Shown: positions 1 through 64,000 of the stretch, piece by piece | Numbering within the stretch: position 1 is the stretch's first letter | How the letters are laid out: each line of letters starts with the position of its first letter | Assembly: GCF_009931435.1 (NCBI RefSeq) | Contig: NZ_CP043414.1 | Direction: 5' to 3' (one strand) | Length of the DNA stretch: 64,000 bases | Source: Escherichia coli | Lineage (GTDB): Bacteria; Pseudomonadota; Gammaproteobacteria; Enterobacterales; Enterobacteriaceae | Notes under the pieces: model-generated | Database searches by the model: none | What the model was told of the DNA's origin: nothing | The model's input: the letters and a program-made list of their open reading frames with translations, nothing else | Translations under genes and position numbers: made by a program

Positions 1-2166
1 CTTTAACAAGCACCACCGTATCGTTTAACGGCTGCCCCAGCGTTACGCCATTGGCATGAGCCAATACCCCACCGCTGATTCCGTAATAGAGCTGCTTAAT
101 ATCATCGCTATGGCTGTAACCAATGTTGGCATTGCCGTAGCCACCGCGATAATTCAGCGCGGCGTAGCCTGTACTTCCGCTATTACCATCGCCTCCCCCG
201 GCATAGCCGGTTTGCACGCTATAGCTGAGGTTATTGTCTTCCAGCAACGTACCGTATACGCCCGCAAGGTTGGTCATCCGACCGTTGAGATCGTGTGACA
301 TGCTGTAGCTGGCACTGGCATGTCGCCACTGAGATTTACTGTCAGAACGCAGCCAGTGGCTGAAAGGAATATTGACGTTAAGAGCCAACATCTGATCCCG
401 TCCTTTTTGCCACGCGTTTTTCGTCAGGCTATAGCTGAGCGTCCAGTTGATATCTTCGAAAGCAGTATTTAATCCAGCCTGGAATTGCTCATCGACATTA
501 CTCGTTCCCCAATAAGTTTGATGGCTACCACTCAAATACAGTGTTGATGTGCGTCCGAGTTGCTGAGTAACAGTGAGCTGTAATTTCCCGCGTTTGTTAT
601 AAGCGAGATTGTAATAGTCGGTAAATTTCGGCTTAACCTGAATAACACCATCCTGTGTTTCGATGTTGTAGCCACTCATTCGGCTGTATGTTGTATCAGC
701 AAAATTAAAATACCCGCTGGTCGAGTAACGGTAACCCACTAACTGAAAATTCGTACCTGACTCATTGAGCGATTTGTTATAGAGAAAACGCACCGATTGC
801 CCGTCATGCTGACTGTCATCAGGAAGTGTGGAATTAGCCTGCGTCATATCCACAGACAGAGCGCCCAGTGCCCCCATGTTTTTCCCGATACCGAAATTAA
901 AAGCGCGATAACGATCCGCCAGTTGCGTTCCACCATATATTGTCCAGCCAGCCGGAAGGCCGTGGAGTAATGTACTCTGGAAAAAACGGGGTTTATCCTG
1001 TTGCGCATTTCCACTACGGTATTCTCCTGCCGTAATGGAATAACGTGTATGCCCTTCACGTTGCAAAAGCGGGACTGACGAATAGGGTACGGTAAAAATC
1101 TGCGTGCTGCCGTCAGCCTCTTTAATCGTTACCTGCAAGTCACCACTATTACCTGCGGCATAGATATCGTTGATGGTAAAAGGCCCCGGTGGCACCGTAC
1201 TATTATAAATGTCATACCCATTTTGTTTAATAGTGACCTGTGCAGTACCACGAGCAATACCGTGGATCACCGGGGCAAATCCTCTTTGGCTATCGGGTAA
1301 CATATTGTCATCTGAGGCCAATTGTGCGCCGCGGAAGTTAATACCATCAAAAATATCGCCCTGAGTATAACTATCACCCAGCGTCAGCCGGGAACGCAAC
1401 GGTATTATGTCTCGCTCAAGCCAGGTATTGATATGTTGCCATTTATTTTTGCTACCTGATGAACTGTCGCTACTGTTATAACTCCAGGTGGTATTGTCGC
1501 GTAAACGCCATGCACCAATATTTAACCCACTCTGTAGGTTTAAATATGCATAATGGCTGTTACCACCAATCCGATTCTGTACACTATTTCCGCTGAAATT
1601 ATAATTGAGCAATCCGGCATTAATACCGGGGTCCCATAACTCTGGAGGAATATAACCACGCGCGCGATTACTCATAAATGCCTGAGGGATCGTCAGGTTG
1701 AGTCGCTGCTGACCAACATCTAAATGCGCAGTAGCGTCATGGATCATTGTAGTTAATGGCACGCAGGCATCATCCGCCAGCAAATTCATACCGGAGACAG
1801 AAGCCGTATTCAGCCCCATACTGGCAAGTTGAGCGCGCGTCAGGCAGGGAACAATCCCTTGTTCACTGTCGCCCGTATTAAAGGTGACATCACGCGTTGC
1901 CATATAACCATTATTCAAATAGATATCGACGCGATACGTCCCAGGTGGTAATTCTTGACCATTCTCAAAACGCGATAAATCAGCCACAGCCTGGGGATCA
2001 TCCGCTAAAAAACGCGGGTTAAAATAGAGTTCGGCAGATGACAAAGGTGCCTGTGTGGCAAAAACACAGGCAACAGAGAGCCGAACAAAAAAACCAGCCA
2101 GACGAGGCTTACGAATATGCAAGCATTGTGTGTTTCGCTGGTAAAGTCTTAAATTCAGATATGACA
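1..2166 (-). CDS. fimD: Type 1 fimbrial outer-membrane usher FimD (3' end cut by window edge)
   Basis: Minus-strand translation from the ATG at 2166 reads MSYLNLRLYQRNTQCLHIRK..., matching the FimD N-terminus as I recall it; the reading frame runs out of the window at position 1 (last residues ...NDTVVLVK). Sits immediately downstream of fimC in the canonical fim order. Not in the ORF track because no stop lies inside the window. Confidence 0.9.
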
Positions 2167-2233
2167 TTATTCCTCCGGTTTAAAATTACCCGGCAGTCAA
2201 TTCTTTTTATTCAGGCGAAAAATTCCCCCTGCG

Positions 2234-2959
2234 TTATTCCATTACGCCCGTCATTTTTGGGGTAAGTGCGCCATAATCATTTATTGTTCGGTAAGTAATA
2301 TTGCTTCCTGCATCAGAAGGCAATTTAACCGTGCTTTCGCCCATTGGAGGCACCAAGGCATTTTCAAGAACCCGGGCTCCGGCATTCAACTCTGTTACCG
2401 TCAGGTAATAGGGTGTCGGGTTAATCAGCGTCAGAGAATTCGCGCTACGACGAAATCTTAACTTTTCTGCGGCCTGATCGGGTGGCAACGCTAATTTAGC
2501 CGGGCGATAGTACAATTTAATGCGGCTGATAATTGCGAGCTGTAGCGTATTCTCAGTCAATTTTGATTTATCCATTGACGGAATCGCTTTAACGTTCATC
2601 CAGAATAAACTTTCCCGATCCTGTGGCAATTGGTTATTTGTGGCATCAAGAATACGCAAGGTATTCTCTTTTTTTCCCTTCATCGCAAACAGAGGAGGCG
2701 TCACGATAAAACGACCATCCTTTACACCATCGGCATTTTCTACCCATGATTGAATTAAATAGGTGCTATTTTCATCATTATTTGTCACGGCAAGTTGTAC
2801 TTGTTTTTGCCCTGCCGGATAAATAACGCGAGTCGCACCTAAGGCCACTCCTGCTTCCGCGCGTCCGGCAGCCATCATTGCCATGATCATCAGGATACCT
2901 GCCAGCAAGCAGAATGTTATTTCCTGCAATTTCCTTACATTGACGTTTTTATTACTCAC
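2234..2959 (-). CDS. fimC: Periplasmic pilus chaperone FimC
   Basis: 241-aa ORF, the length expected for FimC, with a signal peptide and PapD-like chaperone sequence, located between fimI and fimD. Confidence 0.92.
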   Translation of the reverse strand: MSNKNVNVRKLQEITFCLLAGILMIMAMMAAGRAEAGVALGATRVIYPAGQKQVQLAVTNNDENSTYLIQSWVENADGVKDGRFIVTPPLFAMKGKKENTLRILDATNNQLPQDRESLFWMNVKAIPSMDKSKLTENTLQLAIISRIKLYYRPAKLALPPDQAAEKLRFRRSANSLTLINPTPYYLTVTELNAGARVLENALVPPMGESTVKLPSDAGSNITYRTINDYGALTPKMTGVME

Positions 2960-2995
2960 TGTCCTGTTCCTGTTATCACATTATCTGCTGAACAA

Positions 2996-3535
2996 TTACT
3001 GATAGGTTAAAGAGAACCAGGCCTGAGCATTGGCGATGCCGCCAGTAACCCGACGCCCGGTAGCACGATATTTGGCGATGAAATGTAACGACGTAGAGCC
3101 TGAGTAAAGTCGTTTCCAGTTTGCTGGAGGACGATTAATCGGTACAAGGTTTCCTTCATCATCAAACAACGCTACGCCAATATTGGTGGCAATCCCTGGC
3201 CCCTCTCCCACGGAAAGCACATCCGGATTTTTACCATCCGCGACACCGTGAAACGCCACACCCACACGTTCACTCACCACCGTGCTACATTCCCGTAAAT
3301 GAATAACAAAAGGCACCGGTGCGCTATCTTCCCCAACCGCATGAAACCGGTTACTGCTGATTTGCCCCATATTGACCGTCATTTGTTTATCACCAGCTTC
3401 AATCCGGCAAGCTTCTGCAATAATGACGCCCTGAAATTGCATATTTCCGCCGGGCAACGTGGTGTTCCATTTATTTCCGGCCAGAGCAAACATTGGCAGC
3501 AACGACGCTAATAGAAATAATCTCTTCCTTTTCAT
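2996..3535 (-). CDS. fimI: Fimbrin-like protein FimI
   Basis: The track ORF 2996..3667 contains an internal start [20 protein letters not shown] (ATG at 3535) that gives a 179-aa product with a signal peptide and fimbrial-subunit C-terminus; lies between fimA and fimC. Confidence 0.85.
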
Positions 3536-3599
3536 CGTTATTTTTATCGCACAAGGGTGGGCATCCCTGCCCGTAATGACGTCCCTGAACCTGGGTAGG

Positions 3600-4148
3600 T
3601 TATTGATACTGAACCTTGAAGGTCGCATCCGCATTAGCAGCACCTGGGGTTGCGGCACCGGTTGCAAAGTAACGCGCCTGGAACGGAATGGTGTTAGTAC
3701 CGTTATTCAGGGTTGATTCTGCACTAAATGTCGCACCGTCCAGCGCCAGCGCAGCACCGGTTCTGTCCAGAATTTGCACACCAACGTTTGTTGCGCTACC
3801 TGCAGCAGAACTCTGCAGAGCCAGTACATCAGTATGCGTAGCATCAATTGCCGTACCTAAGAAGGCAACAGCGGCTTTTGTAGCAACAGTGGTATCGCAA
3901 TCATTCAGCTGAATGTTAAAACCAACGGCAGAGCTGGTTGCTCCAGTCTGCTTCAGGCTAGCGGTACGAACCTGTCCTAACTGAACGGTTTGATCAGCAG
4001 AGCCTGCATCAACTGCGCAAGCGGCGTTAACAACTTCCCCTTTGAAGTGAACGGTCCCACCATTTACCGTCGTAGTATCGGCCAGAGCCGCTGCGGAACT
4101 GAGGGACAGAGCCGACAGAACAACGATCGCCAAAGTTTTAATTTTCAT
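3600..4148 (-). CDS. fimA: Type 1 fimbrial major subunit FimA
   Basis: Internal start [17 protein letters not shown] (ATG at 4148) gives 182 aa ending ...[10 protein letters not shown], the typical FimA pilin signature. Several internal residues differ from the K-12 sequence as I recall it, consistent with known fimA allelic variation. Confidence 0.92.
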
Positions 4149-4266
4149 GCTGCTTTCCTTTAAAAAAACTGTTTCTAAATCGACATGGGCAGTCGTTCTG
4201 TACACTTTGTTTTGAAACGAATTGGACTGCCAACACTGCACAGTTTTCCCCCAAAAGATGAAACAT

Positions 4267-4580
4267 TTGGGGCCATTTTGACTCATAGAGGAAAGCATTA
4301 CGCACGAACTTTCTTAGTTTATTATTTGGATTTATATTCTATTAATACATTATTTTATAGATTTTTATATTGAACACGGTGGTTTTTGGAGAGATGAATG
4401 AGGAAGTTGCTTCGAGACACAGAAACGTTAGCTTTACCTATAGCGGAGGTGATGTGAAATTAATTTATAAGAGAAACAATTTACATATCAAACAGTTAGT
4501 TGCTTTATGTCGTTTTTTTATATTTTTATGCTTGAGAACAAATACAAAACTTTTTTATGATATGGACAGTTTGGCCCCAA
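4267..4580. promoter_or_regulatory. fimS: fimS invertible phase-variation switch (314 bp, 9-bp inverted repeats), apparently in phase-ON orientation
   Basis: TTGGGGCCA at 4267..4275 and its reverse complement TGGCCCCAA at 4572..4580 bound a 314-bp element between fimE and fimA. The promoter-like strand inside it (minus-strand reading ...TTTCACATCACCTCCGCTATAGGTAAAGCTAACG...) points toward fimA. Confidence 0.8.
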
Positions 4581-4627
4581 TTGTCTTATATTTCCTTATC
4601 TTTTCATATTATTATCAATAAGTTACA

Positions 4628-5224
4628 TCAGGCATCTTCTCTTTTTAATTTTTCGTTTATGAGATTATTTCTTTCCCATAATCCGGCAAAACGTGCAGCA
4701 TTACTGGCGGTATAACGCACAGTATGGCGAATATTTCGATGCCCGAGATAATCCTGAATTAAACGGGTATCTGCACCACGCTCCGCCAGTTCATAACCGC
4801 AAGCATGCCTTAACATATGAGGATGAGTCTGCGTCACGGTTCCAGCTTCAATACCGGCATCGCGAATAATGCGATAGGCCTGCTGGCGAGAAAGTCGACT
4901 CCCGCGGCGAGAAATAAATATGGCGTCGGTCTGGTCAGCGCCTTTCCAGTTAATACGTTCCTGGGTCCAGCGCTCCACAGCTTCACGCTCATCAAAACGT
5001 AACGGGTGAACGGTAGAAAATCCGTTCTTCAGTCGGCGAATATTTATTCGACCTTCGTTAAGGTCAAGATCCTGATAATGCAGATCAAGCAGTTCACTAA
5101 TACGCATCCCATGCCGATATGCCAACAAAATTAGGCAATAATCTCTGGCTCCCGTTGCCCCGTAACAAACCGCCTGCATCATGTCCTGAACTTCTTTACC
5201 GGTAAGATAACGACGTTTACTCAC
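4628..5224 (-). CDS. fimE: Tyrosine recombinase FimE (fim switch ON-to-OFF recombinase)
   Basis: 198-aa ORF with tyrosine-recombinase motifs (HxLRH, C-terminal RHT..Y) located immediately next to fimS. Confidence 0.92.
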   Translation of the reverse strand: MSKRRYLTGKEVQDMMQAVCYGATGARDYCLILLAYRHGMRISELLDLHYQDLDLNEGRINIRRLKNGFSTVHPLRFDEREAVERWTQERINWKGADQTDAIFISRRGSRLSRQQAYRIIRDAGIEAGTVTQTHPHMLRHACGYELAERGADTRLIQDYLGHRNIRHTVRYTASNAARFAGLWERNNLINEKLKREDA

Positions 5225-5701
5225 AATAGTAGTACTCCTGACTGAGATATATTTGAATGAATACCTATAGGAAACCTCGATCGGTTAAAATTAGCCCAAT
5301 AGATAAAAAGATAACCGCACAGGAAGTTATGTGGCTATCAGTCAATTACATTAAATATCATACAAAAATAAAATATCACTGATGTGACAACATCTATTTT
5401 CATTGATTTGATTCAATATAACAATAGATTGCAGCGGATTAACTTCCAGTTGCTTAAAAAATAAAGAAAAAAGTGCAGAAACAGGAGAGCTTGAGTGATG
5501 TGTAAATTTATGAATGATTTTGTTTATTTATTTTGAAGAACATAAACCATTGTATTTTGTATGGATATGGTTAACTTAATGTTTATTATGATAATTAAGA
5601 ATCACACTTACAATAACATCAATTAATAAATAGTTAATCATTTTTGATATATCGTAAGAATAATGTATTTTTTAACACCATCCCTGGTATCTCATCTATC
5701 T

Positions 5702-6304
5702 CTATAAAACAGCGTGATGCTGTCGTCCTCTGGCTCTATCCCAGATGCCGTAAAAACGCCCTGCATTGCTGGCGGTATACCAGACAGTATGACGAATATT
5801 GCGATGCCCAAGATAATCCTGGATAAGTCGTGTATCTATTCCCATATTCGCCAAAGCAAAACCACACGAATGGCGTAACATATGCGGATGAATCTCCAGT
5901 GATAACCCAGCATTACCACCAGAAGTCGAGATAATATGGTAAAACTGTTGCCGAGAAAGCGGGTTCCCCTTACGTGATAAAAATACCCACTCGCTCTCAG
6001 CATGCGGATAAGAAGTACGTATACTCAACCAGTTTTTTAAAGCCTGAACTTCTTTGTTCAATAGCGGGTGCGTTGTTGAAAAGCCTTTTTTTAATCGATG
6101 GATATAGATACACTTTGCCTTAAGATCAATATCCGAAATCCTCAATCGGCAAATTTCACTCGCCCGGAAACCATGAATAAAACAAAGCAAAGTCAGACAA
6201 TAATTACGTGCTGCATGAGGCCCGGTATTTGCTGCTTTAAGGAGTGACTCGATTTCACTATGGGTCAGGAAGTTCCTTTTTTTGTTATCAGCCTTATTCT
6301 TCAT
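5702..6304 (-). CDS. fimB: Tyrosine recombinase FimB (fim switch recombinase)
   Basis: 200-aa ORF paralogous to FimE (HPHMLRHSCG, RHTVWYTASN), located upstream of fimE. Confidence 0.92.
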   Translation of the reverse strand: MKNKADNKKRNFLTHSEIESLLKAANTGPHAARNYCLTLLCFIHGFRASEICRLRISDIDLKAKCIYIHRLKKGFSTTHPLLNKEVQALKNWLSIRTSYPHAESEWVFLSRKGNPLSRQQFYHIISTSGGNAGLSLEIHPHMLRHSCGFALANMGIDTRLIQDYLGHRNIRHTVWYTASNAGRFYGIWDRARGRQHHAVL

Positions 6305-7731
6305 CGTTTTCCCTTATAATTACAGACGCGCACTAGCTGTGCTGGGTTAGCAATAATCCAACATTTTAATCCTGATTATGTTTATAAAAGCGAACGTTTG
6401 CTTAATAACTAACGTAAGTGGACCAGTTCTTCTGAGTGAACTTAAATGGAGTAGCGATAGTTACTTATAATAACTTTGCCATACAAACGCCATGCTCTTG
6501 CATGCTATGTACCTTTATATATTTATCAATCTGATACGAATCTAATAATAACCCTCATCATTAATGCAACTAATCTTATCTATATATCATGTGATATGTT
6601 CTGTAACAAGTAAAATCAACATAAAAAATTCAGCAAAATTTAATATTCGTTCAACTAGCCGTCTCACATATGACATTATTAGTCAACTGCATTTGCCACA
6701 AAATGGCTATTTCATGGAACGCAGTAATTTCTTAGCGTCTATTATCATGCTAATTCTTAGGTCCCTAGCGATTATTCCTGCCTGGTTCGTCAGCTTACGC
6801 CATGAGATTGCTACATTCCTTTTTATCCTGGAGATATGGGGGAACGCAGGCGACGCTTTTTCATCTACATTCATTGGTAAATATGGCTTTGGTCACTACG
6901 TCTTAAACCTTCTTCAATCACAGCTATTCGCCGGGCGATACGGCAAACAAACTAAGTGAAGCATCATCCTGAAAACACCAATGCGTACTGAACATCAACA
7001 AGCCTCTCCTGATCGACTTCAGAAGTGACCAGTTACAAGCCACAAACCTAGAAACATATTTCATGATGAGAATTATGCTCAGCCTGATGGCGGGTAAACG
7101 CTTATTTTCACCACGCTCACTGAGTTAGCCAGCAAAGCGCCCCTTGTTTAGAGCGCAAATAAATAACATATAAAACAAATAGTTAATCAAATATCTTTGA
7201 TTTGTGAAGGCCATCATAAGTGTTCGTCTGACTTCACATGGCATCTTCTTCATAGAAAAATATAGACATATTTTGTGACACGAATTGCAAATCTGGTTTT
7301 GTTATATGGATTGTGTGATTTTTGATCTGGTATAACAGGTATAAAGGTGTACCGCAGTAGTCAATGAGACTGAGCATCTCGCAATCTATGACAAACATCA
7401 CTTCAGTCTGAAAGGAATATGAAAATGAGATCAACAGACACTCTATTTTATGACTCAGGATAAAATGGATTGAGTAAGTGATATAGCTTACGAACATTCA
7501 AATCAATTAAACATCAGAAGAGATTTTATACTCAGGTATTTAATCTGGTTCTCTGTTTATTTAAATAATGTGGAAGAGAATTTTCACAGGAGACCTTATA
7601 CAAAAAATATAAAATACAGCTACCCGTTACCAAAGACACTATAAGCCTGGCAAAAATATTACACAACATAAATGCTAATTGTTTATGCGGGCTTTGTATT
7701 GCTTTCTGTATCCTACAAATGAGTGAAATTT
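6305..7731. promoter_or_regulatory. Long AT-rich fimB-nanC divergent intergenic regulatory region
   Basis: About 1.4 kb of AT-rich non-coding sequence between divergently oriented fimB and nanC. In K-12 this region carries the NanR, NagC and IHF sites that control fimB. The two ORFs in the track here have no recognisable product. Confidence 0.6.
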
Positions 7732-8448
7732 ATGAAAAAGGCTAAAATACTTTCTGGCGTATTATTACTGTGCTTTTCGTCACCATTAATTTCTCAAGCT
7801 GCGACACTGGACATACGTGGTGGATATCGTAGTGGAAGCCACGCCTATGAGACTCGACTCAAAGTCAGTGAGGGATGGCAAAATGGATGGTGGGCAAGCA
7901 TGGAAAGTAATACCTGGAATACCATTCATGATAATAAAAAGGAAAATGCCGCACTCAATGATGTTCAGGTTGAAGTTAATTACGCGATTAAACTTGATGA
8001 TCAATGGACGGTGCGCCCGGGAATGTTAACGCATTTTAGCAGCAACGGCACACGCTACGGACCCTACGTAAAACTGTCCTGGGACGCGACAAAAGATCTT
8101 AATTTTGGCATTCGCTATCGTTACGACTGGAAAGCTTACCGACAACAAGACTTATCCGGTGATATGTCTCGTGATAACGTTCATCGTTGGGATGGATATG
8201 TCACTTACCATATTAATAGTGATTTCACCTTCGCATGGCAAACGACGCTATACAGCAAACAAAACGATTATCGCTATGCAAACCATAAGAAATGGGCGAC
8301 GGAAAATGCATTTGTTCTACAATACCATATGACGCCTGATATTACGCCATACATAGAATATGACTACCTTGACCGTCAGGGTGTTTATAACGGCAGAGAT
8401 AATTTATCAGAAAACAGTTATCGCATTGGTGTGTCATTTAAACTGTAG
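7732..8448 (+). CDS. nanC: N-acetylneuraminic-acid-inducible outer-membrane channel NanC
   Basis: 238-aa product from the ATG at 7732 (MKKAKILSGVLLLCFSSPLISQA...), a KdgM-family porin ending in F-K-L. Confidence 0.9.
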   Translation: MKKAKILSGVLLLCFSSPLISQAATLDIRGGYRSGSHAYETRLKVSEGWQNGWWASMESNTWNTIHDNKKENAALNDVQVEVNYAIKLDDQWTVRPGMLTHFSSNGTRYGPYVKLSWDATKDLNFGIRYRYDWKAYRQQDLSGDMSRDNVHRWDGYVTYHINSDFTFAWQTTLYSKQNDYRYANHKKWATENAFVLQYHMTPDITPYIEYDYLDRQGVYNGRDNLSENSYRIGVSFKL

Positions 8449-8467
8449 TAGACAGGAGACAGTCACA

Positions 8468-9574
8468 ATGAATAAAACAATAACGGCGCTTGCTATCATG
8501 ATGGCTTCATTTGCCGCAAACGCGTCTGTATTACCGCAAACTCCGGTGCCTTTTAAAAGTGGTACCGGAGCAATTGATAACGACACTGTCTACATTGGTT
8601 TAGGTAGCGCAGGTACAGCATGGTACAAGCTGGATACACAGGCCAAAGATAAAAAATGGATAGCGTTAGCTGCATTCCCTGGTGGACCGAGAGATCAAGC
8701 AACCTCTGCATTTATTGATGGCAATCTGTATGTGTTTGGCGGCATTGGCAAAAACAGCGAGGGCTTGACTCAGGTATTTAATGACGTACACAAATACAAC
8801 CCCAAAACCAATAGCTGGGTTAAATTGATGTCGCACGCACCGATGGGCATGGCGGGCCATGTGACTTTTGTACACAACGGCAAGGCTTATGTTACTGGCG
8901 GTGTTAACCAGAATATCTTCAATGGCTATTTTGAAGATCTCAACGAAGCTGGAAAAGATCCAACCGCTATAGAGAAAATCAACGCCCACTATTTTGACAA
9001 ACAAGCAGAAGATTATTTCTTCAATAAGTTTCTGTTGTCTTTTGATCCCTCAACACAGCAATGGAGTTACGCTGGCGAATCTCCCTGGTACGGGACGGCT
9101 GGTGCAGCGGTTGTGAATAAAGGCGATAAAACCTGGCTTATTAATGGTGAAGCCAAACCAGGACTACGAACGGATGCCGTATTTGAACTTGATTTCACCG
9201 GTAATAATTTAAAATGGAATAAACTTGCTCCCGTCTCATCACCAGATGGCGTCGCTGGCGGTTTTGCGGGGATAAGCAATGACTCACTTATATTTGCCGG
9301 GGGGGCCGGATTCAAGGGGTCGCGGGAAAATTATCAGAACGGTAAGAACTATGCGCATGAAGGCCTGAAAAAATCATATAGCGCTGATATTCATCTTTGG
9401 CATAACGGGAAATGGGATAAATCGGGCGAATTATCGCAAGGTCGGGCCTACGGAGTATCATTGCCCTGGAATAATAGTCTATTGATTATTGGCGGTGAAA
9501 CTGCAGGCGGCAAAGCGGTGACGGATTCAGTTTTGATCTCTGTGAAGGATAATAAAGTCACAGTACAAAACTAA
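8468..9574 (+). CDS. nanM: N-acetylneuraminate mutarotase NanM (Kelch-repeat protein)
   Basis: Internal start MNKTITALAIMMASFAANA (ATG at 8468) gives a signal peptide followed by Kelch beta-propeller repeats; lies directly downstream of nanC. Confidence 0.9.
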   Translation: MNKTITALAIMMASFAANASVLPQTPVPFKSGTGAIDNDTVYIGLGSAGTAWYKLDTQAKDKKWIALAAFPGGPRDQATSAFIDGNLYVFGGIGKNSEGLTQVFNDVHKYNPKTNSWVKLMSHAPMGMAGHVTFVHNGKAYVTGGVNQNIFNGYFEDLNEAGKDPTAIEKINAHYFDKQAEDYFFNKFLLSFDPSTQQWSYAGESPWYGTAGAAVVNKGDKTWLINGEAKPGLRTDAVFELDFTGNNLKWNKLAPVSSPDGVAGGFAGISNDSLIFAGGAGFKGSRENYQNGKNYAHEGLKKSYSADIHLWHNGKWDKSGELSQGRAYGVSLPWNNSLLIIGGETAGGKAVTDSVLISVKDNKVTVQN

Positions 9575-9638
9575 TGCTTCAGGGCCCCAGTAAAGGGGCT
9601 CTGCTATCAATTTGCCATTTCAATTACGCGAAAATTAT

Positions 9639-10619
9639 ATGAACGCAATAATATCGCCCGATTATTACTATGTTCTTACCGTTGCCGGTCAGTCTAATGC
9701 CATGGCGTATGGCGAAGGACTGCCATTACCGGACAGGGAAGATGCGCCTCATCCCAGGATTAAACAATTAGCGAGATTCGCGCATACGCATCCCGGAGGC
9801 CCCTCATGTCACTTTAACGACATTATTCCACTGACTCACTGCCCACACGATGTTCAGGATATGCAGGGTTATCACCATCCTCTGGCAACGAATCATCAAA
9901 CACAGTACGGCACCGTTGGCCAGGCACTGCATATTGCACGGAAATTACTGCCCTTTATTCCTGATAATGCAGGGGTTCTCATCGTTCCGTGTTGCCGTGG
10001 CGGATCGGCTTTTACCGCGGGCAGCGAAGGGACATATTCAGAACGGCACGGAGCCAGCCATGATGCTTGTCGTTGGGGAACGGATACTCCGCTATACCAG
10101 GATTTAGTCAGCAGAACGCGAGCCGCACTGGCAAAAAATCCGCAGAACAAATTCCTCGGCGTATGCTGGATGCAAGGCGAATTTGACCTAATGACCAGTG
10201 ACTACGCGTCACACCCTCAACACTTTAATCATATGGTTAAAGCCTTTCGTAGGGATCTAAAACAATACCATTCTCAGCTTAATAAAATTACTGACGCGCC
10301 GTGGTTTTGCGGCGATACCACCTGGTACTGGAAAGAAAATTTCCCTCATGCGTATGAAGCTATTTATGGCAATTATCAAAATAATGTTTTAGCCAATATT
10401 ATTTTCGTCGACTTCCAGCAACAAGGTGCAAGAGGACTGACGAACGCGCCTGATGAAGATCCAGACGATTTAAGCACGGGATATTTCGGTTCAGCGTACC
10501 GGTCAGCGGAGAACTGGACGACGTCACTGCGAAGCAGTCATTTCAGCTCAGCAGCCCGTCGGGGGATTATTTCTGACAGATTTGTAGAAGCAATTTTGCA
10601 GTTTTGGCGCGAAAGGTGA
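9639..10619 (+). CDS. nanS: 9-O-acetyl-N-acetylneuraminate esterase NanS
   Basis: 326-aa product from the ATG at 9639 (MNAIISPDYYYVLTVAGQSNAMAYGEG...), an SGNH-type esterase; completes the nanCMS operon. Confidence 0.88.
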   Translation: MNAIISPDYYYVLTVAGQSNAMAYGEGLPLPDREDAPHPRIKQLARFAHTHPGGPSCHFNDIIPLTHCPHDVQDMQGYHHPLATNHQTQYGTVGQALHIARKLLPFIPDNAGVLIVPCCRGGSAFTAGSEGTYSERHGASHDACRWGTDTPLYQDLVSRTRAALAKNPQNKFLGVCWMQGEFDLMTSDYASHPQHFNHMVKAFRRDLKQYHSQLNKITDAPWFCGDTTWYWKENFPHAYEAIYGNYQNNVLANIIFVDFQQQGARGLTNAPDEDPDDLSTGYFGSAYRSAENWTTSLRSSHFSSAARRGIISDRFVEAILQFWRER

Positions 10620-10689
10620 GCGTTCATTAATTTGATTTATTTGCATCCATCAACGCTTTTAACTGCTCCGGCGTGCGGCACTATAATGG

Positions 10690-11440
10690 TTTTCACAACA
10701 AGGAGCCATTTTCTTATACCACTTTCAGAGACCATCCGCTTATGCCACCGCCCTCTACGCAACTGTTTGCAGAGCACCTTCCCACCGAGTGGATACAGCA
10801 CCTCCTGACGCTTTCTGCTCATGCGACTATTTGTCGTCTTAACCTGAGCGCGGATGGCGAAGCGGGGATTAGCCTGCTGGCCCGCAGCGCTGTCACCCAG
10901 GAGCGCCAGCGCGTGGGGGCCCCCTGGTGGAATGGCTCTTCCGCCAGACCGCACAGACATGGGGCGCGGAACGTTACCTGAAGGATGACTGGCACGGCCT
11001 GCAACTTTTTGCCATTGATGGCGCACAGTTCAGGACACCTATGAACCTGAGTTGCGTGAATATTATGGCTCTGCCAACACATCCACTGAGCGGCAGAGCG
11101 CCTACCCGGTCATGCGTCTGGTGGCGTTAATGAATCTGGGAATCACATTCTGCTGAATGCCATGACCGCGGCCTACCGGCGGAGCGATACAGCGTGAGGC
11201 AACTAAAGCGGCGTCAGAAATCAGCTTTAAGTTCGCATTCCAGTTTATCGTGACAGAAATGATAGTGCAGGGAAATACGGCGTCACCAGGAACCATCCCG
11301 AAACGGCTGGAGCATCTGCGGGGTGCTCTGGAAGCGGTGTTCCCACGACTATCAAGGCCGAGGGCTGTTAAGGTATCAAAAACCCGTTATCCGGTGAAAC
11401 ACAGTGCTGCCCCGCTTAAGTGACGGCATTGTGTTTCTGA
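10690..11440 (+). mobile_element. IS4-family transposase remnant (frameshifted and internally deleted pseudogene)
   Basis: Three consecutive reading frames carry pieces resembling IS4 transposase (InsG-like): ...VTQERQRVGAPW, FRQTAQTWG...LQLFAIDGAQFRTP, AYPVMRLVALMNLGITFC, and a C-terminal ...RAVKVSKTRYPVKHSAAPLK. Frames are broken and no intact transposase or clear terminal inverted repeats were seen. Boundaries approximate. Confidence 0.55.
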
Positions 11441-11593
11441 CTGGCCTTAACTTTCCCTGAATCTCTGACGATCCTCACCATTGATATTTTCTTCATTCCT
11501 CACCAGAGAAATAAAAAATCACTATACTCATCAAAATATGATGATCACCTTTATTCAGGTGATCACCTTACTATTTTATACGGAAAATAAATC

Positions 11594-12244
11594 ATGAATA
11601 TCCGTCAATCATTACATGACCGAATCTATGCAGAATACCCTCAACAGGCTAAAGATATATTACTGTATTTCCCCACTTATGAAATTATGCCATCGACCAT
11701 AAAAATGGTTATGATTAATGAGGTGGTAGCTATAACACCGCAAGAAGATTTTTATACACCAGAGTCTGGTTATTTTACGACTGTCGCCCGACAGTTAGCG
11801 CTGGCTGGATTATCGGCAAGTAGTGGCGAAGTCTTACTCAACCATGGTATCTACCTGACCTCCGCACTGAAACTACCTAAAACACAGATCACAGCCACAC
11901 CCGCGGAGATCATTCTCTGGTCACCTATTGTAGAATGGGAGCTCGAACTCTTTGCCAATATAAAAGTTATTTTCGTTGGCGGCGATATCGCGCGAAAATG
12001 CCTTAACATCATCGCGAAAAAGCAAACACGTAAACATGCCATCCCTTCAACTCCGACGTACAAACTGATGAATAGCGAATTAGTCTGGAAAGGAATAAGC
12101 ATACTTCCTGGATATATTCTTACCGGAAAAAACCTGCTCATTGAAAAGTCAAAAATCGAAATGAATGTCGAGCAATTAAGAAAAGGAATTGCGATTTATC
12201 GCAATAGTAACAGTAACCATACGAATAATTCAGTTCATGAATAA
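11594..12244 (+). CDS. Hypothetical protein, low GC; possible uracil-DNA-glycosylase-superfamily fold
   Basis: 216-aa ORF in AT-rich DNA. Four short motifs occur in the order typical of UDG-like folds (VMINEVVAITPQED; GIYLTSALKLP; KVIFVGGDIARK; IPSTPTY). The match is weak and based on pattern only. Confidence 0.4.
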   Translation: MNIRQSLHDRIYAEYPQQAKDILLYFPTYEIMPSTIKMVMINEVVAITPQEDFYTPESGYFTTVARQLALAGLSASSGEVLLNHGIYLTSALKLPKTQITATPAEIILWSPIVEWELELFANIKVIFVGGDIARKCLNIIAKKQTRKHAIPSTPTYKLMNSELVWKGISILPGYILTGKNLLIEKSKIEMNVEQLRKGIAIYRNSNSNHTNNSVHE

Positions 12245-12715
12245 GAGATGAATCATTAATAACAAGAAATCACTGACAAACCACCTGTAAAAGGTCAATC
12301 ATTTTAGTTCAATTTCCTTTGTCATGATTATATTTTTATCGTCCTGACGATACTATTAACAATTACAATATTTATACCCTCCCCTGAACAAACAGAAAAG
12401 AACTCATACATTCGTTTATAATTCTGGTAATCCTGGCATCATACGTTTAAAATTTAAGGTGTTTGTTTTATAATCATGGTTCCAAAGACTATTGGTCACC
12501 AGAAAATGCCAGCCTTTTCGTGCCAGCTATATTTGTCCAGTGTGTTACCCCATCCAAAAATCATCCACATCCTGATGTTATGTTAGATATAGAGAAAACA
12601 GGTTGTACTGTGCAATATGCTAACCGCATAAGCGAATATAATTTCTAAGCTGATATTGTCTGGCTGTTGGGAGCTAAACAATATAAATATCGCCAGTTGC
12701 CAGAACGGTTATATA

Positions 12716-12741
12716 GACCAGGAGCGTTTCGGCTCCTGGTC
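12716..12741. terminator. 10-bp-stem hairpin between convergent genes (putative bidirectional terminator)
   Basis: GACCAGGAGC-gtttcg-GCTCCTGGTC perfect inverted repeat located 17 bp beyond the stop of the UvrD-like gene and between convergent ORFs; flanking T-runs are short. Confidence 0.4.
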
Positions 12742-12757
12742 TGTTTCGGACATATTA

Positions 12758-14872
12758 TTAATCAGCCACTAATAGCGGACTAGGGATACCAGATGATGAA
12801 ACAAACAGCCCTTTTACGGCACGGGTTGCAGCCACATGCAGTAACGCGCGCTCATTAAATAATGCATCACGCTGTTCAACGGGATCATCGGATGCTAATG
12901 CTTTTATTTCCGGCACAACGCCTTCGTTAATCCCCACCAGGAACACATACTGGAACTCAAGCCCTTTAATACGGTGCATCGTTGCAACTCGCACGCCTGG
13001 GCGTGCATCGCTGTCACCGCTATCATTGCCTAAATTAAATGTCTCAATTCCGGCGTCATTGAGTGCTGATGCGTAGCGGTCACAAGCATGTTTAGTACGC
13101 GCAGTAATGCAGATATCCTGAGAACGAACCTGATTCGCCAGCAATGCCTGAATTTGCTTGACGAGTGTTGCAGCCTCTTCTTTGAAATCTGCCGCATGCG
13201 TAATCATGGGCTTTTCCCCGTGCAGTAATGACAAATAATCATTACTGGTATCCGCTTCGCCATCGAGGTTATCAACCTTCACACCAGTTAACAGCCCAAC
13301 AGCAAATTGACGCGTCTCTTCTGTGGTCCGATAGTTAATCTTCAATTTTTTACTGCGACGACCACGGACGTTAATACCACACTGACCAAGAACGACCTTA
13401 TTGCGATAAATACGCTGATGCCCATCCCCGACAATAAACAGATCGTTGGGCGACTCGGGAACCAGGCTGCGAATAAGAGTAAATGCCGGGGCACCGATAT
13501 CTTGAGCTTCATCGACGACAATACTGCTATAAGGTAGTTGGACCTGCTTTTCTTTAAACAGAACAATAGCCTCATGCATGGCATCGCCCATTTCGCGCAG
13601 TTTGGCACGCGCCATTTGTGCTCTGAATTCTTCGAAAACTGGCCAGATTTTCGCCCGTTGAATACGGGATAACGCTGTACCACGTCCAACCCGGCTGACT
13701 TTGAGGTATTCCTCCCGGGTGTAAACCGCATTTGGCTGGACAACGCGTTGCCACTCTTCAGCATAGAAATTGTCAGGTAGCCCCAGTTCGGCAGGTGCCT
13801 GCTGCAAGGCATAGTTCCAGCATTTACGTCGCCCTTCATCGCTGTCGTATACCACGCGGAAATCATAACCGTGGCGTTTTAGTTGGTCGCTCATCCAGGC
13901 ATCAATGTTAACGACGTCAATACGCGCCATCTCTTCTCGCGTACACAACCGCTGGAGATTAGCGCGAATATCTGCCGCCAGGTTACGCGTAAAGGTCGTG
14001 AAAAGTACCTTCTTACCGGGTTTATCTACCAGACGCTGAGATAACCACCGCGCACGGTGCATTGCAACAACCGTTTTCCCTGTACCTGCACCGCCCAGTA
14101 CTCGTACCGGACCATTAGCGGGCGACTCCACCAGTTTTCGCTGGCTCGGGTGCAGAAATACACGCCATTTTTCTAAAGGCGCATTAAGCATCTGCAATAG
14201 TTCCTGTTCATTTTCAACGACATGGAAGCGACGTTTACTTCGTTCAATCGCCTCCATAAAGTCGTTGGTATCAACAGGCTCATCACGATGATCGTTAAAC
14301 TCTTCCAGCACTTCCTGGTAATCCAGCCCTTCTGCCAGCCAGTGCAGAGGTTCCCAGGCTTCTGCTGGCATTATGCTTTCAAGTTGATTAAGCCCGGCTT
14401 CATCGGTAAGCGCCATCACCTGATCAATAAAGACAGGCGGCACACCCAGGGCCAGAATCTGTTCCGCGCTGTAAGCTGCGAAGAGTTTCGGTTTATCAAC
14501 CACCGTTTCCGCTGCCGGTTTGATATAGCTAATATCAATGACCTGAATCGCGCCAGTAACCGGGTGAATCGAACAATCATGCCGCCGCGCCCAGTCATAT
14601 GCTTCGTCGTGTTTATCCACCCACATCAGCATATACAGAGCACCCTGTTCAGGTTTCAGAACAATGCCGCGATAAGTTTGATCGATTCGCACCGAATGGA
14701 CATTTTTACTGCGCGCATCGTGGATCTTTTCATAGTTAAGTCCATTACTGGTCGGGTCCTGACGGAATTTGGAGATGAATTCCTGCACCTTTTTTTGCTG
14801 TGCTTTTGGGATCCGCGCGAATGCGCCCAGAAAACCATCAGAAAGTGCCACCTTGGGCGTTTGCACCGTCAT
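12758..14872 (-). CDS. UvrD/Rep-like superfamily-1 helicase with an extra N-terminal domain of about 200 aa (last gene of the DISARM-like operon)
   Basis: SF1 helicase motifs in order: Walker A GGAGTGKTVVAMHRA, VVDEAQDIG (motif II), FIVGDGHQRIY (motif III), KINYRTTEE (motif IV), ATMHRIKGLEFQYVFLV (motifs V/VI). The N-terminal region (...NVHSVRIDQTYRGIVL...) is not helicase-like. Its start overlaps the stop of the upstream giant gene by 4 bp (ATGA-type coupling). Confidence 0.7.
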   Translation of the reverse strand: MTVQTPKVALSDGFLGAFARIPKAQQKKVQEFISKFRQDPTSNGLNYEKIHDARSKNVHSVRIDQTYRGIVLKPEQGALYMLMWVDKHDEAYDWARRHDCSIHPVTGAIQVIDISYIKPAAETVVDKPKLFAAYSAEQILALGVPPVFIDQVMALTDEAGLNQLESIMPAEAWEPLHWLAEGLDYQEVLEEFNDHRDEPVDTNDFMEAIERSKRRFHVVENEQELLQMLNAPLEKWRVFLHPSQRKLVESPANGPVRVLGGAGTGKTVVAMHRARWLSQRLVDKPGKKVLFTTFTRNLAADIRANLQRLCTREEMARIDVVNIDAWMSDQLKRHGYDFRVVYDSDEGRRKCWNYALQQAPAELGLPDNFYAEEWQRVVQPNAVYTREEYLKVSRVGRGTALSRIQRAKIWPVFEEFRAQMARAKLREMGDAMHEAIVLFKEKQVQLPYSSIVVDEAQDIGAPAFTLIRSLVPESPNDLFIVGDGHQRIYRNKVVLGQCGINVRGRRSKKLKINYRTTEETRQFAVGLLTGVKVDNLDGEADTSNDYLSLLHGEKPMITHAADFKEEAATLVKQIQALLANQVRSQDICITARTKHACDRYASALNDAGIETFNLGNDSGDSDARPGVRVATMHRIKGLEFQYVFLVGINEGVVPEIKALASDDPVEQRDALFNERALLHVAATRAVKGLFVSSSGIPSPLLVAD

Positions 14873-17800
14873 TTGTCACCTCCGGACAGATGTTGCAATG
14901 TATTTTCGTCAATTGGCCCGAATGCAACGTGCCAACCCCTGGTTGTGAATAATGGAATAAATTCTTGATTATCAATAATCAATGCCCATTTTTGTGATGG
15001 CCAGGCGAGATCGGCTTCCGCAATAATTTCACCTTCATCATTTTGCAATTCGTAGCCGAGAGTCGGCGCAGAGAGAGAATGAGACTGAAGCAACGCGATC
15101 TCTTCAGCGCTTAATAAGCCAAACTCAATAATCTCAGCCCAACTTTCATCAGTCTCTGGTACTGCCTCTGGCGTTGCCGTAACTTTAACGTCAACGCTTT
15201 CCTGCGGTAAATGTACGGCTTTACGGCTGGTAAAGGTCATATCCGGCAGGAACTGTAACAGGTTTACCAGTCGCCAGAAGCCATTGAGTCCCGCTTCATA
15301 ACCGTCATCCTGCGTATAGCGATCGTCAAAACAGATATGCAAACGCAGCCAGCTGCGCATTTGTGCGACACTGGTCGTCGGTTTAATGGCTTGTTGTGGC
15401 AACACCGAAGCCAGCTCAATAAATTGCTGCGATGAGTTACAGCTATCGAGTAAACCACCAAAGACAAACGGTTCGTCTGGCAAAAGCTCTGCTAGCCGCC
15501 AGTCTGGCGCGTTTTCCTGCATTTCATAGGCATACTTTTGTTTCGTTCCCGCGTCCTGTGACTTCTTCACATCCAACCACACCCAGGCATGTGCAGCAGC
15601 CATTTTCTGCCATAACTGCGTTCTTCCTCCCGGCTCGGCGAGATAATCCAGCAGCAGTGCAAAACTGTTGCGTTCCCGGAACGACGCTTCAAGGGCCGCA
15701 AAGTTGGTATCGTGAAACAGGTTATAAAACTTAGGCTGTTTCATATCCGGGTTATGCCCAAGCCCCAGGACATCCTGAACATGTTTAAGCCCAGGCTCTT
15801 TGAGATCGGCCCACGTGACTGTCCACACCCAGAAATTACCGCTATCCCGAATCGCCTGGCGTTTTTGCACATCCTCTGCGACGCTATTTTTGTGAAACGC
15901 AAAGCCATCAAGGAAAATAGCTACCGGTTTAATGGCATCAGACTGCATAAGCGGATATAGCACGTAATCCGGGCGACAAGGGATCCCCACAGCCTCTTTA
16001 GCGCCTAAATCCACCTGAGCTTTAAGATGCCAGCTCATCATCGGTTCGCTGCGGGTGTTAATAATCCACCCAGCGCCCTGATGCGCGTAACTGCGACTGA
16101 CAATCAGGTTTTTATTTTCTTGCAGGCAGCTAATAAACCGTTTTTCCAGCTCACTGCCCATCATGGCTTCGAGGGAAATGTTTTTGATGGAATCAATTAC
16201 CCGTATCGAATCTCTTGCCTGCAAAATTTTCGCCAGCAAGAGACGCGCCTGATCGCGGGAGACATACTTCATGCGCCCACGGTCACGGTAAGCGTAAACG
16301 CAACGATAACAACCATCTTTATGCGTATCATGGTTGCAACTGCATTCCACTATCGCCTGATAGGCCAGTTCAAGTAATTTCAGCAAATTGTCGGGAGTGC
16401 GCATCAGCTCTTTAAGAGAACCAGTCCCCCCCGGGACGGTATCGTAAATCACCAGATACTGCCGCCAGGATTCGCCTTCATTTTCCGGCTCGCGGTACAC
16501 AACGCCTTTCAGGTGATCGACATTCCCCTTGAAGTAATGTTTAAGGCCGAGCTGGATCGCCGCCCCAAGAGAAGCCTCCACGACACGGTCATTACTGTAA
16601 CTGCTTACCGGGAGCAGAATTCGCAACGCTTCTGACTCCAGCTGGCGATAGAGATAGAGATAATCTTCGAACTTCGCCTTTTCCGGTTCCGTGCGATATT
16701 TGCAGCTCAAATCATGACGTGGTTCATGATCGCGAGGACGCTGTACCATGCCGCACCCCAGGCAAACTTTAAACCCGGTTCGCTTCTTCGCTTCTCCGGC
16801 AATCATCAACTCATTGGCATCATCCGCCATTTTGCCGAAGTTGATATCCCGCAGGGTGACTTTGCTTAAAAATTCAAAACCAAACGGAACTTCGCCTTCC
16901 TCAATCGCGTATGCCGCCGATACATCTTCTTTTTCGAAACTAACCAATAGCTGACGCTGGAAGAAAGCAGGTTCACGGCTGTCGCTCTCGTCGCTGATCT
17001 GGCTATCACGTGCGCTGGCGCGGGCATACACCTGGCGAAGTTTCAGCAGCGTGGTTTTTTGTCCGGCGTCGGCCCACCCCGGTGTGCCACATTTCGGGCA
17101 ATATTTATGCTGGTCGCCCGTCTGGTCGATATTTTCGCTGTAGTTACAGTGGCTACAGATACGCCAGTTCTCCGGCTCAGAGACCTTCAGGTCTATCTGC
17201 TCAATTTCAACTTTATGCCCACCGGCATAGAAATTATTCAGCGGAGCCAGCTCAGCCAGCGCCGTTGATGCCGGGCGTTCATATTCGAAAGTGGTGTTTT
17301 GATATTCACGCGCTTCCCCGCCTTCTTTACGCCGCCAGAGCACAGAACGTAACGTAATACCGGCTTCCGGGAAGGCGTAGTTAGGCAGCAGACCTTCATC
17401 CGTGAGGAAATTCAGCGTCTGCTTATTGTTGATTTGATTGACTAGCGCCATCAGCGCCTGCCGTTCTGAAGTTAACTCGCGCATATCGCTGTCAAAGTTT
17501 TGATCGCGCGGCGCGTTCTCCAGCTTATCGATACTGCGCTTGAGTTTATCGATGCGTGAACGCAGAGATTTGCGATCTTCCACCAGCAGTTTTAACGCCT
17601 CTTCGATACGCTGCACCAGAGAGCGTTGTCCTGGCGCGCCCTGAAGATAAGACAACAACTGTTGGCGAGTTTCTGCGGCAAGATCGGGGAAGATCGCCGT
17701 AAATTGTGCAGCAATCTCCGCATGATGCTGTTCGATATATCTCAGTAAGTTATACGGAAAACCCGATTTACGCCCGAACTCCAGCTCATCCAGCATCTGT

Positions 17801-20800
17801 TTGACGTTTTTACAGATAGCGGATTCTGGTACACCGGTTTTCACCCAGTTATCCATACAAAAAGCTGCCAGCTGGCGTTCGAGAATAGCCGTTGCATTGA
17901 GGAAGACGCCAGGAGCCTGCACCTGGCCCTGCATCATCTCCAGCGGTTCTTCAAAGAAAAACTGATCGTGCGGGTTCCCTTCTGCCACGGTAATGTTTAA
18001 CGCGTTACCATCTTTACGACCGGCGCGACCAATACGCTGCAAGTAGTTGGCCTGAGCAGGTGGGACAGAACAGAGTAAAACGGTGGAAAGATCCCCAACG
18101 TCAATACCCATCTCCAGCGTCGGTGTTGCCGACAACAGGTTGATATTCCACGGTTGGTTGCCACGGTAGAACGATTTTTCGGTGGCTTCGCGATCTTCAC
18201 GGCTAAGCAGCCCCGTGTGTTCTGCGCCCTGCACGCGCGCGATGTCCATGTTCTCCCAACGCCAGGTCGCCATATTGTCGACTTCCTGGTAACGACCTTC
18301 ACAACGTAAAGAGAGACAAGGCGCATTACGCCACTGCCAGCCTTGATCGGCCGGAGCCCGGACAACCTCACGGCAACATGAGCAATTAAGCTGAACGACG
18401 TCACGGCTCACCACCAGCGCCGAAGGCACCAGTCCCCAGGCTTCACGCCCTTTGGTGTCAAAATCTTTTACTACTCCGGCTATTTTCAACGCCGTAAACA
18501 GGCGTCGTAACACTGTTTCCGCAACGCTACTGATAAACAGATTATTGCCGTTACTCAGCGTGCGATTGATCCAATGCTGATACCAACTGGGGTTAGACTT
18601 CGCGCCAATCAGGCGATGGAAACCATTAATTTTTTCAAACGACGCATAAGCCGGTTTACGCGTTTTCGGACCGATAGAAGGCATATAGCGCGATGTACGC
18701 TCTTTTTGCGTCATCATAAAGGTCGTGCCATCACGGCGATAACTTTCGAACGCCGGATGCATAACGGCCCCGGCCTGGCGTTGATACCAGATAACCCCCA
18801 GCGCCAGGTGCGCTACCTGCTCGACGCTCACACCGGACATCTCATCACCCAGCTCTTCACAAAGCTGTTGATGCAGGGCGGTAATTGCCGGATTAAAGCG
18901 TTCTTTATCCACTCCGGCAACGGCATAACCGGTGGCTTCCAGCGTACGTCCGATACGCGCGCGCAGGGTAAATTCGCTGTACACCTCCCAGTCGAGGCGC
19001 AGGGAAACCAGCTCCGGCAGATCGGAGTTCTCCGCCAGTTTGCCTTCATTTTTCAGTGTCTGATAATCATTCAGCCACTGCATATTTGGTGCGATGAAGT
19101 TCGCTGCAAAATGAGCATCGTCCGGTGAACGTTCACGCGTTTGTTGGCAAACACGCGCCGCGAACGCATCCAGCGGTAATGTCTCTTTTTCGCCAAGAAC
19201 ACTGGCGATTTGCCCACGAATCATCAGCGGCCAGGTTCGGGCAGTAAAAAAGCTGGCACGATGCGCGGCGTCTTGTACCGAGTCAGAAAACGTAATCAGC
19301 TTTTTATGTTCGTTGAACTGGCTGCCATAAAGCTGGTGAATCATCACCGCCGACAAACTGGCAGCCCGTGACCCCAGAATCGAAATCCCCTGTTTGCTGT
19401 TGCAGTACGGGCATTCATTAGCAAACTCCAGCTCGTCCTTACGCTCTTTGAGCATATCCGGGATCAGTACCTGCAACAGTTCCGTATGACCGCAATGTCC
19501 ACACTGGACGCTGGACTGTCGGTTCAGTTTCAGACAGGTAGGGCACAGTTTCTGGTGTGCGCCACTGACCGCTTTTTCGTTGTTATCCGGGAAAGCAAGG
19601 ACGATGGAGCGCCCTTTTTCAAAGAACTGGCGATAAATGCCGTCGAGGTCTGTTTCCAGCTGAACGCTTTGCCCATGACGCAGGCTGGCCCAGCCAGTTG
19701 CGTGGCAGTCACGGCAGTGGATAACCGGCAAATAGTGTTCGCGGTCTTCCACCGCCACATCATCGGCAAACACCAGTCTCGGCGTTTTCGCCACGCTGGC
19801 GACCAGACGACGCATCTCACGAAGCCACAACTGGGAGCGCAGTTGCACAAACGGCAGCACCGGGCGCGCTTTCTTCGCCTGGAGACGTTTTTGCCGATCG
19901 TGTTCCATTTCCGGTACTTCGAGACGTGCCTGTGCGATCAGCGCCAGAATGCTTTGCAGCACGCGTCGGGCATGGTCGGCGCTTTCTGCCAGCATAACCT
20001 GGAGATTTTCCAGACACTCTCGTTCAGAGAGGATCCCGCCTTGCAGATCATGGAGTAAGACATGCATCACGCTGTGGCGGCGTAACAGTGACCCCAGCGC
20101 AATACGCTTTTCACGCCCGTCGTCGCTCTCCAGATCGTCCGGGAGTTGCAAGTCGCTGTCGGGGAACCACAAAGGGATTTGCCCGTTAAGATACGCTACC
20201 GGGGTAGCGTAACTCTGCGGGTCCAGGGCCGAAGCGACCTCCTGCCCCGGATACTGACTGTACGCAATGGCGTAATCCTGCAAGTACTCCGCTGCCGTGT
20301 AGCGATCTTCGCGAATAACGGCGTCATCGGTAAACGGCTGGTCAAAGATTGTTTTTGCGTAATCGAGCAGTTGCCCCAGTTCGTCGCCGACGGTCGCTGA
20401 TGTCCCGACACAGGCGAATCGTTGGTTATCCACACCTATGTGATGCTTCAGACGTCGCACCAGACAGGCCAGATCCGACCCTTGCGCGCCATCAAACGTA
20501 TGCAATTCATCCACGACCAGGTAGCGCAATGAACCGGGCTGGTTGTAACGCCAGAGCGGCTGATCGCCAGGGCGCATCAGCAGGTAGTCGAGCATTTTGT
20601 AGTTGGTCAACAGGATGTCCGGCGGGCTTTCGCGCAGCGTGTGCTTGCAGGTAATGACCTTTTCTGCCGACATTTTTTTGCTGGGTTCGATTTCGCTGTC
20701 GCCGACAAACAGGCCGACGGTCACCTTGCCATGCAGTTGTGGATCGCTGGCGATGGTTTTGGCGAAACGGCTGGCCTGATCGGTTGCCAGGGCGTTCATC

Positions 20801-21210
20801 GGGTAGATGATAATCGCTTTAACCCCGGCTTGTGACGCGCCCGCGCAGTGGTTGAGCAGCGGGAACATAAAACATTCTGTTTTACCGGAGCCGGTACCGG
20901 TAGCGACCAGTGTCGGCTGTGGCGCGTCGCTTCCCAGACGCTGAAATGCCCGGGCCTGATGCGCGTGCGGCGGGAACGGCAGCGTCAGATTAGGGAAAAA
21001 ATTCAGCGGTAAGTCACTTTTACGAAACGGCAACTGGGCGGAAAGGTATGGTCCTTTCAGCAGCGTTTCCGGCTGGGCCAGAAATTGCTCCAGCATTGAG
21101 ACATTATCGTTATTCTCACCGTTAAACAGCGGGCTGTTTAGCGGGAACGCCGCCCGTAAAAAGGCGGCAACGCTGTCGGCGACCTGCCGACTGACAACGG
21201 ACGGCAACAT
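14869..21210 (-). CDS. Giant 2113-aa fusion protein: N-terminal DEAH-box SF2 helicase, DUF1998-type zinc ribbon, and a C-terminal restriction-endonuclease-like (Vsr/DUF559-like) module (DrmA+DrmB-like or DruE-like)
   Basis: Helicase motifs GTGSGKTECFMFPLL (I), VVDELHTFDGAQG (II), VGTSATV (III), QRIGRAGRKDG (VI). Cys clusters CSHCNYSE...YCPKCG and ECSCNHDTHKDGCYRCVYAY are typical of DUF1998. C-terminal segment RPDYVLYP...VAIFLDGFAFH...D..KRQAIRDSGNFWVW resembles a PD-(D/E)xK Vsr-like nuclease. Start overlaps the methyltransferase stop. Confidence 0.7.
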   Translation of the reverse strand: MLPSVVSRQVADSVAAFLRAAFPLNSPLFNGENNDNVSMLEQFLAQPETLLKGPYLSAQLPFRKSDLPLNFFPNLTLPFPPHAHQARAFQRLGSDAPQPTLVATGTGSGKTECFMFPLLNHCAGASQAGVKAIIIYPMNALATDQASRFAKTIASDPQLHGKVTVGLFVGDSEIEPSKKMSAEKVITCKHTLRESPPDILLTNYKMLDYLLMRPGDQPLWRYNQPGSLRYLVVDELHTFDGAQGSDLACLVRRLKHHIGVDNQRFACVGTSATVGDELGQLLDYAKTIFDQPFTDDAVIREDRYTAAEYLQDYAIAYSQYPGQEVASALDPQSYATPVAYLNGQIPLWFPDSDLQLPDDLESDDGREKRIALGSLLRRHSVMHVLLHDLQGGILSERECLENLQVMLAESADHARRVLQSILALIAQARLEVPEMEHDRQKRLQAKKARPVLPFVQLRSQLWLREMRRLVASVAKTPRLVFADDVAVEDREHYLPVIHCRDCHATGWASLRHGQSVQLETDLDGIYRQFFEKGRSIVLAFPDNNEKAVSGAHQKLCPTCLKLNRQSSVQCGHCGHTELLQVLIPDMLKERKDELEFANECPYCNSKQGISILGSRAASLSAVMIHQLYGSQFNEHKKLITFSDSVQDAAHRASFFTARTWPLMIRGQIASVLGEKETLPLDAFAARVCQQTRERSPDDAHFAANFIAPNMQWLNDYQTLKNEGKLAENSDLPELVSLRLDWEVYSEFTLRARIGRTLEATGYAVAGVDKERFNPAITALHQQLCEELGDEMSGVSVEQVAHLALGVIWYQRQAGAVMHPAFESYRRDGTTFMMTQKERTSRYMPSIGPKTRKPAYASFEKINGFHRLIGAKSNPSWYQHWINRTLSNGNNLFISSVAETVLRRLFTALKIAGVVKDFDTKGREAWGLVPSALVVSRDVVQLNCSCCREVVRAPADQGWQWRNAPCLSLRCEGRYQEVDNMATWRWENMDIARVQGAEHTGLLSREDREATEKSFYRGNQPWNINLLSATPTLEMGIDVGDLSTVLLCSVPPAQANYLQRIGRAGRKDGNALNITVAEGNPHDQFFFEEPLEMMQGQVQAPGVFLNATAILERQLAAFCMDNWVKTGVPESAICKNVKQMLDELEFGRKSGFPYNLLRYIEQHHAEIAAQFTAIFPDLAAETRQQLLSYLQGAPGQRSLVQRIEEALKLLVEDRKSLRSRIDKLKRSIDKLENAPRDQNFDSDMRELTSERQALMALVNQINNKQTLNFLTDEGLLPNYAFPEAGITLRSVLWRRKEGGEAREYQNTTFEYERPASTALAELAPLNNFYAGGHKVEIEQIDLKVSEPENWRICSHCNYSENIDQTGDQHKYCPKCGTPGWADAGQKTTLLKLRQVYARASARDSQISDESDSREPAFFQRQLLVSFEKEDVSAAYAIEEGEVPFGFEFLSKVTLRDINFGKMADDANELMIAGEAKKRTGFKVCLGCGMVQRPRDHEPRHDLSCKYRTEPEKAKFEDYLYLYRQLESEALRILLPVSSYSNDRVVEASLGAAIQLGLKHYFKGNVDHLKGVVYREPENEGESWRQYLVIYDTVPGGTGSLKELMRTPDNLLKLLELAYQAIVECSCNHDTHKDGCYRCVYAYRDRGRMKYVSRDQARLLLAKILQARDSIRVIDSIKNISLEAMMGSELEKRFISCLQENKNLIVSRSYAHQGAGWIINTRSEPMMSWHLKAQVDLGAKEAVGIPCRPDYVLYPLMQSDAIKPVAIFLDGFAFHKNSVAEDVQKRQAIRDSGNFWVWTVTWADLKEPGLKHVQDVLGLGHNPDMKQPKFYNLFHDTNFAALEASFRERNSFALLLDYLAEPGGRTQLWQKMAAAHAWVWLDVKKSQDAGTKQKYAYEMQENAPDWRLAELLPDEPFVFGGLLDSCNSSQQFIELASVLPQQAIKPTTSVAQMRSWLRLHICFDDRYTQDDGYEAGLNGFWRLVNLLQFLPDMTFTSRKAVHLPQESVDVKVTATPEAVPETDESWAEIIEFGLLSAEEIALLQSHSLSAPTLGYELQNDEGEIIAEADLAWPSQKWALIIDNQEFIPLFTTRGWHVAFGPIDENTLQHLSGGDK

Positions 21211-24200
21211 CAGGCGCTCTCCTTATCTTGTGCAAAGAACGCCCAGGCCACTTTGTAGTCGTCTTCGCGATCCGGCTTGATAAACGGTGCCTGCCAGGTG
21301 ACGGTACGGCGCTCGCCTTCGTCGCTGCGGGTATAGTCATCAAAGGTGACGCTGACGGTACCGGTTTGCAAATGTTTGACATCATCCCAACCGATGGCTT
21401 GATCGGTGCAGTCACCGCCGGTCCACTCCGGGCTGTCGACGTTAAAGACAAAGCCGTTTTTCAGGTCAGCTTTACGCGCGGTGCGAGGCAAGCCAACGCC
21501 CACCAACCCTTTGCTTGGGGTAAAGATGATGCGGCCGTTTTGGTCGTACCAGGTGTCCGCTTCGTACTGACGCATCACCGGGAACTGTACACGGTAAATG
21601 GTAAGCAGCTCTTCGAGGGTTAACCCCAGCGCCTGTGCCACCAGAACGTCGATTTCCACCAGCGCCTGACGACGACTGTAGTCGGAGCGTAAGGCACAGT
21701 TACGCTGCCACTCTGGGGTCAGATTGGCGAAGAAATCTTGTGGGAGCTGCGGGAGATCGCGGCTCCAGCGTTGGGTATTGAAGTCTGGGGTGTAGCAGGA
21801 TTGCCAAAGGCCAGCATATACATCATTTACAGAATTTAATGATAATACTAAGCAGTATAATAATGCCTTTTGTCTCGGATTGAATAATACGTATGAGAAA
21901 CCATCAAGCATCTGATGTAAGTTTGCCTTGCCAGTAGATTTACAAATAAAATCAAAAGGTAAAGAAAAACACATACCTGAATGTTCGAGTAACTGATTCT
22001 GTGAGCTATAGCAGTAAGAACGTACTGCGTTCATGTGACTTATTTCTGGCGGATAAATAGCACTAATTAGTGTACGTTCCCCCGATTGAGCCAACATGGC
22101 TCTGATAGCTAAGCGATAATAATCTGTTACCTTCTTCGGTTCATCTTCAGCCAGTTCAGTCCATGTAACGCATGGAGTACGTTTGGCATACTCCTGTGCA
22201 TCACAGGCTGGAATATAGTTAGTGCGCGGCAAATAGTCGTCGGGCAGAGTTAGCAAGTCTAGGTTATCGTATGCTTTATTCGTGTCACAAACCGCTCTAG
22301 GCGTATTGTAGAAAGGATTGCCAACAAAAAAATGAGGGCCAGACAAAACCCATTGTGATGCTTCTTCCGGGAACTGTGTATGTCGCTCAATTGTACCATC
22401 GCTTTGCTGATTAGTTTCATGCCACATTTCTAGAGAATAATATTGCCCCTGCAAATCACCTAATCGCCTAGGTTGTTTCGCAAACTTTTCAAGTACTGTA
22501 ACTAATTGTGTAGCATGCAACGCAGGAAGACGGGCTTCCTGGGCAGGAGTTCCGACAACATCATAAAGACGCGCAAAAAGACCCAACTGTTTTAAATTTA
22601 TAGGCACGACTCGATCGAAATGTCCCTGGAAATTCCATTTAACTTTTACTTTGCCATCGATTTCAGTTTCTTCTTTTATCCCCGGGACAATGCCTTCCCC
22701 TTTATGTTCAAAACACGCGTCAATAGTTTGAGGAATAAATAAATTTGCTATATTTGAGAATGCCACTATCTGAGAATAGGGGCCATATACATTGATGCTA
22801 AATCTAGTGTGATTATCTACTTCAGCAAATATTTTAACTTCATTGGCAAATTGAAAATGCGCCCTCAACCTCGGGTACACTGCCGCACGCAACTGCCCAC
22901 CTTTCGGGTCATCATAAATCCCTTCCGGGTGCAGGAAGCCTGCCACGCCTTTCTCTGCCCCTAAGCGCCATGCCTGCGGCAGGAAGCATTTATACAAGTT
23001 GGTCTGCACCCCGCGCAGTACCGGGTAGTTTTGCTGCGCATTGAGGAAGTTTTGCATCCCTTCACAGCCTTCATACTCGCTGCGCCAGGCCGCTTCCAGC
23101 GCTGGGATCTGGTTAAAGGTATCAACACGCAACGTTGCCAGCTTCGATGCACTCAGCTTACGCAGCACAAATTCCGGCTCGTAATCACCCAGCACGCCCG
23201 CTTCCTGCCATTCCACTTTTAGCCACGGCGGGTTTCCGAGCATCAGGTCAAAACCGCCGCGCTCGGCAAACAAGTCGCAGAACTCCAGATCCCAGTGGAA
23301 GAAACGGTGCTGCTTTCTCAGGGCATCGACAATCGCCAGACGCGGCAAATGGCGGAACAGCACATCGGTTTTCAGACGACCAGCAACGGAAAACAGCGAA
23401 GACTCTTCTCGCAGCAGGCCTTCTTCGGCAAACAGATCGCCAGTGGTGTGATCCGCAACTTCAGTGACTTTTTCCGTGATTACAATCCCGTCGAGCAGGG
23501 TTTCAATCTCAAACAACCAGGTACCGCGATCCGGTAGCTCATCAGCTTTGTCGATCGGCCAGAACCACAGCGCGCACCAGTAGTCCATCACCCAACGCAG
23601 CTTCTGGTAGGCGCTGTTATCTTCAAGACGACCGCTAAAGGTTTCATCTTTACTGCTCAGCGAAGAACGTGTCTGCTCGCTGTTTTCTGCCGGCCACACC
23701 GGGTAGCTGTCGGCGGTTTTCAGACGTTCTGCTTTAAGTTGCTGGCGATAGGTGTTCCACAGTGCTTCCACCTTTTCGCTGATACGCTGCACATCAGCAA
23801 TCTCATGCCCGGCAAAGCTTTTAATAAACTCTTTGCGCCAGCTGTCCAGCGCTTTGAAGTCATCCGGATAACGCTGCTTAACAGTTTTATCGCTGTAATT
23901 AGCCATACCGCCGTCGGGCAGCAGGAAGTGGAAAATCTGCGTCTCTTCACGCGGCGTGTTCATCGCCAGTTCGACCGGCTCGCTGTTAAGCCAGCTCGGA
24001 TCTTTGACTTTTTTGTAGGTCAGTTCGCTCTTGTTGAACACCTGACGGCGCGCGCCCACCAGCGAGTTACCGCAGTGCAGCTGGTAACCAAACCACGGTA
24101 CAAAGGCATCGCCACTGATGGCGTTCAGCCACAGTGACACTTCCGCCAGCTCCACCGCCACCGGGTTTAAGTCCACGCCGAAAACGTTGTTGTCGGCAAT

Positions 24201-26144
24201 GTACATTTTCACCCGCTGTAACTCCTGGGTGTAACGATCCTGCGGAATACGTCGACCTTCCGCCTGCTGTTTGTGGAACAGATACGCTTCCGCCAGCTGG
24301 TTGATGGCTTCGTTAAGGAACGCCGCGCTGCCCATCGCCGGTTCGCACACGGTGAGGTTTAAGATGGCATCAGCTTTGGCGTGCGGATCGCTAATGGGAT
24401 CAATCTGCTCCTTAAACAACTCTTTCAGGGCATATTTAACCAGTGAGCGGGTCAGCACTTCCGGGGTGTAATAAGAGGCAGATTTCTCACGGTCGCGTCC
24501 GGCCATACGGTAGATAAAACTGCCTTTGCGGTGAATGCGCAGGCTGCCGTCTTTCTCGTAGACCTTCTCGTCTTCGTGGTATTTGCCAATCTCATCCTTA
24601 CTGACGAAGTAACCCGTCTCCAGCTCGTTAAACTCTTCTCCGGCTTTCTTCACCTCGTAGAGATCTTCGCTGGCGAAGAATCCGCGATAGGAGAGCAGTG
24701 CCTCATACACCGCACCCAACTGGTTGATACCCAACTGGCGATAAGAAATACGTCCGCGGCGGTTAAAGCGCTCTTTGCCCGGGCGGCTTAACGACATCGC
24801 CTGGATAATCTGTTGCAGGGTTTCGTTACGGAATACCACGCGGTTAAGAATGCGCGTGTTGTTGGCATCAAACAGATGACTTTCCAGACGCGGGACGCTG
24901 AACTGATGACTATGGATGGTGATCCGGTCGCCGCTCTCCAGGTCACTCTGCATTTTCACGCCGCCGTTGTAGCCTTCGCGCACCAGTTTAAACAGCATAT
25001 TCAGGCTGTCGTGGAAGTAGCGCCCGTTGCGATCTTCTTCGCTGGTCAGCGGGATCATCTCCAGATCGCGCAACGTTTCCAGGCTGTAACCTTGCAGATA
25101 GGTTTTGGCGGTCATCGGCGCATAACCCAGCTCCGGGCGCGCTTCAATGTAGAACAGGAACAGCAGGCGGTACATGTAACGCAGACATTCGCGGCTCAGT
25201 TCATCCGGGTCCACCGCACGGTTACCGGTATAGTTTGCCAGGCCACGGTCGATCAGGTAATGCATCGCTTCGTTGCCCAGCAGCTCAATGCTTTCGCGCA
25301 GGGCATATTTCAGATCTTCCGACACGCCAAACGCATGTTTGTGCGAATTGTCATCCAGCGAGTCAAGATAAGGTGCCCCACTGCCCGGCAGCAGAGAATC
25401 TTTATGTAGCAACACCGCCGTCGCTTTCAGCGTATCCGTTTCACGACGACTTAAAATCTCTTCAAAATCAAAACGCAGCAGACGGTTTTGCGCCCACTTA
25501 GTACGGTCCAGCAGCAATAGCTGACGGTTACCGAGCAATAGCACAAAACGCGGAGGTTCATTTTGGGTGAAGACCGCCGTAGAGAGCAGATCTTGCCAGC
25601 TGCGATATTCACCGTTGGCTTTTTTGCGCAGGCTGTCGCGCTTATGTTTGTCGGTATCCGCCGGGAATTGCGCGGTCAGTAAAGAGAGCGCCAGCGGATC
25701 CAGCGTTCCCTCTTCCTGATCGTGTGCTTCGACAATCCACAGCCACGGGCTACCGTCAGTGCTGTTGTAACGCGCCAGTACCGGCAGCGGTGTATCGTCA
25801 TCCAGCATTTGGATCTGCGGCGTAATTTCGTAACCCAGCGCCTTTAACAATGGCTGCCAGCGATTACGTTGATCGGCCAGACGTTGCGGGATCTGACGCT
25901 GTTTTTCGTGCTCGGCAAGTTTGCGGAAAAACTCAGTCGCCAGACTGTTAAACTGGTTCCACGGAGCGCGGTATCCCGGCTCTACGTCTTTGCCCTGTTC
26001 ACGAGCGGCACGCTCCGCTTCACGCGCTGCATTTTCCTGGGCTATCCAGGGTTCCAGCACATCGCGGATATCACTGGTGAAAACCTCACCCAAATAGTGG
26101 TTAGAGTAAAATTCGTTTTCGTTATTAATACCGACCAGCGCCAT
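21210..26144 (-). CDS. Very large (1644 aa) gamma-class N6-adenine DNA methyltransferase (DrmMI/PglX-like)
   Basis: AdoMet-binding motif I (...LNLTVCEPAMGSAAFLNEAINQ) followed later by the catalytic motif IV LMLGNPPWLKVEW (NPPW), which is the gamma-class order. It has long N- and C-terminal extensions and sits 2 bp downstream of the SNF2 gene. Confidence 0.75.
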   Translation of the reverse strand: MALVGINNENEFYSNHYLGEVFTSDIRDVLEPWIAQENAAREAERAAREQGKDVEPGYRAPWNQFNSLATEFFRKLAEHEKQRQIPQRLADQRNRWQPLLKALGYEITPQIQMLDDDTPLPVLARYNSTDGSPWLWIVEAHDQEEGTLDPLALSLLTAQFPADTDKHKRDSLRKKANGEYRSWQDLLSTAVFTQNEPPRFVLLLGNRQLLLLDRTKWAQNRLLRFDFEEILSRRETDTLKATAVLLHKDSLLPGSGAPYLDSLDDNSHKHAFGVSEDLKYALRESIELLGNEAMHYLIDRGLANYTGNRAVDPDELSRECLRYMYRLLFLFYIEARPELGYAPMTAKTYLQGYSLETLRDLEMIPLTSEEDRNGRYFHDSLNMLFKLVREGYNGGVKMQSDLESGDRITIHSHQFSVPRLESHLFDANNTRILNRVVFRNETLQQIIQAMSLSRPGKERFNRRGRISYRQLGINQLGAVYEALLSYRGFFASEDLYEVKKAGEEFNELETGYFVSKDEIGKYHEDEKVYEKDGSLRIHRKGSFIYRMAGRDREKSASYYTPEVLTRSLVKYALKELFKEQIDPISDPHAKADAILNLTVCEPAMGSAAFLNEAINQLAEAYLFHKQQAEGRRIPQDRYTQELQRVKMYIADNNVFGVDLNPVAVELAEVSLWLNAISGDAFVPWFGYQLHCGNSLVGARRQVFNKSELTYKKVKDPSWLNSEPVELAMNTPREETQIFHFLLPDGGMANYSDKTVKQRYPDDFKALDSWRKEFIKSFAGHEIADVQRISEKVEALWNTYRQQLKAERLKTADSYPVWPAENSEQTRSSLSSKDETFSGRLEDNSAYQKLRWVMDYWCALWFWPIDKADELPDRGTWLFEIETLLDGIVITEKVTEVADHTTGDLFAEEGLLREESSLFSVAGRLKTDVLFRHLPRLAIVDALRKQHRFFHWDLEFCDLFAERGGFDLMLGNPPWLKVEWQEAGVLGDYEPEFVLRKLSASKLATLRVDTFNQIPALEAAWRSEYEGCEGMQNFLNAQQNYPVLRGVQTNLYKCFLPQAWRLGAEKGVAGFLHPEGIYDDPKGGQLRAAVYPRLRAHFQFANEVKIFAEVDNHTRFSINVYGPYSQIVAFSNIANLFIPQTIDACFEHKGEGIVPGIKEETEIDGKVKVKWNFQGHFDRVVPINLKQLGLFARLYDVVGTPAQEARLPALHATQLVTVLEKFAKQPRRLGDLQGQYYSLEMWHETNQQSDGTIERHTQFPEEASQWVLSGPHFFVGNPFYNTPRAVCDTNKAYDNLDLLTLPDDYLPRTNYIPACDAQEYAKRTPCVTWTELAEDEPKKVTDYYRLAIRAMLAQSGERTLISAIYPPEISHMNAVRSYCYSSQNQLLEHSGMCFSLPFDFICKSTGKANLHQMLDGFSYVLFNPRQKALLYCLVLSLNSVNDVYAGLWQSCYTPDFNTQRWSRDLPQLPQDFFANLTPEWQRNCALRSDYSRRQALVEIDVLVAQALGLTLEELLTIYRVQFPVMRQYEADTWYDQNGRIIFTPSKGLVGVGLPRTARKADLKNGFVFNVDSPEWTGGDCTDQAIGWDDVKHLQTGTVSVTFDDYTRSDEGERRTVTWQAPFIKPDREDDYKVAWAFFAQDKESA

Positions 26145-26146
26145 GA

Positions 26147-29005
26147 TTAACCCTCCGCTCCGGTGATAACAGCAATTACCTGAATGTAGGGTTCTTTTTC
26201 AGTCGTCATGGTGTCCTCAATCCATTCAATATAGCTGTCAAAATTGTGTTCGATTTCGCGTTGTCTCTGCTCTTTACGGCTCTGCTTAACTGACAATTGC
26301 TGTTTGTTATCGGCAAAATCCAGCTCAAGTTGGCTCAACTGCCGCCCACGCAAAACGTCCAGCTTTTGCAGATGCTCATTCAGTTGCTGGTTAATGTGCG
26401 TTTCAAACGCATTCCGATCATGGATGAATACCTCCCGGGCATGAGCAATAGCCGCTTCCAGTAAATCCTGCTGGCGCTGGTGATTACGATCTTTACCGCC
26501 GCTGTTAGTCAGCTTGTTACTCAACTGCGGATGACGTTGTAAAAACTCAGCAAATGGCTGACTGCCGATTAGCGATTCACGGTTAAAGCTCACCACTATC
26601 CACGGGTTCACCATCGGATGTGATTTACGGTTCGGGAATAACCCGGAAAGAATGAAGTGATCTTCATCGGGTTCAAGCAGGTATGGCAGACGGATAACCG
26701 GTGCCTGATGACGACCAAAAGCCGAAGAGATTTTATCGTCCAGCCACTGCACTACCGGGTTGATTTGCCAGAGATACTGCACATCGGGCCAGGCATGTTG
26801 CTCACCGCGAGCGCGTGCAATCGCGTCGGTGATGACGGTTTTATCCTGACTTAAATAGAGCTGCCAGTTCTCCGGGGCGATTTCAGGCGGTAGCTGGTTG
26901 AAGCGGCGGCGTAACTCCTCCGGTGCCACCAGCGACAAGGTATTATCAGGCAAGGTTTCATACTGGATAGTTTGACCACTGGCTTTCAGGTAACCCAATG
27001 CTCTTTCGCAGTACGCCTGTTCGCTGGCAAACAAGCTGGTGTCTGTTTCGGTAACCATTGAGGCATCGCTGGAAACCGCACTGCATATTTCGCCAAACAG
27101 ATCATGTTCGGCGCTTTCCGAGACGTTGCTGTTCAGCAGTTGATCAAACAGGCTGGCACCATCATCCTGCATCATGAACTCTGCAACCTGCTCTTCTTCC
27201 TCTTCCTGGGTAAATTTGCCGGTAAACTCCGAACTGTCCCCAATGTTCTTCTGCGCCTGTTCGTCTTTGTTGATCAACACTTCCAGTACGCGCATATCGC
27301 CATTGATCTGCGGTTCGCTGGCCTCGGTAAGCAGATAGCGGATTTGAGGCTGATGTTTTTGCCCATAGCGGTCAATACGCCCGTTACGTTGCTGGAATAC
27401 CATCAACGACCACGGAATATCAAAGTGAATCATTTTGTGGCTAAGGTGATGCAGGTTGATCCCTTCAGATGCCACATCCGAACAAACCAGAAGACGCAAC
27501 GGCGACTGCGTTTTACCAAAGGCTTCTACGGTTTCCATCAACACCGTATCGCCCTGATCGCCGCGCAGCGTGGCGATCTGATCATCTTTCAATTTCAGAT
27601 CCGCTCGCAGTTGCTGTTCGAGGAACTCCAGCGTTTTAATGCTTTCGGTGAAGATCACCAGGCGATCTTCCGTGTTATTGGCTTTCCAGGCGAGGTCTTT
27701 TCGGATGGTGTCGAGCAGCAACTGGTATTTGCTAAACTGGCTGGCATCAATGTTATTCAGCGCCAACAGCAATGACTCCAGTTCGTTGATCTGGCTCTGG
27801 CTATTATGATCTTTACGGCTCTCAAGACGCTTCAGACGATTAGCCACTACGCTGGCACACGCCATCGGGCTGGAAAATAGCGCTTTTTCGAGGGTTATCT
27901 TGAACAGACGACCTTTGTTAGACTGGGCCTGTTCATCGTCATCATCACGGAACTGACTCTCAACCAGGCGACGGTATGCTTCTTCTTCGGCACCGGATGC
28001 CAGGCGAGTCAGTTTGACAATATTGCGCTCGGGGAACTCGCCAGACATCTGATCTTTCACGTCTTTTTTGAAGCGACGGACAACCAGATTTTTATCGGCA
28101 AAGTCGGCGTATTCATACTCTTTCGGGTTGGCGATCGCCGTCGGGTCAAGCATGTTCATCAGGCTGGCAAAACTTTCAGCTTTACCATCATGCGGCGTTG
28201 CTGAAAGCATAATCAGCGTATCGCTGCGCCCGGCGAGCAGTTTTGCCAGTTTACTGCGTAACGAACTGGTTCCACGTTCTGCGACGTTATGGGCCTCATC
28301 AATGACAATAATATCCCACCAGGCATTTTCCAGATGGTGACGATATTCAATATCTTGTTTCAGCGTATCGATGGAGATAATGGTCTTGTCAAAATAGTGG
28401 AACGGGTTGTGGTTGGTAGGGATGCGGTTACGCACTTTTTGTAAACCAGCAGAATCCAGGCGGGTCAATGGGATCGCAAAACGGCTCCAGAACTCCTTCT
28501 GGAATTGTGTCAGCATCGATTTAACCGCCAGAACCAGAATACGTTTTCCGCGCCCACGACGGATCAGTTCCGAAACCAGAATACCCGCTTCCAGCGTTTT
28601 ACCCAGACCGACAGCGTCGGCAATGAGTATCCGCTGACGCGGTTGTGCCAGCGCCATCCGCGTAGGATCGAGCTGAAACGGCATGGAATCCATCGCCGCC
28701 AGATGTCCAAAATGGACTTTACTGTCTGTCGGTACGCGTTGGCGTAACTGACTTTCAATATACAACTGTGCCGCCTGATAATTGGCGGATTCATCTTCCA
28801 CCAAATGCGTTTTTGCGGGATCAAGGATCTCTACTTTTTGTTCCAGTTTGGTCAGAAATAACCCTTCTTTACCGCGCACCAGCTCTGAAATACCATCGCA
28901 GGTCAGCAAATACCCACCATCACCACTGTCATCCGCCCGGCGAATACGCCATTCGGCATCACGAATAACCACCCGCATACCAGGTGCATAATTTTGCTTA
29001 TTCAT
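26147..29005 (-). CDS. SNF2/RAD54-family helicase (DrmD-like), first gene of the DISARM-like operon
   Basis: ADAVGLGKTLEAG (motif I), IVIDEAHNV (DEAH), LMLSATPHDG (motif III), C-terminal QQRNGRIDRYGQK (motif VI). Preceded by a 223-bp intergenic region containing inverted repeats. Confidence 0.75.
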   Translation of the reverse strand: MNKQNYAPGMRVVIRDAEWRIRRADDSGDGGYLLTCDGISELVRGKEGLFLTKLEQKVEILDPAKTHLVEDESANYQAAQLYIESQLRQRVPTDSKVHFGHLAAMDSMPFQLDPTRMALAQPRQRILIADAVGLGKTLEAGILVSELIRRGRGKRILVLAVKSMLTQFQKEFWSRFAIPLTRLDSAGLQKVRNRIPTNHNPFHYFDKTIISIDTLKQDIEYRHHLENAWWDIIVIDEAHNVAERGTSSLRSKLAKLLAGRSDTLIMLSATPHDGKAESFASLMNMLDPTAIANPKEYEYADFADKNLVVRRFKKDVKDQMSGEFPERNIVKLTRLASGAEEEAYRRLVESQFRDDDDEQAQSNKGRLFKITLEKALFSSPMACASVVANRLKRLESRKDHNSQSQINELESLLLALNNIDASQFSKYQLLLDTIRKDLAWKANNTEDRLVIFTESIKTLEFLEQQLRADLKLKDDQIATLRGDQGDTVLMETVEAFGKTQSPLRLLVCSDVASEGINLHHLSHKMIHFDIPWSLMVFQQRNGRIDRYGQKHQPQIRYLLTEASEPQINGDMRVLEVLINKDEQAQKNIGDSSEFTGKFTQEEEEEQVAEFMMQDDGASLFDQLLNSNVSESAEHDLFGEICSAVSSDASMVTETDTSLFASEQAYCERALGYLKASGQTIQYETLPDNTLSLVAPEELRRRFNQLPPEIAPENWQLYLSQDKTVITDAIARARGEQHAWPDVQYLWQINPVVQWLDDKISSAFGRHQAPVIRLPYLLEPDEDHFILSGLFPNRKSHPMVNPWIVVSFNRESLIGSQPFAEFLQRHPQLSNKLTNSGGKDRNHQRQQDLLEAAIAHAREVFIHDRNAFETHINQQLNEHLQKLDVLRGRQLSQLELDFADNKQQLSVKQSRKEQRQREIEHNFDSYIEWIEDTMTTEKEPYIQVIAVITGAEG

Positions 29006-29228
29006 CGGTTTTTCTGTCTATTTGGGGCAGTGGCGGTAACGTCATCCTGAAAAATGTGGCGCGGCACACTGCGATAAAAAAGAGGGCCTTAAAGATATCA
29101 TGAAGGCCCCCGGCAAAGTGACAAAATGGGAGGGAATGCGCATAAATTGCGCATGATTTTCAAACAAAAATTATTAAAAAGTGAGCTGGGTCAACTCCCC
29201 TGGAAGATATCCCCAGGGGAGCAATTAT
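29006..29228. promoter_or_regulatory. Intergenic region between druE-like and the SNF2 gene with two perfect inverted repeats (putative terminator and operator/promoter)
   Basis: CTCCCCTGG-aagatatc-CCAGGGGAG at 29195..29221 lies 8 bp beyond the druE-like stop. ATGCGCA-taaat-TGCGCAT at 29136..29154 is a second palindrome. AT-rich sequence follows toward the SNF2 start. Confidence 0.45.
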
Positions 29229-32200
29229 TTATCCAGCGATAACATAACTCCTAAGGTCATTACCCGGGGCAACAGCTCGCGCTCGCGTGTTTGCCAGCCG
29301 TTCAACTTGCTGCGGTACTCGCAGAGCAAAATCAAAGAAGGTGTCTTCAATACAGCGCCAGTAGCTAAGCCCCATGTCGAGCAGGACATAATGCTGACTG
29401 CCATCGCTGAAGGTGACTGTCAGTTCTCGTCCATGCTCCGTACTCTGGTTATCCCCCGTTAACCAGCTAATTGCTCCCGGCCACGCAGGCCCCAGATATC
29501 CTTCTTCAAGTAAAGTGGTCACAACCTGCTGACGATCTTCCTCATTAAGCCACGCGTTATAGAGAGCGTCGTGTTGGCGAGAGTTGTAATCCAATTTTTT
29601 GACGCAAACAGTGAGGCTGGCACGTTCCGCCATTCCCTGTTCAACCAGCTCAGTTAAGATTTCACCTAACAAACGCGCCGTGAATGGGCTATTAAGATAA
29701 CGATCGCTGTACTCAACATGCGTTATCTCTTTGTGGCGGGTAAATGCCTGCTTCCAGCCAGCGTGCTGTTGCGTGACTAACGACCAGAAACGCGAACCAA
29801 ACCCTTCCAGCGGCCCGTCCAGTTGCTCGCAGAGGTTGATGCGCACCGCCCCGGTGGGTAAGGCGGGCAGTAAATCTTCTGCACTTAAGGTCTGACCCGA
29901 GAAGGTTTTTCCGGACGTTCCTTTAAGTGTCACTACTGGTGAGGACGCACTTTGTCCCCATAATTCACCAGGTGCAACGGTAGCGCTGTCGTCTGCGGCC
30001 CACTGTTGGCTTTGCCCTTCGCGAGTCACCTGCGCAAGCCAGCGCCCCTTTCCTTGCATGAGTTGCGCAGTGGCAATGGATTTCACTTGTAAGCGCCCTC
30101 CCGGCATCGCCGCCAACGCGGAAAGCTGATGTCTGGAGCTATCAGTTAAGTTTGCCAACGGCGTGGCCACCAGCAACTCAACATGCCCACCGGAGGAGGC
30201 AAACTGGAGCAACTCTTTAAATAATGGCCATTGGGCAAAATCCCACTGTTCCTGCGGCCCCGCAAGAACCAGCGAGCAGGAGTCATAAATCTCGCTGTTC
30301 AGGCATTGCGCAATACGTAAACTCAGCGGGTTAGTTTCAACCCGGCTACCATCGCCGAAGTACTGATATTCTGGCGCGAGGTTAAGTCGCTGCAACCGTA
30401 CATTGGTAAGCAGGGTTAATGCATGGTGACGATCTAATCTGTTGACATAATGCTGACTGTCGTAGCTGAGCAAGCAGTGGTGACAGAATTTATCGCAACT
30501 GCAATCGAGCAATTTTCTGGCGTAATTAAAGACATCAGCCCAATGGTCGATCAATTGCACTGCATAACCTGCACCACCCGCATTATTGTCGTAAATGAAG
30601 ATGGAATATCCGGTATAGCCATTGATATCGCGCGCTTGCTGCGTCGTCACGCCCAGCTCAGTATTTTCGATACCCAATTTATGCGCTAACCCTTCACGCA
30701 AAGCGACCGCAAGGGATCGCGCGGCAACCTCATCACGGATCAACAGGCCATTATCATCATTGAGTTGCAGCTCAACCATATCTGTACGACTGCTATACCC
30801 CAACCACAGATCTTTATGCACATGACCGTGGCACAATTTATTGCTCCCCTGACGATCGTTACTGCCCCCTCGCAACAGGTAATGCGTATTTTCCCGCTCT
30901 GGGTTCTTTAGATTTTCAGGGGTACGCTGGGGTTGAGTTTGAGATTCTGCCCGACCACATGAGAGGCAAATTGCGTAGCCGTGCCCAAATTCCCCTTCAC
31001 TGAAGTGGAACAATTCCCCACTATGGCTAAAACGGTAACGTCCTAGCCCAGCATCGGGTAAAGAAACCCACACCGAAGACGGTACAAGAACACGTGGATC
31101 TTTCCAGGGAAGTTGTGCAGGCATGGATACATCATTATGTGCCTGATAACGAATATCTGTCGCAAAACCAACAGGCTGTAAATAACGCTTCACATCAAGT
31201 TGCTGTATATCCGCTTTGCAGTGACTACATTCGACAGGATGGGTAGCACTGGTTGCCCCCGCACCACATTTACGGCAATGCCAGAACCACGGAATATGAT
31301 GATCGCCTGACAGCTCCTGCCCGCTGGCAAGTACCTTGCCAAGCATAATGCCCGAGGAACGATATACTTTTCCGCCCAATACCACATCTGCACCAGGCGC
31401 ATACTCGCGTAATGCTGTAGGTAGATCACGGCTGGGCAATTTTTCAATACGACGAGAAAAGCTTTCTCCCCCTTCATTAGGGTCAGCCTGAGTAGCTTTT
31501 ATTGCGCGACGTTTTTCCAGCTCATCTGCCGTCAGATAATTGAAATTGACGACACCAACCGGGAAACCATGCCCCGGCAGGAACGCTTCACTAATGAGTT
31601 TAGAAAACAGATATGCACCGCGATAATCACGAAGCTGATAAGCGATGGCTTTACCTGCTGGCGTTTCTTCCCACGCGCTGTTATCCGCTTTCAACGCTTC
31701 GATATTTTCCAACAGTATCGCAAGTTGGCTTCTCCAGCGGATATCAACCTGCTGCATCATTGCTTGTGTGCGGGTCAAGAGCTGGGTTGCCGTCAATGAC
31801 ATCAGGACGGTTCCCTGAGTAAGGCGTTTAAGTTTATCCGCTAGCTGATCGGCCTGGTTATTTAACCAATGGAGAAAACGAAGACACTGGCTCTCATCAC
31901 CTTCAAAGAACCATTTGCAACTCAGTTTTGTCGCATCAGGAACTTCAGCTCGTAAAAACAGACCTAAAACCAGGGCATTAACATGTCGTTGAACAATACT
32001 GCTGCTCCCAAAACGAACCCGTGGCGCACTGGCAGTAGTGTTGAACGCCCAGAGGGGGTCTTTGAATACCTCCATTCCATGCGCCGTGTTTTTACATAAC
32101 GTAATGGCAGCAGATGCACTCTCTCCACGTCGACCCGCGCGGCCTGCACGCTGCAAATAATTTGCCGGAGCTGGAGGAACGTTGTTCATTGCCACCAAAC

Positions 32201-35200
32201 TCATACCACCAATGTCCACCCCCATCTCCATGGTCGTGGAGCAGTTCAGCACATTAACTTTGCCTGACTTAAATTGTTTTTCATTAAACTGGTTCTGCTC
32301 AGGCGTTCTCTGCGCAGAGTGTTCCTCCAGACGATACCAGCTATCTTTCAGGGCCAGTCGGTCGCTGCGAGTAGACCATAATCCTTCCTCGCGGGCATGT
32401 TGAATCAGCGCATTACTTTCCAGCCACTCCAGACGTTCTTCTCGGGCGATTTCTCCACCACCAGACAAACGCCAGTGACGTACAGGAAGCTCAGGCATTT
32501 CAATCAACACTGCTTTTTCAGGTGCAATTTCTTTGCTACCCGGCAAATACGGAGAGTATCCCAGTAACGTGACGTCTAACGCACGTCGAGTATAGGGGCA
32601 ACGCCACACTTGCTTTGGACTGTAAAATTCAGCTTGTTGTTTAATATCCAGCTGATAACCCGACTCAAACTGACGTAAGCAGGGTCGAATTGCATCCCAG
32701 ACCTCAATCATTAAGTGGTTAACTAACGATTTCCAGTGAGCCTGCTCAGGTTGTATTGCCGGAAAGACTGCAATTAATAGCTTAATGACCCGGTTATAAT
32801 GGCGATCGCGTATTTGTGGCCAAAGTTGATCACGTTTCTGCCCTTTGTTTTTTTTATCTGGACCCTGCAGCATTTTTACCGGGAAACGAGCCCCCATCCA
32901 GCGAGGGTATTGCTCGTTTTCGTAAAAAACGGCACTGTTTTCACGTATAAAGAAATCAAGAGTAATCTTCAATAAATTACGCCATTCCGCTAATTGCTTA
33001 TCGGGATCGGGTAATAATGTCTTCCAGTCCTGCGGGCAGGTTGTAACTTTATCAATAAATGGATAGTGAATGGCTACCAGACCCAGACTTTCGAGGGTCC
33101 AGGCATTTTTAGGGCGGCGACCAAACTCACTGTATAAACAAAAATCTGCAAACTGTTGTTTAGTAAGATCAAGCCCAGACAATTCTTTAAAACTGCCTCT
33201 CATTCTATCGGCAAGGTCCACACTGCCAACCAGCTGTTCAGACAGTGTTTGCCATGACATGGTTTTCTTCTGCTGATTGCCAGAGTTAGCCTGGAGTATT
33301 TGCATCGCTTCAGCATGATCCGGGCTTAAGGAACTCACCATCGGCTCGATAATTTTAAGTGCCTGAATGTCCGCCGGGCTAAGCTCTTCATTAGCAACCA
33401 TCGCTTTTTTCAGCGCGTCAATAGAGTTTTTTAAAGGAAGGATAGAAAACTGGGCAATAAAACTCTCTAACAATGCGCAGTGTGCCGGGCTGAGCTTTGC
33501 TGATGGCTCATTAATATTGGCCAGCTCCTGGTAGCAAAGAGCTCGCAACGTCGCTTTATCGGCATCCTGCTGTAAGCGGGCAGAAATGCGGGCAGTGCCC
33601 TGACGTGAATCCGTAAAGGTGAGCAGACGTCGACCATTAAACGGTCCTAACTGCTCTTCTCTTGTCTGCGGTAATGGTGAAAACTCCAGCAGAGTAGGAA
33701 TAATTTCATTTAAAAAAAAGGGCGCGCCAAGTCGAAGCGGACGGAATAAAGGATTATTTTTTCGTTGGGTGTCACCACAGCAAACACAAGCAAAGGAATT
33801 ATTACGTCCCTCACCTCGAGATTCCGGTCTTAACAGGTTTATTTCATAGTGCTTTTGCGCTTCACTATCAATTTTCCCCGCCGTCGTTTCTTCCAGTGAA
33901 ATGATATATTTTTCACCATCGCTCGCAATCAGACGATCAAATTGAGAGTTATTGTCTAATTCGTCGTTGTCTTCATCTTCAGAATAAACATCTACATCAA
34001 GAGCAAACTCATCCACTTCGGCAGCGGCGGGTTGCGCTACCAACCAGTTCGTTCCATCACCGCGCATCTCCTCTTTGGCAGACAAATAAGCTGAACCACA
34101 CCCGGAGCAACGTAAAACTTCAAATACCGGCGCACCACAGTCACAATATTGGCGCTGCTCAAACCATACCTGACCAAATGGCCAGTCACTCTGATTTAAT
34201 TCATGTGCTTTATGTGAGCATTGTTTGTTTGAACATGCCCATAGACCCGCCAGTGTTCTGATAAATCCATGCATACGTAATGGCGTAAAAGCCAGTTCAC
34301 CTTCTCGCGATCTTGCCATTAGATCGAGGAGTTGCAGTAGCTCACGGTGATTAATATCTGGCCAGGTTCTTCTGGCAACATTGAGCAACTCACTCAAACG
34401 TACTGCCTGCCGTCCGGGATGAGTTAACGCCTGACGCAATTGCTGGGCCACACGGTAATGACAAAGCTGTTGGTAAAGATCCTGAGGGCTCAGAGATTTA
34501 AGAGAAGTTAAAGATGTGGGGTATTCATGACGAATCAGCGACTCCGATACCCGCGGTATTTGTCGATAACCGCGAACCACTTTGACATCACGTTCTGTAA
34601 CGCCCGCGAGATCAGCGACAAATTTAGCAAGCTCCTTATTACCTTCAGGAGAGTCTTCACCAATAGTGGCAGAGGTCGCGATAATCTGCACAGGTTTATC
34701 TGTGCCGGGTCCAACATTGAAAGCCTGCATAACACGACGTAAAAGCAGCGCTAACTCAGCAGCCTGAGAACCAATATAACTATGGGCTTCATCCAGGACG
34801 ATATACTTTAACATCCCCTGAGACTTTTCGATGATTGGGGCATCTTTACGACGAATCAGCATATATTCCAGCATGGTGGTATTCGTCACCATGATGGAAG
34901 GTGGTGCTTCGTAAATGGCTTCCCGACTCAAAGCTTGTTCAGGTACTTTCAACTGATCTTCCTGAATTTCGTATTTGGTATGCCGGGTTTCGCCATTATA
35001 TAGCGCGAAGCGTATTTTCCCCTTAAATCCGCGCGTCCATTCGCGAAGCCGCTCCTGTTGACTGTTAATTAATGCATTTAACGGATACAAGAAAATAGCT
35101 TGTGTCCCTGTTAGTGACTGGCGGGTCGATTTTTGCTGACGAATAAGATCTTCCAGAACCGGTACCATAAAGCATTCTGTTTTCCCGGATCCCGTACCGC

Positions 35201-35552
35201 TGCTCACTAACAAGGATTTTTTGTCTTCCAGAATTGTTCGCCACGCAGTGAGTTGATGACGAAATGGCACTGGCGCTTTGCTCAATGCATCAACCAGCGG
35301 GCTGGAGATCAGCTTGTCCCGCAAATCCTCCATTGTTTCATCCGCAGGCATCCAGCCGAATGTACTTTCGAATACCGGGTCTGCAAGCAGTGACCCCTCC
35401 TGACCGGGAGGCTGAAAATATTGTGATTCCAGATAATGAGTCAACGACTTGCTCCGCAATGCCAACTGACTTACCACCGACCTCACCGCACGCTGATGAA
35501 GCTGATTTAGAAGTGGCGCATAATGCAGTTGCTGAACGTCCATCAATGACAT
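29229..35552 (-). CDS. druE: Giant 2107-aa DEAH helicase/DUF1998 protein, DruE-like (Druantia signature protein)
   Basis: SGTGSGKTECFMVPVL (I), VLDEAHSYIGSQ (II), ATSATI (III), QRAGRAGRRGES (VI), then Cys/His clusters CLSCGRAE...CHGHVHKD and DCSCDKFCHHCLLSY (DUF1998-like). Same architecture as the 2113-aa protein. Start overlaps the stop of the upstream 1119-aa gene by 10 bp. Confidence 0.6.
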   Translation of the reverse strand: MSLMDVQQLHYAPLLNQLHQRAVRSVVSQLALRSKSLTHYLESQYFQPPGQEGSLLADPVFESTFGWMPADETMEDLRDKLISSPLVDALSKAPVPFRHQLTAWRTILEDKKSLLVSSGTGSGKTECFMVPVLEDLIRQQKSTRQSLTGTQAIFLYPLNALINSQQERLREWTRGFKGKIRFALYNGETRHTKYEIQEDQLKVPEQALSREAIYEAPPSIMVTNTTMLEYMLIRRKDAPIIEKSQGMLKYIVLDEAHSYIGSQAAELALLLRRVMQAFNVGPGTDKPVQIIATSATIGEDSPEGNKELAKFVADLAGVTERDVKVVRGYRQIPRVSESLIRHEYPTSLTSLKSLSPQDLYQQLCHYRVAQQLRQALTHPGRQAVRLSELLNVARRTWPDINHRELLQLLDLMARSREGELAFTPLRMHGFIRTLAGLWACSNKQCSHKAHELNQSDWPFGQVWFEQRQYCDCGAPVFEVLRCSGCGSAYLSAKEEMRGDGTNWLVAQPAAAEVDEFALDVDVYSEDEDNDELDNNSQFDRLIASDGEKYIISLEETTAGKIDSEAQKHYEINLLRPESRGEGRNNSFACVCCGDTQRKNNPLFRPLRLGAPFFLNEIIPTLLEFSPLPQTREEQLGPFNGRRLLTFTDSRQGTARISARLQQDADKATLRALCYQELANINEPSAKLSPAHCALLESFIAQFSILPLKNSIDALKKAMVANEELSPADIQALKIIEPMVSSLSPDHAEAMQILQANSGNQQKKTMSWQTLSEQLVGSVDLADRMRGSFKELSGLDLTKQQFADFCLYSEFGRRPKNAWTLESLGLVAIHYPFIDKVTTCPQDWKTLLPDPDKQLAEWRNLLKITLDFFIRENSAVFYENEQYPRWMGARFPVKMLQGPDKKNKGQKRDQLWPQIRDRHYNRVIKLLIAVFPAIQPEQAHWKSLVNHLMIEVWDAIRPCLRQFESGYQLDIKQQAEFYSPKQVWRCPYTRRALDVTLLGYSPYLPGSKEIAPEKAVLIEMPELPVRHWRLSGGGEIAREERLEWLESNALIQHAREEGLWSTRSDRLALKDSWYRLEEHSAQRTPEQNQFNEKQFKSGKVNVLNCSTTMEMGVDIGGMSLVAMNNVPPAPANYLQRAGRAGRRGESASAAITLCKNTAHGMEVFKDPLWAFNTTASAPRVRFGSSSIVQRHVNALVLGLFLRAEVPDATKLSCKWFFEGDESQCLRFLHWLNNQADQLADKLKRLTQGTVLMSLTATQLLTRTQAMMQQVDIRWRSQLAILLENIEALKADNSAWEETPAGKAIAYQLRDYRGAYLFSKLISEAFLPGHGFPVGVVNFNYLTADELEKRRAIKATQADPNEGGESFSRRIEKLPSRDLPTALREYAPGADVVLGGKVYRSSGIMLGKVLASGQELSGDHHIPWFWHCRKCGAGATSATHPVECSHCKADIQQLDVKRYLQPVGFATDIRYQAHNDVSMPAQLPWKDPRVLVPSSVWVSLPDAGLGRYRFSHSGELFHFSEGEFGHGYAICLSCGRAESQTQPQRTPENLKNPERENTHYLLRGGSNDRQGSNKLCHGHVHKDLWLGYSSRTDMVELQLNDDNGLLIRDEVAARSLAVALREGLAHKLGIENTELGVTTQQARDINGYTGYSIFIYDNNAGGAGYAVQLIDHWADVFNYARKLLDCSCDKFCHHCLLSYDSQHYVNRLDRHHALTLLTNVRLQRLNLAPEYQYFGDGSRVETNPLSLRIAQCLNSEIYDSCSLVLAGPQEQWDFAQWPLFKELLQFASSGGHVELLVATPLANLTDSSRHQLSALAAMPGGRLQVKSIATAQLMQGKGRWLAQVTREGQSQQWAADDSATVAPGELWGQSASSPVVTLKGTSGKTFSGQTLSAEDLLPALPTGAVRINLCEQLDGPLEGFGSRFWSLVTQQHAGWKQAFTRHKEITHVEYSDRYLNSPFTARLLGEILTELVEQGMAERASLTVCVKKLDYNSRQHDALYNAWLNEEDRQQVVTTLLEEGYLGPAWPGAISWLTGDNQSTEHGRELTVTFSDGSQHYVLLDMGLSYWRCIEDTFFDFALRVPQQVERLANTRARAVAPGNDLRSYVIAG

Positions 35553-38500
35553 ACTCCTGCTTGTTCAAAATAATATTGATAGATTACCCCTAATTGCTGT
35601 GGGGCTTGCTGATAGTGAAATTCAAAAAGCGCAGACAGTTGATGTATCAGGTTATTATCTTTTTGGGTTAACAGCGCTGCGACTAACATCAAATTAAAAC
35701 GTTTTTCAAGCCGTGAGTGATATTTATCTTCAATCCAAAGCTTATTAAAAACAGATTTTAACTCTGGAGTAATAGCACTAGACCAAAGTTCTTTAGGGAA
35801 GATACTGATACGCCCAAAGCTGTCGGGGTTCCTTAATAGCATCTGTTTAGCTTCATTAAACTGCTCACGACTAACAGTTGGCAATACATCACAACCGGTT
35901 GGTAGGCTCTCACTATATGTAAGTAACATATTCGCAATGGGAGCCAGCCGACGATCGATATGTGCACGATGGTTCATAAAAGCAATAAAGGGTTGCAATA
36001 TATGTAATGCTAATGTTTTATCGTTAATCTGTTTTTCCAGATAAGTCCAACATTTTTGGAAAACATCTTTCCAGATTGAAACGGGAATCCATCCCCATGA
36101 AAAGGGTAATTCTTCCTGTATATCATAAATCGTATCGCTATCACCAGAAAGACATGATGATATTAACAATTGAACAACCACGCGGTAATTACTCGAAATA
36201 CCTCTGAACAAGTCCAGATCCAGCAAGGATAAGCCATTATTCATTTTGTACTTCTTAATATACTCTGTTAATAAACAGCAATAATTTTGCAATGGGTTGT
36301 TATCTATTTCAAAAATTAGCTCATTAAAATTTTTTTTGCGCTGTTCTGGGTCTGCTTCGCATAGAGCATTTAGTAATAAATCATTTGTCTGCAATACAGG
36401 TAGCATCCATTTAATTACTGGTGCAATGCGAGCTGTACCATCAAGTTTTCCCACAATTAACCATGGACTATCCTGAACATTCAGAGCTGAAAGATCATAA
36501 GCAAATTCATCTTTTTTTAGCAATGATTTGTGTAAGCCAGGATCCTTAAGAGAAATAGCATCAACAACCAGTTCGTCTATTCTATTTGCAGGAAAAACAA
36601 CAGAATTTTTTATATCAACCAGCAACCCTTGATCGTGTTCAATAAAACTACCATCGTAGCGTTTAATATTGAGTGTTGCTTTATCCTTTCCAAATCTGTC
36701 AGAGTAAAAATCAACACATAATGTACTATTGCTGTTCCATGCACATGCCAGCATAGCATTTAGCAAATTATAGTTCTCATAAAGTGAAATTTGTTGTAAT
36801 TTGTCATTGCGTCCTGATAAAAGAGGAAGGTCGGCATGTAAATAACGGAATTTTTCAGCTACTGGATTTTCATCCAATAACTCGATATTAAGATATCCTC
36901 TTCCAGCACATGATATGGTTAATAACTCAGCATCTATTCCATGCAAATGTGCTATAGATGCCACACCATCAAAATGAACAGAACCATCATTAGTTACAAA
37001 TCGGCCACCGCTAACCGGCTTAGGTAATAATAGTTTAAGATTAGAACCATCTTTCCAGGAGACCCGTAAATCAACGGTATTTTCCAGCATCTGCGATGAA
37101 TTATAATAAATAGCACACTCGTTTTGTGAATAATCGGACTTAAGTGTTACTTTTTCATTGTTTGAATATTTATCAATTCTAGTATCCGTTATACCAGAAA
37201 GCATAATAATGCCTTGCTGAGCACTCTCAGGTATAATATTAATATCGAAGTCTGCTGGTAAAACTACAACTTTACCGCTAAATAAAACCTCATCATTAAC
37301 TATTCGCCGGACTTCTATCTGTCCTTTTGGCATTTCTGATGCGACAGAATACCAGGCATTGTTACCTGAACGAATGGAACGCCAAAAAAGTTCTTTCTCC
37401 GGTACAATGCCATATTGCAGATCCTTTTTCCAACCGATCTTCGGCCAGGCTCGATGGACAGGATAATCCGATTTAACCAGTTCAACTTCTGTCGATTTAA
37501 TATAATATTCAATCGCAGAATCATAAAGTTGCTGGGTGCGAATTGTACAAACAGCACCATCATGTAAAACAACGCTAAATACTCCACTTATTTTAGTTAA
37601 GCTGCGTTCACTGTTTTTCAGCAACCTTGGGATATCAAACTCACCTTCTCCACTAATATCTAAATGGCTATTTTTCGGTAGCGAAATAAACAGAGCATTT
37701 AGCCTGGAACTCACAGACCCCATACCGACAAGTTTTAGCTGCGATTCACTCTCATTCATCGCTTCAAAAACCCAGGGGAGTTCTTCAGTAAGTTCATAAC
37801 CGCCTTTTGGAATTGTGTGGCCTAACAGAATTGGACCTTCATGAAGCGACAACGAGATTTCGGCCATTGCATCTGCACCAGAGAGCTTTTGCATCGCAAT
37901 AGGTAATAACTCGACCCGCCAATCTTGCTGCTCATAACGGCTTAGCATTGCCAACCTTGCCCCGCCATTTCTCCATTTTCCTGAAATGATGAGTCGGGTC
38001 TGCTCCGGCTGAATATGGCATTCAAACAAAGAGGTTAACTGTTCTGTACGCATTGTGGCCGGGAATCGGAACCGGGCATCACAATACCAACTGTCATCAA
38101 CATCGACCCAGATTCTTTCAACCTGAAGACTACTTGCACTGCGTATTTCAGAAGATTGAGAAAGTAATCGCCTTACAATCTCTGCAGCATTCGCTTCGGG
38201 GAGAACGAGTGGAAGTTGAAGATGCCAGTCTGGAGAGAGCTTACGTAATGCAGAAACGGGATCACTGCTTTGAGGTGGATGCTCACTAAGTAATCGGCAG
38301 AGAGTCTCGCAGAATTCACCGGCTATTTCATAGACCAGTTCGTTTTGCATTGTGACAGGAATCGTATCGCCTAATTCTTGTGCAATTTTAGCGGCAGGAT
38401 ATTGAGATGCTTGCCCACGAAGCGCCTGATATATCCTTCTGAAATAGGTAATCAAATAACCGCTCTCATTTTCAATCATGCGGATAGGTAAACCACCTTC

Positions 38501-38902
38501 ACAAGCCAGTGTATGCAGATAACCCGAAGCTTGCCCCAGGTTTCTTATCTTTCTTTTCCAGTAGCGAATGCCATCATTAACCAGCTTCTGTCGATGAACA
38601 TACGGAACTTTCCAGTCAATAGAATCTAAAATTGTGTCCCATTTAGGGTGTCCGACCGTATGAGTCCGGCGGATAAACTCTGCGGCATATATGCTAAATA
38701 GAACATCGCTATAGGAAATGAATATCGTTCTTGGATAACTACGAGGGGCATATGTACGCAGTAGTTCTGCCAAACTTTCGTACTCTGTATCAGTACAACG
38801 GTAAGCATATAACGCCCGTCCATCAGCTCCGGATAATGAACGGCGACTAAAAAACATGTTAAGCCATTGCAAAAGTGGGTTAACTGGAGTTTTCACAAGC
38901 AA
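35543..38902 (-). CDS. druH: 1119-aa protein of unknown function, DruH-like partner of DruE
   Basis: Large low-GC ORF with no recognisable catalytic motif, translationally coupled to the DruE-like gene. The pairing and size agree with the two-gene Druantia type III layout as I recall it; assignment is by context only. Confidence 0.5.
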   Translation of the reverse strand: MLVKTPVNPLLQWLNMFFSRRSLSGADGRALYAYRCTDTEYESLAELLRTYAPRSYPRTIFISYSDVLFSIYAAEFIRRTHTVGHPKWDTILDSIDWKVPYVHRQKLVNDGIRYWKRKIRNLGQASGYLHTLACEGGLPIRMIENESGYLITYFRRIYQALRGQASQYPAAKIAQELGDTIPVTMQNELVYEIAGEFCETLCRLLSEHPPQSSDPVSALRKLSPDWHLQLPLVLPEANAAEIVRRLLSQSSEIRSASSLQVERIWVDVDDSWYCDARFRFPATMRTEQLTSLFECHIQPEQTRLIISGKWRNGGARLAMLSRYEQQDWRVELLPIAMQKLSGADAMAEISLSLHEGPILLGHTIPKGGYELTEELPWVFEAMNESESQLKLVGMGSVSSRLNALFISLPKNSHLDISGEGEFDIPRLLKNSERSLTKISGVFSVVLHDGAVCTIRTQQLYDSAIEYYIKSTEVELVKSDYPVHRAWPKIGWKKDLQYGIVPEKELFWRSIRSGNNAWYSVASEMPKGQIEVRRIVNDEVLFSGKVVVLPADFDINIIPESAQQGIIMLSGITDTRIDKYSNNEKVTLKSDYSQNECAIYYNSSQMLENTVDLRVSWKDGSNLKLLLPKPVSGGRFVTNDGSVHFDGVASIAHLHGIDAELLTISCAGRGYLNIELLDENPVAEKFRYLHADLPLLSGRNDKLQQISLYENYNLLNAMLACAWNSNSTLCVDFYSDRFGKDKATLNIKRYDGSFIEHDQGLLVDIKNSVVFPANRIDELVVDAISLKDPGLHKSLLKKDEFAYDLSALNVQDSPWLIVGKLDGTARIAPVIKWMLPVLQTNDLLLNALCEADPEQRKKNFNELIFEIDNNPLQNYCCLLTEYIKKYKMNNGLSLLDLDLFRGISSNYRVVVQLLISSCLSGDSDTIYDIQEELPFSWGWIPVSIWKDVFQKCWTYLEKQINDKTLALHILQPFIAFMNHRAHIDRRLAPIANMLLTYSESLPTGCDVLPTVSREQFNEAKQMLLRNPDSFGRISIFPKELWSSAITPELKSVFNKLWIEDKYHSRLEKRFNLMLVAALLTQKDNNLIHQLSALFEFHYQQAPQQLGVIYQYYFEQAGVCH

Positions 38903-39113
38903 CCTGCCTTCCTTTGATACAATTCGTAACAGGTTACTATCATCATAAAAAAGCTCAACCCGATGAACTCGCTAAAAATGAGACAAATCATTTATATCTC
39001 GAAAAAACTTGTTACAATCATGAGCGCTACACCGAACTTAACCATATAAATTATGTGCGTTTTGTTTATTTTTTAAACAATTACAACTATCCATTATTTA
39101 CACAGGTATCAAA

Positions 39114-40766
39114 ATGTTAGCGCAGCTTTTTGAGCAGTTGTTTCAATCGATAGACTCTACACTGATCACCAATATTTTCATCTGGGCTGTTATATTCGTA
39201 TTTTTATCAGCGTGGTGGTGTGACAAAAAAAATATACATAGTAAGTTTAGAGAATATGCTCCAACCTTAATGGGGGCATTAGGTATTCTGGGTACTTTCA
39301 TTGGTATTATTATTGGGTTACTCAATTTTAATACTGAAAGTATTGATACCAGCATCCCCGTATTATTAGGCGGCCTAAAAACAGCATTCATTACAAGCAT
39401 TGTAGGTATGTTTTTTGCCATTTTATTTAATGGAATGGATGCTTTCTTTTTTGCCAATAAACGAAGTGCGTTAGCAGAAAATAACCCTGAATCTGTTACA
39501 CCTGAACATATCTATCATGAATTAAAAGAGCAGAACCAGACTCTGACTAAATTAGTCTTGGGTATTAACGGTGATAGTGAAGGTTCTCTTATTGCTCAAA
39601 TAAAATTACTACGTACTGAGATTAGCGATTCCTCGCAGGCACAATTAGCTAATCACACTCATTTCAGTAATAAGCTTTGGGAACAACTTGAACAATTTGC
39701 AGATCTAATGGCAAAAGGTGCTACAGAACAAATTATTGATGCTTTACGACAAGTCATTATTGATTTTAATGAAAATTTAACTGAACAGTTTGGTGAAAAC
39801 TTTAAAGCACTTGATGCCTCTGTAAAAAAACTTGTTGAGTGGCAGGAAAATTATAAAACGCAAGTTGAGCTGATGTCAGAACAATATCAACAAAGTGTCG
39901 AGTCTCTGGTTGAAACAAAAACTGCGGTTGCCGGGATTTGGGAAGAATGTAAAGAAATTCCTCTGGCTATGTCTGAACTGCGTGAAGTGCTTCAGGTGAA
40001 CCAACATCAAATCAGCGAACTCTCCCGCCATTTAGAAACCTTTGTCGCTATCCGCGATAAAGCTACAACCGTATTACCTGAAATACAGAACAAAATGGCT
40101 GAAGTGGGTGAACTGCTGAAATCCGGAGCTGCAAATGTTAGTGCATCTCTTGAGCAAACCAGCCAGCAAATACTTCTTAATGCAGATTCAATGCGCGTGG
40201 CCCTGGATGAAGGTACCGAAGGATTCAGACAATCGGTTACCCAAACACAACAAGCATTTGCCTCGATGGCACATGATGTCAGCAATTCCTCCGAAACTCT
40301 AACCAGCACGTTAGGTGAAACAATTACTGAAATGAAACAAAGTGGTGAAGAATTCCTGAAGTCACTAGAGTCGCACTCGAAAGAATTGCATAGAAATATG
40401 GAACAAAATACGACTAATGTAATTGATATGTTCAGTAAGACTGGTGAAAAGATTAACCATCAACTATCCAGTAATGCCGATAATATGTTTGATTCAATCC
40501 AGACATCATTTGATAAGGCAAGTGCAGGGCTGACTTCTCAAGTCAGAGAATCAATTGAAAAATTTGCTCTATCCATCAACGAGCAGTTACATGCTTTTGA
40601 GCAAGCAACTGAACGTGAGATGAACCGTGAAATGCAATCATTAGGTAATGCTCTGCTTTCAATCAGCAAAGGTTTTGTCGGTAACTATGAAAAACTTATT
40701 AAAGATTACCAAATAATTATGGGACAGTTACAAGCATTAATTTCTGCTAATAAACATCGAGGGTAA
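39114..40766 (+). CDS. zorA: ZorA-like MotA/ExbB/TolQ-family membrane protein with a long coiled-coil tail (Zorya)
   Basis: N-terminal hydrophobic helices (IFIWAVIFVFLSAWW; MGALGILGTFIGIIIGLL; FITSIVGMFFAILFNG) followed by about 400 aa of polar, heptad-like low-complexity sequence. Immediately followed by a MotB/OmpA-like gene and an HNH gene. Confidence 0.65.
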   Translation: MLAQLFEQLFQSIDSTLITNIFIWAVIFVFLSAWWCDKKNIHSKFREYAPTLMGALGILGTFIGIIIGLLNFNTESIDTSIPVLLGGLKTAFITSIVGMFFAILFNGMDAFFFANKRSALAENNPESVTPEHIYHELKEQNQTLTKLVLGINGDSEGSLIAQIKLLRTEISDSSQAQLANHTHFSNKLWEQLEQFADLMAKGATEQIIDALRQVIIDFNENLTEQFGENFKALDASVKKLVEWQENYKTQVELMSEQYQQSVESLVETKTAVAGIWEECKEIPLAMSELREVLQVNQHQISELSRHLETFVAIRDKATTVLPEIQNKMAEVGELLKSGAANVSASLEQTSQQILLNADSMRVALDEGTEGFRQSVTQTQQAFASMAHDVSNSSETLTSTLGETITEMKQSGEEFLKSLESHSKELHRNMEQNTTNVIDMFSKTGEKINHQLSSNADNMFDSIQTSFDKASAGLTSQVRESIEKFALSINEQLHAFEQATEREMNREMQSLGNALLSISKGFVGNYEKLIKDYQIIMGQLQALISANKHRG

Positions 40767-40772
40767 TCGATC

Positions 40773-41480
40773 ATGGATAAGATTATAGGGAAACAATTAC
40801 CTAAAAAAGATCAAGATAATGAACACTGGGTATCCATGTCAGACCTAATGGCAGGGCTGATGATGGTTTTTATGTTCATATCTATTGCTTATATGCACTA
40901 CGTACGTATTGAAAAAGAAAAAATTAAAGAAGTTGCCGTAGCCTACGAGAATGCTCAGTTACAGCTTTATAATGCTCTGGATATTGAGTTTGCAAAGGAT
41001 TTACAAGACTGGGATGCAGAGATCGATAAACAGACTCTGGAGGTTCGATTTAAATCACCGGATGTTTTATTTGGCTTAGGAAGCACAGAGCTAAAACCAA
41101 AGTTTAAACTCATTCTTGACGACTTCTTTCCTCGCTACCTAAAAGTTCTAGATAATTATCAGGACCATATTACTGAAGTCCGCATTGAAGGTCACACAAG
41201 TACTGACTGGACAGGAACAACGAATCCTGATATTGCTTATTTTAATAATATGGCACTATCACAAGGTCGTACACGTGCAGTATTACAATACGTTTATGAC
41301 ATAAAAAATATCGCGACACACCAACAATGGGTTAAAAGTAAATTTGCCGCAGTAGGTTATTCATCTGCACATCCCATTCTTGATAAAACCGGCAAGGAGG
41401 ATCCTAATCGCTCTCGTCGTGTCACCTTCAAAGTTGTAACAAATGCCGAATTGCAGATTAGAAAGATTATTCAGGAGTAA
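40773..41480 (+). CDS. zorB: ZorB-like MotB/OmpA-family peptidoglycan-binding protein (Zorya)
   Basis: Single N-terminal transmembrane helix carrying an Asp (SMSDLMAGLMMVFMFISIAY), with a C-terminal OmpA-like motif (NMALSQGRTRAVLQYV...SRRVTF). Separated from zorA by 6 bp. Confidence 0.65.
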   Translation: MDKIIGKQLPKKDQDNEHWVSMSDLMAGLMMVFMFISIAYMHYVRIEKEKIKEVAVAYENAQLQLYNALDIEFAKDLQDWDAEIDKQTLEVRFKSPDVLFGLGSTELKPKFKLILDDFFPRYLKVLDNYQDHITEVRIEGHTSTDWTGTTNPDIAYFNNMALSQGRTRAVLQYVYDIKNIATHQQWVKSKFAAVGYSSAHPILDKTGKEDPNRSRRVTFKVVTNAELQIRKIIQE

Positions 41481-41483
41481 GAG

Positions 41484-42587
41484 ATGAAATTATCTATCGA
41501 CATTTCAGAACTTATTCAATTAGGGAAGAAAATGTTACCAGAAGGAGTCGATTTTTTTCTGGATGAATCCCCTATTGACTTTGATCCTATAGATATTGAG
41601 TTATCCACGGGTAAAGAAGTTAGTATCGAAGATCTTGACCCTGGTAGCGGGCTTATCTCTTATCATGGCCGCCAGGTTCTTTTATATATTCGGGACCATT
41701 CAGGGCGTTATGATGCGGCTATCGTAGATGGCGAAAAAGGAAAACGTTTTCATATTGCCTGGTGCAGAACTCTTGATGAAATGCGCCATAAAAATCGATT
41801 TGAAAGGTATCATGCAACTAACCGCATAGATGGTTTATTCGAAATTGATGATGGTTCAGGTCGGAGCCAGGATGTTGATTTACGGGTATGTATGAATTGC
41901 CTCGAACGACTTAATTATAAAGGAAGTATTGATAAACAACGAAAAAGAGAGATTTTTAAATCATTCTCATTAAATGAGTTTTTTTCAGATTATAGTACCT
42001 GTTTTCGTCATATGCCTAAGGGTATCTATGACAAAACAAATAGTGGGTATGTCGAAAACTGGAAAGATATATCTAAATCAATACGAGAAAAGGCAAATTA
42101 TGTTTGTAATGATTGTGGCGTGAATTTATCAACCGCCAAAAACTTGTGCCATGTCCATCATAAAAATGGCATCAAATATGATAATCACCATGAAAACCTT
42201 CTTGTTCTGTGCAAGGATTGCCATCGAAAACAGCCCCTCCACGAAGGTATATTCGTTACCCAAGCTGAGATGGCTATCATTCAACGTTTACGTTCCCAAC
42301 AAGGGTTATTAAAAGCAGAATCCTGGAATGAAATATATGACCTGACTGATCCATCAGTGCATGGTGATATTAATATGATGCAACATAAAGGCTTTCAACC
42401 TCCTGTTCCTGGGTTAGATCTTCAAAACTCAGAACATGAAATTATTGCAACCGTAGAAGCTGCATGGCCAGGCCTTAAAATTGCAGTTAACCTTACTCCC
42501 GCCGAAGTCGAAGGATGGAGAATATATACCGTGGGTGAGCTGGTTAAAGAAATACAAACAGGAGCCTTTACGTCAGCAACGTTGTAA
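41484..42587 (+). CDS. zorE: ZorE-like HNH endonuclease (Zorya type II effector)
   Basis: HNH motif CNDCGVNLSTAKNLCHVHHKNGIKYDNHHENLLVLCKDCH. Lies 3 bp downstream of zorB, completing a ZorA-ZorB-HNH trio. Confidence 0.6.
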   Translation: MKLSIDISELIQLGKKMLPEGVDFFLDESPIDFDPIDIELSTGKEVSIEDLDPGSGLISYHGRQVLLYIRDHSGRYDAAIVDGEKGKRFHIAWCRTLDEMRHKNRFERYHATNRIDGLFEIDDGSGRSQDVDLRVCMNCLERLNYKGSIDKQRKREIFKSFSLNEFFSDYSTCFRHMPKGIYDKTNSGYVENWKDISKSIREKANYVCNDCGVNLSTAKNLCHVHHKNGIKYDNHHENLLVLCKDCHRKQPLHEGIFVTQAEMAIIQRLRSQQGLLKAESWNEIYDLTDPSVHGDINMMQHKGFQPPVPGLDLQNSEHEIIATVEAAWPGLKIAVNLTPAEVEGWRIYTVGELVKEIQTGAFTSATL

Positions 42588-42796
42588 ATTCCGAAACTCC
42601 GTGAAAGTTAAGACTTTCACGGAAGATAAATAAAATTCTCCTGATTTGTGACTCAAATTATAAAAGTCGTTTATGGCATAACTTGTCTGTTTTTTTGGTG
42701 TAATAGGTATAAAGGCATATGCTATGGTTAGCCTTATATTTAAAACTTTCCTCATACGGGTGAAGGTTAAAGCTTGGTAGATAGGTTACAGTCACA

Positions 42797-43406
42797 ATGA
42801 ATAAAGCAATAACGGTGCTTGCTATAATGATGGCTTCATTTTCCGTAAATGCGTATGTATTACCGGAAACGCCTGTGCCATTTAAAAGTGGTACCGGAGC
42901 AATTGATAACAACACTGTCTACATTGGTTTAGGTAGCGCAGGTACGGCATGGTACAAGCTGGAGAAACAGACCAAAGATAAAAAAATGGACAGCGTTAGC
43001 TGCATTTCCTGGTGGACCGAGAGATCAAGCAACTTCTGCATTTATTGATGGCAATCTGTATGTGTTTGACGGCATTGGCAAAAACAGTGAGGGCTTGACT
43101 CAGGTATTTAATGACGTTCACAAATACAACCTCAAAACCAATAGCTGGGTTAAATTGATGTCGCACGCGCCGATGGGCATGGCGGGTCATGTGACATTTG
43201 TACACAACGGCAAGGCTTATGTTACTGGCGGTGTTAACCAGAATATCTTCAATGGCTATTTTGAAGATCTTAACGAAGCTGGAAAAGATTCAGCGTACCG
43301 GTCACCGGAGAACTGGATGACGGTACTGCGAAGCAGTCATTTCAGTCGGGGGATGATTGTAGACAAATTTGTTGACGCTATTTTGCGGTTTTGGCGTGAA
43401 GGGTGA
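42797..43406 (+). pseudogene. Degenerate nanM'-nanS' fusion remnant: diverged second copy of the nanM 5' part joined to the nanS 3' end, with a frameshift
   Basis: MNKAITVLAIMMASFSVNAYVLPETPVPFKSGTGAIDNN... parallels the NanM N-terminus and frameshifts after ...QTKDKK. The second frame continues NanM-like (...GKNSEGLTQVFNDVHKYN...EDLNEAGKD) and then jumps directly into the NanS C-terminus (SAYRSPENWMTVLRSSHFS...FWREG). The following roughly 55 bp are near-identical to 10620..10677 after the intact nanS. Confidence 0.8.
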
Positions 43407-43413
43407 GCGTTCA

Positions 43414-44064
43414 TTAATTTGATTTATTTGCATCCATCAACGCTTTTAACTGCTCCGGCGAAAACGGTGGTTTGCGTCGGTGCAACATCGCATGGCAATT
43501 AGGGCACACAGGAAGCAAATCATTAACTGGATCCAGCTGGTAATTCTCTTTAATGGCTGAAAGCGGCACCAGGTGATGCACATGGATAAAGCCTTCAGCG
43601 ATATCACCATAGATCTTCACCAGATCAACGCCGCATACGTTGCACTGGCATCCATGATGTTCGACCGCTTTATCTCGGGCCTTTTTATCGCGTTCATAGC
43701 GGTTTACTGTCACCTTTATCGCCGCACCTTCAACGTATGTCTCCTGCGACGGCAACTCATCCGGGAACAGAACGTCGGCTATGGGAGCCGCAGCGGCTTT
43801 ATCCTGATGAATATGAAATCCCTGCTCTATGAGTAGTTTGACGCATTTAGATTTTATTCCGCCGGTGAAATCCGCAGGGGTAAATTGCGTCCCCGTCATC
43901 AATGTCGCTGCGATGCCAGCAATCGCCTTCGAGGGGTAACGTCGGCCATGATATTCAATCTCATACAACCGCGCAGGCTGGAACTGATGAGTTTCTCCCG
44001 CATCCCATAAATGGATAGCTTCGATGATATACCGCCGCGGAAGATGATCAGGGAGTTTATTCAT
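43414..44064 (-). CDS. HNH endonuclease family protein (McrA-like C-terminus)
   Basis: C-terminal CQCNVCGVDLVKIYGDIAEGFIHVHHLVPLSAIKENYQLDPVNDLLPVCPNCHAMLH is an HNH/zinc motif; the N-terminal domain is of unknown function. Confidence 0.6.
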   Translation of the reverse strand: MNKLPDHLPRRYIIEAIHLWDAGETHQFQPARLYEIEYHGRRYPSKAIAGIAATLMTGTQFTPADFTGGIKSKCVKLLIEQGFHIHQDKAAAAPIADVLFPDELPSQETYVEGAAIKVTVNRYERDKKARDKAVEHHGCQCNVCGVDLVKIYGDIAEGFIHVHHLVPLSAIKENYQLDPVNDLLPVCPNCHAMLHRRKPPFSPEQLKALMDANKSN

Positions 44065-44143
44065 GGAGAATGTCCTTATACGTTCTCAGAACAGGCAGCA
44101 AAAAAACAAATGAGATCAAGGTAATATATCTTCACTTGCAGGC

Positions 44144-45073
44144 TTGAACAGCAGAAAATTTGCGAGCATGATCGCAATTATTTCACTGCCAGGGATATCA
44201 ATGGCTTCCAGTAAATCGCTACAGCAGGCAATTGCCAATATAAAAATCTGGCACAAGGGTGAACAGCGCGCGCCGCATAAGCCATTGTTATTGCTATACG
44301 TATTAGCGGGATACCTGAATGGACATCCGCGCCTTTTCGATTATGGCTCGGAAATCTACGAACCTCTGCACAGTTTACTGGAACGTTTTGGGCCACAGCG
44401 TTCACAGTACCGACCTGATATGCCGTTCTGGCGATTACAAGGCGACGGATTCTGGCAATTACACAATGCCGAACTTTGCTCAACAGCAGGGAGTAGCCGA
44501 CAACCGCCAGTGAAGGAACTGACCGAACACCGCGTTGCAGGCGGTTTCGATGAACAGCACTATGCCCTGGTAATCGGCAATAAAAAACTCATCAATACCC
44601 TGGCGCAACAGATACTCGAAGCGCACTTCACCGAGAGCATTCAGGAAGAAATTGCTGACGAGCTGGGTTTTGATCTCCAGCAAATCCGTAAACAGCGCGA
44701 CCCGTTATTTCGCAAACTTGTATTGCGCGCATATAACTACCAGTGCGCGATATGTGGCTTTAATATGCGCCACGATGACACCACCGTCGCACTGGAAGCA
44801 GCGCATATAAAATGGAAACAGCACGGCGGTCCTTGTGAAATTCCTAATGGCCTGGCGCTTTGTGCAATACACCATAAAGCCTTTGATAAAGGATCGATTG
44901 GCCTGGATGAAAATATGCGGGTACTGGTCTCGGATGCGGTAAACGGCGGAGGGATCGTTGAGAAACTATTCTGGGATTTTGACGGGAAAACTATTGCGTT
45001 ACCACAGGTGCGTAAAAATTACCCTTTTGAGGGGTTTGTGGAGTGGCATCGAAAAGAGGTTTTTAGGGGGTGA
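44144..45073 (+). CDS. HNH-motif nuclease-like protein, divergent from the preceding HNH gene
   Basis: C-terminal CAICGFNMRHDDTTVALEAAHIKWKQHGGPCEIPNGLALCAIHHKAFDKG (HNH-like). Shares a 79-bp divergent intergenic region with the 43414..44064 gene. The true start may be an internal Met. Confidence 0.55.
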   Translation: MNSRKFASMIAIISLPGISMASSKSLQQAIANIKIWHKGEQRAPHKPLLLLYVLAGYLNGHPRLFDYGSEIYEPLHSLLERFGPQRSQYRPDMPFWRLQGDGFWQLHNAELCSTAGSSRQPPVKELTEHRVAGGFDEQHYALVIGNKKLINTLAQQILEAHFTESIQEEIADELGFDLQQIRKQRDPLFRKLVLRAYNYQCAICGFNMRHDDTTVALEAAHIKWKQHGGPCEIPNGLALCAIHHKAFDKGSIGLDENMRVLVSDAVNGGGIVEKLFWDFDGKTIALPQVRKNYPFEGFVEWHRKEVFRG

Positions 45074-45695
45074 GGTTGATAACTATCGCAGTATGTTCAA
45101 TATTGCTGACATAATCAGTGCAGGATCTTGCCGCTAGTTTACAACTCGCCTTCGATAGCGGCGCAAAACGAGTTCTGTTGCCGATATCCTCGGCTATGGA
45201 TATTCCAACAGTTCCGGCAGAGTTGTTTACCAAGTTTCAGGTAAGTTTTTACTCAGAACCGGTTGATGCGGTTTATAAGGCGCTGGATGTGAATTAACAC
45301 ATTCCTCAGCTTATTTACAAAAGGATTATTCCCATTTGATATAATATCAGTGCCAATTTACTTTTTTCAATGGAATATATCTCGGCTAAATAACAATAAA
45401 ACTTATCGCTAATGGATTAAATAAACAATTTTCTAATTTATTTCACCACCTTTGATATAGAAATTGATGGTGTTGTCGCTGCCATTGCTTATGGTGATGA
45501 TAAAATCCACGTTTCTGGATCGGTGCGTAGAAAATCATCACTTCCTTGATATTTTGATGCGATATGATCATACCGTTCCGTAGTACCAATTTCAACTTCA
45601 GGCTAAACCCCAACATTAAAAAAATTAGAGTTATTCACTGATTATATTATCAATAATATAATCAGTGAATAACATGGACTATATAATAAATTGCT

Positions 45696-47744
45696 CTAAT
45701 CATTTCCCTTACGAATATATGGGCCAAAAGCCCAAGAATCATAATAAGGGTGATGGACTAATTTTTCATTAAATCGAACACTATAAGTTAATTTTTTTAT
45801 ATTTTTACGTACAGCATTAATACTGGGCAAAGAGGAAAGATAATCTATAAACTTATCGATAGTGATTTTCCCTTCGCAACACTCAAACCCATCAATGATA
45901 TTTTTCGCCATTTTTCCATTTTCATTTGTTTGATATATCACTCCAGGTATTCGTTGAAAAAAACTAGATAATGCATATTTGTCCGCTACATATGTATCAT
46001 CCACATGATATTTCCCACCGAGCATAGTTGTAGTAACAATAAGCTTATACACACCTTTGGGTTGCCATGTTGATGGTAGTTCGAATTCTTTAATGATCAC
46101 ATCAAGATGATTAAGATAATGTTCAGAAATTCGATTTATTTGTTGAAAATAAGAACGCATAAATTTATTATTATGATCATGTATTAATGAGCTATCTCCA
46201 ACGATGTTACACACTTGCTGATAGTACTTACCATAATATATTGGTTGACCATTTGATTTTAGTTCTGTAAAAATCAAACAATCATCCAGGAGAATCACGC
46301 AATCGCACTGATAATTAGCATGAGCATCAATTGGAGAAGCTTTAATCCCCGCATCACGAACTTGTTTTATAAATTGTTGCTCATGAAATCGCCCTTTACT
46401 TGCTTGAGAAATTTTTTTGGAACCAAATAATGACATTAGAGAGCGAGTCACTGAGCTATTTGCTATTAATGCAGGCATTAAGCATAAACCGTCCATACAG
46501 GGAATAAATGGGCAATCATTAAGATCATGTGATTTTGAATTGAAGGTAAAATAATCTATCAGTTTTTTTGCTGCATCTGCTGCAATCCCCTTACGTTGAA
46601 AGAATGATAACCAACTCTCACGGCTTTTTATGACCAGCCAGCGATCCAACTGTAGGGGTATAGGTTTTGTCGATGAAAATCTTTTGCTCATTTCTTCTTT
46701 AGATAACTCGACTAAACATTGATAAGCGTGCACCCAATTAAATAATGATATATTCCCATATTCTTCATGAAGGTCATCAGGAGACATATTTTCCAACTCG
46801 CTTAAATGAAATGAGCTAAAAACGCCATCAGAATTTAAGTAAGATGGCATATGATCCTTTACCCAACTATTTAGATGAAAATGTTTGTTACTAAATTCAT
46901 GAACTTCGCTATATAGATGTGACGCTCTCATCATTAGTCTATTTCTTGCAATCTCATAATCTCGGTATAAACAAAAACTATCAACCTCAAGAGAGTAAAT
47001 GTTATTATCCAATTTTGTAAATACTGCACTACTTAGTCTGAAAAAGTCTCTTACTCTGCTTAATGAGTCAAAAACATTCCACTCATTAAGGTACCCTCCC
47101 ATTGAAAGCAAGGTTTGTTTATTCACACAAGAAGTTAGTTTCAATGGCCCATGAGTCCGTAAATAAGAAAATATTCTTCCGGTGTAATTGGCTACCTCAT
47201 CAAATGCCCTATCGATAACTCGAAAATATTCGATATCAGGTTCAGCATGAATATTAATATTTTCAGAAACGATAAATAATGGAAAAATCCTCTTCATTTT
47301 TTTAGGATCATTGACCACAACCAAGGATGATAATGATGATAAAAACATCTCACAAAACATGATGAGATTAAGTATTAATGCATGTGATTTTTTTGTATTT
47401 TTACGCCAAATACCAGCACATTTTGCAGCCCCAAAGAAAGAATTATTTATATCATGCATAATTTTACATTGACTCTCGAACTCAGAGATTAGTTCAATGT
47501 TATCAGGAAATGAGTTTACTAGCTCATTAATACATTTTTTGAATGTATTGTTATACTCAACTTCAGTCTGAACTGAAAATCTATTATAATAGATGGAAGA
47601 TATTCTCAGCACATCCAAGGCGATATCTATACTAATATCATCTCTTTTTATGTACTCACAAAAAAAAGAACAAAACTGTTTCGGGTCGTTAGCAAGATTA
47701 CTAATTCTAGTGGTATCATAAACTTTTTCCATTTTTCCATACAT
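45696..47744 (-). CDS. Hypothetical 682-aa protein, very low GC, adjacent to leuX
   Basis: Long uninterrupted ORF in strongly AT-rich DNA with no recognisable motif by eye. Its position next to the tRNA and its composition suggest horizontal acquisition. Confidence 0.5.
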   Translation of the reverse strand: MYGKMEKVYDTTRISNLANDPKQFCSFFCEYIKRDDISIDIALDVLRISSIYYNRFSVQTEVEYNNTFKKCINELVNSFPDNIELISEFESQCKIMHDINNSFFGAAKCAGIWRKNTKKSHALILNLIMFCEMFLSSLSSLVVVNDPKKMKRIFPLFIVSENINIHAEPDIEYFRVIDRAFDEVANYTGRIFSYLRTHGPLKLTSCVNKQTLLSMGGYLNEWNVFDSLSRVRDFFRLSSAVFTKLDNNIYSLEVDSFCLYRDYEIARNRLMMRASHLYSEVHEFSNKHFHLNSWVKDHMPSYLNSDGVFSSFHLSELENMSPDDLHEEYGNISLFNWVHAYQCLVELSKEEMSKRFSSTKPIPLQLDRWLVIKSRESWLSFFQRKGIAADAAKKLIDYFTFNSKSHDLNDCPFIPCMDGLCLMPALIANSSVTRSLMSLFGSKKISQASKGRFHEQQFIKQVRDAGIKASPIDAHANYQCDCVILLDDCLIFTELKSNGQPIYYGKYYQQVCNIVGDSSLIHDHNNKFMRSYFQQINRISEHYLNHLDVIIKEFELPSTWQPKGVYKLIVTTTMLGGKYHVDDTYVADKYALSSFFQRIPGVIYQTNENGKMAKNIIDGFECCEGKITIDKFIDYLSSLPSINAVRKNIKKLTYSVRFNEKLVHHPYYDSWAFGPYIRKGND

Positions 47745-48421
47745 CCTATTGTCTAAATTACTATAAAATTAGCCACTTAACTAATAATTATAAATTTCAT
47801 CTTTTGCACCTTGCATTTTTATAACCAATGAAATCTACAACAAGCAACTGATGGATAATCCGATATTGGTCGCATTTAATGGCATGGTAGCAAAGTTTTC
47901 ATCACATACCTCCTTTGCACCAGAATAAACGCCAGAGACCTGAAATTGCGAGTACACTACAGAAATTGTACTGCCGGTCCCATCAGCATAAAACCATAGT
48001 TACACAGGTAATCATCATTATTCACCAAGATAATAAATATTATTCGGTAGAATAGCGTTCTCAGGTGGTCAGTAAAATTGTCTTCAACAAGATGTCTGCG
48101 CATCTCGTCTGCTAGCCCTACATAACTGCTCTCGACCGAAACTATTTATTGAATGTTCACCAAGGTGGGCGTGGAGACAAAATGACGTCTTTTGATATTA
48201 GCTACCTGAGCCACATGGTCAAAACGTTCAAGTAGCATAGCGAAACCACCCTGCCCACGTAATGTGGACGATGCAGCTTCCAGCCAGAGCAAACTTGGGA
48301 CCATCGACTACCAAATGAAGAATACTGAACTGCTTTTCTGGCAGGCCTATATACTGCACGGATATGGGTGATTTCAGACACAAAAAAAGCCGCTCTTGAG
48401 CGACTCGATTTGCATACGGTG

Positions 48422-48506
48422 TGGTGCCGAAGGCCGGACTCGAACCGGCACGTATTTCTACGGTTGATTTTGAATCAACTGCGTCTACCGATTTCGCCAC
48501 TTCGGC
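48422..48506 (-). tRNA. leuX: tRNA-Leu (anticodon CAA), leuX
   Basis: The minus-strand sequence GCCGAAGTGGCGAAATCGGTAGACGCAGTTGATTCAAAATCAACCGTAGAAATACGTGCCGGTTCGAGTCCGGCCTTCGGCACCA forms the acceptor stem, carries a CAA anticodon in a TTCAAAA loop, has a long variable arm and ends in CCA. Confidence 0.95.
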
Positions 48507-48701
48507 ACTGAAGAGGTATGCGGAAAACGTTGTGGATTATACCTGTCACGCGCCACCATGCAAGCGCCAGCTTGCTCGCACCTCGCTAAGTGCTGAAATT
48601 TTCAGCATTGCATTCCGCGATGTGTAACCTTTGTCACACTCCAGGCACCCCGCCCTACCATGCTCTACACTTCCCAGACAACACCAGAGAAGGACAAAAA
48701 T

Positions 48702-49721
48702 ATGTCGATGATAAAAAGCTATGCCGCAAAAGAGGCTGGCGGCAAACTGGAAGTTTATGAGTACGATCCCGGTGAACTGAAACCACAAGATGTCGAAGTG
48801 CAGGTGGATTACTGCGGGATCTGCCATTCCGATCTGTCGATGATCGACAACGAATGGGGATTTTCACAGTATCCGCTGGTTGCCGGGCATGAGGTGATTG
48901 GGCGCGTGGTGGCGCTCGGGAGCGCCGCGCAGGATAAAGGTTTGCAGGTCGGTCAGCGTGTCGGGATTGGCTGGACGGCGCGTAGCTGTGGTCACTGCGA
49001 CGCCTGTATTAGCGGTAATCAGATCAACTGTGAGCAAGGTGCGGTGCCGACGATTATGAATCGTGGCGGCTTTGCTGAGAAGTTGCGTGCGGACTGGCAA
49101 TGGGTGATTCCACTGCCAGAAAATATCGACATTGAATCTGCCGGGCCACTGTTGTGCGGCGGTATCACGGTCTTTAAACCACTGTTGATGCACCATATCA
49201 CTGCCACCAGCCGCGTTGGGGTAATTGGTATTGGCGGGCTGGGGCATATCGCTATAAAACTTCTGCACGCAATGGGATGCGAGGTGACGGCCTTTAGTTC
49301 GAATCCGGCGAAAGAGCAGGAGGTGCTGGCGATGGGTGCCGATAAAGTGGTGAATAGCCGCGATCCGCAGGCACTGAAAGCACTGGTGGGGCAGTTTGAT
49401 CTCATTATCAACACCGTCAACGTCAGCCTCGACTGGCAGCCTTATTTTGAGGCGCTGACGTATGGCGGTAATTTCCATACAGTCGGCGCGGTCCTCACGC
49501 CGCTGTCTGTTCCGGCCTTTACGTTAATTGCGGGCGACCGCAGCGTCTCTGGTTCAGCAACAGGTACACCTTATGAGCTGCGTAAGCTGATGCGCTTTGC
49601 CGCCCGCAGCAAGGTTGCACCGACTACCGAACTGTTCCCAATGTCGAAAATTAACGACGCCATTCAGCATGTACGCGATGGTAAAGCGCGCTACCGAGTG
49701 GTCCTGAAAGCAGATTTTTGA
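48702..49721 (+). CDS. ahr: NADPH-dependent aldehyde reductase Ahr (YjgB), zinc alcohol-dehydrogenase family
   Basis: 339-aa product from the ATG at 48702 ([14 protein letters not shown]...) with the zinc-ADH motif GHEVIGRV and the catalytic-zinc region CGICHSDL. Confidence 0.9.
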
Positions 49722-49724
49722 AAA

Positions 49725-50288
49725 TCATTCGCAGCGCTGATCTGAGGCGCTGCCCTCTTTCGCACATATTCTGTTTTGTCTTATCGCCAGCACAGCCTGC
49801 CGACATTGTTCGGTGACATTGGCAATATCATGGTTGATATCAATGCGCACAATATCCTGTTCATCTGCTTGTGGACGCTCCAGCGCCTCAAACTGACTTT
49901 TTAGTAACGCTACCGGCATAAAATGCCCAGCCCGACGCTGCATTCTCGCGAGAATAGTTTCATAATCGCCATCTAACCAGAGGAAATGAACATGGGGGCT
50001 ACCCTTGCGTAAAATATCACGATACTGTTTTTTTAATGATGAACAGACAATAAATCCTGTTTCATTCTTTTTATAAAGACTGTATGAAGCATCATTTAAG
50101 CGTTCCAGCCAGGGAAGTCGATCTTCATCAGATAATGGAATGCCTTGCGACATTTTATCTATATTTTTGGCTGGATGAAGATCGTCACCATCAATAAATT
50201 TCGCAGACAATAACGCGGCAACCTTGCTACCAATTAATGTTTTACCACTCCCTGATACGCCCATCAAAATAAAGCTTTCACCCGCCAT
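49725..50288 (-). CDS. idnK: Thermosensitive gluconokinase IdnK
   Basis: 187-aa ORF with a P-loop (GVSGSGKT) of gluconate-kinase type, divergent from idnD. Confidence 0.9.
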   Translation of the reverse strand: MAGESFILMGVSGSGKTLIGSKVAALLSAKFIDGDDLHPAKNIDKMSQGIPLSDEDRLPWLERLNDASYSLYKKNETGFIVCSSLKKQYRDILRKGSPHVHFLWLDGDYETILARMQRRAGHFMPVALLKSQFEALERPQADEQDIVRIDINHDIANVTEQCRQAVLAIRQNRICAKEGSASDQRCE

Positions 50289-50504
50289 TTAAAATCTCCT
50301 GAATCATCTTACCTGCGGCGATACTACGCCTGGCGGCATAATAATTTCACGTTTTTTTATTTCTGTTGATAAGAATTACAAGGCACATCACGTTATGCGT
50401 AACATAGTAATGTAACAATTTTCTGACGTGATCTTCATCACAAATAATGACAATTAAAACCGCTTAAATGCTTCCGAGGTGTCTACCTGACCAGTGAGGA
50501 ATTT

Positions 50505-51536
50505 ATGCAAGTGAAAACACAGTCCTGCGTTGTTGCGGGCAAGAAAACTGTTGCCGTTACCGAGCAGACGATAGATTGGAATAATAATGGAACATTAGTA
50601 CAAATAACCCGAGGTGGAATTTGCGGTTCCGATTTACATTATTATCAGGAAGGAAAAGTAGGTAATTTCATGATAAAGGCACCGATGGTGTTAGGTCATG
50701 AAGTTATCGGTAAAGTTATTCATAGCGACTCATCAGAATTACATGAAGGGCAAACGGTAGCCATTAATCCGTCTAAACCTTGCGGTCACTGCAAATACTG
50801 CATTGAACATAACGAGAATCAGTGTACAGAGATGCGTTTTTTTGGCAGTGCCATGTATTTCCCTCATGTTGATGGTGGCTTTACCCGTTATAAAATGGTC
50901 GAAACGTCGCAATGTGTCCCTTATCCGGCCAAAGCTGACGAAAAGGTTATGGCTTTTGCCGAACCTTTAGCCGTCGCGATTCATGCCGCACATCAGGCCG
51001 GCGAGTTACAGGGCAAGCGAGTATTTATTTCCGGTGTTGGGCCCATTGGCTGCCTGATTGTCAGTGCTGTGAAAACACTGGGGGCCTCGGAAATTGTCTG
51101 TGCCGATGTGAGTCCCCGTTCCCTTTTGCTGGCCAAAGAGATGGGGGCGGATGTGCTCGTAAACCCACAAAACGACGACATGGATCACTGGAAAGCGGAA
51201 AAAGGCTATTTCGATGTCAGCTTTGAAGTGTCCGGTCATCCTTCATCAGTGAATACCTGTCTGGAGGTCACTCGTGCACGCGGCGTAATGGTGCAGGTAG
51301 GTATGGGAGGCGCGATGGCAGAATTCCCAATGATGACGTTGATTGGTAAGGAGATTTCACTCAAAGGCTCTTTCCGTTTTACCAGCGAATTTAATACCGC
51401 AGTGTCATGGCTGGCGAATGGCGTTATCAATCCACTGCCTTTACTGAGTGCTGAATATCCCTTCACTGACCTGGAAGAGGCGCTACGTTTCGCCGGTGAT
51501 AAAACCCAGGCAGCAAAAGTCCAGCTTGTTTTCTAA
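50505..51536 (+). CDS. idnD: L-idonate 5-dehydrogenase IdnD
   Basis: 343-aa zinc-dependent MDR dehydrogenase (GICGSDLHY, GHEVIG), first gene of idnDOTR. Confidence 0.9.
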   Translation: MQVKTQSCVVAGKKTVAVTEQTIDWNNNGTLVQITRGGICGSDLHYYQEGKVGNFMIKAPMVLGHEVIGKVIHSDSSELHEGQTVAINPSKPCGHCKYCIEHNENQCTEMRFFGSAMYFPHVDGGFTRYKMVETSQCVPYPAKADEKVMAFAEPLAVAIHAAHQAGELQGKRVFISGVGPIGCLIVSAVKTLGASEIVCADVSPRSLLLAKEMGADVLVNPQNDDMDHWKAEKGYFDVSFEVSGHPSSVNTCLEVTRARGVMVQVGMGGAMAEFPMMTLIGKEISLKGSFRFTSEFNTAVSWLANGVINPLPLLSAEYPFTDLEEALRFAGDKTQAAKVQLVF

Positions 51537-51559
51537 GAGATAAATAAAGGAATAATACA

Positions 51560-52324
51560 ATGAACGATCTATTTTCACTGGCAGGAAAAAATATCTTGAT
51601 TACCGGTTCAGCACAGGGCATTGGCTTTTTACTGGCAACCGGCCTGGGTAAATATGGCGCACAAATAATTATTAATGATATTACTGCCGAACGCGCAGAA
51701 CTTGCTGTAAAAAAACTCCACCAGGAGGGTATTCAGGCCGTTGCCGCACCTTTTAATGTTACTCATAAACATGAAATTGATGCCGCCGTTGAACATATCG
51801 AAAAGGACATCGGCCCCATTGATGTGCTGGTGAATAACGCCGGTATCCAGCGCCGTCATCCTTTTACTGAGTTCCCTGAACAAGAGTGGAATGATGTGAT
51901 CGCAGTAAACCAGACCGCCGTGTTCCTGGTGTCGCAAGCGGTAACTCGTCACATGGTTGAACGCAAGGCAGGTAAAGTTATTAATATTTGCTCGATGCAA
52001 AGCGAACTGGGACGTGACACCATCACCCCTTATGCCGCATCGAAAGGGGCGGTAAAAATGCTCACCCGCGGCATGTGCGTCGAGCTGGCGCGCCACAATA
52101 TTCAGGTCAACGGTATTGCGCCGGGCTATTTCAAAACAGAAATGACTAAAGCACTGGTTGAGGACGAAGCCTTCACCGCCTGGTTGTGCAAACGGACCCC
52201 CGCCGCACGCTGGGGAGATCCGCAGGAACTGATTGGTGCTGCGGTGTTCCTTTCTTCAAAAGCCTCTGATTTCGTAAACGGCCACCTGTTGTTTGTTGAT
52301 GGCGGCATGTTAGTGGCTGTTTAA
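51560..52324 (+). CDS. idnO: 5-keto-D-gluconate 5-reductase IdnO (short-chain dehydrogenase)
   Basis: 254-aa SDR with TGSAQGIG Rossmann motif and catalytic Y-x3-K (YAASKGAVK). Confidence 0.9.
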   Translation: MNDLFSLAGKNILITGSAQGIGFLLATGLGKYGAQIIINDITAERAELAVKKLHQEGIQAVAAPFNVTHKHEIDAAVEHIEKDIGPIDVLVNNAGIQRRHPFTEFPEQEWNDVIAVNQTAVFLVSQAVTRHMVERKAGKVINICSMQSELGRDTITPYAASKGAVKMLTRGMCVELARHNIQVNGIAPGYFKTEMTKALVEDEAFTAWLCKRTPAARWGDPQELIGAAVFLSSKASDFVNGHLLFVDGGMLVAV

Positions 52325-52388
52325 CACCTACTACCCTACGTGCAGCGCGAAAGCGCTGCTTTTCTGGCACTAATAAGAGATAAAGACT

Positions 52389-53708
52389 ATGCCATTAATC
52401 ATTATTGCGGCAGGCGTCGCGCTGCTTCTTATCCTGATGATCGGCTTTAAAGTTAACGGCTTTATTGCCCTCGTTCTGGTAGCTGCCGTCGTCGGATTTG
52501 CCGAAGGGATGGATGCACAGGCCGTCCTGCACTCTATACAAAATGGTATCGGCAGCACGCTCGGCGGGCTGGCAATGATCCTCGGTTTCGGGGCCATGTT
52601 AGGCAAGCTGATTTCTGATACGGGTGCGGCACAACGTATCGCCACTACGCTGATTGCTACTTTTGGTAAAAAACGCGTGCAATGGGCGCTAGTGATCACC
52701 GGTCTGGTTGTGGGCCTCGCCATGTTTTTTGAAGTGGGTTTTGTCCTGCTGTTGCCGTTGGTATTTACCATCGTAGCATCATCAGGATTACCCCTGTTGT
52801 ATGTTGGCGTACCAATGGTAGCAGCGCTCTCTGTAACCCACTGTTTTCTGCCGCCACATCCAGGGCCTACTGCCATCGCGACTATCTTTGAGGCTAATCT
52901 CGGAACGACTTTACTGTATGGATTTATCATTACCATTCCGACAGTTATTGTCGCAGGACCGCTGTTTTCTAAACTGCTAACTCGCTTTGAGAAAGCACCA
53001 CCGGAAGGCTTATTTAATCCTCATCTGTTTAGCGAAGAGGAGATGCCCTCCTTCTGGAACAGTATTTTCGCTGCCGTGATCCCGGTCATCCTGATGGCTA
53101 TCGCCGCCGTTTGTGAAATTACGTTACCGAAAACTAACACCGCGCGCCTCTTCTTTGAATTTGTCGGTAACCCTGCCGTTGCGCTGTTTATTGCCATTGT
53201 TATTGCGATTTTCACACTGGGCCGACGTAATGGACGCACCATCGAGCAAATCATGGATATCATTGGGGATTCTATAGGCGCTATCGCGATGATTGTGTTT
53301 ATTATCGCTGGCGGCGGCGCGTTTAAGCAGGTATTAGTAGATAGCGGTGTCGGGCAGTATATTTCACACTTAATGACCGGAACTACACTTTCGCCGTTAT
53401 TGATGTGCTGGACTGTTGCGGCGCTGTTGCGTATCGCTCTGGGCTCTGCCACCGTCGCGGCCATTACCACCGCGGGTGTGGTGTTGCCGATTATCAACGT
53501 TACCCATGCCGATCCCGCTTTAATGGTACTGGCAACCGGTGCGGGCAGCGTGATCGCGTCACACGTAAACGACCCTGGCTTCTGGCTATTTAAAGGGTAT
53601 TTTAATCTGACGGTTGGTGAAACGTTGCGTGCCTGGACGGTGATGGAAACCCTTATTTCTATTATGGGTTTGCTGGGCGTGTTAGCCATTAACGCCGTAT
53701 TGCACTGA
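52389..53708 (+). CDS. idnT: L-idonate/5-ketogluconate/gluconate transporter IdnT (GntP family)
   Basis: 439-aa polytopic membrane protein of the GntP permease family, in the idn operon. Confidence 0.9.
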   Translation: MPLIIIAAGVALLLILMIGFKVNGFIALVLVAAVVGFAEGMDAQAVLHSIQNGIGSTLGGLAMILGFGAMLGKLISDTGAAQRIATTLIATFGKKRVQWALVITGLVVGLAMFFEVGFVLLLPLVFTIVASSGLPLLYVGVPMVAALSVTHCFLPPHPGPTAIATIFEANLGTTLLYGFIITIPTVIVAGPLFSKLLTRFEKAPPEGLFNPHLFSEEEMPSFWNSIFAAVIPVILMAIAAVCEITLPKTNTARLFFEFVGNPAVALFIAIVIAIFTLGRRNGRTIEQIMDIIGDSIGAIAMIVFIIAGGGAFKQVLVDSGVGQYISHLMTGTTLSPLLMCWTVAALLRIALGSATVAAITTAGVVLPIINVTHADPALMVLATGAGSVIASHVNDPGFWLFKGYFNLTVGETLRAWTVMETLISIMGLLGVLAINAVLH

Positions 53709-53774
53709 AAGAATAAAATATTGTGATGTAGTTTCGGGGGAAGATTGAAGATTCCCCCGACGTTGGGAGAAGTT

Positions 53775-54773
53775 ATGCGCAATCACAGAATTTCTTTACA
53801 GGATATCGCTACGCTGGCTGGCGTAACAAAAATGACCGTGAGTCGTTATATCCGCTCGCCGAAAAAGGTGGCAAAGGAAACAGGCGAGCGCATCGCCAAA
53901 ATTATGGAAGAGATCAATTATATCCCTAATCGCGCTCCCGGCATGTTGTTGAATGCACAAAGTTATACCCTCGGTATCTTGATTCCGTCATTTCAAAATC
54001 AACTCTTCGCTGACATTCTCGCGGGAATAGAATCCGTCACCTCTGAGCATAATTATCAGACCCTTATTGCTAATTACAATTACGATCGCGATTCCGAAGA
54101 AGAGTCGGTGATTAACCTGCTCTCTTATAACATTGACGGGATTATTCTTTCGGAAAAATATCACACCATCAGGACGGTGAAATTTCTGCGTTCAGCCACC
54201 ATTCCGGTCGTGGAATTGATGGATGTACAGGGAGAACGGCTGGATATGGAGGTCGGTTTTGATAATCGGCAGGCCGCTTTTGACATGGTGTGTACCATGC
54301 TGGATAAGCGAGTCAGGCGCAAAATTCTGTATCTCGGTTCCAAAGATGACACCCGCGATGAACAGCGTTATCAGGGGTATTGCGATGCGATGATGCTGCA
54401 TAATCTTTCCCCGTTACGCATGAATCCACGCGCCATCTCATCCATTCATTTAGGAATGCAATTAATGCGTGATGCCCTTAGCGCAACCCCGGATTTAGAC
54501 GGTGTATTTTGCACCAATGACGATATTGCGATGGGTGCGCTTCTGCTGTGCCGCGAGCGAAACCTCGCCGTGCCAGAACAAATTTCCATTGCGGGTTTTC
54601 ATGGGCTGGAGATTGGCAGGCAAATGATCCCAAGCCTCGCCAGCGTAATTACTCCCCGTTTTGATATTGGTCGGATGGCCGCCCAAATGTTGCTGAGCAA
54701 AATTAAAAATAACGATCACAACCACAACACTGTTGACCTCGGGTATCAGATTTATCACGGTAACACGCTTTAG
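53775..54773 (+). CDS. idnR: LacI-family transcriptional regulator IdnR
   Basis: 332-aa product from the ATG at 53775 ([26 protein letters not shown]...) with an N-terminal HTH and a periplasmic-binding-protein-like sugar-binding domain. Confidence 0.9.
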
Positions 54774-54850
54774 GTTATTTTCTCTTCATTACACGTATTC
54801 TCTTTGCCGGACGTTGCCTATACTCCAGGCAGGAAACTGGAGGATATCTC

Positions 54851-56353
54851 ATGAGCGAACCCCTGTTAATTGCCCGCACGCCGGACACAGAACTGTTTTT
54901 ACTGCCGGGAATGGCTAACCGTCACGGGCTGATTACTGGCGCAACGGGGACGGGTAAAACCGTTACGCTGCAAAAACTGGCAGAGTCATTGTCGGAAATC
55001 GGTGTTCCGGTGTTTATGGCCGATGTGAAAGGTGATTTAACGGGAGTAGCGGAGGAAGGTACATCTTCGGAAAAACTGCTCGCAAGGCTTAAAAATATCG
55101 GCGTCAATGACTGGCAACCACATGCTAATCCGGTGGTGGTGTGGGATATCTTTGGCGAGAAAGGCCATCCGGTGCGGGCGACGGTTTCAGACCTGGGGCC
55201 GCTGTTGCTGGCGCGACTGTTGAATCTCAACGATGTGCAATCTGGCGTGCTGAATATTATCTTCCGCATTGCTGACGATCAGGGGCTGTTGCTGCTCGAC
55301 TTTAAAGATTTGCGGGCGATTACCCAGTACATCGGCGATAACGCCAAATCCTTCCAGAATCAGTACGGTAATATCAGTAGCGCATCGGTTGGTGCCATCC
55401 AGCGCGGGCTGTTATCGCTGGAACAGCAAGGCGCAGCACACTTCTTTGGTGAGCCGATGCTGGATATCAAAGACTGGATGCGTAGCGATACCAACGGTAA
55501 AGGCGTTATCAATATCCTCAGCGCCGAGAAGCTTTATCAGATGCCGAAACTGTACTCCGCCAGCCTGCTGTGGATGCTTTCAGAGTTATATGAACAATTG
55601 CCTGAAGCGGGCGATCTGGAGAAACCAAAACTGGTGTTTTTCTTCGACGAAGCACATCTGCTGTTTAACGATGCACCGCAGGTACTGCTGGATAAGATTG
55701 AGCAGGTGATAAGGCTTATTCGCTCAAAAGGCGTGGGCGTCTGGTTCGTTTCGCAAAACCCGTCAGATATTCCGGATAATGTGCTCGGGCAGCTCGGTAA
55801 TCGCGTTCAACACGCTTTGCGGGCTTTTACGCCCAAAGATCAGAAAGCAGTAAAAGCTGCGGCGCAAACCATGCGGGCCAATCCGGCGTTTGATACCGAA
55901 AAGGCGATTCAGGAACTGGGGACCGGCGAGGCGTTAATCTCGTTTCTCGATGCGAAAGGAAGCCCTTCAGTGGTGGAACGGGCGATGGTGATTGCCCCCT
56001 GTTCACGAATGGGGCCGGTGACGGAAGATGAGCGTAACGGCCTGATTAATCACTCCCCGGTGTATGGCAAGTACGAGGATGACGTGGACCGGGAATCCGC
56101 CTATGAAATGTTGCAAAAAGGCTTTCAGGCCAGTACCGAGCAGCAAAATAATCCTCCCGCGAAAGGGAAAGAGGTGGCGGTGGATGACGGTATTCTTGGT
56201 GGATTGAAGGATATTTTGTTTGGCACTACCGGACCACGCGGCGGGAAGAAAGATGGTGTGGTGCAAACAATGGCGAAAAGCGCCGCCCGCCAGGTGACGA
56301 ATCAGATTGTGCGTGGTGTGCTGGGGAGTTTGCTGGGGGGGAGAAGAAGGTAA
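54851..56353 (+). CDS. yjgR: DUF853-family NTPase YjgR (HerA-like ATPase)
   Basis: 500-aa ORF with Walker A GATGTGKT and a Walker B region (VFFFDEAH). Confidence 0.88.
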
Positions 56354-56371
56354 GTCAGGTGCGATTTGTCT

Positions 56372-56410
56372 TTGCCTGATGCGACGCTGGCGCGCCTTAT
56401 CATGCCTACA
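56372..56410. repeat. REP (repetitive extragenic palindromic) element
   Basis: TGCCTGATGCGACGCTGGCGCGCCTTATCATGCCTAC-type palindromic unit in the yjgR/lptG convergent intergenic region. Confidence 0.6.
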
Positions 56411-56513
56411 CTACTGCAATATATTGAATTTTCATGATTTTTCAGGCATGAACGAAGCACACTTTGCTAACAATAATAAAGGGAGCTTTCGCTCCCTTTA
56501 TTCGTTCATCAGG

Positions 56514-57596
56514 TTACGATTTTCTCATTAACAGCCACAGGCTGATTAAGAAGAAGCTGGCGCTTGGCAGCAACGCGCCGATAATCGGCGGGATGCCGTA
56601 AACCAACGTCAGCGGGCCGAAGATCTGGTCCAGTACGTAGAAGACAAAACCGAAGCTGATACCGGTGACCACACGCACGCCCATCGGTACGCTACGCAGT
56701 GGGCCAAAGATAAACGACAGCGCCATCAGCATCATCACCGCCACGGATAGCGGCTGGAAGATTTTGCTCCACATGTTGAGCTGATAACGTCCGGCATCCT
56801 GACCGCTCGACTTCAGATACTTCACATAGTTGTGCAAACCACTGATGGAGAGGGCATCCGGGTCCAGTGCCACCACGCCCAGTTTGTCCGGCGTGAGGTT
56901 GGTTTTCCAGGTACCGCTCACCGTCTGTGAACCAGTGATCTGTTTCGGATTGGTCAGATCAGATTCATCAACCTGCGACAGACGCCAGACTTTATGTTCC
57001 GGGTCAAACTTCGCGGTAGCGGCATAGCGTACAGATTGCAGACGACGATTCTCATTAAAGGCATAGATACTGATGCCACCTAACTCTTCGTCACCTTTAA
57101 CCCGCTCAATGTAGACGAAGTTGTTGCCATCTTTTGCCCATAAGCCTTGCTGGGTAGAGAGCAACGAGCCACCGTACATCGCCTGCGCACGGTAGTTACG
57201 CGCCATCTGCTCGCCCTGCGGTGCGACCCATTCGCCAATCGCCATCGTCAACAAGACCAGCGGAATGGCGGTTTTCATCACCGACAGCGCCACCTGCATA
57301 CGGGTAAAACCAGAAGCCTGCATGACCACCAGTTCGCTGCGCTGTGCCAGCATCCCCAACCCAAGTAATGCACCCAGCAGGGCCGCCATCGGGAAGAAGA
57401 TTTGCACATCTTTCGGCACGCTCAGCAAGGTATACATTCCTGCGCCTAACGCGTCGTAACTCCCCTGCCCGGCTTTTTTCAGCTGATCGACAAACTTGAT
57501 AATGCCCGACAGCGACACCAGCATGAACAGCGTCATCATGATGGTGGTGAAAATAGTTTTACCGATATAGCGGTCAAGTACGCCAAAAGGTTGCAT
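56514..57596 (-). CDS. lptG: LPS export ABC transporter permease LptG
   Basis: 360-aa product from the ATG at 57596 (MQPFGVLDRYIGKTIF...), a YjgP/YjgQ-family permease. The track ORF starts one codon earlier at a GTG. Confidence 0.9.
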   Translation of the reverse strand: MQPFGVLDRYIGKTIFTTIMMTLFMLVSLSGIIKFVDQLKKAGQGSYDALGAGMYTLLSVPKDVQIFFPMAALLGALLGLGMLAQRSELVVMQASGFTRMQVALSVMKTAIPLVLLTMAIGEWVAPQGEQMARNYRAQAMYGGSLLSTQQGLWAKDGNNFVYIERVKGDEELGGISIYAFNENRRLQSVRYAATAKFDPEHKVWRLSQVDESDLTNPKQITGSQTVSGTWKTNLTPDKLGVVALDPDALSISGLHNYVKYLKSSGQDAGRYQLNMWSKIFQPLSVAVMMLMALSFIFGPLRSVPMGVRVVTGISFGFVFYVLDQIFGPLTLVYGIPPIIGALLPSASFFLISLWLLMRKS

Positions 57597-58696
57597 CACA
57601 CCGCTCCTTTACGCGAAAAACTGGCGCGCAGGCGGCGGACCGGCACGGTGTCCCAAAGGTTGAGAACAATCGCCAAAGCCAGATAAATCAGGTTTACGGT
57701 CCACATCCACAGCGTCGGGTCCAGCTTACCTTTACCGCCGTTCGATTTCAGGGAGGTCTGGATCAGGAAGAACAACAGATACAGCAGCATGGCTGGCAGC
57801 ATCGACAGTACGCGCCCCTGACGCGGGTTAACCACGCTCAGCGGAACGACCATAAGCGCCATCATAAACACGGTGAATACCAACGTGATACGCCAGTTCA
57901 GTTCTGCGCGGGCACGATCGGTGTCAGTGTTCCACAATGTGCGCATGTCCATCTGGTCGGTATCGTTCGGGTCGAGCGCCACCGCCTGGTGACCAATGAT
58001 CGCCTGATAATCCTGGAAGTCCGTAATGCGGAAATCGCGTAACAGTGCAGTGCCTTCGAAGCGCGTTCCCTGGTTGAGAGTGACGACCTGGGAGCCGTCG
58101 CGCAGCTGGGTTAAATGTCCGGAATCGGCCACCACCACAGAAGGACGTGCATTACCTTTTGGTCGAATTTGCGCGAGGAACACATCTTTGAAATCGCTGC
58201 CGTCAACGCTTTCGATGAACAGCACCGAGCTGCCATTAGTCGCTTGCTGGAATTGCCCTTGCGCCAGCGCCGCCATGCCAGGGTTCGCTTTCGCTTCTGC
58301 TAACACTTCATCCTGATGTCGCGATGACCACGGTCCCGCCCACATCACGTTAACCGCCGCGACGATTGCCGTGAATACCGCAAGGATCATTGCCGCTTTC
58401 ACCAGAACCGCTTTGCTCAAGCCGCAGGCATGCATTACCGTAATTTCACTTTCGGTATACAGTTTGCCCAGCGTCATCAGCAGCCCGAGGAACAGGCTTA
58501 ATGGCAGGATAAGCTGCGCCATTTCCGGCACGCCCAACCCGAGAAGGGAGAGCACCAGATTCGCCGGAATATCGCCGTCAACCGCTGCGCCGAGGATCCT
58601 CACTAACTTTTGACAGAAGAAGATCAAAAGCAAGATGAAGAGTATCGCCAGCTGGCTTTTGAGCGTCTCCCGCACCAGATATCTTATGATTATCAC
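57596..58696 (-). CDS. lptF: LPS export ABC transporter permease LptF
   Basis: 366-aa ORF (MIIIRYLVRETLKSQ...); its TGA stop overlaps the lptG ATG (ATGA). Confidence 0.9.
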   Translation of the reverse strand: MIIIRYLVRETLKSQLAILFILLLIFFCQKLVRILGAAVDGDIPANLVLSLLGLGVPEMAQLILPLSLFLGLLMTLGKLYTESEITVMHACGLSKAVLVKAAMILAVFTAIVAAVNVMWAGPWSSRHQDEVLAEAKANPGMAALAQGQFQQATNGSSVLFIESVDGSDFKDVFLAQIRPKGNARPSVVVADSGHLTQLRDGSQVVTLNQGTRFEGTALLRDFRITDFQDYQAIIGHQAVALDPNDTDQMDMRTLWNTDTDRARAELNWRITLVFTVFMMALMVVPLSVVNPRQGRVLSMLPAMLLYLLFFLIQTSLKSNGGKGKLDPTLWMWTVNLIYLALAIVLNLWDTVPVRRLRASFSRKGAV

Positions 58697-58959
58697 TTTA
58701 AATACGCCCGTAAAAACTCGTCTTTTGCAGGATTTTAGCTTGTTTCATGGCTTAAACGTCATTTATTCTCTTGAGTCGTCGAAATCGTCGCTAAGATAAT
58801 TATACTCAACGGATTCACCTCTCAGATTTTGTTCTGACGTGCCAATGCCGTAATAACGTTAAGATTAACACGAAGTCATCGCAACAGCGGACATGAGTTA
58901 CGAAAGCTTGCAATTCTATCTGTAGCCACCGCCGTTGTCTTTAAGATTCAGGAGCGTAG

Positions 58960-60474
<1,515 letters not shown>

Positions 60475-60480
60475 TTGCAT

Positions 60481-60600
60481 CAGGCTGTGTTGTTATTGTC
60501 GGATGCGGCGTGAATGCCTTATCCGACCTACACAGAGTACCGGACCCGTAGGCCTGATAAGACGCGACAGCGTCGCATCAGGCAATTCGGCGTTTATCTG
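60481..60600. repeat. REP element cluster between pepA and holC
   Basis: Tandem palindromic units (...GTCGGATGCGGCGTGAATGCCTTATCCGACCTAC... and ...GGCCTGATAAGACGCGACAGCGTCGCATCAGGC...) typical of enterobacterial REP/BIME sequences. Confidence 0.6.
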
Positions 60601-60635
60601 ATGTGTATTTAAATCCACCACAAGAAGCCCCATTT

Positions 60636-61079
60636 ATGAAAAACGCGACGTTCTATCTTCTGGACAATGACACCACCGTCGATGGCTTAAGCGCCGTTGA
60701 GCAACTGGTGTGTGAAATTGCCGCAGAACGTTGGCGCAGCGGTAAGCGCGTGCTCATCGCTTGTGAAGATGAAAAGCAGGCTTACCGACTGGATGAAGCC
60801 CTGTGGGCGCGTCCGGCAGAAAGCTTTGTTCCGCATAATTTAGCGGGAGAAGGACCGCGCGGCGGTGCGCCGGTGGAGATCGCCTGGCCACAAAAGCGTA
60901 GCAGCAGCCCGCGCGATATATTGATTAGTCTGCGAACAAGCTTTGCAGATTTTGCCACCGCTTTCACAGAAGTGGTAGACTTCGTTCCTTATGAAGATTC
61001 TCTGAAACAACTGGCGCGCGAACGCTATAAAGCCTACCGCGTGGCTGGTTTCAACCTGAATACGGCAACCTGGAAATAA
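60636..61079 (+). CDS. holC: DNA polymerase III chi subunit HolC
   Basis: 147-aa product from the ATG at 60636 ([24 protein letters not shown]...); its stop overlaps the valS start. Confidence 0.92.
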
Positions 61080-63934
61080 TGGAAAAGACATACAACCCAC
61101 AAGATATCGAACAGCCGCTTTACGAGCACTGGGAAAAGCAGGGCTACTTTAAGCCTAATGGCGATGAAAGCCAGGAAAGTTTCTGCATCATGATCCCGCC
61201 GCCGAACGTCACCGGCAGTTTGCATATGGGTCACGCCTTCCAGCAAACCATCATGGATACCATGATCCGCTATCAGCGTATGCAGGGTAAAAATACCCTG
61301 TGGCAGGTCGGTACTGACCACGCCGGGATCGCTACCCAGATGGTAGTTGAGCGCAAGATTGCCGCAGAAGAAGGTAAAACCCGTCACGACTACGGCCGCG
61401 AAGCTTTCATCGACAAAATCTGGGAATGGAAAGCGGAATCCGGCGGCACCATTACCCGTCAGATGCGTCGTCTCGGTAACTCCGTCGACTGGGAGCGCGA
61501 ACGCTTCACGATGGACGAAGGCCTGTCCAATGCGGTGAAAGAAGTTTTCGTTCGTCTGTATAAAGAAGACCTGATTTACCGTGGTAAACGCCTGGTAAAC
61601 TGGGACCCGAAACTGCGTACCGCAATCTCTGACCTGGAAGTGGAAAACCGCGAATCGAAAGGTTCGATGTGGCACATCCGCTATCCGCTGGCTGACGGCG
61701 CGAAAACCGCAGACGGTAAAGATTATCTGGTGGTTGCGACTACCCGTCCGGAAACCCTGCTGGGCGATACCGGCGTGGCCGTTAACCCGGAAGATCCGCG
61801 TTACAAAGATCTGATTGGCAAATATGTCATTCTGCCGCTGGTTAACCGTCGTATTCCGATTGTTGGCGACGAACACGCCGATATGGAAAAAGGCACTGGC
61901 TGCGTGAAGATCACCCCGGCGCACGACTTTAACGACTATGAAGTCGGTAAACGTCACGCCCTGCCGATGATCAACATCCTGACCTTTGACGGTGATATCC
62001 GTGAAAGCGCCCAGGTGTTCGATACCAAAGGTAACGAATCTGACGTTTATTCCAGCGAAATCCCGGCAGAGTTCCAGAAACTCGAGCGTTTTGCTGCGCG
62101 TAAAGCGGTCGTTGCCGCGGTTGACGCACTCGGCCTGCTGGAAGAAATTAAACCGCACGACCTGACCGTTCCTTACGGCGACCGTGGCGGCGTGGTTATC
62201 GAACCGATGCTGACCGACCAGTGGTACGTACGTGCCGACGTGCTGGCGAAACCGGCGGTTGAAGCGGTTGAGAACGGCGACATTCAGTTCGTACCGAAGC
62301 AGTACGAAAACATGTACTTCTCCTGGATGCGCGATATTCAGGACTGGTGTATCTCTCGTCAGCTGTGGTGGGGTCACCGTATCCCGGCATGGTACGACGA
62401 CGCGGGTAACGTTTATGTTGGCCGCAACGAAGACGAAGTGCGTAAAGAAAATAACCTCGGTGCTGATGTTGCCCTGCGTCAGGACGAAGACGTTCTCGAC
62501 ACCTGGTTCTCCTCCGCACTGTGGACCTTCTCTACCCTTGGCTGGCCGGAAAACACCGACGCACTGCGCCAGTTCCACCCAACCAGCGTGATGGTATCTG
62601 GTTTCGACATCATCTTCTTCTGGATTGCCCGCATGATCATGATGACCATGCACTTCATCAAAGATGAAAATGGCAAACCGCAGGTGCCGTTCCACACCGT
62701 TTACATGACCGGCCTGATTCGTGATGACGAAGGCCAGAAGATGTCCAAATCCAAGGGTAACGTGATTGACCCGCTGGATATGGTTGACGGTATTTCGCTG
62801 CCGGAACTGCTGGAAAAACGTACCGGCAATATGATGCAGCCGCAGCTGGCGGACAAAATCCGTAAGCGCACCGAGAAGCAGTTCCCGAACGGCATTGAGC
62901 CGCACGGTACTGACGCGCTGCGCTTCACCCTGGCGGCGCTGGCTTCTACCGGTCGTGACATCAACTGGGATATGAAGCGTCTGGAAGGCTACCGTAACTT
63001 CTGTAACAAGCTGTGGAACGCCAGCCGCTTTGTGCTGATGAACACAGAAGGTCAGGATTGCGGCTTCAACGGCGGCGAAATGACGCTGTCGCTGGCGGAC
63101 CGCTGGATTCTGGCGGAGTTCAACCAGACTATCAAAGCGTACCGCGAAGCGCTGGACAGCTTCCGCTTCGATATCGCCGCCGGCATTCTGTATGAATTCA
63201 CCTGGAACCAGTTCTGTGACTGGTATCTGGAGCTGACCAAGCCGGTAATGAACGGTGGAACAGAAGCCGAACTGCGCGGTACTCGCCATACGCTGGTGAC
63301 TGTACTGGAAGGTCTGCTGCGCCTCGCGCATCCGATCATTCCGTTCATCACCGAAACCATCTGGCAGCGTGTGAAAGTACTTTGCGGAATCACTGCCGAC
63401 ACCATCATGCTGCAGCCGTTCCCGCAGTACGATGCGTCTCAGGTCGATGAAGCCGCACTGGCCGACACCGAGTGGCTGAAGCAGGCGATCGTTGCGGTAC
63501 GTAACATCCGTGCAGAAATGAACATCGCACCGGGTAAACCGCTGGAGCTGCTGCTGCGTGGTTGCAGCGCGGATGCAGAACGTCGCGTAAATGAAAACCG
63601 TGGCTTCCTGCAAACGCTGGCGCGTCTGGAAAGCATCACCGTGCTGCCTGCCGATGACAAAGGTCCGGTTTCTGTTACTAAGATCGTCGATGGTGCAGAA
63701 CTGCTGATCCCGATGGCAGGCCTCATTAACAAAGAAGATGAGCTGGCGCGTCTGGCAAAAGAAGTGGCGAAGATCGAAGGCGAAATTAGCCGTATCGAGA
63801 ACAAACTGGCGAATGAAGGCTTTGTAGCGCGCGCACCAGAAGCGGTCATCGCGAAAGAGCGTGAGAAGCTGGAAGGTTATGCGGAAGCGAAAGCGAAACT
63901 GATTGAACAGCAGGCTGTTATCGCCGCGCTGTAA
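61079..63934 (+). CDS. valS: Valine--tRNA ligase ValS
   Basis: 951-aa class I aminoacyl-tRNA synthetase with HIGH-type motif ([14 protein letters not shown]) and KMSKS; C-terminal coiled coil. Confidence 0.95.
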
Positions 63935-63955
63935 TCAACACCGTGATGAAAACGA

Positions 63956-63984
63956 AGGCCGGAGCATGCTCCGGCCTTTTTTAT
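63956..63984 (+). terminator. Rho-independent terminator downstream of valS
   Basis: GGCCGGAGC-atg-CTCCGGCC hairpin immediately followed by TTTTTTAT, 22 bp after the valS stop. Confidence 0.8.
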
Positions 63985-64000
63985 CTCTTACAGAAATGGT

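Follow-up and report, generated by a model that had tools for sequence, protein, structure and literature searches.

Introduction

ARMADA type II, a system of four genes (ArmA-D), was named by Bell et al. (bioRxiv, September 2025; PMC12458937), and a UvrD-like helicase constitutes its signature, type-defining fourth gene. The system was cloned from Escherichia coli NCTC 12900, and the loss of any one of its four genes left the cells with no protection against HK022. The ArmD mutants published so far affect the ATPase motifs only: the K266A substitution abolished HK022 defence, and D454N weakened it, with a partial loss of protection (PMC12458937). In EHEC, a delta-armD mutant was sensitised to Bas18, to a lesser extent than the delta-armA, -armB and -armC mutants (10.1101/2025.09.22.677730). 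The defence was described as direct and non-abortive, with no metabolic shutdown; with propidium iodide and resazurin, infected ARMADA-expressing cells were found to be intact and their metabolism unperturbed, and protection persisted at high MOI (PMC12458937). In the same work, the ARMADA operons formed a separate YprA clade, a Vsr-type nuclease domain was assigned to the C-terminus of ArmC, and the supplementary HHpred results for ArmD listed GajB (8IUD, 6e-32) and RelE3 (3BPQ_D, E 0.0085) (PMC12458937). In EHEC O157:H7 as in other E. coli, ARMADA II contributes strongly to phage resistance and acts in synergy with Druantia III (PMC12458937; 10.1101/2025.09.22.677730), which makes its components relevant to phage therapy.

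A RelE domain is also present in Cami1 (CARF-RelE), an ancillary effector of type III CRISPR systems. The sensor of Cami1 is a CARF domain that binds cyclic oligoadenylate, whereas ArmD has a helicase instead, and Cami1 produces growth arrest, whereas ARMADA is reported as non-abortive. In a survey of multidomain RelE/ParE toxins, helicase fusions are unmentioned (10.1101/2025.01.28.635273).

Here we analysed a stretch of 64,000 nucleotides of E. coli DNA (contig NZ_CP043414.1), referred to below as the window, with the focus on a gene that the original prediction had read as an SF1 helicase with a non-helicase N-terminal domain, placed at the end of a DISARM operon. The gene is very probably armD of E. 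coli ARMADA type II, both in its identity and in its architecture, and the role of its RelE-like N-terminal domain is considered in the light of conservation, structure prediction and synteny.

Identification of armD and its operon

An uninterrupted open reading frame of 704 aa fills exactly positions 12758-14872 on the minus strand, while many stops interrupt the plus-strand reading of the same interval. The strand had been absent from the original prediction. Two ORFs that overlap the gene (13342-13866 on the minus strand and 14222-14968 on the plus strand) were discarded as spurious, given the strongly supported gene present there. As read from the sequence, the ATG of armD and the TGA of armC share letters (ATGA, a 4-nt overlap), so that the translation of armD is coupled to that of the gene for the YprA helicase. 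A hairpin located after the stop codon (Table 1) may be a terminator or an mRNA stabiliser, as judged from its letters; it has no U-tract and was not detected by a terminator scan in which a T-run was required. The spacer downstream of armD is 513 bp long and contains only short unsupported ORFs, and the gene beyond it, of the uracil-DNA-glycosylase family, is convergent, so armD is the terminal gene of the operon, as had been proposed. An identical 704-aa protein is recorded on 445 contigs under the name "ATP-dependent helicase", and of 5426 complete genomes, 532 carry the armD gene, with identities of 95-100%.

As listed in Table 1, armD closes a run of four co-directional genes, abutting or overlapping, that extends from 29005 down to 12758. 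Their order on the minus strand is that of ARMADA II, with a BrxHII/SNF2 helicase followed by a PglX-like methyltransferase, a YprA helicase and a UvrD-family helicase, and the last of them carries the RelE-like domain fused to its N-terminus that is expected of ArmD. Moreover, K266 in the Walker A motif and D454 in the Walker B motif occupy the published ArmD positions, and the protein is identical at 694 of 697 residues (99%, with 3 substitutions) to an O157-lineage copy, through which, and not through the published WP_000218177.1 itself, the identity was established. It is the gene order, the K266 and D454 positions and this 694/697 identity that make the gene ArmD. No material difference from the published ArmD was detected, since the neighbours (ArmA-ArmB-ArmC, Druantia III and Zorya II), the length and the K266/D454 numbering are the same. 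The island of the window has leuX on one side and the nan/fim genes on the other, and in a matching annotated genome the armD-bearing island adjoins nanC/nanM and fimB.

The original observation is confirmed, and its interpretation was right in part, as the fold had been correctly suspected while the operon, assigned to DISARM, is actually a DISARM-related ARMADA type II. The helicase had been considered unusual in this place, where it is in fact the type-defining component. A deletion and a Walker A mutation had been proposed as experiments, and both are already published and abolish HK022 defence (PMC12458937); dispensability of the gene for defence, which would have spoken against a role for it, is contradicted by two published studies. 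Both the gene with its domain architecture and the need for it in defence are already in print, and in these aspects the finding adds no discovery.

Table 1. Features of the armD locus, with positions in the window and residues of ArmD.
Feature	Position	Strand	ArmD residues	Remarks
armD, RelE-like / UvrD-like helicase fusion	12758..14872	-	704 aa	stop codon at 12758-12760
armD ribosome-binding site, GGAGG	14879..14883	-		inside the armC end; 6 nt 5' of the ATG
Perfect 10-bp hairpin, GACCAGGAGC-CGAAAC-GCTCCTGGTC	12716..12741	-		begins 17 nt past the armD stop
RelE-like domain	14534..14854	-	7-113	conserved E48, R62, R68, H88, D89, W94, Q110
Linker	14471..14533	-	114-134	poorly conserved; 15% mean pairwise identity
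Middle domain	14177..14470	-	135-232	conserved, mostly helical; LGVP and LPxEA motifs
SF1A UvrD/Rep/PcrA-type helicase core	12761..14176	-	233-704	
Q motif, LHPSQ			240-244	sequence read
Walker A, GAGTGKT	14072..14095	-	261-267	feature spans G260-T267, including K266
Motif Ia, TFTRN			from 293	sequence read
Motif II / Walker B, VDEAQD	13499..13516	-	453-458	includes D454
Motif III, GDGHQ			from 482	sequence read
Motif IV, YRTT			from 514	sequence read
Motif V, HRIKGLE			from 633	sequence read
Motif VI, VAATRA			from 680	sequence read
armC, YprA/DruE-like DEAD-box helicase with DUF1998	14869..21210	-		2113 aa; PADLOC DruE3 4e-104, DruE1 7.5e-97
armB, PglX/type IIG-like adenine methyltransferase	21210..26144	-		1644 aa; PADLOC REase_MTase_IIG 4.5e-287, DrmMI 3e-57
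armA, SNF2 helicase (DrmD/BrxHII-like)	26147..29005	-		952 aa; PADLOC DrmD 1.4e-99
DruE (Druantia III)	29229-35552	-		full-length PADLOC match
DruH (Druantia III)	35543-38902	-		full-length PADLOC match
ZorA (Zorya II)	at 39114			divergent
leuX, tRNA-Leu(CAA)	48422-48506			

The helicase core

The full motif set of a UvrD-like SF1 helicase, noticed in the original prediction, could be located in the protein, and Pfam assigned UvrD-helicase to residues 241-490 and UvrD_C to residues 509-693. The presence of motifs Q, I, Ia and II-VI together with a two-RecA-domain fold places ArmD in SF1A. A profile of the ArmD family matched UvrD (4e-40), PcrA (8e-38) and Rep (2e-31) among PDB sequences, and the full-length model reached a pLDDT of 92.3 and a pTM of 0.87. 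Compared with these three helicases, however, the core of ArmD is shorter (around 470 aa), a RelE-like and helical extension is added at the N-terminus, and the gene is encoded in a defence operon. Orthology to the housekeeping proteins failed with the NCBIfam equivalog models, as the scores were far under the cut-offs (99.6 vs 911 bits for PcrA, 91 vs 951 for Rep and 90 vs 965 for UvrD).

GajB, from the Gabija system, is likewise a UvrD-like defence helicase; the PADLOC GajB models matched ArmD at 2.7e-36, and ArmD is termed "GajB-like" in the literature. Assignment to Gabija was rejected, as there is no adjacent GajA (an ATPase-TOPRIM OLD-family nuclease), the neighbours being ArmC and the convergent UDG-family gene, and the helicase core is nearer to UvrD/Rep than to GajB.

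Fold of the N-terminal region

A non-helicase region had been correctly recognised before the helicase core, where Pfam found nothing significant in residues 1-240, but its size, first given as about 200 residues, is around 232. It is composed of the RelE-like domain, a linker for which the model shows no secondary structure and a lower pLDDT, and the middle domain (Table 1). The peptide KIHDARSKNVHSVRIDQTYRGIVL corresponds to residues 49-72. A resemblance to RelE/ParE toxins, proposed as speculative, was supported by weak Pfam matches among 37 members of the family, in which ParE_like appeared in 15 at E<=0.1 (best 1.6e-4) and Gp49 in 6, in such a way that only families of the RelE/ParE clan were matched by these N-terminal domains. 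Several homologues carry the JGI label "RelE", and RelE3 is also the match in the published HHpred search. The structure prediction that had been suggested for the N-terminus returned a RelE-like fold in the AF2 model (pLDDT 92.2, pTM 0.87), with fold matches of around 80-90 residues each, which is nearly the entire toxin. As sequence alone is insufficient, it is this structure comparison that makes the RelE/YoeB/YafQ fold predicted for residues 7-113 a solid assignment.

When a profile of the domain (alignment A2) was compared with PDB sequences, no RelE-family protein was retrieved. Insignificant matches to Legionella Ceg14 and to the RSV P protein were observed with the same profile. The domain profile was also compared by hhalign with E. 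coli YoeB, as a single sequence and then as an alignment of 120 sequences, with E values of 0.31 and 0.12, respectively; the register was consistent and the values are below statistical significance. In these alignments (E 0.12-0.31), E48, R62 and R68 of ArmD are paired with E46, R59 and R65 of YoeB. The YoeB profile was too shallow, because the homologues retrieved were more than 82% identical. ArmD H88 follows the last core strand, which we take to be the place of H83 in YoeB, H87 in YafQ and R81 in RelE. With respect to the RelE/YoeB/YafQ/HigB/ParE toxins of the BECR fold, the ArmD domain has a 590-aa C-terminal fusion and two extra beta-strands, and it has neither an antitoxin gene nor a significant sequence-profile match to them.

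Conservation of the RelE-like domain

Conservation was measured on 69 full-length members with 34-49% identity to the query. In the RelE-like domain, the residues kept were E48 (96%), R62 (99%), R68 (99%) and H88 (100%), and further D89 (96%), W94 (100%) and Q110 (99%). The mean pairwise identity was 43% in the RelE-like domain, 42% in helicase domain 1A and 36% in 2A/2B, with 15% in the linker; on these alignments, the RelE-like domain is conserved to the same degree as the helicase core. The median pI of the domain is 9.3, a basic value. Its conserved basic residues could equally mean binding, and not catalysis.

No antitoxin-like ORF was detected beside armD, neither upstream, where armC overlaps, nor in the 513-bp spacer downstream, so any activity of the RelE-like domain must be restrained in cis. 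The pTM of 0.87 of the full-length model is consistent with a RelE-like domain docked in a fixed position. A competent RNase is favoured over a dead scaffold because Glu, Arg, Arg and His are near-invariant at positions that would correspond to those of catalytic residues in YoeB and YafQ, and on this basis we lean slightly towards a catalytically competent domain.

Possible role of the RelE-like domain

A tentative mechanism can be put forward for the N-terminal domain. ArmD would be an ATP-driven ssDNA motor, working beside the helicase-nuclease ArmC on phage DNA left unmethylated by ArmB, and its N-terminal domain would be an RNA-cleaving or RNA/ssDNA-binding module tethered to the helicase, and not a free-diffusing toxin. 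The activity of this module would be kept in check in cis, so an antitoxin gene would be unneeded, and it would act locally on the nucleic acid encountered by the motor, such as phage transcripts, primers or R-loops. Against this mechanism stand the non-abortive character of ARMADA, since metabolic shutdown would be expected from a general mRNA interferase, and the K found at position 48 in one stand-alone homologue. The stricter proposal that the domain is an active, antitoxin-free RelE/YoeB-type endoribonuclease, with the UvrD-like motor as its gate in cis, is possible, if rather doubtful. If true, this methylation-based, non-abortive defence would gain a second, RNA-directed activity confined to whatever phage nucleic acid the helicase has engaged, again with transcripts, primers and R-loops as possible targets. 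What makes the domain worth attention is the finding of a RelE fold with an apparently intact catalytic constellation and no antitoxin in a system that spares the host; its role would show the domestication of a toxin fold into a direct-acting immune complex, and E48, R62, R68 and H88 are pinpointed residues that make this role directly testable. In the literature searched, we found no experiment on toxicity or mRNA cleavage by the RelE-like domain of ArmD, and no later ArmD paper.

Other explanations were weighed against the proposed local action of a tethered domain. That the operon is a DISARM system whose effector is the SF1 helicase, in place of the terminal PLD nuclease DrmC, is very improbable. 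The ArmA and ArmB proteins do match the DrmD and DrmMI models, the operon encodes no PLD protein, and it shares with DISARM class 1 its SNF2 helicase, its adenine methyltransferase and a helicase that contains DUF1998. However, ArmA reached 349.7 bits with NCBIfam DISARM_DrmD, under the cut-off of 610, and the best match of ArmC was DruE (4e-104), with only 4e-14 for the PADLOC DrmA model; its helicase and DUF1998 regions are fused in a DruE-like YprA helicase and not split as in DrmA/DrmB, and ArmD is an extra component. With DrmC also missing, membership in DISARM class 1 failed. The separate YprA clade formed by ARMADA operons points in the same direction, and the nuclease role corresponds to the Vsr-type domain of ArmC (PMC12458937), which removes the premise that the helicase substitutes for a PLD nuclease. 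An abortive effector, in which the helicase would sense phage DNA and free the RelE domain as a ribosome-dependent mRNA interferase, is improbable too: the fold and the conserved residues are compatible with it, and a basic pI is typical for ribosome-binding RelE toxins, but the propidium iodide and resazurin viability data and the protection at high MOI argue against it (PMC12458937), and a domain fixed to the helicase within a 704-aa protein may fail to fit into the ribosomal A site.

It is, by comparison, quite possible, if short of probable, that the RelE-like domain is catalytically inert and was exapted either to dock ArmC or to bind nucleic acid as an accessory domain, with ArmD acting as a helicase or DNA-end sensor like GajB. 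The Walker A mutation alone already kills defence, and the system is non-abortive (PMC12458937). In addition, the ParE-type members of the fold are non-nucleases, and the weak Pfam matches were mostly to ParE_like; the antitoxin is absent, the full-length pTM suggests a domain in a fixed position relative to the remaining protein, and ArmD homologues are found behind a YprA helicase even at a non-canonical locus. By contrast, the near-invariance of E48, R62, R68, H88 and D89, polar or charged residues of the type found in the RNase active sites of YoeB, YafQ and RelE, is unexpected for a mere scaffold.

Distribution of the RelE-UvrD fusion

A query with residues 1-244 gave 231 word-index matches, and an exhaustive HMMER scan retrieved 1795 clusters at 50% identity, 916 of them at E<=1e-10. 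The full-length cluster members are uniformly of around 680-750 aa, with the match at their N-terminus, and in AFDB50 the N-terminal module matched exclusively "DNA 3'-5' helicases" of around 700 aa, from many phyla. Free-standing RelE-plus-linker proteins (250-400 aa) were rejected as candidates, since they turned out to be contig-end truncations or frameshifted fragments in an ARMADA context.

On a contig of cyanobacterial type, and likewise in another metagenome, fragmented copies are still located behind a methyltransferase and a YprA helicase, and a YprA helicase also precedes the ArmD copy on a short contig. In the L002 genome, the ArmD homologue is preceded by a DruE-like YprA helicase; the 1349-aa upstream protein showed no similarity to DruH or ArmB, and the genes called in the 10 kb upstream included no recognisable SNF2 helicase or methyltransferase. 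From the synteny of the distant copies and the L002 locus, the YprA helicase appears to be the constant partner of ArmD homologues, and the RelE-UvrD module may also serve YprA/DruE-like helicases beyond canonical ARMADA II, as at this locus. The ArmD copy of L008 stands alone, and it has K at position 48.

Domain organization of ArmD and ArmC

The coordinates of the features described in this part are collected in the table. In profile and fold searches with the helicase core of ArmD, UvrD, Rep, PcrA and HelD came out far ahead of the solved GajB, and the published label of the core, "GajB-like", is loose. The middle domain comprises two similar helix-LGVP/LP-helix units, and it found no confident structural or Pfam match.

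ArmC, at its extreme C-terminus, and ZorE, a product of this island too, at its own C-terminus, have a segment of around 57 residues in common, which is 40% identical between them (E-value of the pairwise comparison, 6e-9); residues 2019-2096 of ArmC are also matched by the ZorE models of PADLOC and NCBIfam. The two adjoining systems therefore have a small C-terminal domain in common.

Coordinates and annotation of the features described
Feature	Location	Strand	Source or remark
tRNA-Leu(CAA) (leuX)	window 48422-48506	-	
Uracil-DNA glycosylase family protein, 216 aa	window 11594-12244	+	RefSeq annotation
ArmD helicase core	window 12761-14176	-	profile and fold searches
ArmD middle domain, residues 135-232	window 14177-14470	-	conserved, helical
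ArmC C-terminal region	window 14872-15411	-	compared with ZorE
ZorE	window 41484-42587	+	compared with ArmC
Locus with ArmD homologue	L002:816-15783		GCA_048261265.1
Stand-alone RelE-UvrD homologue	L008:9840-11963		GCA_012271185.1
Split metagenomic armD copies	L005:10001-12149; L006:10001-11630		
DruE protein of the island	L001:1-5656		RefSeq (PGAP) "motility-regulating DEAH-box RNA helicase"

Homologous loci

At the L002 locus, a DruE-like YprA helicase is followed by an ArmD homologue with the E48, R62, R68 and H88 set intact, and then by an uncharacterised 832-aa protein and a HIRAN protein. Neither an SNF2 helicase nor a methyltransferase was recognised among the genes called upstream, where a 1349-aa protein has no PADLOC match and resembles neither DruH nor ArmB. 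This locus may be a variant YprA plus RelE-UvrD system, not yet described. The L008 homologue stands alone: its neighbourhood contains neither a YprA or SNF2 helicase nor a methyltransferase. It carries K instead of E at position 48 and A instead of D86, and may represent either an autonomous form or a copy that is orphaned or in decay.

Metagenomic armD copies are broken into two or three ORFs by frameshifts or assembly errors, and because of this splitting protein databases hold many "RelE-only" matches of 250-400 aa, which are not free-standing toxins.

Genomic neighbourhood

The uracil-DNA glycosylase family gene, whose product has no PADLOC match, lies directly downstream of armD in convergent orientation; beyond it, the matching annotated genome (L001) holds a frameshifted transposase remnant. 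The leuX gene is the sole tRNA of the window. The PGAP name of the island's DruE protein conflicts with the fact that the protein matches the DruE of Druantia III over its full length.

Follow-up and report, generated by a model that had tools for sequence, protein, structure and literature searches.

A predicted Vsr-type endonuclease domain in the ARMADA type II helicase ArmC and a homologue of its terminal domain in ZorE

Described systems and the ARMADA II locus

A nuclease fused to the ARMADA type II helicase has already been proposed. According to the bioRxiv preprint of September 2025 (PMC12458937), ArmC is predicted to carry an active Vsr domain, reported with HHpred at 5.2e-5 and followed by degenerate domains labelled "EEP?" and Vsr-like; the preprint contrasts this fused Vsr with the separate DrmC of DISARM. 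Genetically, loss of any of armA-D abolishes defence, as do the Walker A and B mutations K110A and D234N in ArmC, and the methyltransferase motif of ArmB is required (PMC12458937). Neither ARMADA paper contains a nuclease assay of ArmC or a mutant in its nuclease active site. [quoted passage not shown] DruE of Druantia III has been shown by experiment to be a helicase-nuclease, and the intermediates it engages are 3'-tailed or contain ssDNA (PMC13192584). The Vsr-like active site comprises D51, H64, H69 and D97 and is captured by the composite 'EDxHD' motif (PMC3239194).

We analysed a 64-kb window, the whole stretch of E. coli chromosome under study, which lies between the fim/nan genes and tRNA-Leu(CAA); the locus belongs to a leuX/fim island. 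Gene calling and translation yielded a minus-strand ORF whose 2113-aa product is ArmC, the SF2 helicase of the YprA family among the four proteins of the ARMADA type II anti-phage system (Table 1); K110 and D234 carry the same numbers as in the published mutants (PMC12458937). Helicase lobe 1 contains GTGSGKT at aa 105-111 and DELH at aa 234-237. DEAD, Helicase_C and DUF1998/MZB occur in one YprA-like helicase, as in ArmC of ARMADA type II (Pfam, PADLOC), and this bears out the helicase-DUF1998 protein of the original prediction. The profile of the MZB region also matches the equivalent region of the DruE structure 9tu7.

The gene order, SNF2 helicase, PglX-like methyltransferase, YprA-like helicase and GajB-like helicase, is that of ARMADA II (PADLOC and the RefSeq syntenic locus), and the system adjoins Druantia III and Zorya II in the window. 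The start of armD overlaps the stop of armC by 4 nt, and armB overlaps the start of armC by 1 nt. RefSeq names the armB product 'class I SAM-dependent DNA methyltransferase', and NCBI holds the exact ArmC sequence under the sole name 'DEAD/DEAH box helicase'; its cluster at 90% identity has 3981 members. At a threshold of at least 95% identity, this sequence is present in 525 out of 5426 complete E. coli genomes (~10%). Beyond E. coli, it is found in Klebsiella, Salmonella, Citrobacter and Enterobacter.

Table 1. Features of the ARMADA II locus and its neighbours; positions are those of the 64-kb window.
Feature	Residues	Position	Strand	Basis
armD, UvrD/GajB-like helicase		12758..14872	-	PADLOC GajB 123 bits; Pfam UvrD-helicase, UvrD_C
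armC, YprA-like SF2 helicase of ARMADA type II	2113 aa	14869..21210	-	ORF, PADLOC DruE-like
DEAD/DEAH helicase lobe 1	aa 84-278	20377..20961	-	Pfam PF00270, E 4e-22
Helicase_C lobe 2	aa 993-1066	18013..18234	-	Pfam PF00271, E 1e-10
MZB / DUF1998 zinc-binding domain	aa 1549-1638	16297..16566	-	Pfam PF09369, E 9e-13
Domain 1, Vsr-like (EDxHD-type) restriction-endonuclease-fold domain, predicted catalytically competent	aa ~1684-1806	15793..16161	-	
Codon upstream of the core	E1689	16144-16146	-	
Catalytic core (predicted)	D1748...D1768-G...H1773...D1780..K-R1784	15859..15969	-	regex, Vsr alignment, PMC3239194 equivalences
Core codon	D1748	15967-15969	-	
Core codon	D1768	15907-15909	-	
Core codon	H1773	15892-15894	-	
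Core codon	D1780	15871-15873	-	
Core codon	R1784	15859-15861	-	
RPDYVLYP	aa 1746-1753	15952-15975	-	
VAIFLDGFAFH	aa 1763-1773	15892-15924	-	
KRQAIRDSGNFWVWTV	aa 1783-1798	15817-15864	-	
Middle domain, mostly helical, small sheet	aa ~1815-2009	15184..15768	-	
Terminal domain, small alpha-beta-beta-beta-alpha-beta, degenerate Vsr-like	aa ~2020-2100	14911..15153	-	predicted secondary structure
EADLAWP	aa 2065-2071	14998-15018	-	
ALIIDNQE	aa 2076-2083		-	
RGWHVAF	aa 2091-2097	14920-14940	-	
armB, PglX/type IIG-like N6-adenine methyltransferase		21210..26144	-	PADLOC REase_MTase_IIG 954 bits, DrmMI 192 bits
armA, SNF2 / BrxHII / DrmD-like helicase		26147..29005	-	PADLOC DrmD 333 bits
druE, Druantia III		29229-35552	-	PADLOC DruE3 2182 bits
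druH, Druantia III		35543-38902	-	gene of same island
zorA, zorB, zorE (Zorya II)		39114-42587	divergent from minus-strand genes	
ZorE C-terminal extension	ZorE aa 279-358	42318..42557	+	homology to ArmC terminal domain

The Vsr-like domain of ArmC

The interval first noted, 15810-15980, covers the catalytic core, whose motif set spans aa 1746-1798 (15817-15975, minus strand); domain 1 in full extends further. The motif spacing, written as the regular expression D[FYL]..DG..xH..D..[KQ]R, has a single match in the six-frame translation of the window and also matches 1 out of 20,000 shuffles of ArmC. We searched exhaustively for homologues using the C-terminal 474 aa of ArmC as the query and retrieved 949, most of them proteins of ~2100 aa. 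With the C-terminus as query, a word-indexed search returned only 3 matches; with the terminal domain it returned 13, all fragments. One candidate for a stand-alone copy of the domain (P0155, 145 aa) was rejected, since it is what remains of an ArmC-like gene that an IS21 insertion has interrupted.

Conservation was scored on 110 cluster representatives that cover domain 1 and are mutually ≤50% identical. E1689, D1748, D1768, H1773, D1780 and R1784 are invariant in all 110, and S1686, L1688, F1692, Q1732, G1769 and D1802 are at least 99% conserved. Position 1767, directly before D1768, is Thr in 54 out of 110 homologues, comparable to the F-T-H-G of Vsr. The catalytic lysine of the original prediction did not hold up. 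None of the strand 3 positions carries a conserved Lys among the 110 homologues; at residue 1783, which sits in a helix, 69 of them have K, 40 have Q and one has I. Since this position alternates between K and Q, and R1784 is the basic residue that never varies, domain 1 is not a canonical (D/E)xK nuclease.

We compared domain 1 with Vsr at the profile level using hhalign. The match to E. coli Vsr has P 3.3e-4, and the match to a Vsr alignment reaches P 6.2e-5 with a probability of 65% over 30 columns, a comparison limited by the low diversity of the Vsr homologue set, which is solely enterobacterial (Neff 1.7). In this alignment, RPD1748 falls on Vsr D51, D1768 on H64 and H1773 on H69. Judging from spacing, D1780 would correspond to D97, as each lies 11 residues ahead of a conserved Gly. 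Domain 1 has the alpha-beta-beta-beta-alpha-beta core of the restriction-endonuclease fold, and its closest structural neighbours are Vsr-like proteins. We assign it to the Vsr/EDxHD type because E1689-D1748-D1768-H1773-D1780 satisfy the composite motif, with D1768 at the x position. Of the Vsr/DUF559-type module initially proposed, the Vsr half is supported, and neither of the outcomes named beforehand as refuting the original prediction was observed. The DUF559 half fails: Pfam gives no match, and because ArmC homologues have Phe/Tyr where the 'ExDG' motif of DUF559 has Glu, the domain is not a Pfam-level member of that family.

Direct database searches did not detect the domain. Pfam, proposed from the outset as a check, matched only the MZB tail in the last 513 aa of ArmC as a single sequence, with no Vsr or DUF559 hit, and neither family was found when 40 homologues were searched one by one; 1 of the 40 had a weak match to REase_MTES_1575 (E 0.09). 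Sequence searches of the PDB (phmmer, and hmmsearch with profiles A1, A2 and A3) retrieved nothing relevant except DruE 9tu7, through the DUF1998 tail, and domain 1 had no match in PHROGs or NCBIfam. Foldseek with the three-domain model found no significant match in the PDB (best TnsA, E 0.37). The blank single-sequence Pfam, PDB, NCBIfam and PHROG searches for this segment would suit a chance motif in a linker region with no nuclease-fold domain, but the conservation, profile and motif results already refute that reading, to which we assign a negligible probability.

We consider it likely that this segment forms the catalytic core of an endonuclease domain of the Vsr-like EDxHD type, within the PD-(D/E)xK superfamily, that is fused after DUF1998/MZB, and that ArmC is a helicase-nuclease effector. 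Alternatively, the domain could keep the Vsr fold without catalysis and act as a sensor of DNA structure, mismatches or modification, or as an autoinhibitory or assembly module, its polar residues binding DNA or metal. We regard this as unlikely. The whole EDxHD set is 100% invariant across representatives this divergent, a pattern typical of active sites, and the terminal domain, by contrast, has lost the DG..H motif. Moreover, PADLOC and Pfam detect no other obvious DNA nuclease in the ARMADA operon.

Downstream domains and the ZorE extension

As in ArmC of ARMADA II, the C-terminal Vsr domain is followed by further degenerate domains. Both the middle and the terminal domain lack the catalytic motif and are more likely to be DNA-binding, regulatory or interaction modules. 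For the middle domain, we found no structural likeness to EEP enzymes and so did not reproduce the published EEP label.

The terminal domain is predicted as helix-helix-strand-strand-strand-helix-strand with pLDDT ~85-94. Among 86 homologues, W2070 is present in all 86, W2093 in 85 and E/D2067 in 83 (97%); E/D2054 and K/R2074 are conserved at 90% and 81%, and the DG..H motif is absent. Its similarity to the helix/strand-4 region of Vsr is weak (hhalign, P 7e-4). The original prediction had read this region as a weaker repeat of the first motif. It is a real, conserved domain, but an internal duplication of domain 1 is unsupported (hhalign probability 1%). It is a degenerate nuclease-fold domain that probably lacks activity.

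Sequence comparison clearly shows homology between the terminal domain and the C-terminal extension of ZorE. BLASTP gives 35% identity over 75 aa (E 1e-10), and an HMM built from ArmC homologues only matches the extension with E 1.6e-16. The terminal domain also matches the PADLOC ZorE2 model (5.7e-9) and the NCBIfam ZorE model (4.6e-5). We note that ZorE lies 27 kb from armC in the window and that the homology covers ~80 C-terminal aa. The extension has been termed 'unassignable nuclease-like' and proposed as a mark of the synergy-competent subset of ZorE; neither of the two papers concerned mentions a link to ArmC. A more speculative reading, which we hold to be improbable, is that the C-terminal ~80 residues of ArmC and the ZorE extension, as one family sharing an E/D-E/D-K/R triad and a pair of invariant Trp, recognise the same DNA intermediate or the same partner. 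If so, the shared module would explain in physical terms why the Zorya II-Druantia III-ARMADA II array is conserved and synergistic, and the occurrence of the ZorE extension may follow that of ARMADA II and not that of Druantia III.

Proposed role of ArmC and comparison with known systems

In the proposed scheme, the ArmC motor would load on phage DNA and translocate, and the fused Vsr-type domain would nick or cut it. D1748 and the backbone of residue 1767 (Thr in half of the family, as in Vsr) would bind Mg2+, and H1773, aided by D1780 and D1768, would act as the general base; with both roles in place, ArmC would be a helicase-nuclease. The fused domain would do the work that DISARM assigns to a separate PLD protein, DrmC, as the original prediction had suggested and as PMC12458937 states for ARMADA. 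By analogy, the scheme may resemble that of DruE in Druantia III, which carries a fused PLD-type nuclease. The further notion of a self-contained sensor-effector was overstated: ArmC does not act on its own, given that defence depends on all four arm genes in the published genetics (PMC12458937).

This requirement, which extends even to the ArmB methyltransferase motif, could also be read as support for a different division of labour. The Vsr-like domain would then be an active nickase that makes or processes helicase entry sites or ends, and phage arrest would fall to another component, for instance a RelE-like domain of ArmD or ArmB-dependent functions. Vsr-type enzymes are single-strand nickases (PMC3239194), and a RelE-like RNase domain has been reported at the N-terminus of ArmD (PMC12458937). 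However, ARMADA II protection is direct, without abortive infection or metabolic shutdown (PMC12458937), which argues against an RNase toxin as the effector; ArmD aa 1-240 contain no domain with Pfam or PADLOC support; and the closest relative, DruE, defends through its fused nuclease (PMC13192584). We therefore find this division of labour quite improbable.

With a fused Vsr-type nuclease, ArmC would probably be the effector through which ARMADA II cuts DNA. The predicted nuclease was already published in the 2025 preprint, and the finding here is a correct rediscovery. What we add is an independent confirmation of the domain, a list of residues for nuclease-dead mutants (E1689, D1748, D1768, H1773, D1780 and R1784, with no Lys) and the homology that connects the terminal domain of ArmC with the ZorE extension.

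ArmC shares the restriction-endonuclease core fold with Vsr (PF03852; PDB 1cw0) and with the EDxHD homing endonuclease I-Bth0305I (3r3p). All three have the strand 2 Asp (RPDF/RPDY), the strand 3 x-G....H and the Asp of the downstream helix, and none has a catalytic Lys; the F-T-x-G context of Vsr is common to half of the ArmC family. D1768 takes the place of His64 in Vsr and Asn208 in I-Bth0305I, and domain 1 has an additional three-stranded meander following helix 1. Where Vsr reads HGCFWHHHHC, ArmC reads DGFAFHKNS, with no Cys/His after the motif. In Vsr, the residues of this Cys/His cluster are zinc ligands. Vsr is a 156-aa mismatch-repair enzyme, whereas the ArmC copy is the C-terminal domain of a 2113-aa helicase. 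ArmC is not Vsr proper, which is a stand-alone protein of ~156 aa with this cluster after the catalytic His and with linkage to dcm; the ArmC domain is part of a helicase in a defence operon. From the DUF559 or NGO0050-type proteins (PF04480; PDB 3hrl), ArmC differs by the missing Pfam match and by Phe/Tyr in place of the Glu of E-x-D-G...H.

DISARM class 1 (DrmD, DrmMI, DrmA, DrmB, DrmC) and ARMADA have in common an SNF2 helicase, an N6-adenine methyltransferase and a DUF1998-associated helicase. In ARMADA, helicase and DUF1998 reside within one polypeptide, a fused Vsr-type domain is present and the PLD protein DrmC is not, and there is an extra UvrD-like ArmD. The separate DrmB (DUF1998) and DrmC (PLD nuclease) genes of DISARM class 1 are thus not seen here; PADLOC found no PLD protein among the five operon proteins, and its DrmA scores are weak (49 bits).

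The closest helicase relative of ArmC is DruE of Druantia III (PADLOC, 347 bits; PDB 9tu7). Both are YprA-like helicases, ~2100 aa long, in which DUF1998 is accompanied by a nuclease module fused at the C-terminus, one copy of which is degenerate. The nuclease domains of DruE are of the PLD type, whereas that of ArmC is of the Vsr type, and the domain 1 HMM has no match in DruE. DruE is partnered by DruH, ArmC by a methyltransferase and two further helicases.

The nearest comparison is with published ArmC (E. coli NCTC 12900, ATCC 8739 and EDL933 OI-172; PMC12458937). The armA-armB-armC-armD order is the same, and the published ARMADA II likewise adjoins Druantia III (druHE) and Zorya II (zorABE). 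Protein length and residue numbering (K110, D234) agree, and the published domain series, helicase-MZB-Vsr-(EEP?)-Vsr (Table S2 of PMC12458937), corresponds to the one found here. The protein described here and published ArmC are one family, at or near sequence identity.

A domain shared by ArmC and ZorE

Two defence systems encoded in the same island carry a homologous C-terminal module. The terminal domain of ArmC (aa ~2020-2100), a small degenerate Vsr-like domain that follows predicted Vsr-like domain 1 of the 2113-aa protein, has a homologue in the C-terminal extension of ZorE (35% identity, E 1e-10), and an HMM built from ArmC homologues alone matched the ZorE extension with an E-value of 1.6e-16. 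A 2026 preprint describes the ZorE extension as nuclease-like but unassignable and ties it to synergy with Druantia; the papers examined here make no mention of its relationship to ArmC. The ArmC domain contains a semi-conserved triad (E/D2054, 90%; E/D2067, 97%; K/R2074, 81%), and ZorE has D, E and K at the same positions. The triad might conceivably form a non-canonical active site.

Features of the window and of the syntenic E. coli SMS-3-5 locus
Feature	Location	Strand	Basis
ArmC terminal domain	window 14911-15153	-	homology to ZorE extension
ArmC triad, aa 2054/2067/2074	window 14998-15060	-	residue conservation
ZorE C-terminal extension	window 42318-42557	+	homology to ArmC terminal domain
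Phosphorothioated-DNA-binding restriction endonuclease	window 44144-45073	+	NCBIfam NF045808, 436 bits
SMS-3-5 locus (L004)	NC_010498.1 4887000-4916400		syntenic island

The arm operon and a disrupted homologue

armC overlaps the start of armD by 4 nt (window 14869-14872), the end of armB overlaps the start of armC by 1 nt (21210), and 2 nt separate the end of armA from armB, an arrangement that suggests translational coupling of the four genes. The N-terminal ~240 aa of ArmD have been described in the literature as RelE-like, and searches of aa 1-240 (12758-13480, -) with Pfam and PADLOC gave no match. In a metagenomic contig (L003, 1044-10438), an IS21 element (rve and IstB) interrupts an ArmC-like gene; what is left is an N-terminal ORF of 1770 aa and a C-terminal remnant of 145 aa (P0155).

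Island boundary and strain variability

The defence island reaches to about 12.7 kb, and its attachment site is probably marked by tRNA-Leu(CAA) (48422-48506, -), the only tRNA gene in the window. Between Zorya II and this tRNA lies the restriction endonuclease gene; NCBIfam gave no match for either of its neighbours (ORFs 43414-44064, -, and 45696-47744, -, 682 aa). At the syntenic SMS-3-5 locus, the annotation lists the sialate O-acetylesterase gene beside the tRNA as truncated. Past Zorya II, the SMS-3-5 island differs from the window in its cargo, with JetD-containing Wadjet-like genes alongside a WYL protein and a degraded integrase; the island's distal part is thus strain-variable.

What the first reader, a model, noticed from the sequence alone, without database searches (positions are those of the whole stretch)
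21800..22870. About 1.1-kb low-GC block embedded inside the otherwise GC-rich methyltransferase gene, possibly a swapped target-recognition module
Most of the MTase gene is GC-rich, but the stretch from roughly 21800 to 22870 (about protein residues 1090..1450) switches abruptly to AT-rich sequence of the kind seen in the neighbouring Zorya and DruH genes, then returns to GC-rich. Sharp compositional mosaicism inside one ORF suggests recombinational replacement of a domain. In large amino-MTases of BREX and DISARM systems the C-terminal region is thought to determine target specificity, so this may be a specificity-swap cassette. Boundaries are by-eye estimates.
Basis: seen in the sequence. 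Interest (0 to 1): 0.6.

Follow-up and report, generated by a model that had tools for sequence, protein, structure and literature searches.

The report
Swappable DNA-recognition module in ArmB methyltransferase
The AT-rich kilobase inside this large methyltransferase gene is real and encodes the enzyme's DNA-reading domain, which differs sharply between strains and has been exchanged between them in two separate pieces, much as restriction systems change targets; the sequence each version reads has not been measured.

Summary
Inside the 1644-aa gene at 21210-26144 (- strand), GC falls from 0.55 to 0.40 over window 21817-22858. The drop is almost all at third codon positions (GC3 0.31 versus 0.65), and 0 of 500 codon shuffles reach it.

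The gene is armB, the PglX/DrmMI-like adenine methyltransferase of an ARMADA type II defence system (armABCD). It sits beside Druantia III and Zorya II in the leuX island of an Escherichia genome.

Across 120 close homologues, residues 1-1100 and 1470-1644 are nearly invariant. Residues about 1100-1460 are hypervariable, in two lobes joined by a conserved linker:
- Lobe A, residues 1100-1200, has at least 10 types.
- Lobe B, residues 1345-1460, has at least 15 types.
- The two lobes occur in 36 combinations.

The window's allele is a chimera. It has an E. coli-type scaffold, a lobe A otherwise seen on Serratia-type scaffolds, and a lobe B shared with O157:H7.

The low GC occurs in every allele examined, so composition alone does not date the swap. 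The methylation motifs are unknown. This is a new example of a known phenomenon.

The parts
21210..26144 (-). armB, the 1644-aa PglX/DrmMI-like N6-adenine DNA methyltransferase of ARMADA type II
   Evidence: ORF. PADLOC matches REase_MTase_IIG PDLC03614 at E=4.5e-287 and DrmMI at 3e-57. It is 93.8% nt identical to the EDL933 gene in the OI-172 armABCD operon.
24318..24341 (-). SAM-binding motif I, PAMGSAAF, containing G605
   Evidence: Translation checked. G605 is the residue mutated in the ARMADA preprint.
23223..23234 (-). Catalytic motif IV, NPPW, residues 971-974
   Evidence: The N971A mutation abolishes defence in NCTC 12900 ArmB.
21817..22858 (-). Low-GC block as defined by the composition change-point
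   Evidence: GC 0.395 versus 0.549 and GC3 0.31 versus 0.65. 0 of 500 codon shuffles reach the observed signal.
21765..22847 (-). Hypervariable block, residues 1100-1460, interpreted as the bilobed target-recognition domain (TRD)
22545..22847 (-). Variable lobe A, residues 1100-1200
   Evidence: At least 10 types, 39-85% identical to each other. The window's type is 98-100% identical to P0017/18 (Serratia) and P0021-23, but only 53% to O157. dS is 0.25-0.28 against 0.66 for the scaffold.
22170..22247 (-). Conserved linker LPDDYLPRTNYIPACDAQEYAKRTPC, residues 1300-1325, which is the junction between the A/middle part and lobe B
   Evidence: Low entropy. The identity switch between the window and EDL933, Rb-50 and Combat11I9 falls at gene nt about 3900-3960.
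21765..22112 (-). Variable lobe B, residues 1345-1460
   Evidence: At least 15 types, 30-60% identical to each other. The window's type is 98-99% aa and 99-100% nt identical to EDL933.
21213..21737 (-). Conserved C-terminal domain, residues 1470-1644
   Evidence: Entropy below 0.17 and 95-99% identity across alleles.
26147..29005 (-). armA, a DrmD/BrxHII-like SNF2 helicase
   Evidence: PADLOC DrmD at 1.4e-99; NCBIfam DISARM_DrmD at 4e-104, below the family cut-off.
14869..21210 (-). armC, a YprA/DruE-like giant helicase with a C-terminal HNH-like (ZorE-like) domain. Its start overlaps the armB stop.
   Evidence: PADLOC DruE3 at 4e-104 and ZorE2 at 5.7e-9 for residues 2021-2096. The junction is shown.
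12758..14872 (-). armD, a GajB-like UvrD helicase
   Evidence: PADLOC GajB at 2.7e-36.

Best explanation
The low-GC block encodes the target-recognition domain (TRD) of ArmB, the adenine methyltransferase of an ARMADA type II anti-phage system.

Shown here:
- The block lies about 130 residues after the catalytic NPPW motif, the same relative position as the TRD of PglX/BrxX.
- It folds as a TRD.
- It is the only hypervariable part of an otherwise near-invariant protein.
- It consists of two variable lobes, A and B, separated by a conserved linker.
- The lobes assort independently among alleles and move between diverged scaffolds by homologous recombination anchored in the conserved flanks and linker.
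- The window's allele is one such chimera.

Inferred:
- Each lobe contacts part of a short asymmetric DNA motif, as the two alpha/beta subdomains of the BrxX TRD do.
- Exchanging a lobe would therefore change which motif the host methylates.
- ArmB's catalytic motif is required for defence, so the same exchange would also change which unmethylated motif ARMADA treats as foreign.
- Diversity would be maintained by frequency-dependent selection, because phages that acquire one strain's methylation pattern, or lose its motif, remain sensitive to strains with other TRDs.

The low GC3 belongs to the whole cassette pool, not to this strain's acquisition.
For: Identity of the gene:
- The operon order is SNF2, MTase, YprA-like helicase, UvrD, next to DruHE and ZorABE.
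- Two preprints name this ARMADA II armABCD.
- NPPW at 971 and G605 match the published mutants.

Hypervariability:
- Entropy is at most 0.26 for residues 1-1100 and 1476-1644, and 0.5-1.8 for most of 1100-1475, except the linker at 0.19.
- 108 of 120 close homologues have lobe A below 60% identical to the window, and 114 of 120 have lobe B below 60%, on scaffolds 93-100% identical.

Modularity:
- At least 10 A types and at least 15 B types occur in 36 combinations. All four gametes are present, for example A0/B0, A0/B4, A2/B4 and A2/B0.

Transfer between scaffolds:
- Against Serratia-type loci, scaffold dS is 0.66 but lobe A dS is 0.25-0.28, and linker plus lobe B dS is 0.23 for L020.
- Against EDL933, scaffold dS is 0.11, lobe A dS is 1.9 and lobe B dS is 0.09.

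Function retained:
- dN/dS is 0.03-0.30 everywhere.
- The block model has pLDDT 95.

Fold:
- The larger model of residues 560-1644 matches PglX/BrxX best.

Precedent:
- PglX specificity can be re-engineered in its TRD.
- The related DrmMI methylates ACACAG.
- The EDL933 preprint reports that diversity of the island lies mostly in armB.
Against: - No methylation motif is known for any ArmB allele, so no link between TRD type and specificity has been shown.
- The authors of the EDL933 preprint expect ArmC and DruE to act without sequence specificity, and class 1 DISARM depends only partly on its motif. The defence consequence of a TRD swap may therefore be smaller than in classical restriction-modification.
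- Lobe B is largely helical. By offset from the NPPW/NPPY motif it overlaps the region that forms conserved spacer helices in PglX, so it might not contact bases.
- Low GC3 in all alleles is not explained by the specificity model itself.
Confidence: 0.8

Rival explanations
1. The block diversifies mainly to escape phage inhibitors, such as DNA mimics like Ocr that bind the DNA-binding groove of the methyltransferase, and not to change DNA specificity. On this view the variable lobes are an anti-anti-defence surface.
For: - Ocr binds BrxX through TRD and CTD residues that also contact DNA.
- Lobe B is the most variable part (entropy up to 1.8). It is largely helical, which is unusual for base-reading loops.
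Against: - Ocr recognition of BrxX is described as independent of the recognition site and driven by charge, so wholesale domain replacement would be a poor escape route.
- The types differ by 40-70% of residues throughout the folded core, not only at surface patches.
- The same pattern in HsdS, MmeI-family enzymes and PglX is tied to specificity.
- This rival is not exclusive of the main explanation.
Confidence: 0.1
2. The block is a recent foreign insertion peculiar to this strain: a fragment from an AT-rich donor, a mobile element or an intein-like insert. Its composition would then simply mark a one-off horizontal transfer.
For: - The compositional boundaries are sharp and GC3 is 0.31, like the neighbouring Zorya and DruH genes.
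Against: - All 16 alleles compared, and three distant ARMADA II loci from backgrounds of GC 0.40-0.60, have a homologous block of the same length with lowered GC.
- The reading frame is continuous, and the domain is present and alignable in homologues across phyla.
- No second copy or mobile-element feature is present.
Confidence: 0.03
3. The block is a programmed, within-cell switching region, either a shufflon or phase variation, like the invertible hsdS loci.
For: [quoted passage not shown]
- Tyrosine invertases lie in the window at 4628-6304.
Against: - No silent cassette, partial armB copy or repeat of the block exists anywhere in the 64-kb window at either the nucleotide or the protein level.
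- The invertases are FimB and FimE of the fim switch.
- In E. coli genomes each hit is a single armB copy, with a median of 1 place per genome.
Confidence: 0.02
4. The block is a poorly constrained linker drifting under AT-biased mutation, so the variation has no functional meaning.
For: - GC3 is low.
- dN/dS is somewhat higher in the block (0.12-0.30) than in the scaffold (0.04-0.05).
Against: - dN/dS is still well below 1.
- The structure prediction is very confident and shows a specific TRD fold.
- Core residues are conserved across 82 homologues.
- Identical modules recur on scaffolds that have diverged more than the modules have, which drift cannot produce.
Confidence: 0.03

Closest known systems
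ArmB of ARMADA type II (E. coli NCTC 12900, EDL933 OI-172, ATCC 8739); bioRxiv 10.1101/2025.09.15.676423 and 10.1101/2025.09.22.677730
   Same: Same gene and operon. [quoted passage not shown]
   Different: - The window's recognition block is not found as a whole in any of 5,426 complete E. coli genomes; the best match is 86.4% nt.
- The preprints note only that armB is the variable gene. In the text I read they do not locate the variation to a TRD or describe two shuffling modules.
PglX/BrxX of type I BREX (PDB 8C45, 8Q56, 9EWZ)
   Same: - It is the best structural match for residues 560-1644.
- It is a gamma-class adenine methyltransferase followed by a bilobed TRD and a conserved C-terminal domain.
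- Its TRD is the most variable region and sets a 6-bp asymmetric motif.
- The methyltransferase is needed for defence as well as for methylation.
   Different: - There is no detectable sequence similarity to any PDB chain, even with a family profile.
- The partner proteins differ: YprA-like, SNF2 and UvrD helicases instead of BrxC, BrxZ and BrxL.
- In the library searched, pglX variation is described mainly as phase variation and point changes, not as two-module shuffling.
DrmMI of class 1 DISARM (Serratia sp. SCBI)
   Same: A homologous methyltransferase (PADLOC DrmMI at E=3e-57) paired with a DrmD-like SNF2 helicase. DrmMI methylates the asymmetric motif ACACAG.
   Different: - ArmC replaces DrmA, DrmB and DrmC.
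- DISARM works partly independently of its motif.
- No allelic TRD series is described for DrmMI in the papers read.
Type I HsdS specificity subunits and MmeI-family (type IIL/IIG) enzymes
   Different: - ArmB's two lobes are not homologous to each other (hhalign probability 0.3%), unlike the duplicated TRD1 and TRD2 of HsdS.
- The TRD is fused to the methyltransferase.
- No nuclease domain was detected.

Membership tests
ARMADA type II (ArmB) | Strict gene order: BrxHII/DrmD-like SNF2 helicase, PglX-like methyltransferase, YprA-like helicase, GajB-like UvrD helicase | tested here: met
   ORFs at 26147-29005, 21210-26144, 14869-21210 and 12758-14872 are all on the - strand, with overlapping or abutting stops and starts.
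ARMADA type II (ArmB) | Close sequence identity to the experimentally tested ArmB, including the mutated residues G605 and N971 | tested here: met
   93.8% nt identity over 100% of the EDL933 gene, and 99% aa identity outside the block. The motifs were verified.
ARMADA type II (ArmB) | Anti-phage activity that depends on armB | not testable with these tools
   Reported for the NCTC 12900, EDL933 and ATCC 8739 alleles, not for this allele.
Gamma-class N6-adenine DNA methyltransferase with C-terminal TRD (PglX, MmeI, M.TaqI, CamA group) | Motif I (GxG) lies upstream of motif IV (NPPY/W), with the recognition domain after the catalytic domain | tested here: met
   GSA at 605-607, NPPW at 971-974 and the variable TRD-fold block at 1100-1460. 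Foldseek gives PglX, CamA, M.BseCI and M.TaqI.
Gamma-class N6-adenine DNA methyltransferase with C-terminal TRD (PglX, MmeI, M.TaqI, CamA group) | m6A methylation of a defined DNA motif | not testable with these tools
   No methylome data were found for any ArmB allele.
Target-recognition domain fold (HsdS/MmeI/PglX type) | Structural similarity of the block to solved TRDs | tested here: met
Type I HsdS-like tandem TRD architecture | Two homologous TRDs produced by internal duplication | tested here: not met
   A profile-profile comparison of residues 1095-1300 against 1301-1470 gives probability 0.3%, E=0.21.
Type IIG/IIL restriction-modification fusion (the name of the best PADLOC model) | A nuclease domain fused to the methyltransferase | tested here: inconclusive
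   Pfam finds no nuclease domain in residues 1-660 or 601-1644. No structure-based test of the N-terminal 560 residues was done. The PADLOC model name probably reflects its training set.
Phase-variable specificity shufflon | Silent alternative cassettes or inverted repeats near the expressed gene | tested here: not met
   blastn and tblastn of the block against the whole window return only the block itself.

The most novel reading that the evidence does not exclude
ARMADA specificity may be set combinatorially. Lobes A and B would each read a separate part of the recognition sequence and could be exchanged independently. One conserved scaffold could then display on the order of 10 x 15 or more specificities. 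The extreme, ancient and trans-generic polymorphism would mean that ARMADA's defence, contrary to the expectation voiced for ArmC and DruE, depends strongly on motif methylation.

A further unexcluded twist concerns the family-wide GC3 deficit of the TRD. It may reflect a general rule that hypervariable segments escape GC-biased gene conversion because they cannot pair with other alleles.
Probability: 0.3. Interest if true: 0.6.

Novelty: new member of a known kind. Interest (0 to 1): 0.45.

Why it matters
ARMADA II is reported as the dominant phage barrier of EHEC O157:H7 and acts in synergy with Druantia III. How it tells self from non-self is not established.

This analysis locates nearly all of the island's natural variation in a TRD-fold block that is exchanged in modules across genera. 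That points to motif methylation as a selected and therefore functional part of the mechanism.

It also supplies a ready-made allelic series of A/B combinations on one scaffold for methylome and phage-escape experiments. For phage therapy against EHEC, it predicts that host-range barriers will differ between strains that look identical at every other defence gene.

As evolution, it is one more clear case of the conserved-frame, swappable-TRD pattern known from type I, IIG and III restriction systems and from BREX.

Tried and rejected
- Sequence searches of ArmB against PDB chains found nothing, either with the single sequence or with the 70-sequence profile. Only fold comparison worked.
- The first Pfam attempt failed because the protein exceeds 1200 aa. 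The scans of the two halves gave only weak Eco57I and N6_Mtase hits.
- A search for a second copy of the block or silent cassettes in the window found none.
- A test for internal duplication of the two halves was negative.
- A scan for intragenic promoters or terminators in the AT-rich block showed no enrichment: 4 found against 2.7 +/- 1.5 expected.
- A tblastn of the block against 50,697 phage records gave no match, so there is no sign of phage-borne copies.
- Literature searches for an ArmB methylation motif, or for O157 or ATCC 8739 methylomes assigning one, found nothing usable.
- The homologue search with the block alone returned mostly fragments, with the best at 75% identity. It added little beyond showing that the domain is universal in the family.
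- The first MAFFT L-INS-i run timed out and was repeated with --auto.
Full report
OBSERVATION

The ORF at 21210-26144 (- strand, 1644 aa) shows a sharp drop in GC. In 200-nt windows GC goes from 0.56-0.59 to 0.33-0.46 between about 21780 and 22900, then back to 0.57. A two-breakpoint likelihood scan puts the segment at gene nt 3287-4328, which is window 21817-22858, with GC 0.395 against 0.549. Shuffling codons within the gene gives a maximum log-likelihood ratio of 5.4 +/- 1.7 (highest 11.7) against 36.1 observed, and 0 of 500 shuffles reach it.

The shift is mainly synonymous. GC3 is 0.31 against 0.65 and GC2 is 0.37 against 0.39, with only mild changes in amino-acid composition.

WHAT THE GENE IS

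The window is a chromosomal region of an Escherichia genome. Its lptF/lptG region is 95-99% identical to nearly all E. coli genomes. It carries the island inserted at tRNA-Leu(CAA), between fim/nan and ahr/idn.

The island holds four defence loci:
- Zorya II at 39114-42587.
- Druantia III, with druH at 35543-38902 and druE at 29229-35552.
- A four-gene operon on the - strand, listed below.
- A phosphorothioate-DNA-binding HNH endonuclease at 44144-45073.

The four-gene operon consists of:
- A DrmD-like SNF2 helicase at 26147-29005.
- The methyltransferase at 21210-26144.
- A DruE/YprA-like 2113-aa helicase with a ZorE-like HNH tail at 14869-21210.
- A GajB-like UvrD helicase at 12758-14872.

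The same arrangement is annotated in EDL933 and ATCC 8739. Two 2025 preprints name it ARMADA type II, armABCD. They show that it protects against many phages, and that all four genes and the ArmB NPPW motif (N971A) are needed. The window protein has NPPW at 971-974 and the GxG glycine at 605. The gene is therefore armB.

IS THE BLOCK HYPERVARIABLE?

Yes.
- 525 of 5,426 complete E. coli genomes carry armB. Many match in two pieces at about 97% identity, with about 20% of the gene unmatched.
- In an alignment of 16 DNA alleles, the flanks are 93-98% identical to the window. Gene nt about 3300-4400 fall to 26-85% identity wherever the module type differs.
- In 121 proteins (the window plus the 120 best database clusters, from Escherichia, Salmonella, Klebsiella, Serratia and Cronobacter), column entropy is at most 0.26 for residues 1-1100 and 1476-1644.
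- Entropy reaches 1.0-1.8 in two lobes, A (1100-1200) and B (1345-1460). Between them lies a moderately variable middle part and a conserved linker at 1300-1325.
- The 3' edge of the low-GC segment (window 21817) lies about 50 nt inside the variable block (21765). Otherwise the two definitions coincide.

MODULARITY AND RECOMBINATION

The window's own allele is a chimera:
- Its scaffold is of the E. coli type, 99-100% aa identical to the O157 cluster and other E. coli clusters.
- Its lobe A is 98-100% identical to alleles found only on a second scaffold lineage that is 93-94% identical (Serratia P0017/18, P0021-23, P0001/2). It is only 53% identical to the O157 lobe A.
- Its lobe B is 98-99% identical to the O157 lobe B.

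Synonymous divergence makes the incongruence explicit:
- Against Serratia-type loci, scaffold dS is 0.66, lobe A dS is 0.25-0.28, and linker plus lobe B dS is 0.23 (for L020).
- Against EDL933, scaffold dS is 0.11, lobe A dS is 1.9 (saturated) and lobe B dS is 0.09.

The modules have therefore moved between scaffolds more recently than the scaffolds diverged. dN/dS is 0.03-0.30 throughout, so the modules are under purifying selection. No complete E. coli genome has the whole block above 86.4% nt identity.

Divergence between TRD types sitting on near-identical scaffolds (40-55% aa) is about as great as divergence from homologues in other phyla (23-59%). The types are therefore ancient lineages kept on a young, mobile scaffold.

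WHAT THE BLOCK ENCODES

No PDB chain is detectable by sequence. An AlphaFold2 model of residues 560-1644, built with 70 homologues, is confident (pLDDT 90.4, pTM 0.87). It matches PglX/BrxX of BREX best over about 1,050 columns, then CamA, M.BseCI and M.TaqI.

- CamA, 11.3.
- M.TaqI, 10.7.
- PacII specificity subunit, 10.1.
- BpuSI, 9.9.
- PglX, 9.6, with 253 residues aligned.
- S.BsaXI, 9.2.
- EcoKI HsdS, 8.9.
- MmeI, 8.1.

Fourteen of the first 15 hits are DNA-recognition domains or specificity subunits; I could not identify the other one, Esub1. [quoted passage not shown] PglX specificity has been re-engineered in its TRD.

ArmB's block starts about 130 residues after NPPW, and the PglX TRD starts about 150 residues after NPPY. 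The two halves of the ArmB block are not homologous to each other (hhalign probability 0.3%). This is a single bilobed TRD, not an HsdS-like tandem pair.

MECHANISM

Shown:
- The block is a TRD-fold, hypervariable, two-module segment.
- It is exchanged by recombination through conserved flanks and a conserved linker.

Inferred:
- Each module type specifies part of a short asymmetric motif. The related DrmMI methylates ACACAG.
- Swapping a module changes the host's m6A mark.
- Because ArmB catalysis is required for defence, the swap also changes which unmethylated motif marks DNA as foreign.
- Frequency-dependent selection by phages that carry the previous host's methylation pattern would keep many types in circulation.

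This inference sits uneasily with the EDL933 authors' expectation that ArmC and DruE act without sequence specificity. The strength of the polymorphism argues that the motif matters.

COMPOSITION

Low GC is not peculiar to this allele.
- All 16 alleles have block GC of 0.35-0.46.
- Three distant ARMADA II loci, from backgrounds of GC 0.40, 0.51 and 0.60, have the homologous block 7-8 points below the rest of the gene, with GC3 11-17 points below.

Composition therefore marks the cassette pool and does not date the swap. Why TRDs are AT-rich at synonymous sites is not settled here. The candidates are an AT-rich donor pool, lack of GC-biased gene conversion where alleles cannot pair, or selection linked to H-NS. 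No excess of promoter-like sites was found in the block.

RIVALS

- A strain-specific foreign insertion is contradicted by the presence of the block in every homologue.
- A local shufflon is contradicted by the absence of any second copy.
- Neutral drift is contradicted by purifying selection, the confident fold, and recurrence of identical modules on diverged scaffolds.
- Diversification to escape DNA-mimic inhibitors cannot be excluded, particularly for the helical lobe B. It is compatible with the main explanation.

NOVELTY

Swappable TRDs on conserved frames are well known in type I, IIG and III restriction systems and in BREX. The EDL933 preprint already says that island diversity lies mostly in armB. 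Four things are added here:
- The location of that diversity in a TRD-fold block.
- Its two-module structure with a linker junction.
- Evidence of exchange between scaffolds and across genera.
- The fact that this window carries a combination absent from 5,426 complete E. coli genomes.

This is a new member of a known kind. It is of moderate interest, mainly because it makes the self/non-self logic of ARMADA directly testable.

Noticed in passing
window 45696-47744 (- strand): An AT-rich (GC about 0.34) 682-aa ORF lies between the phosphorothioate-DNA endonuclease and tRNA-Leu, at the edge of the defence island. It has no hit in NCBIfam, PADLOC or Pfam. It could be an uncharacterised defence or island-maintenance gene.
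   Followed up: partly
window 43414-45073: A phosphorothioated-DNA-binding HNH restriction endonuclease at 44144-45073 (NCBIfam NF045808, E=5.5e-131) sits next to a 216-aa ORF with weak type IV restriction-enzyme hits. This is a fourth defence element in the island, after Zorya II.
   Followed up: partly
L013 (E. coli O145 RM9872) 201-5109; also H95, H96 and H143: In O145:H28 strains armB is annotated as a frameshifted or split pseudogene, and the break lies inside the variable block. ARMADA may therefore be inactive or altered in that EHEC lineage.
   Followed up: no
L015 (E. coli XDL) gene nt about 2900-4400: In this allele the diverged, low-GC stretch starts about 400 nt earlier, at about residue 967 around NPPW. 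Identity to the window is 52-73% there. Some swaps therefore also replace the end of the catalytic domain, which in BrxX contributes a base-reading loop.
   Followed up: no
L016, L017, L018 (distant ARMADA II loci): The TRD-equivalent block has GC 7-8 points, and GC3 11-17 points, below the rest of armB in hosts of GC 0.40, 0.51 and 0.60. This is a family-wide synonymous AT bias of the recognition domain with no established cause.
   Followed up: partly
window 14869-21210, residues 2019-2096 of ArmC: The C-terminus of ArmC matches the HNH region of ZorE from the neighbouring Zorya II system (PADLOC ZorE2 at 5.7e-9; NCBIfam ZorE at 2e-4). The two co-located systems share a nuclease module type.
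   Followed up: no
window 21210, 14869-14872 and 26144-26147: The armB stop and armC start overlap (TGATG), and armC and armD overlap by 4 nt (ATGA). armA and armB are 2 nt apart. This suggests translational coupling across the operon.
   Followed up: no
window 54851-58696: The core genes yjgR, lptF and lptG are at least 99% identical to only 3 of 5,425 E. coli genomes, and 95-99% identical to 5,412 of the rest. The window probably comes from a divergent Escherichia lineage.
   Followed up: no
H84, H97 and H146-H162 (plasmid records): ARMADA II with various armB TRD alleles is also carried on E. coli and Klebsiella plasmids of 65-420 kb, including an NDM-5 plasmid. Of all 29 plasmid records matched, across several genera, 12 are predicted conjugative. 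This is a plausible route for cassette exchange between genera.
   Followed up: no

Follow-up and report, generated by a model that had tools for sequence, protein, structure and literature searches.

A candidate boundary and control region lying between the genes for Druantia type III and those for ARMADA type II in Escherichia coli

Introduction

The name ARMADA type II was given in two 2025 preprints to the armABCD genes (z5899-z5902) of Escherichia coli, and the system was described there as an active defence that acts in synergy with Druantia type III (10.1101/2025.09.22.677730, PMC12458937). The cluster was cloned "under its native promoters" in the single-copy vector pBeloBAC11, and the resulting plasmid, pARMADA, protected BL21-AI against phages (PMC12458937). 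ARMADA was also still active in ATCC 8739 with druHE deleted (2025 preprints). The papers on the O157:H7 island treated the gap between druE and armA merely as "native promoters", and none of the elements of this gap were described there. In E. coli, stem-loops at gene ends are known from 3'-end mapping to shield the 3' ends of mRNAs once Rho has terminated transcription and exonucleases have trimmed the RNA.

We studied this gap within a window (the whole 64,000-nt stretch of E. coli contig NZ_CP043414.1, assembly GCF_009931435.1, that was analysed) that represents the ARMADA type II/Druantia type III island of E. coli O157:H7 (OI-172, SpLE6). An initial annotation of the DNA had spoken of a "DISARM-like operon". 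The relation to DISARM holds, but the preprints name and test ARMADA type II (armABCD) separately, and the operon is therefore a published system distinct from DISARM.

Results

Gene organisation and published constructs

The 223-nt segment at 29006-29228 is the exact interval between druE and armA, bounded by the armA start codon (29005) and the stop codon of druE (29229-29231). The druH and druE genes and armABCD all lie on the minus strand and are co-directional, and Zorya II is divergent from druH in the same island. The gene order armA-armB-armC-armD, the encoded domains (PADLOC, RefSeq) and exact matches to the published primers identified the operon as ARMADA type II. In O157:H7 Sakai, the counterpart of druE is ECs_5260/Z5898 and the SNF2 gene (armA) is ECs_5261. 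The druE-SNF2 junction was found in 528 of the 5426 complete E. coli genomes, including that of O157:H7 Sakai, as well as in 17 plasmids. In O157:H7 strain F8092B (L001:20530-29293), druE is split by ISEc8, an element of the IS66 family, and the gap and armABCD are intact. The Shine-Dalgarno sequence of armB is strong (GGAGGG) and overlaps the end of armA (26144, minus strand). The positions of the genes and of the gap elements are collected in Table 1.

Table 1. Genes and sequence elements at the druE-armA gap (window coordinates)
Feature	Coordinates	Strand	Description and basis
druH	35543-38902	-	PADLOC DruH3; with DruE3, Druantia type III
druE	29229..35552	-	Druantia type III helicase-nuclease; PADLOC DruE3, 2182 bits, full length; stop TAA 29231-29229
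Hairpin 1	29195..29221	-	Perfect 9-bp G+C-rich stem; 12 bp counting G-U pairs in sense RNA
P_A, candidate -35 TTGACC	29189..29194	-	Abuts hairpin 1; partner TAATTT 29173-29168, spacer 15
Palindrome ATGCGCA-n5-TGCGCAT	29136..29154	-	Half-sites 29136-29142 and 29148-29154; 7-bp hairpin in sense RNA, ΔG -9.2
CCCUCCC, C-rich single-stranded motif	29128..29134	-	Between palindrome hairpin and terminator; aligns to mmgR CCUCCC (sub-threshold)
Canonical intrinsic terminator	29076..29111	-	Stem GGGGGCCUU (29111-29103)/AAGGCCCUC (29090-29082), then U6 (29081-29076)
P_B, extended -10-like motif TGATATCTT	29092..29100	-	TGnTA...T; candidate arm promoter; positional conservation
Most conserved gap block	about 29059..29100	-	ATCTTTAAGGCCCTCTTTTTTATCGCAGTGTGCC (29059..29098); contains extended -10 motif
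Leader stem, armA 5' UTR	29027..29072	-	GCAGUG (29072-29067):CACUGC (29032-29027); interior variable
A-rich translation-initiation region CAGACAGAAAAACCG	29006..29026	-	Upstream of armA ATG; 73-87% identity to Serratia-type
armA	26147..29005	-	SNF2/DrmD-like helicase, first gene of the operon; PADLOC DrmD match
armB	21210-26144	-	Type IIG/DrmMI-like methyltransferase; PADLOC domain match
armC	14869-21210	-	2113-aa DruE-like, YprA-type helicase; PADLOC DruE-like match
armD	12758-14872	-	UvrD-like; ORF order and RefSeq annotation

The published primers allowed the cloned segments to be placed on the window. The insert-specific part of primer FN1701 (PMC12458937) matched 29228-29206 exactly, starting at the first base after the druE stop codon. 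The pARMADA insert thus runs from 29228 through armD and is functional without druHE or the rest of the island, as an undissected segment for which no promoterless control was reported. From the lacZ-alpha region of the vector and the vector tails of the primers, we take this insert to be oriented against Plac. Primer TG179 matched 29179-29228, and the druHE deletion in ATCC 8739 leaves the whole gap in place. No transcript start or end data for the druE-armA gap were found in the texts searched, the supplement of Tree 2014 giving no coordinates there. Since a clone that starts at 29228 and consists of the gap and armABCD defends without druHE, the gap very probably carries the arm promoter, and its 223 nt very probably suffice for armABCD expression without other genes of the island.

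Comparative survey of ArmA loci

A search for ArmA in one genome per species gave 80 loci. In Escherichia, Siccibacter, Serratia, Yersinia and an Enterobacter MAG, DruE lay directly upstream of ArmA, and the gap measured 223 nt in every case. DruE was also upstream in two vibrios, with a gap of 128 nt (L013) or of similar length (L015). In an uncultured gammaproteobacterium (L017:3960-3990), the druE stop and the armA start overlapped as ATGA, leaving no gap; this overlap places the Druantia III and ARMADA genes in one operon there, and insulation between the two systems is thus not a general requirement. A fragment of druE on an E. coli plasmid (H30) was an IS-truncated remnant and was set aside as uninformative, and no Druantia-only loci were found among viral contigs searched for relatives of the DruE C-terminal part.

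In Enterobacter wuhouensis, Mangrovibacter and Citrobacter, druHE was replaced by two co-directional genes encoding proteins of 1569 and 743 aa. The same pair was present in E. coli 1218KP, where the arm genes had been lost to an IS. The pair was located directly upstream of the ARMADA gap (L086:2007-8944 in E. coli 1218KP, L005:18-3748, L006 and L014). Neither protein had a match in Pfam, PADLOC or NCBIfam, and the 743-aa protein also had none in the PDB. The two genes may represent a defence module, so far uncharacterised, that is exchanged for Druantia III. Among more distant loci, the ARMADA-like loci of Nostoc (L043, L051 and L052) had a 9-bp hairpin, AAGAAATTT...AAATTTCTT, at about -114 from armA, and its 10-nt loop had opposite orientations in L051 and in the other two loci, as though recombination between the arms had turned it around.

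Inverted repeats and hairpin 1

The chance occurrence of inverted repeats was estimated from 5000 dinucleotide-preserving shuffles of the 223-nt gap. Perfect inverted repeats of 9 bp (loop 3-12 nt) arose in 0.8% of the shuffled gaps, and 13% had one or more perfect inverted repeats of 7 bp (loop 0-10 nt). The 9-bp hairpin therefore exceeded chance, whereas the 7-bp palindrome alone did not. The whole gap folded better than its shuffled versions on the minus (sense) strand (z = -3.7) as well as on the plus strand (z = -3.4). Both inverted repeats reported by the initial annotation (hairpin 1 and the palindrome) were present at exactly the positions given. A third inverted repeat, GGGCCTT (29084-29090)/AAGGCCC (29103-29109), was followed directly by six T on the sense strand. 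The first two had been considered the only obvious places for insulation and regulation, a view that overlooked the terminator at 29111-29076, the conserved block with the -10 element and the stem in the 5' leader. Hairpin 1 and the terminator also have in their loops a 13-nt direct repeat, CCTTAAAGATATC/CCTGGAAGATATC (plus strand, 29087-29099 and 29199-29211), with copies that are 85% identical, each contain GATATC and were seen in the E. coli-type gap only.

Hairpin 1 begins 7 nt past the druE stop codon, and its arms, CTCCCCTGG (29195-29203) and CCAGGGGAG (29213-29221), enclose a 9-nt loop (chance p = 0.008 in the shuffles). The arms differed between lineages, reading CTCCCCTGG/CCAGGGGAG, CTCCCCCAC/GTGGGGGAG and CCCCCTGCC/GGCAGGGGG. 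Pairing was retained in 100% of the cells, compared with just 52-77% for slid controls, and three pairs were changed on both sides among six distinct sequences, a covariation that comes from three independent lineages only. The stem was stable throughout, with a ΔG of -17.6 to -24.4 across all lineages and -21.2 in the window, and the sense RNA was more stable than the antisense RNA in five out of five variants. The presence of a 9-bp-stem hairpin just past the druE stop was thus borne out by both its rarity (p≈0.008) and its compensatory changes in three lineages.

The proposed role of this hairpin as the druE terminator did not fare as well. No U-tract follows hairpin 1 in any lineage (UUGACCCAG in E. 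coli, UUGACGAAG in the Serratia-type), and in its vicinity the terminator scan returned only another, weak 6-bp hairpin at 29197-29183. Hairpin 1 was kept in loci without druE (L005, L006, L014 and L086), where it stays with armA next to the unrelated genes that replace druHE. When druE-type and alternative-module loci were compared, the homology started 7 nt upstream of hairpin 1, exactly after the druE stop codon, which indicates that the hairpin travels with the ARMADA module. Given the missing U-tract and its persistence beside armA in the absence of druHE, hairpin 1 is not a canonical druE terminator, and, without a U-tract, efficient intrinsic termination at this site is unlikely; it is probably not an efficient intrinsic terminator at all. 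As judged from the sequence comparisons, it is an RNA structure under selection, placed where the upstream transcript ends and the ARMADA module begins. Our best guess as to its role, drawn from its form and position, is 3'-end protection or pausing.

Comparable gene-end hairpins were observed elsewhere in the window. The armD gene is followed, a few nt after its stop codon, by a perfect 11-bp-stem hairpin (12715-12742, minus strand) without a U-tract, the folded gene-end stretch having a ΔG of about -24. A perfect 11-bp-stem hairpin, likewise without a U-tract, follows zorE a few nt after its stop codon (42598-42623, plus strand; ΔG of the folded gene-end stretch about -16). Gene-end hairpins without a U-tract seem to be the usual pattern in this island.

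The terminator and the palindrome

The element at 29111-29076 combines a 9-bp stem (ΔG -15.1) with UUUUUU directly after it, a stem followed by at least five U being the form expected of an intrinsic terminator. It was skipped by the scanning tool because its loop is 12 nt long and the loop limit of the tool is 8 nt. The element sits about 85-110 nt beyond hairpin 1. Its hairpin was not kept in the orthologous gaps, with 61% of the cells paired and six of the seven pairs departing solely by unpairing. A second variant, from E. coli and Klebsiella plasmids, reached a ΔG of -8.5 only, and in other genera the value was about 0. The 3' arm and the T-run were nearly invariant, and the 5' arm was 20% identical to the Serratia-type. 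With the 3' arm held fixed, the chance of a perfect 7-nt 5' arm was 0.0009. At about 0.09%, this chance makes the terminator look real and recently acquired, and in these alignments it was confined to the E. coli lineage. It is possibly dispensable, since gaps of other types lack the hairpin and one E. coli/plasmid variant has a weaker form of it. A riboswitch-like alternative fold of the terminator was also considered and rejected, the sole competitor being a weak CUCCC:GGGGG pairing of 5 bp, by which the CCCUCCC motif can bind the G-run in the terminator 5' arm of the nascent RNA.

The palindrome has perfect dyad symmetry, yet it does not exceed chance (p = 0.13). Its pairing was retained in 76% of the cells with zero compensatory changes. 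The corresponding sequences were ATGCGTG...TGCGCAT in the Siccibacter/Citrobacter-type, ATGCGTT...TGCGTAT in the Enterobacter-type and ATACGTG...TGCGCAT in the Mangrovibacter-type gap. The symmetry of the DNA was broken in the L004, L005 and L006 types, and the pairing was partly kept there through G-U pairs of the sense RNA. Nothing comparable was present in the Serratia/Yersinia type or in the aeromonad locus (L009). The hairpin, with a ΔG of -9.2 in the E. coli type, was weaker in the other types (0 to -6). The region of the palindrome was about 60% identical to the Serratia type, not far from the 34-53% identity of the third codon positions in the flanking genes. A search of the window for further copies gave six matches with up to three mismatches, where 5.5 were expected, and thus none beyond chance. 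In line with the initial annotation, no dedicated regulator gene was found nearby. The palindrome had been put forward as an operator, an assignment that finds no support in view of its chance-level occurrence, its unconserved half-sites, its lack of extra copies and the fact that no regulator is needed in BL21-AI. It is best read, from sequence, not as an operator but as a lineage-specific RNA hairpin or a chance repeat. The only Rfam match on the gap was mmgR (RF00519), below threshold.

Promoter candidates and the armA leader

The candidate arm promoter P_B has a predicted start at about 29088-29084, within the 3' arm of the terminator. The TG-n-TA...T pattern was found at the same position in the alignment of the enterobacterial lineages and L009 (TGATATCTT, TGTTATCTT, TGATACTCT and TGGTACTCT), and the raw sequence of L010 had TGGTACCCT at the corresponding place. 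P_B carries TG at -15/-14, T at -12, A at -11 and T at -7, i.e., the bases of an extended -10 element, and its conserved bases are those that matter most in an extended -10 promoter. The tool scan gave an overlapping alternative, TTGTCA (29124-29119) and CATGAT (29102-29097) separated by 16 nt; in the E. coli variant CUWW06, TTGTCA was lost and TGATATCTT was retained. Promoter scores in a single sequence were not above chance (the probability of a maximum score of at least 9.3 was 0.33 in the shuffles), and TGnTAnnnT was present in 26% of the shuffles. As the scores are no better than those of shuffles, the choice of the extended -10 follows from positional conservation only, in few lineages. 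The Vibrio relatives had no extended -10; they had TAATAT or TACTAT about 20 nt further downstream.

The second candidate, P_A, starts from the TTGAC that follows hairpin 1 and is invariant in all three lineages. The position-weight-matrix (PWM) scan scored P_A at 9.3 bits in E. coli and at 10.8-11.4 bits, as TTGACC-16-TATCGT, in the L004-type; the same scan gave no partner -10 in the Serratia-type. Inspection of the gap by eye revealed no fit to sigma-54 or other sigma-factor motifs.

Three stretches of the gap were clearly more conserved than third codon positions, i.e., 29203-29189 (the 3' arm of hairpin 1 and TTGAC), 29098-29059 and 29028-29006. In the case of the block at 29098-29059, identity to the Serratia-type was 67-100% in 15-nt windows, against 34-53% at the third codon positions of the flanking genes. 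The leader stem was paired in 100% of the cells (13 distinct sequences), with one G-C to A-U double change and two G-U variants. It was scored with a hand-given structure only, the wider alignment that included Vibrio being misaligned and the interiors variable. The stem was kept in the aeromonad locus L009 despite a longer and different interior. The armA start has no recognisable Shine-Dalgarno sequence, and AGACAGAAAAACCG-ATG is conserved there. A metagenome scan with the conserved leader pattern CTYTTTTTATCGCAGTRYSCMG yielded three unrelated chance matches only. The leader also contains a 19-codon ORF, MISLRPSFLSQCAAPHFSG (29042-29101, minus strand), with its ATG at 29101 in the terminator loop. 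The length of this ORF was kept in the E. coli, L004 and Siccibacter/Enterobacter types. The ORF was rejected as probably not encoding a conserved peptide, as the shared nucleotides, read by eye, lie in another frame in the Serratia-type and L009.

Discussion

The reading that we favour, with a probability of roughly 50%, is that the gap is an ordinary boundary and control region made up of a gene-end stem-loop, a terminator of the E. coli lineage, and the arm promoter with its leader, the starts and ends of transcripts being those that we infer from sequence. Hairpin 1 would most likely act on the transcript of whichever gene lies upstream, for example as a 3'-end-protecting or pausing hairpin, or as a buffer where the ARMADA module begins. 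The terminator at 29111-29076, restricted to the E. coli lineage, would stop the transcripts of druHE, or those from a possible upstream promoter by hairpin 1. The armABCD promoter would lie inside the gap, the best candidate being the extended -10 TGATATCTT at 29100-29092. Transcripts from P_B would escape the terminator because their predicted start lies inside its 3' arm, and incoming transcripts would thus stop about where the arm transcripts start. The predicted armA 5' UTR of about 80 nt would consist of a conserved U-rich block, the stem at 29072-29027 and an A-rich start without a clear Shine-Dalgarno sequence.

This reading keeps the general idea that the gap is a region of insulation and regulation, in keeping with the functional clone that carries it, and differs from the initial annotation in what the individual elements do. 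That annotation had hairpin 1 as the intrinsic terminator of druHE and the palindrome as the operator of a repressor or activator of armABCD. It draws on a strong, conserved hairpin 7 nt past the druE stop, on perfect dyad symmetry and on a palindrome centre that would lie about 60 nt upstream of the predicted P_B start or about 15 nt downstream of the predicted P_A start. We consider it improbable, because hairpin 1 has no U-tract in any lineage and stays with armA when druE is absent, and because the palindrome is a chance-level repeat whose symmetry is broken in the L004/L005/L006 types and which is missing from the Serratia-type; the window has neither further copies of it nor a regulator gene, and the operon functions in BL21-AI without the island. 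The break of homology 7 nt upstream of hairpin 1, exactly at the druE stop, together with the fixed pentamer TTGAC after it, could instead mark a DNA-level recombination or cassette-junction site at which defence modules upstream of ARMADA are exchanged. Such a function is very hard to reconcile with the other data: the upstream contexts seen were just two, there is no associated recombinase, the sense RNA is the strand favoured by the G-U pairs, armD and zorE are followed by gene-end hairpins of a comparable kind, and no further copy of hairpin 1 exists within the window. The real insulation of the two systems may also be questioned. The six genes all point the same way, no U-tract follows hairpin 1, Druantia III and ARMADA co-occur and act synergistically, and the ATGA overlap of druE and armA in L017 would fit a locus in which the druH promoter drives most transcription of druHE and armABCD together, the hairpins being processing or stability elements. 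We regard this as quite unlikely for the E. coli locus, where the gap and armABCD alone defend from a single-copy vector and the gap has a strong canonical terminator, its length of 223 nt being conserved in five genera.

An RNA-based function of the gap is somewhat less improbable, though still unlikely. An RNA of about 85 nt would start from P_A at about 29161, form the palindrome hairpin, expose CCCUCCC and end at about 29076; its action would be that of a free small RNA whose seed resembles an anti-Shine-Dalgarno sequence, or else that of an attenuator limiting read-through into armA. The segment 29159-29069 aligns end to end with the mmgR architecture of Rfam (25.1 bits), TTGAC is invariant, P_A reaches 9.3-11.4 bits in the E. 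coli- and L004-type gaps, the terminator is strong, and armB has the ribosome-binding site GGAGGG. On the other hand, the mmgR score is far below the gathering score of 41, and the palindrome hairpin and the terminator are confined to the E. coli-type gap. The 15-nt spacer of P_A is non-optimal and its score is no better than chance, no stable antiterminator fold was obtained (-14.9 vs -24.3 kcal/mol), and a search of EHEC papers gave no small RNA of this kind. The specific proposal that a lineage-specific RNA of about 85 nt (~29161-29076), composed of the palindrome hairpin, the anti-Shine-Dalgarno-like CCCUCCC and the intrinsic terminator, is encoded in the E. coli-type gap is improbable; such an RNA may come from the promoter abutting hairpin 1 or be cut from the druHE 3' UTR. 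If it exists, it would tune ARMADA (e.g., armB through its GGAGGG site) or other genes, and it would link two synergistic defence systems through RNA.

On the favoured reading as a boundary and control region, the elements of the gap are of ordinary kinds, newly described at this locus, and they leave the understanding of such regions unchanged. The coordinates of the terminator, the promoter candidate, the conserved leader and the boundary hairpin will mainly be of use in building such systems or taking them apart. A search for a regulator would do poorly to start from the palindrome.

The individual elements can be set beside their known counterparts. The gap shares with the alphaproteobacterial small RNA mmgR (RF00519) the same succession of a hairpin at the 5' side, CCUCCC as a single strand and a terminator bearing a U-run; it differs in its score of 25.1 bits against a gathering score of 41 and in the other host clade, so that the likeness is architectural only. 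P_B resembles the extended -10 (TGn-TATAAT) promoters of sigma-70 in that the key bases are kept and the other bases vary, but its -35 is weak or absent and the Vibrio relatives use another -10-like element downstream. The element at 29111-29076 is similar to the Rho-independent terminators of E. coli in its G+C-rich stem, the U6 directly after it and its location downstream of a co-directional gene, and is peculiar in that its conservation does not extend beyond the E. coli-type gap and that it shares sequence with the likely arm promoter. Hairpin 1 shares with those terminators the stem but not the U-tract. It is closer to the 3'-end-protecting stem-loops, being stable, free of a U-tract, biased towards the sense RNA and located a few nt past a stop codon, and, unusually, it is inherited with the downstream module and not with the gene that precedes it.

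What the first reader, a model, noticed from the sequence alone, without database searches (positions are those of the whole stretch)
29229..38902. DruH/DruE-like gene pair (Druantia type III-like) adjacent to the DISARM-like operon
A 1119-aa protein with no recognisable motifs is translationally coupled (10-bp overlap) to a 2107-aa DEAH helicase carrying DUF1998-like Cys/His clusters. A giant DUF1998 helicase (DruE) is the hallmark of Druantia, and type III is a two-gene DruH-DruE system. A 223-bp gap containing a hairpin separates this pair from the downstream operon, suggesting an independent transcription unit, although read-through into a single super-operon cannot be excluded from sequence alone. 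Two paralogous giant helicase-DUF1998 proteins within 20 kb is itself notable.
Basis: partly seen in the sequence, partly recalled or inferred. Interest (0 to 1): 0.65.

Follow-up and report, generated by a model that had tools for sequence, protein, structure and literature searches.

The report
Known E. coli Druantia III defence pair

Summary
This is an already described system. Window 35543-38902 (-) encodes DruH and 29229-35543 (-) encodes DruE. Both match the PADLOC DruH3 and DruE3 models end to end (2551 and 2182 bits). DruH also passes NCBIfam NF038336 (YjiT/STY4851/ECs_5259 family).

The proteins are 99.1% and 99.5% identical to those of E. coli ATCC 8739. That druHE operon alone protects MG1655 against 38 phages, and its structures are in the PDB (9TUD, 9TU7). 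About 9% of complete E. coli genomes (505 of 5426) carry the pair. The neighbours are also known: the "DISARM-like operon" is ARMADA II (armABCD) and the divergent operon is Zorya II. Together they form the published OI-172-type defence array.

Two small corrections. DruE probably starts at ATG 35543 (2104 aa, 1-base TGATG overlap) rather than at 35552. The 223-bp gap holds three hairpins, one followed by a U-tract.

Most likely mechanism, taken from the literature: DruE loads on exposed 3' single-stranded or forked phage DNA and unwinds it 3'-to-5'. DruH binds or trims the ssDNA. Phage replication is blocked without killing the cell. Whether DruE's C-terminal PLD nuclease is the effector is still disputed. 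Novelty: already known. Interest: low.

The parts
35543..38902 (-). druH (1119 aa from TTG 38902; GTG 38896 is an alternative start). YjiT/STY4851/ECs_5259 family. Per the literature: N-terminal helical domain, six Ig-like domains, C-terminal helical domain.
   Evidence: ORF. PADLOC DruH3 PDLC00041, 2551 bits, profile 1-1117/1117. NCBIfam NF038336, 988 bits against a cutoff of 150. PDB 9TUD, 2567 bits. 1109/1119 identical to ATCC 8739 DruH. ssDNA/ATP pocket residues Y670, N672, H689, Y733, D735, R1031, H1062, R1064 and K1067 all present.
29229..35543 (-). druE (2104 aa from ATG 35543; the longest ORF starts at ATG 35552 and gives 2107 aa). Giant YprA/MrfA-like SF2 DEAH helicase with a Zn-binding MZB (DUF1998) module and two C-terminal PLD-like domains.
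   Evidence: ORF. PADLOC DruE3 PDLC00037, 2182 bits, profile 4-2051/2055. PDB 9TU7, 4880 bits. 2094/2104 identical to ATCC 8739 DruE. Residues whose mutation abolishes defence (G118, G120, D251, E252, R1135, R1138, C1681, C1683, C1687) and the ATP-contacting K121 are all present.
35541..35560 (-). druH-druE junction: AGGAG Shine-Dalgarno box inside the end of druH, the druH TGA stop overlapping the druE ATG (TGATG), and an alternative upstream ATG at 35552.
   Evidence: Sequence read. RefSeq start.
34659..35261 (-). DruE RecA1 lobe (Pfam DEAD/ResIII), with Walker A GSGKT and the DEAH box.
   Evidence: Pfam PF00270, E 6.4e-24. Motifs checked.
32124..32339 (-). DruE RecA2 lobe core (Pfam Helicase_C), with the RAGRAGR motif VI.
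   Evidence: Pfam PF00271, E 2e-12. R1135 and R1138 present.
30471..30710 (-). DruE MZB domain (MrfA Zn-binding domain; the papers cited here call this module DUF1998), carrying the C1681/C1683/C1687/C1690 cluster.
   Evidence: Pfam PF09369, E 7.9e-12. Cysteines checked.
29232..30374 (-). DruE C-terminal region, residues 1724-2104: the tandem PLD-like domains that define subtype III-A. Contains a DRY motif at 1947 and HGR at 2037.
   Evidence: Domain limits from 10.64898/2026.05.13.724758, applied to a 99.5% identical protein. Motifs. Pfam itself reports no PLD hit. Under purifying selection, dN/dS 0.06-0.25.
38903..39113 (.). 211-bp AT-rich spacer between the divergent druH and zorA2 genes. 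It presumably carries the druHE and zorABE promoters.
   Evidence: Sequence. Promoter-like hexamers on both strands (consensus matches only). The proximal ~150 bp upstream of druH is kept in a K. pneumoniae plasmid where Zorya is replaced by IS1.
29194..29222 (-). Hairpin 1, starting 4 nt after the druE stop codon: 12-bp stem, 5-nt loop. The T-runs begin 14 nt downstream.
   Evidence: Fold at -21.2 kcal/mol. The stem arms are identical in five loci; the one variable base, in the K. pneumoniae plasmid, falls in the loop.
29136..29154 (-). Palindromic repeat ATGCGCA-ATTTA-TGCGCAT in the druE-armA gap. It could be an RNA hairpin or a protein-binding site. Function unknown.
29072..29111 (-). Hairpin 3 (9-bp G+C-rich stem, 11-nt loop) followed by CTTTTTTAT: the most terminator-like element of the gap. 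A promoter-like TTGTCA-16-CATGAT match (29124..29097) overlaps it.
   Evidence: Function is inferred only.

Best explanation
The pair is an intact chromosomal copy of the E. coli type III-A Druantia anti-phage system, druH-druE. It lies in the conserved Zorya II / Druantia III / ARMADA II defence array of the leuX-nanM region, the array described on O-island 172 of EHEC EDL933 and in ATCC 8739.

**Shown here.** Family membership, intactness, near-identity to the tested and solved proteins, conservation of every residue reported as essential, and purifying selection on all domains.

**How it most likely works (from 2025-2026 papers on near-identical or orthologous systems).**
- DruE is a dimeric SF2 DNA helicase of the YprA/MrfA type. 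It loads on exposed 3' single-stranded DNA or on duplex-ssDNA junctions and forks, such as occur in injected, replicating or recombining phage genomes. It unwinds the duplex 3'-to-5' using ATP.
- DruH is an Ig-domain-rich protein that binds ssDNA in a pocket competed by ATP. In one study it trims 3' ends as an exonuclease. It joins DruE on forked DNA.
- Phage DNA is then kept unwound, immobilised or degraded, so replication fails. The infected cell survives, so this is direct, non-abortive defence.
- Both genes are required.

**Inferred or contested.** Whether the final blow is DNA degradation by DruE's PLD2 nuclease, sequestration of unwound DNA, or hand-over to neighbouring nucleases such as ZorE or ArmC.

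**Confidence.** About 0.97 for the identity and about 0.55 for the mechanistic sequence as worded.
For: - **Profile matches.** Full-length matches to DruH3 (2551 bits) and DruE3 (2182 bits). NF038336 at 988 bits against a cutoff of 150.
- **Distribution.** 505 of 5426 complete E. coli genomes carry at least 80% of the pair at 95-99.5% identity.
- **Identity to the tested system.** Proteins are 2094/2104 and 1109/1119 identical to ATCC 8739. Solved structures 9TU7 and 9TUD match at 4880 and 2567 bits, and ties them to the ATCC 8739/EDL933 study.
- **Domains.** Pfam DEAD, Helicase_C and MZB.
- **Functional residues.** All residues reported as essential or ligand-contacting are conserved, except two DNA-contact positions.
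- **Selection.** dN/dS is 0.07-0.09 for DruE and 0.13-0.15 for DruH.
- **Neighbours.** Zorya II and the four ARMADA II genes.
- **Literature.**
  - druHE alone protects against 38 phages, is non-abortive, and needs the helicase and MZB motifs.
  - 3'-to-5' unwinding from 3' tails or forks.
  - DruH binds ssDNA and is inhibited by ATP.
  - DruH is a 3'-5' exonuclease and forms a fork-dependent DruE-DruH complex.
  - Both genes are essential in the native EHEC host.
Against: - **No experiment on this strain.** Nothing here was tested directly; function is transferred from proteins that are 99% identical.
- **The papers disagree on the effector step.**
  - PLD-site mutants abolish defence, and DruE degrades ssDNA, in the Pseudomonas aeruginosa system.
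  - In E. coli, DruE(1-1723) lacking both PLD domains still protected against Bas26, and no nuclease activity was seen.
- **DruH's role is also unsettled.** It is variously called an exonuclease, an ATP-gated ssDNA binder, or a protein-sensing, dimer-activated nuclease.
- **Two reported DNA-contact residues differ in the window protein** (N1536 is T, K97 is Q).
- **Pfam does not detect the PLD domains**.
Confidence: 0.9

Rival explanations
1. druHE and armABCD are not two systems. They form one six-gene, co-transcribed super-system in which Druantia proteins cannot act, or cannot act fully, without ARMADA proteins. DruE's PLD domains might serve that partnership.
For: - All six genes are co-directional, and the druE-armA spacer is 223 bp and 99% identical in every copy examined. 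That includes IncFIB plasmids of E. coli and K. pneumoniae, one of which has lost Zorya but kept Druantia plus ARMADA.
- DruE and ArmC are paralogues.
- Strong phage-specific synergy between Druantia III and ARMADA II has been published.
- The PLD domains are dispensable for stand-alone defence yet are under purifying selection.
- No transcript mapping was found in the papers read.
Against: - druHE alone on a low-copy plasmid protects MG1655, which lacks ARMADA, against 38 phages.
- A strain with ARMADA only, and a strain with Druantia only, each retain activity.
- Rare E. coli genomes carry only one of the systems.
- Type III Druantia from P. aeruginosa works as a two-gene unit.
- The gap contains a G+C-rich hairpin followed by a U-tract.
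Confidence: 0.08
2. The 2104-aa protein is a housekeeping 'motility-regulating DEAH-box RNA helicase', as some RefSeq records now name it. On this reading it controls flagellar gene expression and is not a defence protein.
For: The RefSeq product name appears on the orthologue in several genomes. An earlier report linking DruE (locus tag Z5898) of EDL933 to flagella and motility is cited in 10.64898/2026.05.13.724758.
Against: - The same preprint found no effect of deleting druE on fliC transcript or motility.
- The protein unwinds DNA.
- It lies in a mobile defence island present in only about 9% of E. coli.
- Deleting it sensitises cells to phages.
Confidence: 0.03
3. The pair is a compact DISARM variant: DruE is a DrmA-DrmB-DrmC fusion working with a methyltransferase-based self/non-self mark.
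For: Domain content parallels DrmA (helicase), DrmB (DUF1998) and DrmC (PLD). Weak DrmA hits were found. A DrmMI-like methyltransferase lies 3 kb downstream.
Against: - DrmA models score 35-38 bits over about 50-90 residues, against 2182 bits for DruE3.
- The pair has no methyltransferase of its own. The downstream one belongs to ARMADA II.
- The system is neither toxic nor weakened in a methylation-free E. coli.
- DISARM is reported to unwind with the opposite polarity.
Confidence: 0.02

Closest known systems
Druantia type III-A of E. coli ATCC 8739 / EDL933 (DruH = Z5897/ECs_5259 family; DruE = Z5898); PDB 9TUD and 9TU7-9TUC
   Same: Same two genes in the same order with the same overlap. 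Proteins are 99.1% (DruH) and 99.5% (DruE) identical. Same neighbours (Zorya II, ARMADA II) and the same 223-bp spacer.
   Different: Only 10 amino-acid differences in each protein. The chromosomal surroundings differ: the window matches strain 24A16CRGN010, whereas ATCC 8739 has IS1/IS5 elements and cadCBA on the flanks.
Type III Druantia of Pseudomonas aeruginosa (PaDruH-PaDruE; 10.64898/2026.05.13.724313)
   Same: Two-gene DruH-DruE architecture and the same DruE domain plan with PLD-like C-terminus. DRY and HxR motifs occur in the window protein at a comparable spacing.
   Different: It is an orthologue from another genus; I did not measure the identity. It protects against T2 and T6, whereas E. 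coli III-A does not protect against Tequatrovirus phages. The PLD site is essential there but dispensable in E. coli.
ARMADA type II ArmC (the 2113-aa helicase 14869-21210 in this window)
   Same: YprA-family DEAH helicase with a DUF1998/MZB module and a C-terminal nuclease domain. Similar length. 34% and 23% identity in the helicase lobes.
   Different: It has an HNH-like rather than PLD C-terminus (ZorE-like hit at residues 2019-2096). It works with an SNF2 helicase, a type IIG-like methyltransferase and a UvrD helicase rather than with DruH.
DISARM class 1 (DrmA, DrmB, DrmC, DrmD, DrmMI)
   Same: The helicase, DUF1998 and PLD domain set is shared, and both target DNA ends or ssDNA.
   Different: In DISARM the domains are on separate proteins, a methyltransferase and an SNF2 protein are part of the system, the unwinding polarity is reported as opposite, and there is no DruH.
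Bacillus subtilis MrfA/YprA repair helicase (PDB 6ZNP)
   Same: Shared helicase core, OB and MZB architecture with 3'-to-5' translocation. The PDB hit has E 1.3e-19.
   Different: MrfA is 751 aa and acts in mitomycin repair. It lacks the dimerisation, duplex-binding, double-Zn and PLD domains of DruE and has no DruH partner.

Membership tests
Druantia type III | A giant (about 2000 aa) DruE: SF2 DExH helicase with the DUF1998/MZB zinc module, classifying with type III DruE rather than types I, II or IV. | tested here: met
   PADLOC DruE3 PDLC00037, 2182 bits over 4-2051/2055. DruE1 scores 574 bits, DruE2 359 and DruE4 342. Pfam DEAD, Helicase_C and MZB.
Druantia type III | A DruH gene immediately upstream of druE on the same strand. 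| tested here: met
   PADLOC DruH3 PDLC00041, 2551 bits over 1-1117/1117. NF038336, 988 bits against a cutoff of 150. The stop and start codons overlap.
Druantia type III | No type I or type II accessory genes (DruA-D, DruM, DruF, DruG) in the locus. | tested here: met
   None of the four co-directional downstream genes or the three upstream Zorya genes hits those models. They hit DrmD/REase-MTase IIG/DruE-like/GajB-like models and ZorA2/ZorB2/ZorE2.
Druantia subtype III-A | DruE carries two C-terminal PLD-like domains, which III-B lacks. | tested here: met
   The profile match and the 9TU7 match run to the C-terminus. The protein is 99.5% identical to the ATCC 8739 DruE in which PLD1 and PLD2 were seen by cryo-EM. 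DRY-1947 and HGR-2037 are present. Caveat: Pfam reports no PLD family.
Druantia type III | Confers anti-phage defence that requires both genes. | not testable with these tools
   Shown for 99%-identical proteins in MG1655, ATCC 8739 and EDL933. Not tested for this strain.
DISARM (DrmA/DrmB) | The helicase classifies as DrmA, with a separate DrmB, and the system has its own methyltransferase. | tested here: not met
   Best DrmA hits are 38 and 35 bits over short stretches. Helicase and DUF1998 are fused. The pair contains no methyltransferase.
Zorya II-Druantia III-ARMADA II array (OI-172-type island) | zorA2-zorB2-zorE divergent from druH-druE, followed co-directionally by armA-armB-armC-armD. 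| tested here: met
   ZorA2 999 bits, ZorB2 347 bits and ZorE2 586 bits. The four downstream genes have the SNF2, MTase, YprA-helicase and UvrD profiles in the order described. The window is collinear with ATCC 8739 and strain 24A16CRGN010.

The most novel reading that the evidence does not exclude
The evidence does not exclude that the invariant, strongly structured 223-bp druE-armA spacer is a regulatory switch. It has three hairpins, a palindrome and a promoter-like site buried in a terminator-like stem. It could tune read-through from druHE into armABCD.

It also does not exclude that DruE's PLD domains exist to couple Druantia to ARMADA or Zorya. Those domains are dispensable for stand-alone defence in E. 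coli yet are under purifying selection. On this reading the array would work as one integrated DNA-processing machine rather than as three independent systems.
Probability: 0.15. Interest if true: 0.45.

Novelty: already known. Interest (0 to 1): 0.12.

Why it matters
For the scan, this is a clean positive control: a reader with no tools correctly recognised a two-gene Druantia III system from raw sequence. Biologically it adds nothing new. The same genes, at 99% identity, have been deleted, cloned, mutated and solved by several groups in 2024-2026.

The remaining open questions belong to the field rather than to this locus:
- what finally inactivates the phage DNA;
- what DruH senses;
- why DruE keeps PLD domains that are dispensable in one assay;
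- how Druantia III synergises with ARMADA II and Zorya II.

This strain's allele, with 10 substitutions in each protein and a different ArmB variable segment, could at most serve as one more natural variant.

Tried and rejected
1. **Pfam on DruH.** No significant family. This agrees with the literature that DruH lacks annotated domains.
2. **Pfam on the DruE C-terminus.** No PLD family detected. The III-A assignment therefore rests on near-identity to the solved protein and on motif inspection.
3. **Rfam on 28000-40000 at E <= 0.1.** Nothing found.
4. **Consensus promoter and terminator scan.** Counts were close to the shuffled expectation: 27 promoter-like sites against 18.5 +/- 4.6, and 12 terminator-like sites against 9.5 +/- 3.1. 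These sites are not evidence. The scan missed hairpin 3 because its loop exceeds 8 nt.
5. **Hairpin 1 folded with its flanks (76 nt).** Not unusual against shuffles (z -1.2). Only the whole gap is (z -3.35).
6. **DISARM membership and the 'motility RNA helicase' label.** Both considered and rejected (see rivals).
7. **Searches deliberately not run.** I skipped the large protein-database, metagenome and genome-collection scans and structure prediction. Solved structures and published phylogenies already answer those questions.
Full report
**Observation**

The ORF list shows two minus-strand ORFs at exactly the reported coordinates: 29229..35552 (2107 aa, ATG) and 35543..38902 (1119 aa, TTG). 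A 223-bp gap separates them from the next minus-strand ORF, 26147..29005.

The junction reads GCAGGAGTATGTCATTGATGGAC on the coding strand. The druH stop codon TGA (35545-35543) overlaps an ATG at 35543 by one base.

The AGGAG box is 1 nt from ATG 35552 and 10 nt from ATG 35543. RefSeq annotates the 35543-equivalent start (2104 aa) in two related genomes. Published residue numbers (K121, D251/E252, R1135/R1138, C1681/C1683/C1687) land on the right residues only with that start. So DruE most likely has 2104 aa, and the genes are coupled by a TGATG overlap.

The hairpin after druE is real: a 12-bp stem at -21.2 kcal/mol.

**Identity**

| Test | DruE (2107/2104 aa) | DruH (1119 aa) |
|---|---|---|
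| PADLOC best model | DruE3 PDLC00037, 2182 bits, positions 4-2051/2055 | DruH3 PDLC00041, 2551 bits, positions 1-1117/1117 |
| NCBIfam | no family reaches its cutoff | NF038336 'STY4851/ECs_5259 (YjiT) family', 988 bits, cutoff 150 |
| Pfam | DEAD, Helicase_C, MZB (PF09369) | nothing significant |
| PDB match | 9TU7, 4880 bits | 9TUD, 2567 bits |
| Identity to ATCC 8739 | 2094/2104 | 1109/1119 |

- DrmA models reach only 35-38 bits on the large protein.
- MZB is the MrfA Zn-binding domain; the papers cited here call this module DUF1998.
- The DNA of the pair is 95-99.5% identical to sequences in 545 of 5426 complete E. coli genomes, and 505 of them carry at least 80% of it.
- The 9TU7 and 9TUD entries come from the cryo-EM study of E. 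coli ATCC 8739/EDL933 Druantia III-A (10.64898/2026.05.13.724758).
- Both ORFs are uninterrupted.
- Every residue whose mutation abolished defence is present: G118, G120, D251, E252, R1135, R1138, C1681, C1683, C1687, and C1690.
- The DruH ssDNA/ATP pocket is intact: Y670, N672, H689, Y733, D735, R1031, H1062, R1064, K1067.
- Of 23 listed DruE nucleotide- and DNA-contact residues, 21 match. N1536 is T and K97 is Q here.

**Context**

- *Upstream, divergent.* ZorA2 (999 bits), ZorB2 (347 bits) and ZorE2 (586 bits) form a type II Zorya system at 39114-42587.
- *Downstream, co-directional.* Four genes follow: an SNF2 helicase (952 aa), a type IIG-like methyltransferase (1644 aa), a 2113-aa DruE-like helicase with an HNH-like C-terminus, and a UvrD helicase (704 aa). 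This is the ARMADA type II system armABCD, defined in PMC12458937 and studied in EHEC in 10.1101/2025.09.22.677730.
- *The array.* The three-system array is the published defence island of O-island 172. It was reported in 426 of 3792 E. coli genomes and described as carried by satellite-phage-like mobile elements.
- *Collinearity.* The window is collinear with E. coli strain 24A16CRGN010 at about 99% identity over 9216-58905, apart from a short segment inside armB.
- *The two giant helicases.* DruE and ArmC are distant paralogues: 34% identity over RecA1 and 23% over about 720 aa. This agrees with the published placement of both in the YprA family.

**Is the pair an independent unit?**

I could not map transcripts, and the papers I read contain no transcript mapping.

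Sequence evidence:
- The 223-bp gap folds unusually well as RNA: -66.3 kcal/mol, z = -3.35, and none of 200 shuffles folds as well.
- It has three hairpins: 29222-29194; a palindrome ATGCGCA-N5-TGCGCAT at 29154-29136; and a G+C-rich stem at 29111-29083 followed by CTTTTTTAT.
- The third hairpin looks like an intrinsic terminator. A promoter-like match (29124..29097) overlaps it.
- The gap has the same length and is 99% identical in two E. coli chromosomes, an E. coli IncFIB plasmid and a K. pneumoniae IncFIB plasmid.

Functional evidence from the literature is stronger:
- druHE with its own upstream region protects MG1655 against 38 phages.

I therefore treat druHE as a functionally autonomous system. 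Some read-through into armA remains possible.

**Mechanism**

The following is taken from the literature and applied to this allele by near-identity.

- DruE is a dimeric YprA/MrfA-like SF2 helicase. It unwinds 3'-tailed and forked DNA 3'-to-5' and does not act on blunt duplexes.
- Defence is direct: cultures survive high multiplicity of infection. It does not depend on host methylation.
  - It binds ssDNA in a pocket that ATP competes for.
  - In the P. aeruginosa orthologue it is a Mg-dependent 3'-5' exonuclease that forms a 1:1 complex with DruE on forked DNA.
  - Another study sees a dimer-activated nicking activity and proposes that it senses phage baseplate proteins.
- The effector step is disputed.
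  - PLD-site mutants abolish defence in the Pseudomonas system.
  - E. coli DruE lacking both PLD domains still protects against Bas26, and no nuclease activity was detected.

My own small test used Nei-Gojobori dN/dS between the window and three other copies.
- All domains are under purifying selection.
- In the most divergent comparison (the K. pneumoniae plasmid), the PLD region gives 0.18 against 0.07 for the helicase core. The PLD domains are therefore maintained, though somewhat less tightly. Counts are small (13 non-synonymous and 21 synonymous changes).
- In the same comparison druH has 2.5 times the synonymous divergence of druE (0.22 against 0.089). This fits the published remark that DruH diverges faster, and it suggests recombination between lineages.

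**Comparison and membership**

All sequence-testable criteria for Druantia type III, subtype III-A, are met (see the membership table). DISARM membership fails. The RefSeq label 'motility-regulating DEAH-box RNA helicase' stems from an earlier EDL933 report on DruE (Z5898) that a later study could not reproduce.

That Doron et al. (2018) first defined Druantia types I-III, with type III as DruH-DruE, is from my own knowledge. The papers read here cite that classification.

**Verdict**

The system is already known, experimentally validated and structurally solved at about 99% identity. Interest is low (0.12).

The one thing the evidence leaves open is whether the conserved structured spacer and the PLD domains tie Druantia III functionally to ARMADA II and Zorya II.

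Noticed in passing
window 29006-29228: The druE-armA spacer folds far better than shuffled controls (z -3.35). It contains three hairpins: a palindrome ATGCGCA-N5-TGCGCAT (29154-29136), a terminator-like stem plus U-tract (29111-29072), and hairpin 1 after the druE stop. A promoter-like match overlaps the terminator-like stem. Its length is the same (223 bp) and its sequence 99% identical in two E. coli chromosomes, an E. coli IncFIB plasmid and a K. pneumoniae IncFIB plasmid.
   Followed up: partly
window 12758-29005 (-): The four-gene operon downstream is ARMADA type II: armA SNF2 26147-29005, armB methyltransferase 21210-26144, armC YprA-helicase with an HNH-like C-terminus 14869-21210, and armD UvrD 12758-14872. 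Published work shows it acts against phages and synergises with Druantia III.
   Followed up: partly
window 21780-22839: A segment inside armB is the only part of the array that does not align with close relatives. The break is at 21806-22111 against strain 24A16CRGN010 and at 21780-22839 against ATCC 8739, and ArmB lengths differ (1644, 1640 and 1642 aa). This fits the published note that armB is the variable gene of the island. It is probably the target-recognition part.
   Followed up: no
window 39114-42587 (+): A complete type II Zorya system (zorA2, zorB2, zorE) is transcribed divergently from druH across a 211-bp AT-rich spacer.
   Followed up: partly
window 8413-8950 and 42742-43280; 10558-10673 and 43345-43460: Direct repeats bracket the whole ARMADA-Druantia-Zorya block, about 34.3 kb apart. 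One is a roughly 540-bp piece of nanM (86-96% identical). The other is 116 bp (91% identical); its left copy spans the end of the sialate O-acetylesterase-like ORF (9612-10619) and the sequence just after it. This looks like the scar of insertion or recombination in the nanM-nanS locus.
   Followed up: partly
window 43414-45073: A divergent pair lies next to Zorya. One gene is an HNH endonuclease (216 aa, minus strand). The other is a phosphorothioated-DNA-binding restriction endonuclease (NF045808, 436 bits against a cutoff of 180; plus strand). This is a likely type IV-like restriction module in the same island.
   Followed up: partly
window 45696-47744 (-) and 48422-48506 (-): A 682-aa ORF with no PADLOC or NCBIfam match sits in the lowest-GC stretch of the window (33.5%), directly next to tRNA-Leu(CAA), the classic leuX integration site. 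It is a candidate uncharacterised island cargo gene.
   Followed up: no
window 11594-12244 (+): A uracil-DNA glycosylase family protein (RefSeq name) lies between a transposase remnant and armD. It has no PADLOC or NCBIfam hit. ATCC 8739 has no annotated gene at the corresponding position, where an IS1 lies nearby.
   Followed up: no
L003 (E. coli plasmid pQnrS1_005237) and L004 (K. pneumoniae plasmid NZ_CP031815.1): The array also rides on IncFIB plasmids. 17 PLSDB records match, 7 of them with the full pair and the others with 3'-truncated remnants of the region. The K. pneumoniae copy keeps Druantia III and ARMADA II but has an IS1 in place of Zorya II.
   Followed up: partly
window 29229-38902 versus L004: Synonymous divergence of druH (0.22) is about 2.5 times that of the adjacent druE (0.089) in the same pair of loci. 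This suggests that the two genes have different recombination histories within the clade.
   Followed up: no
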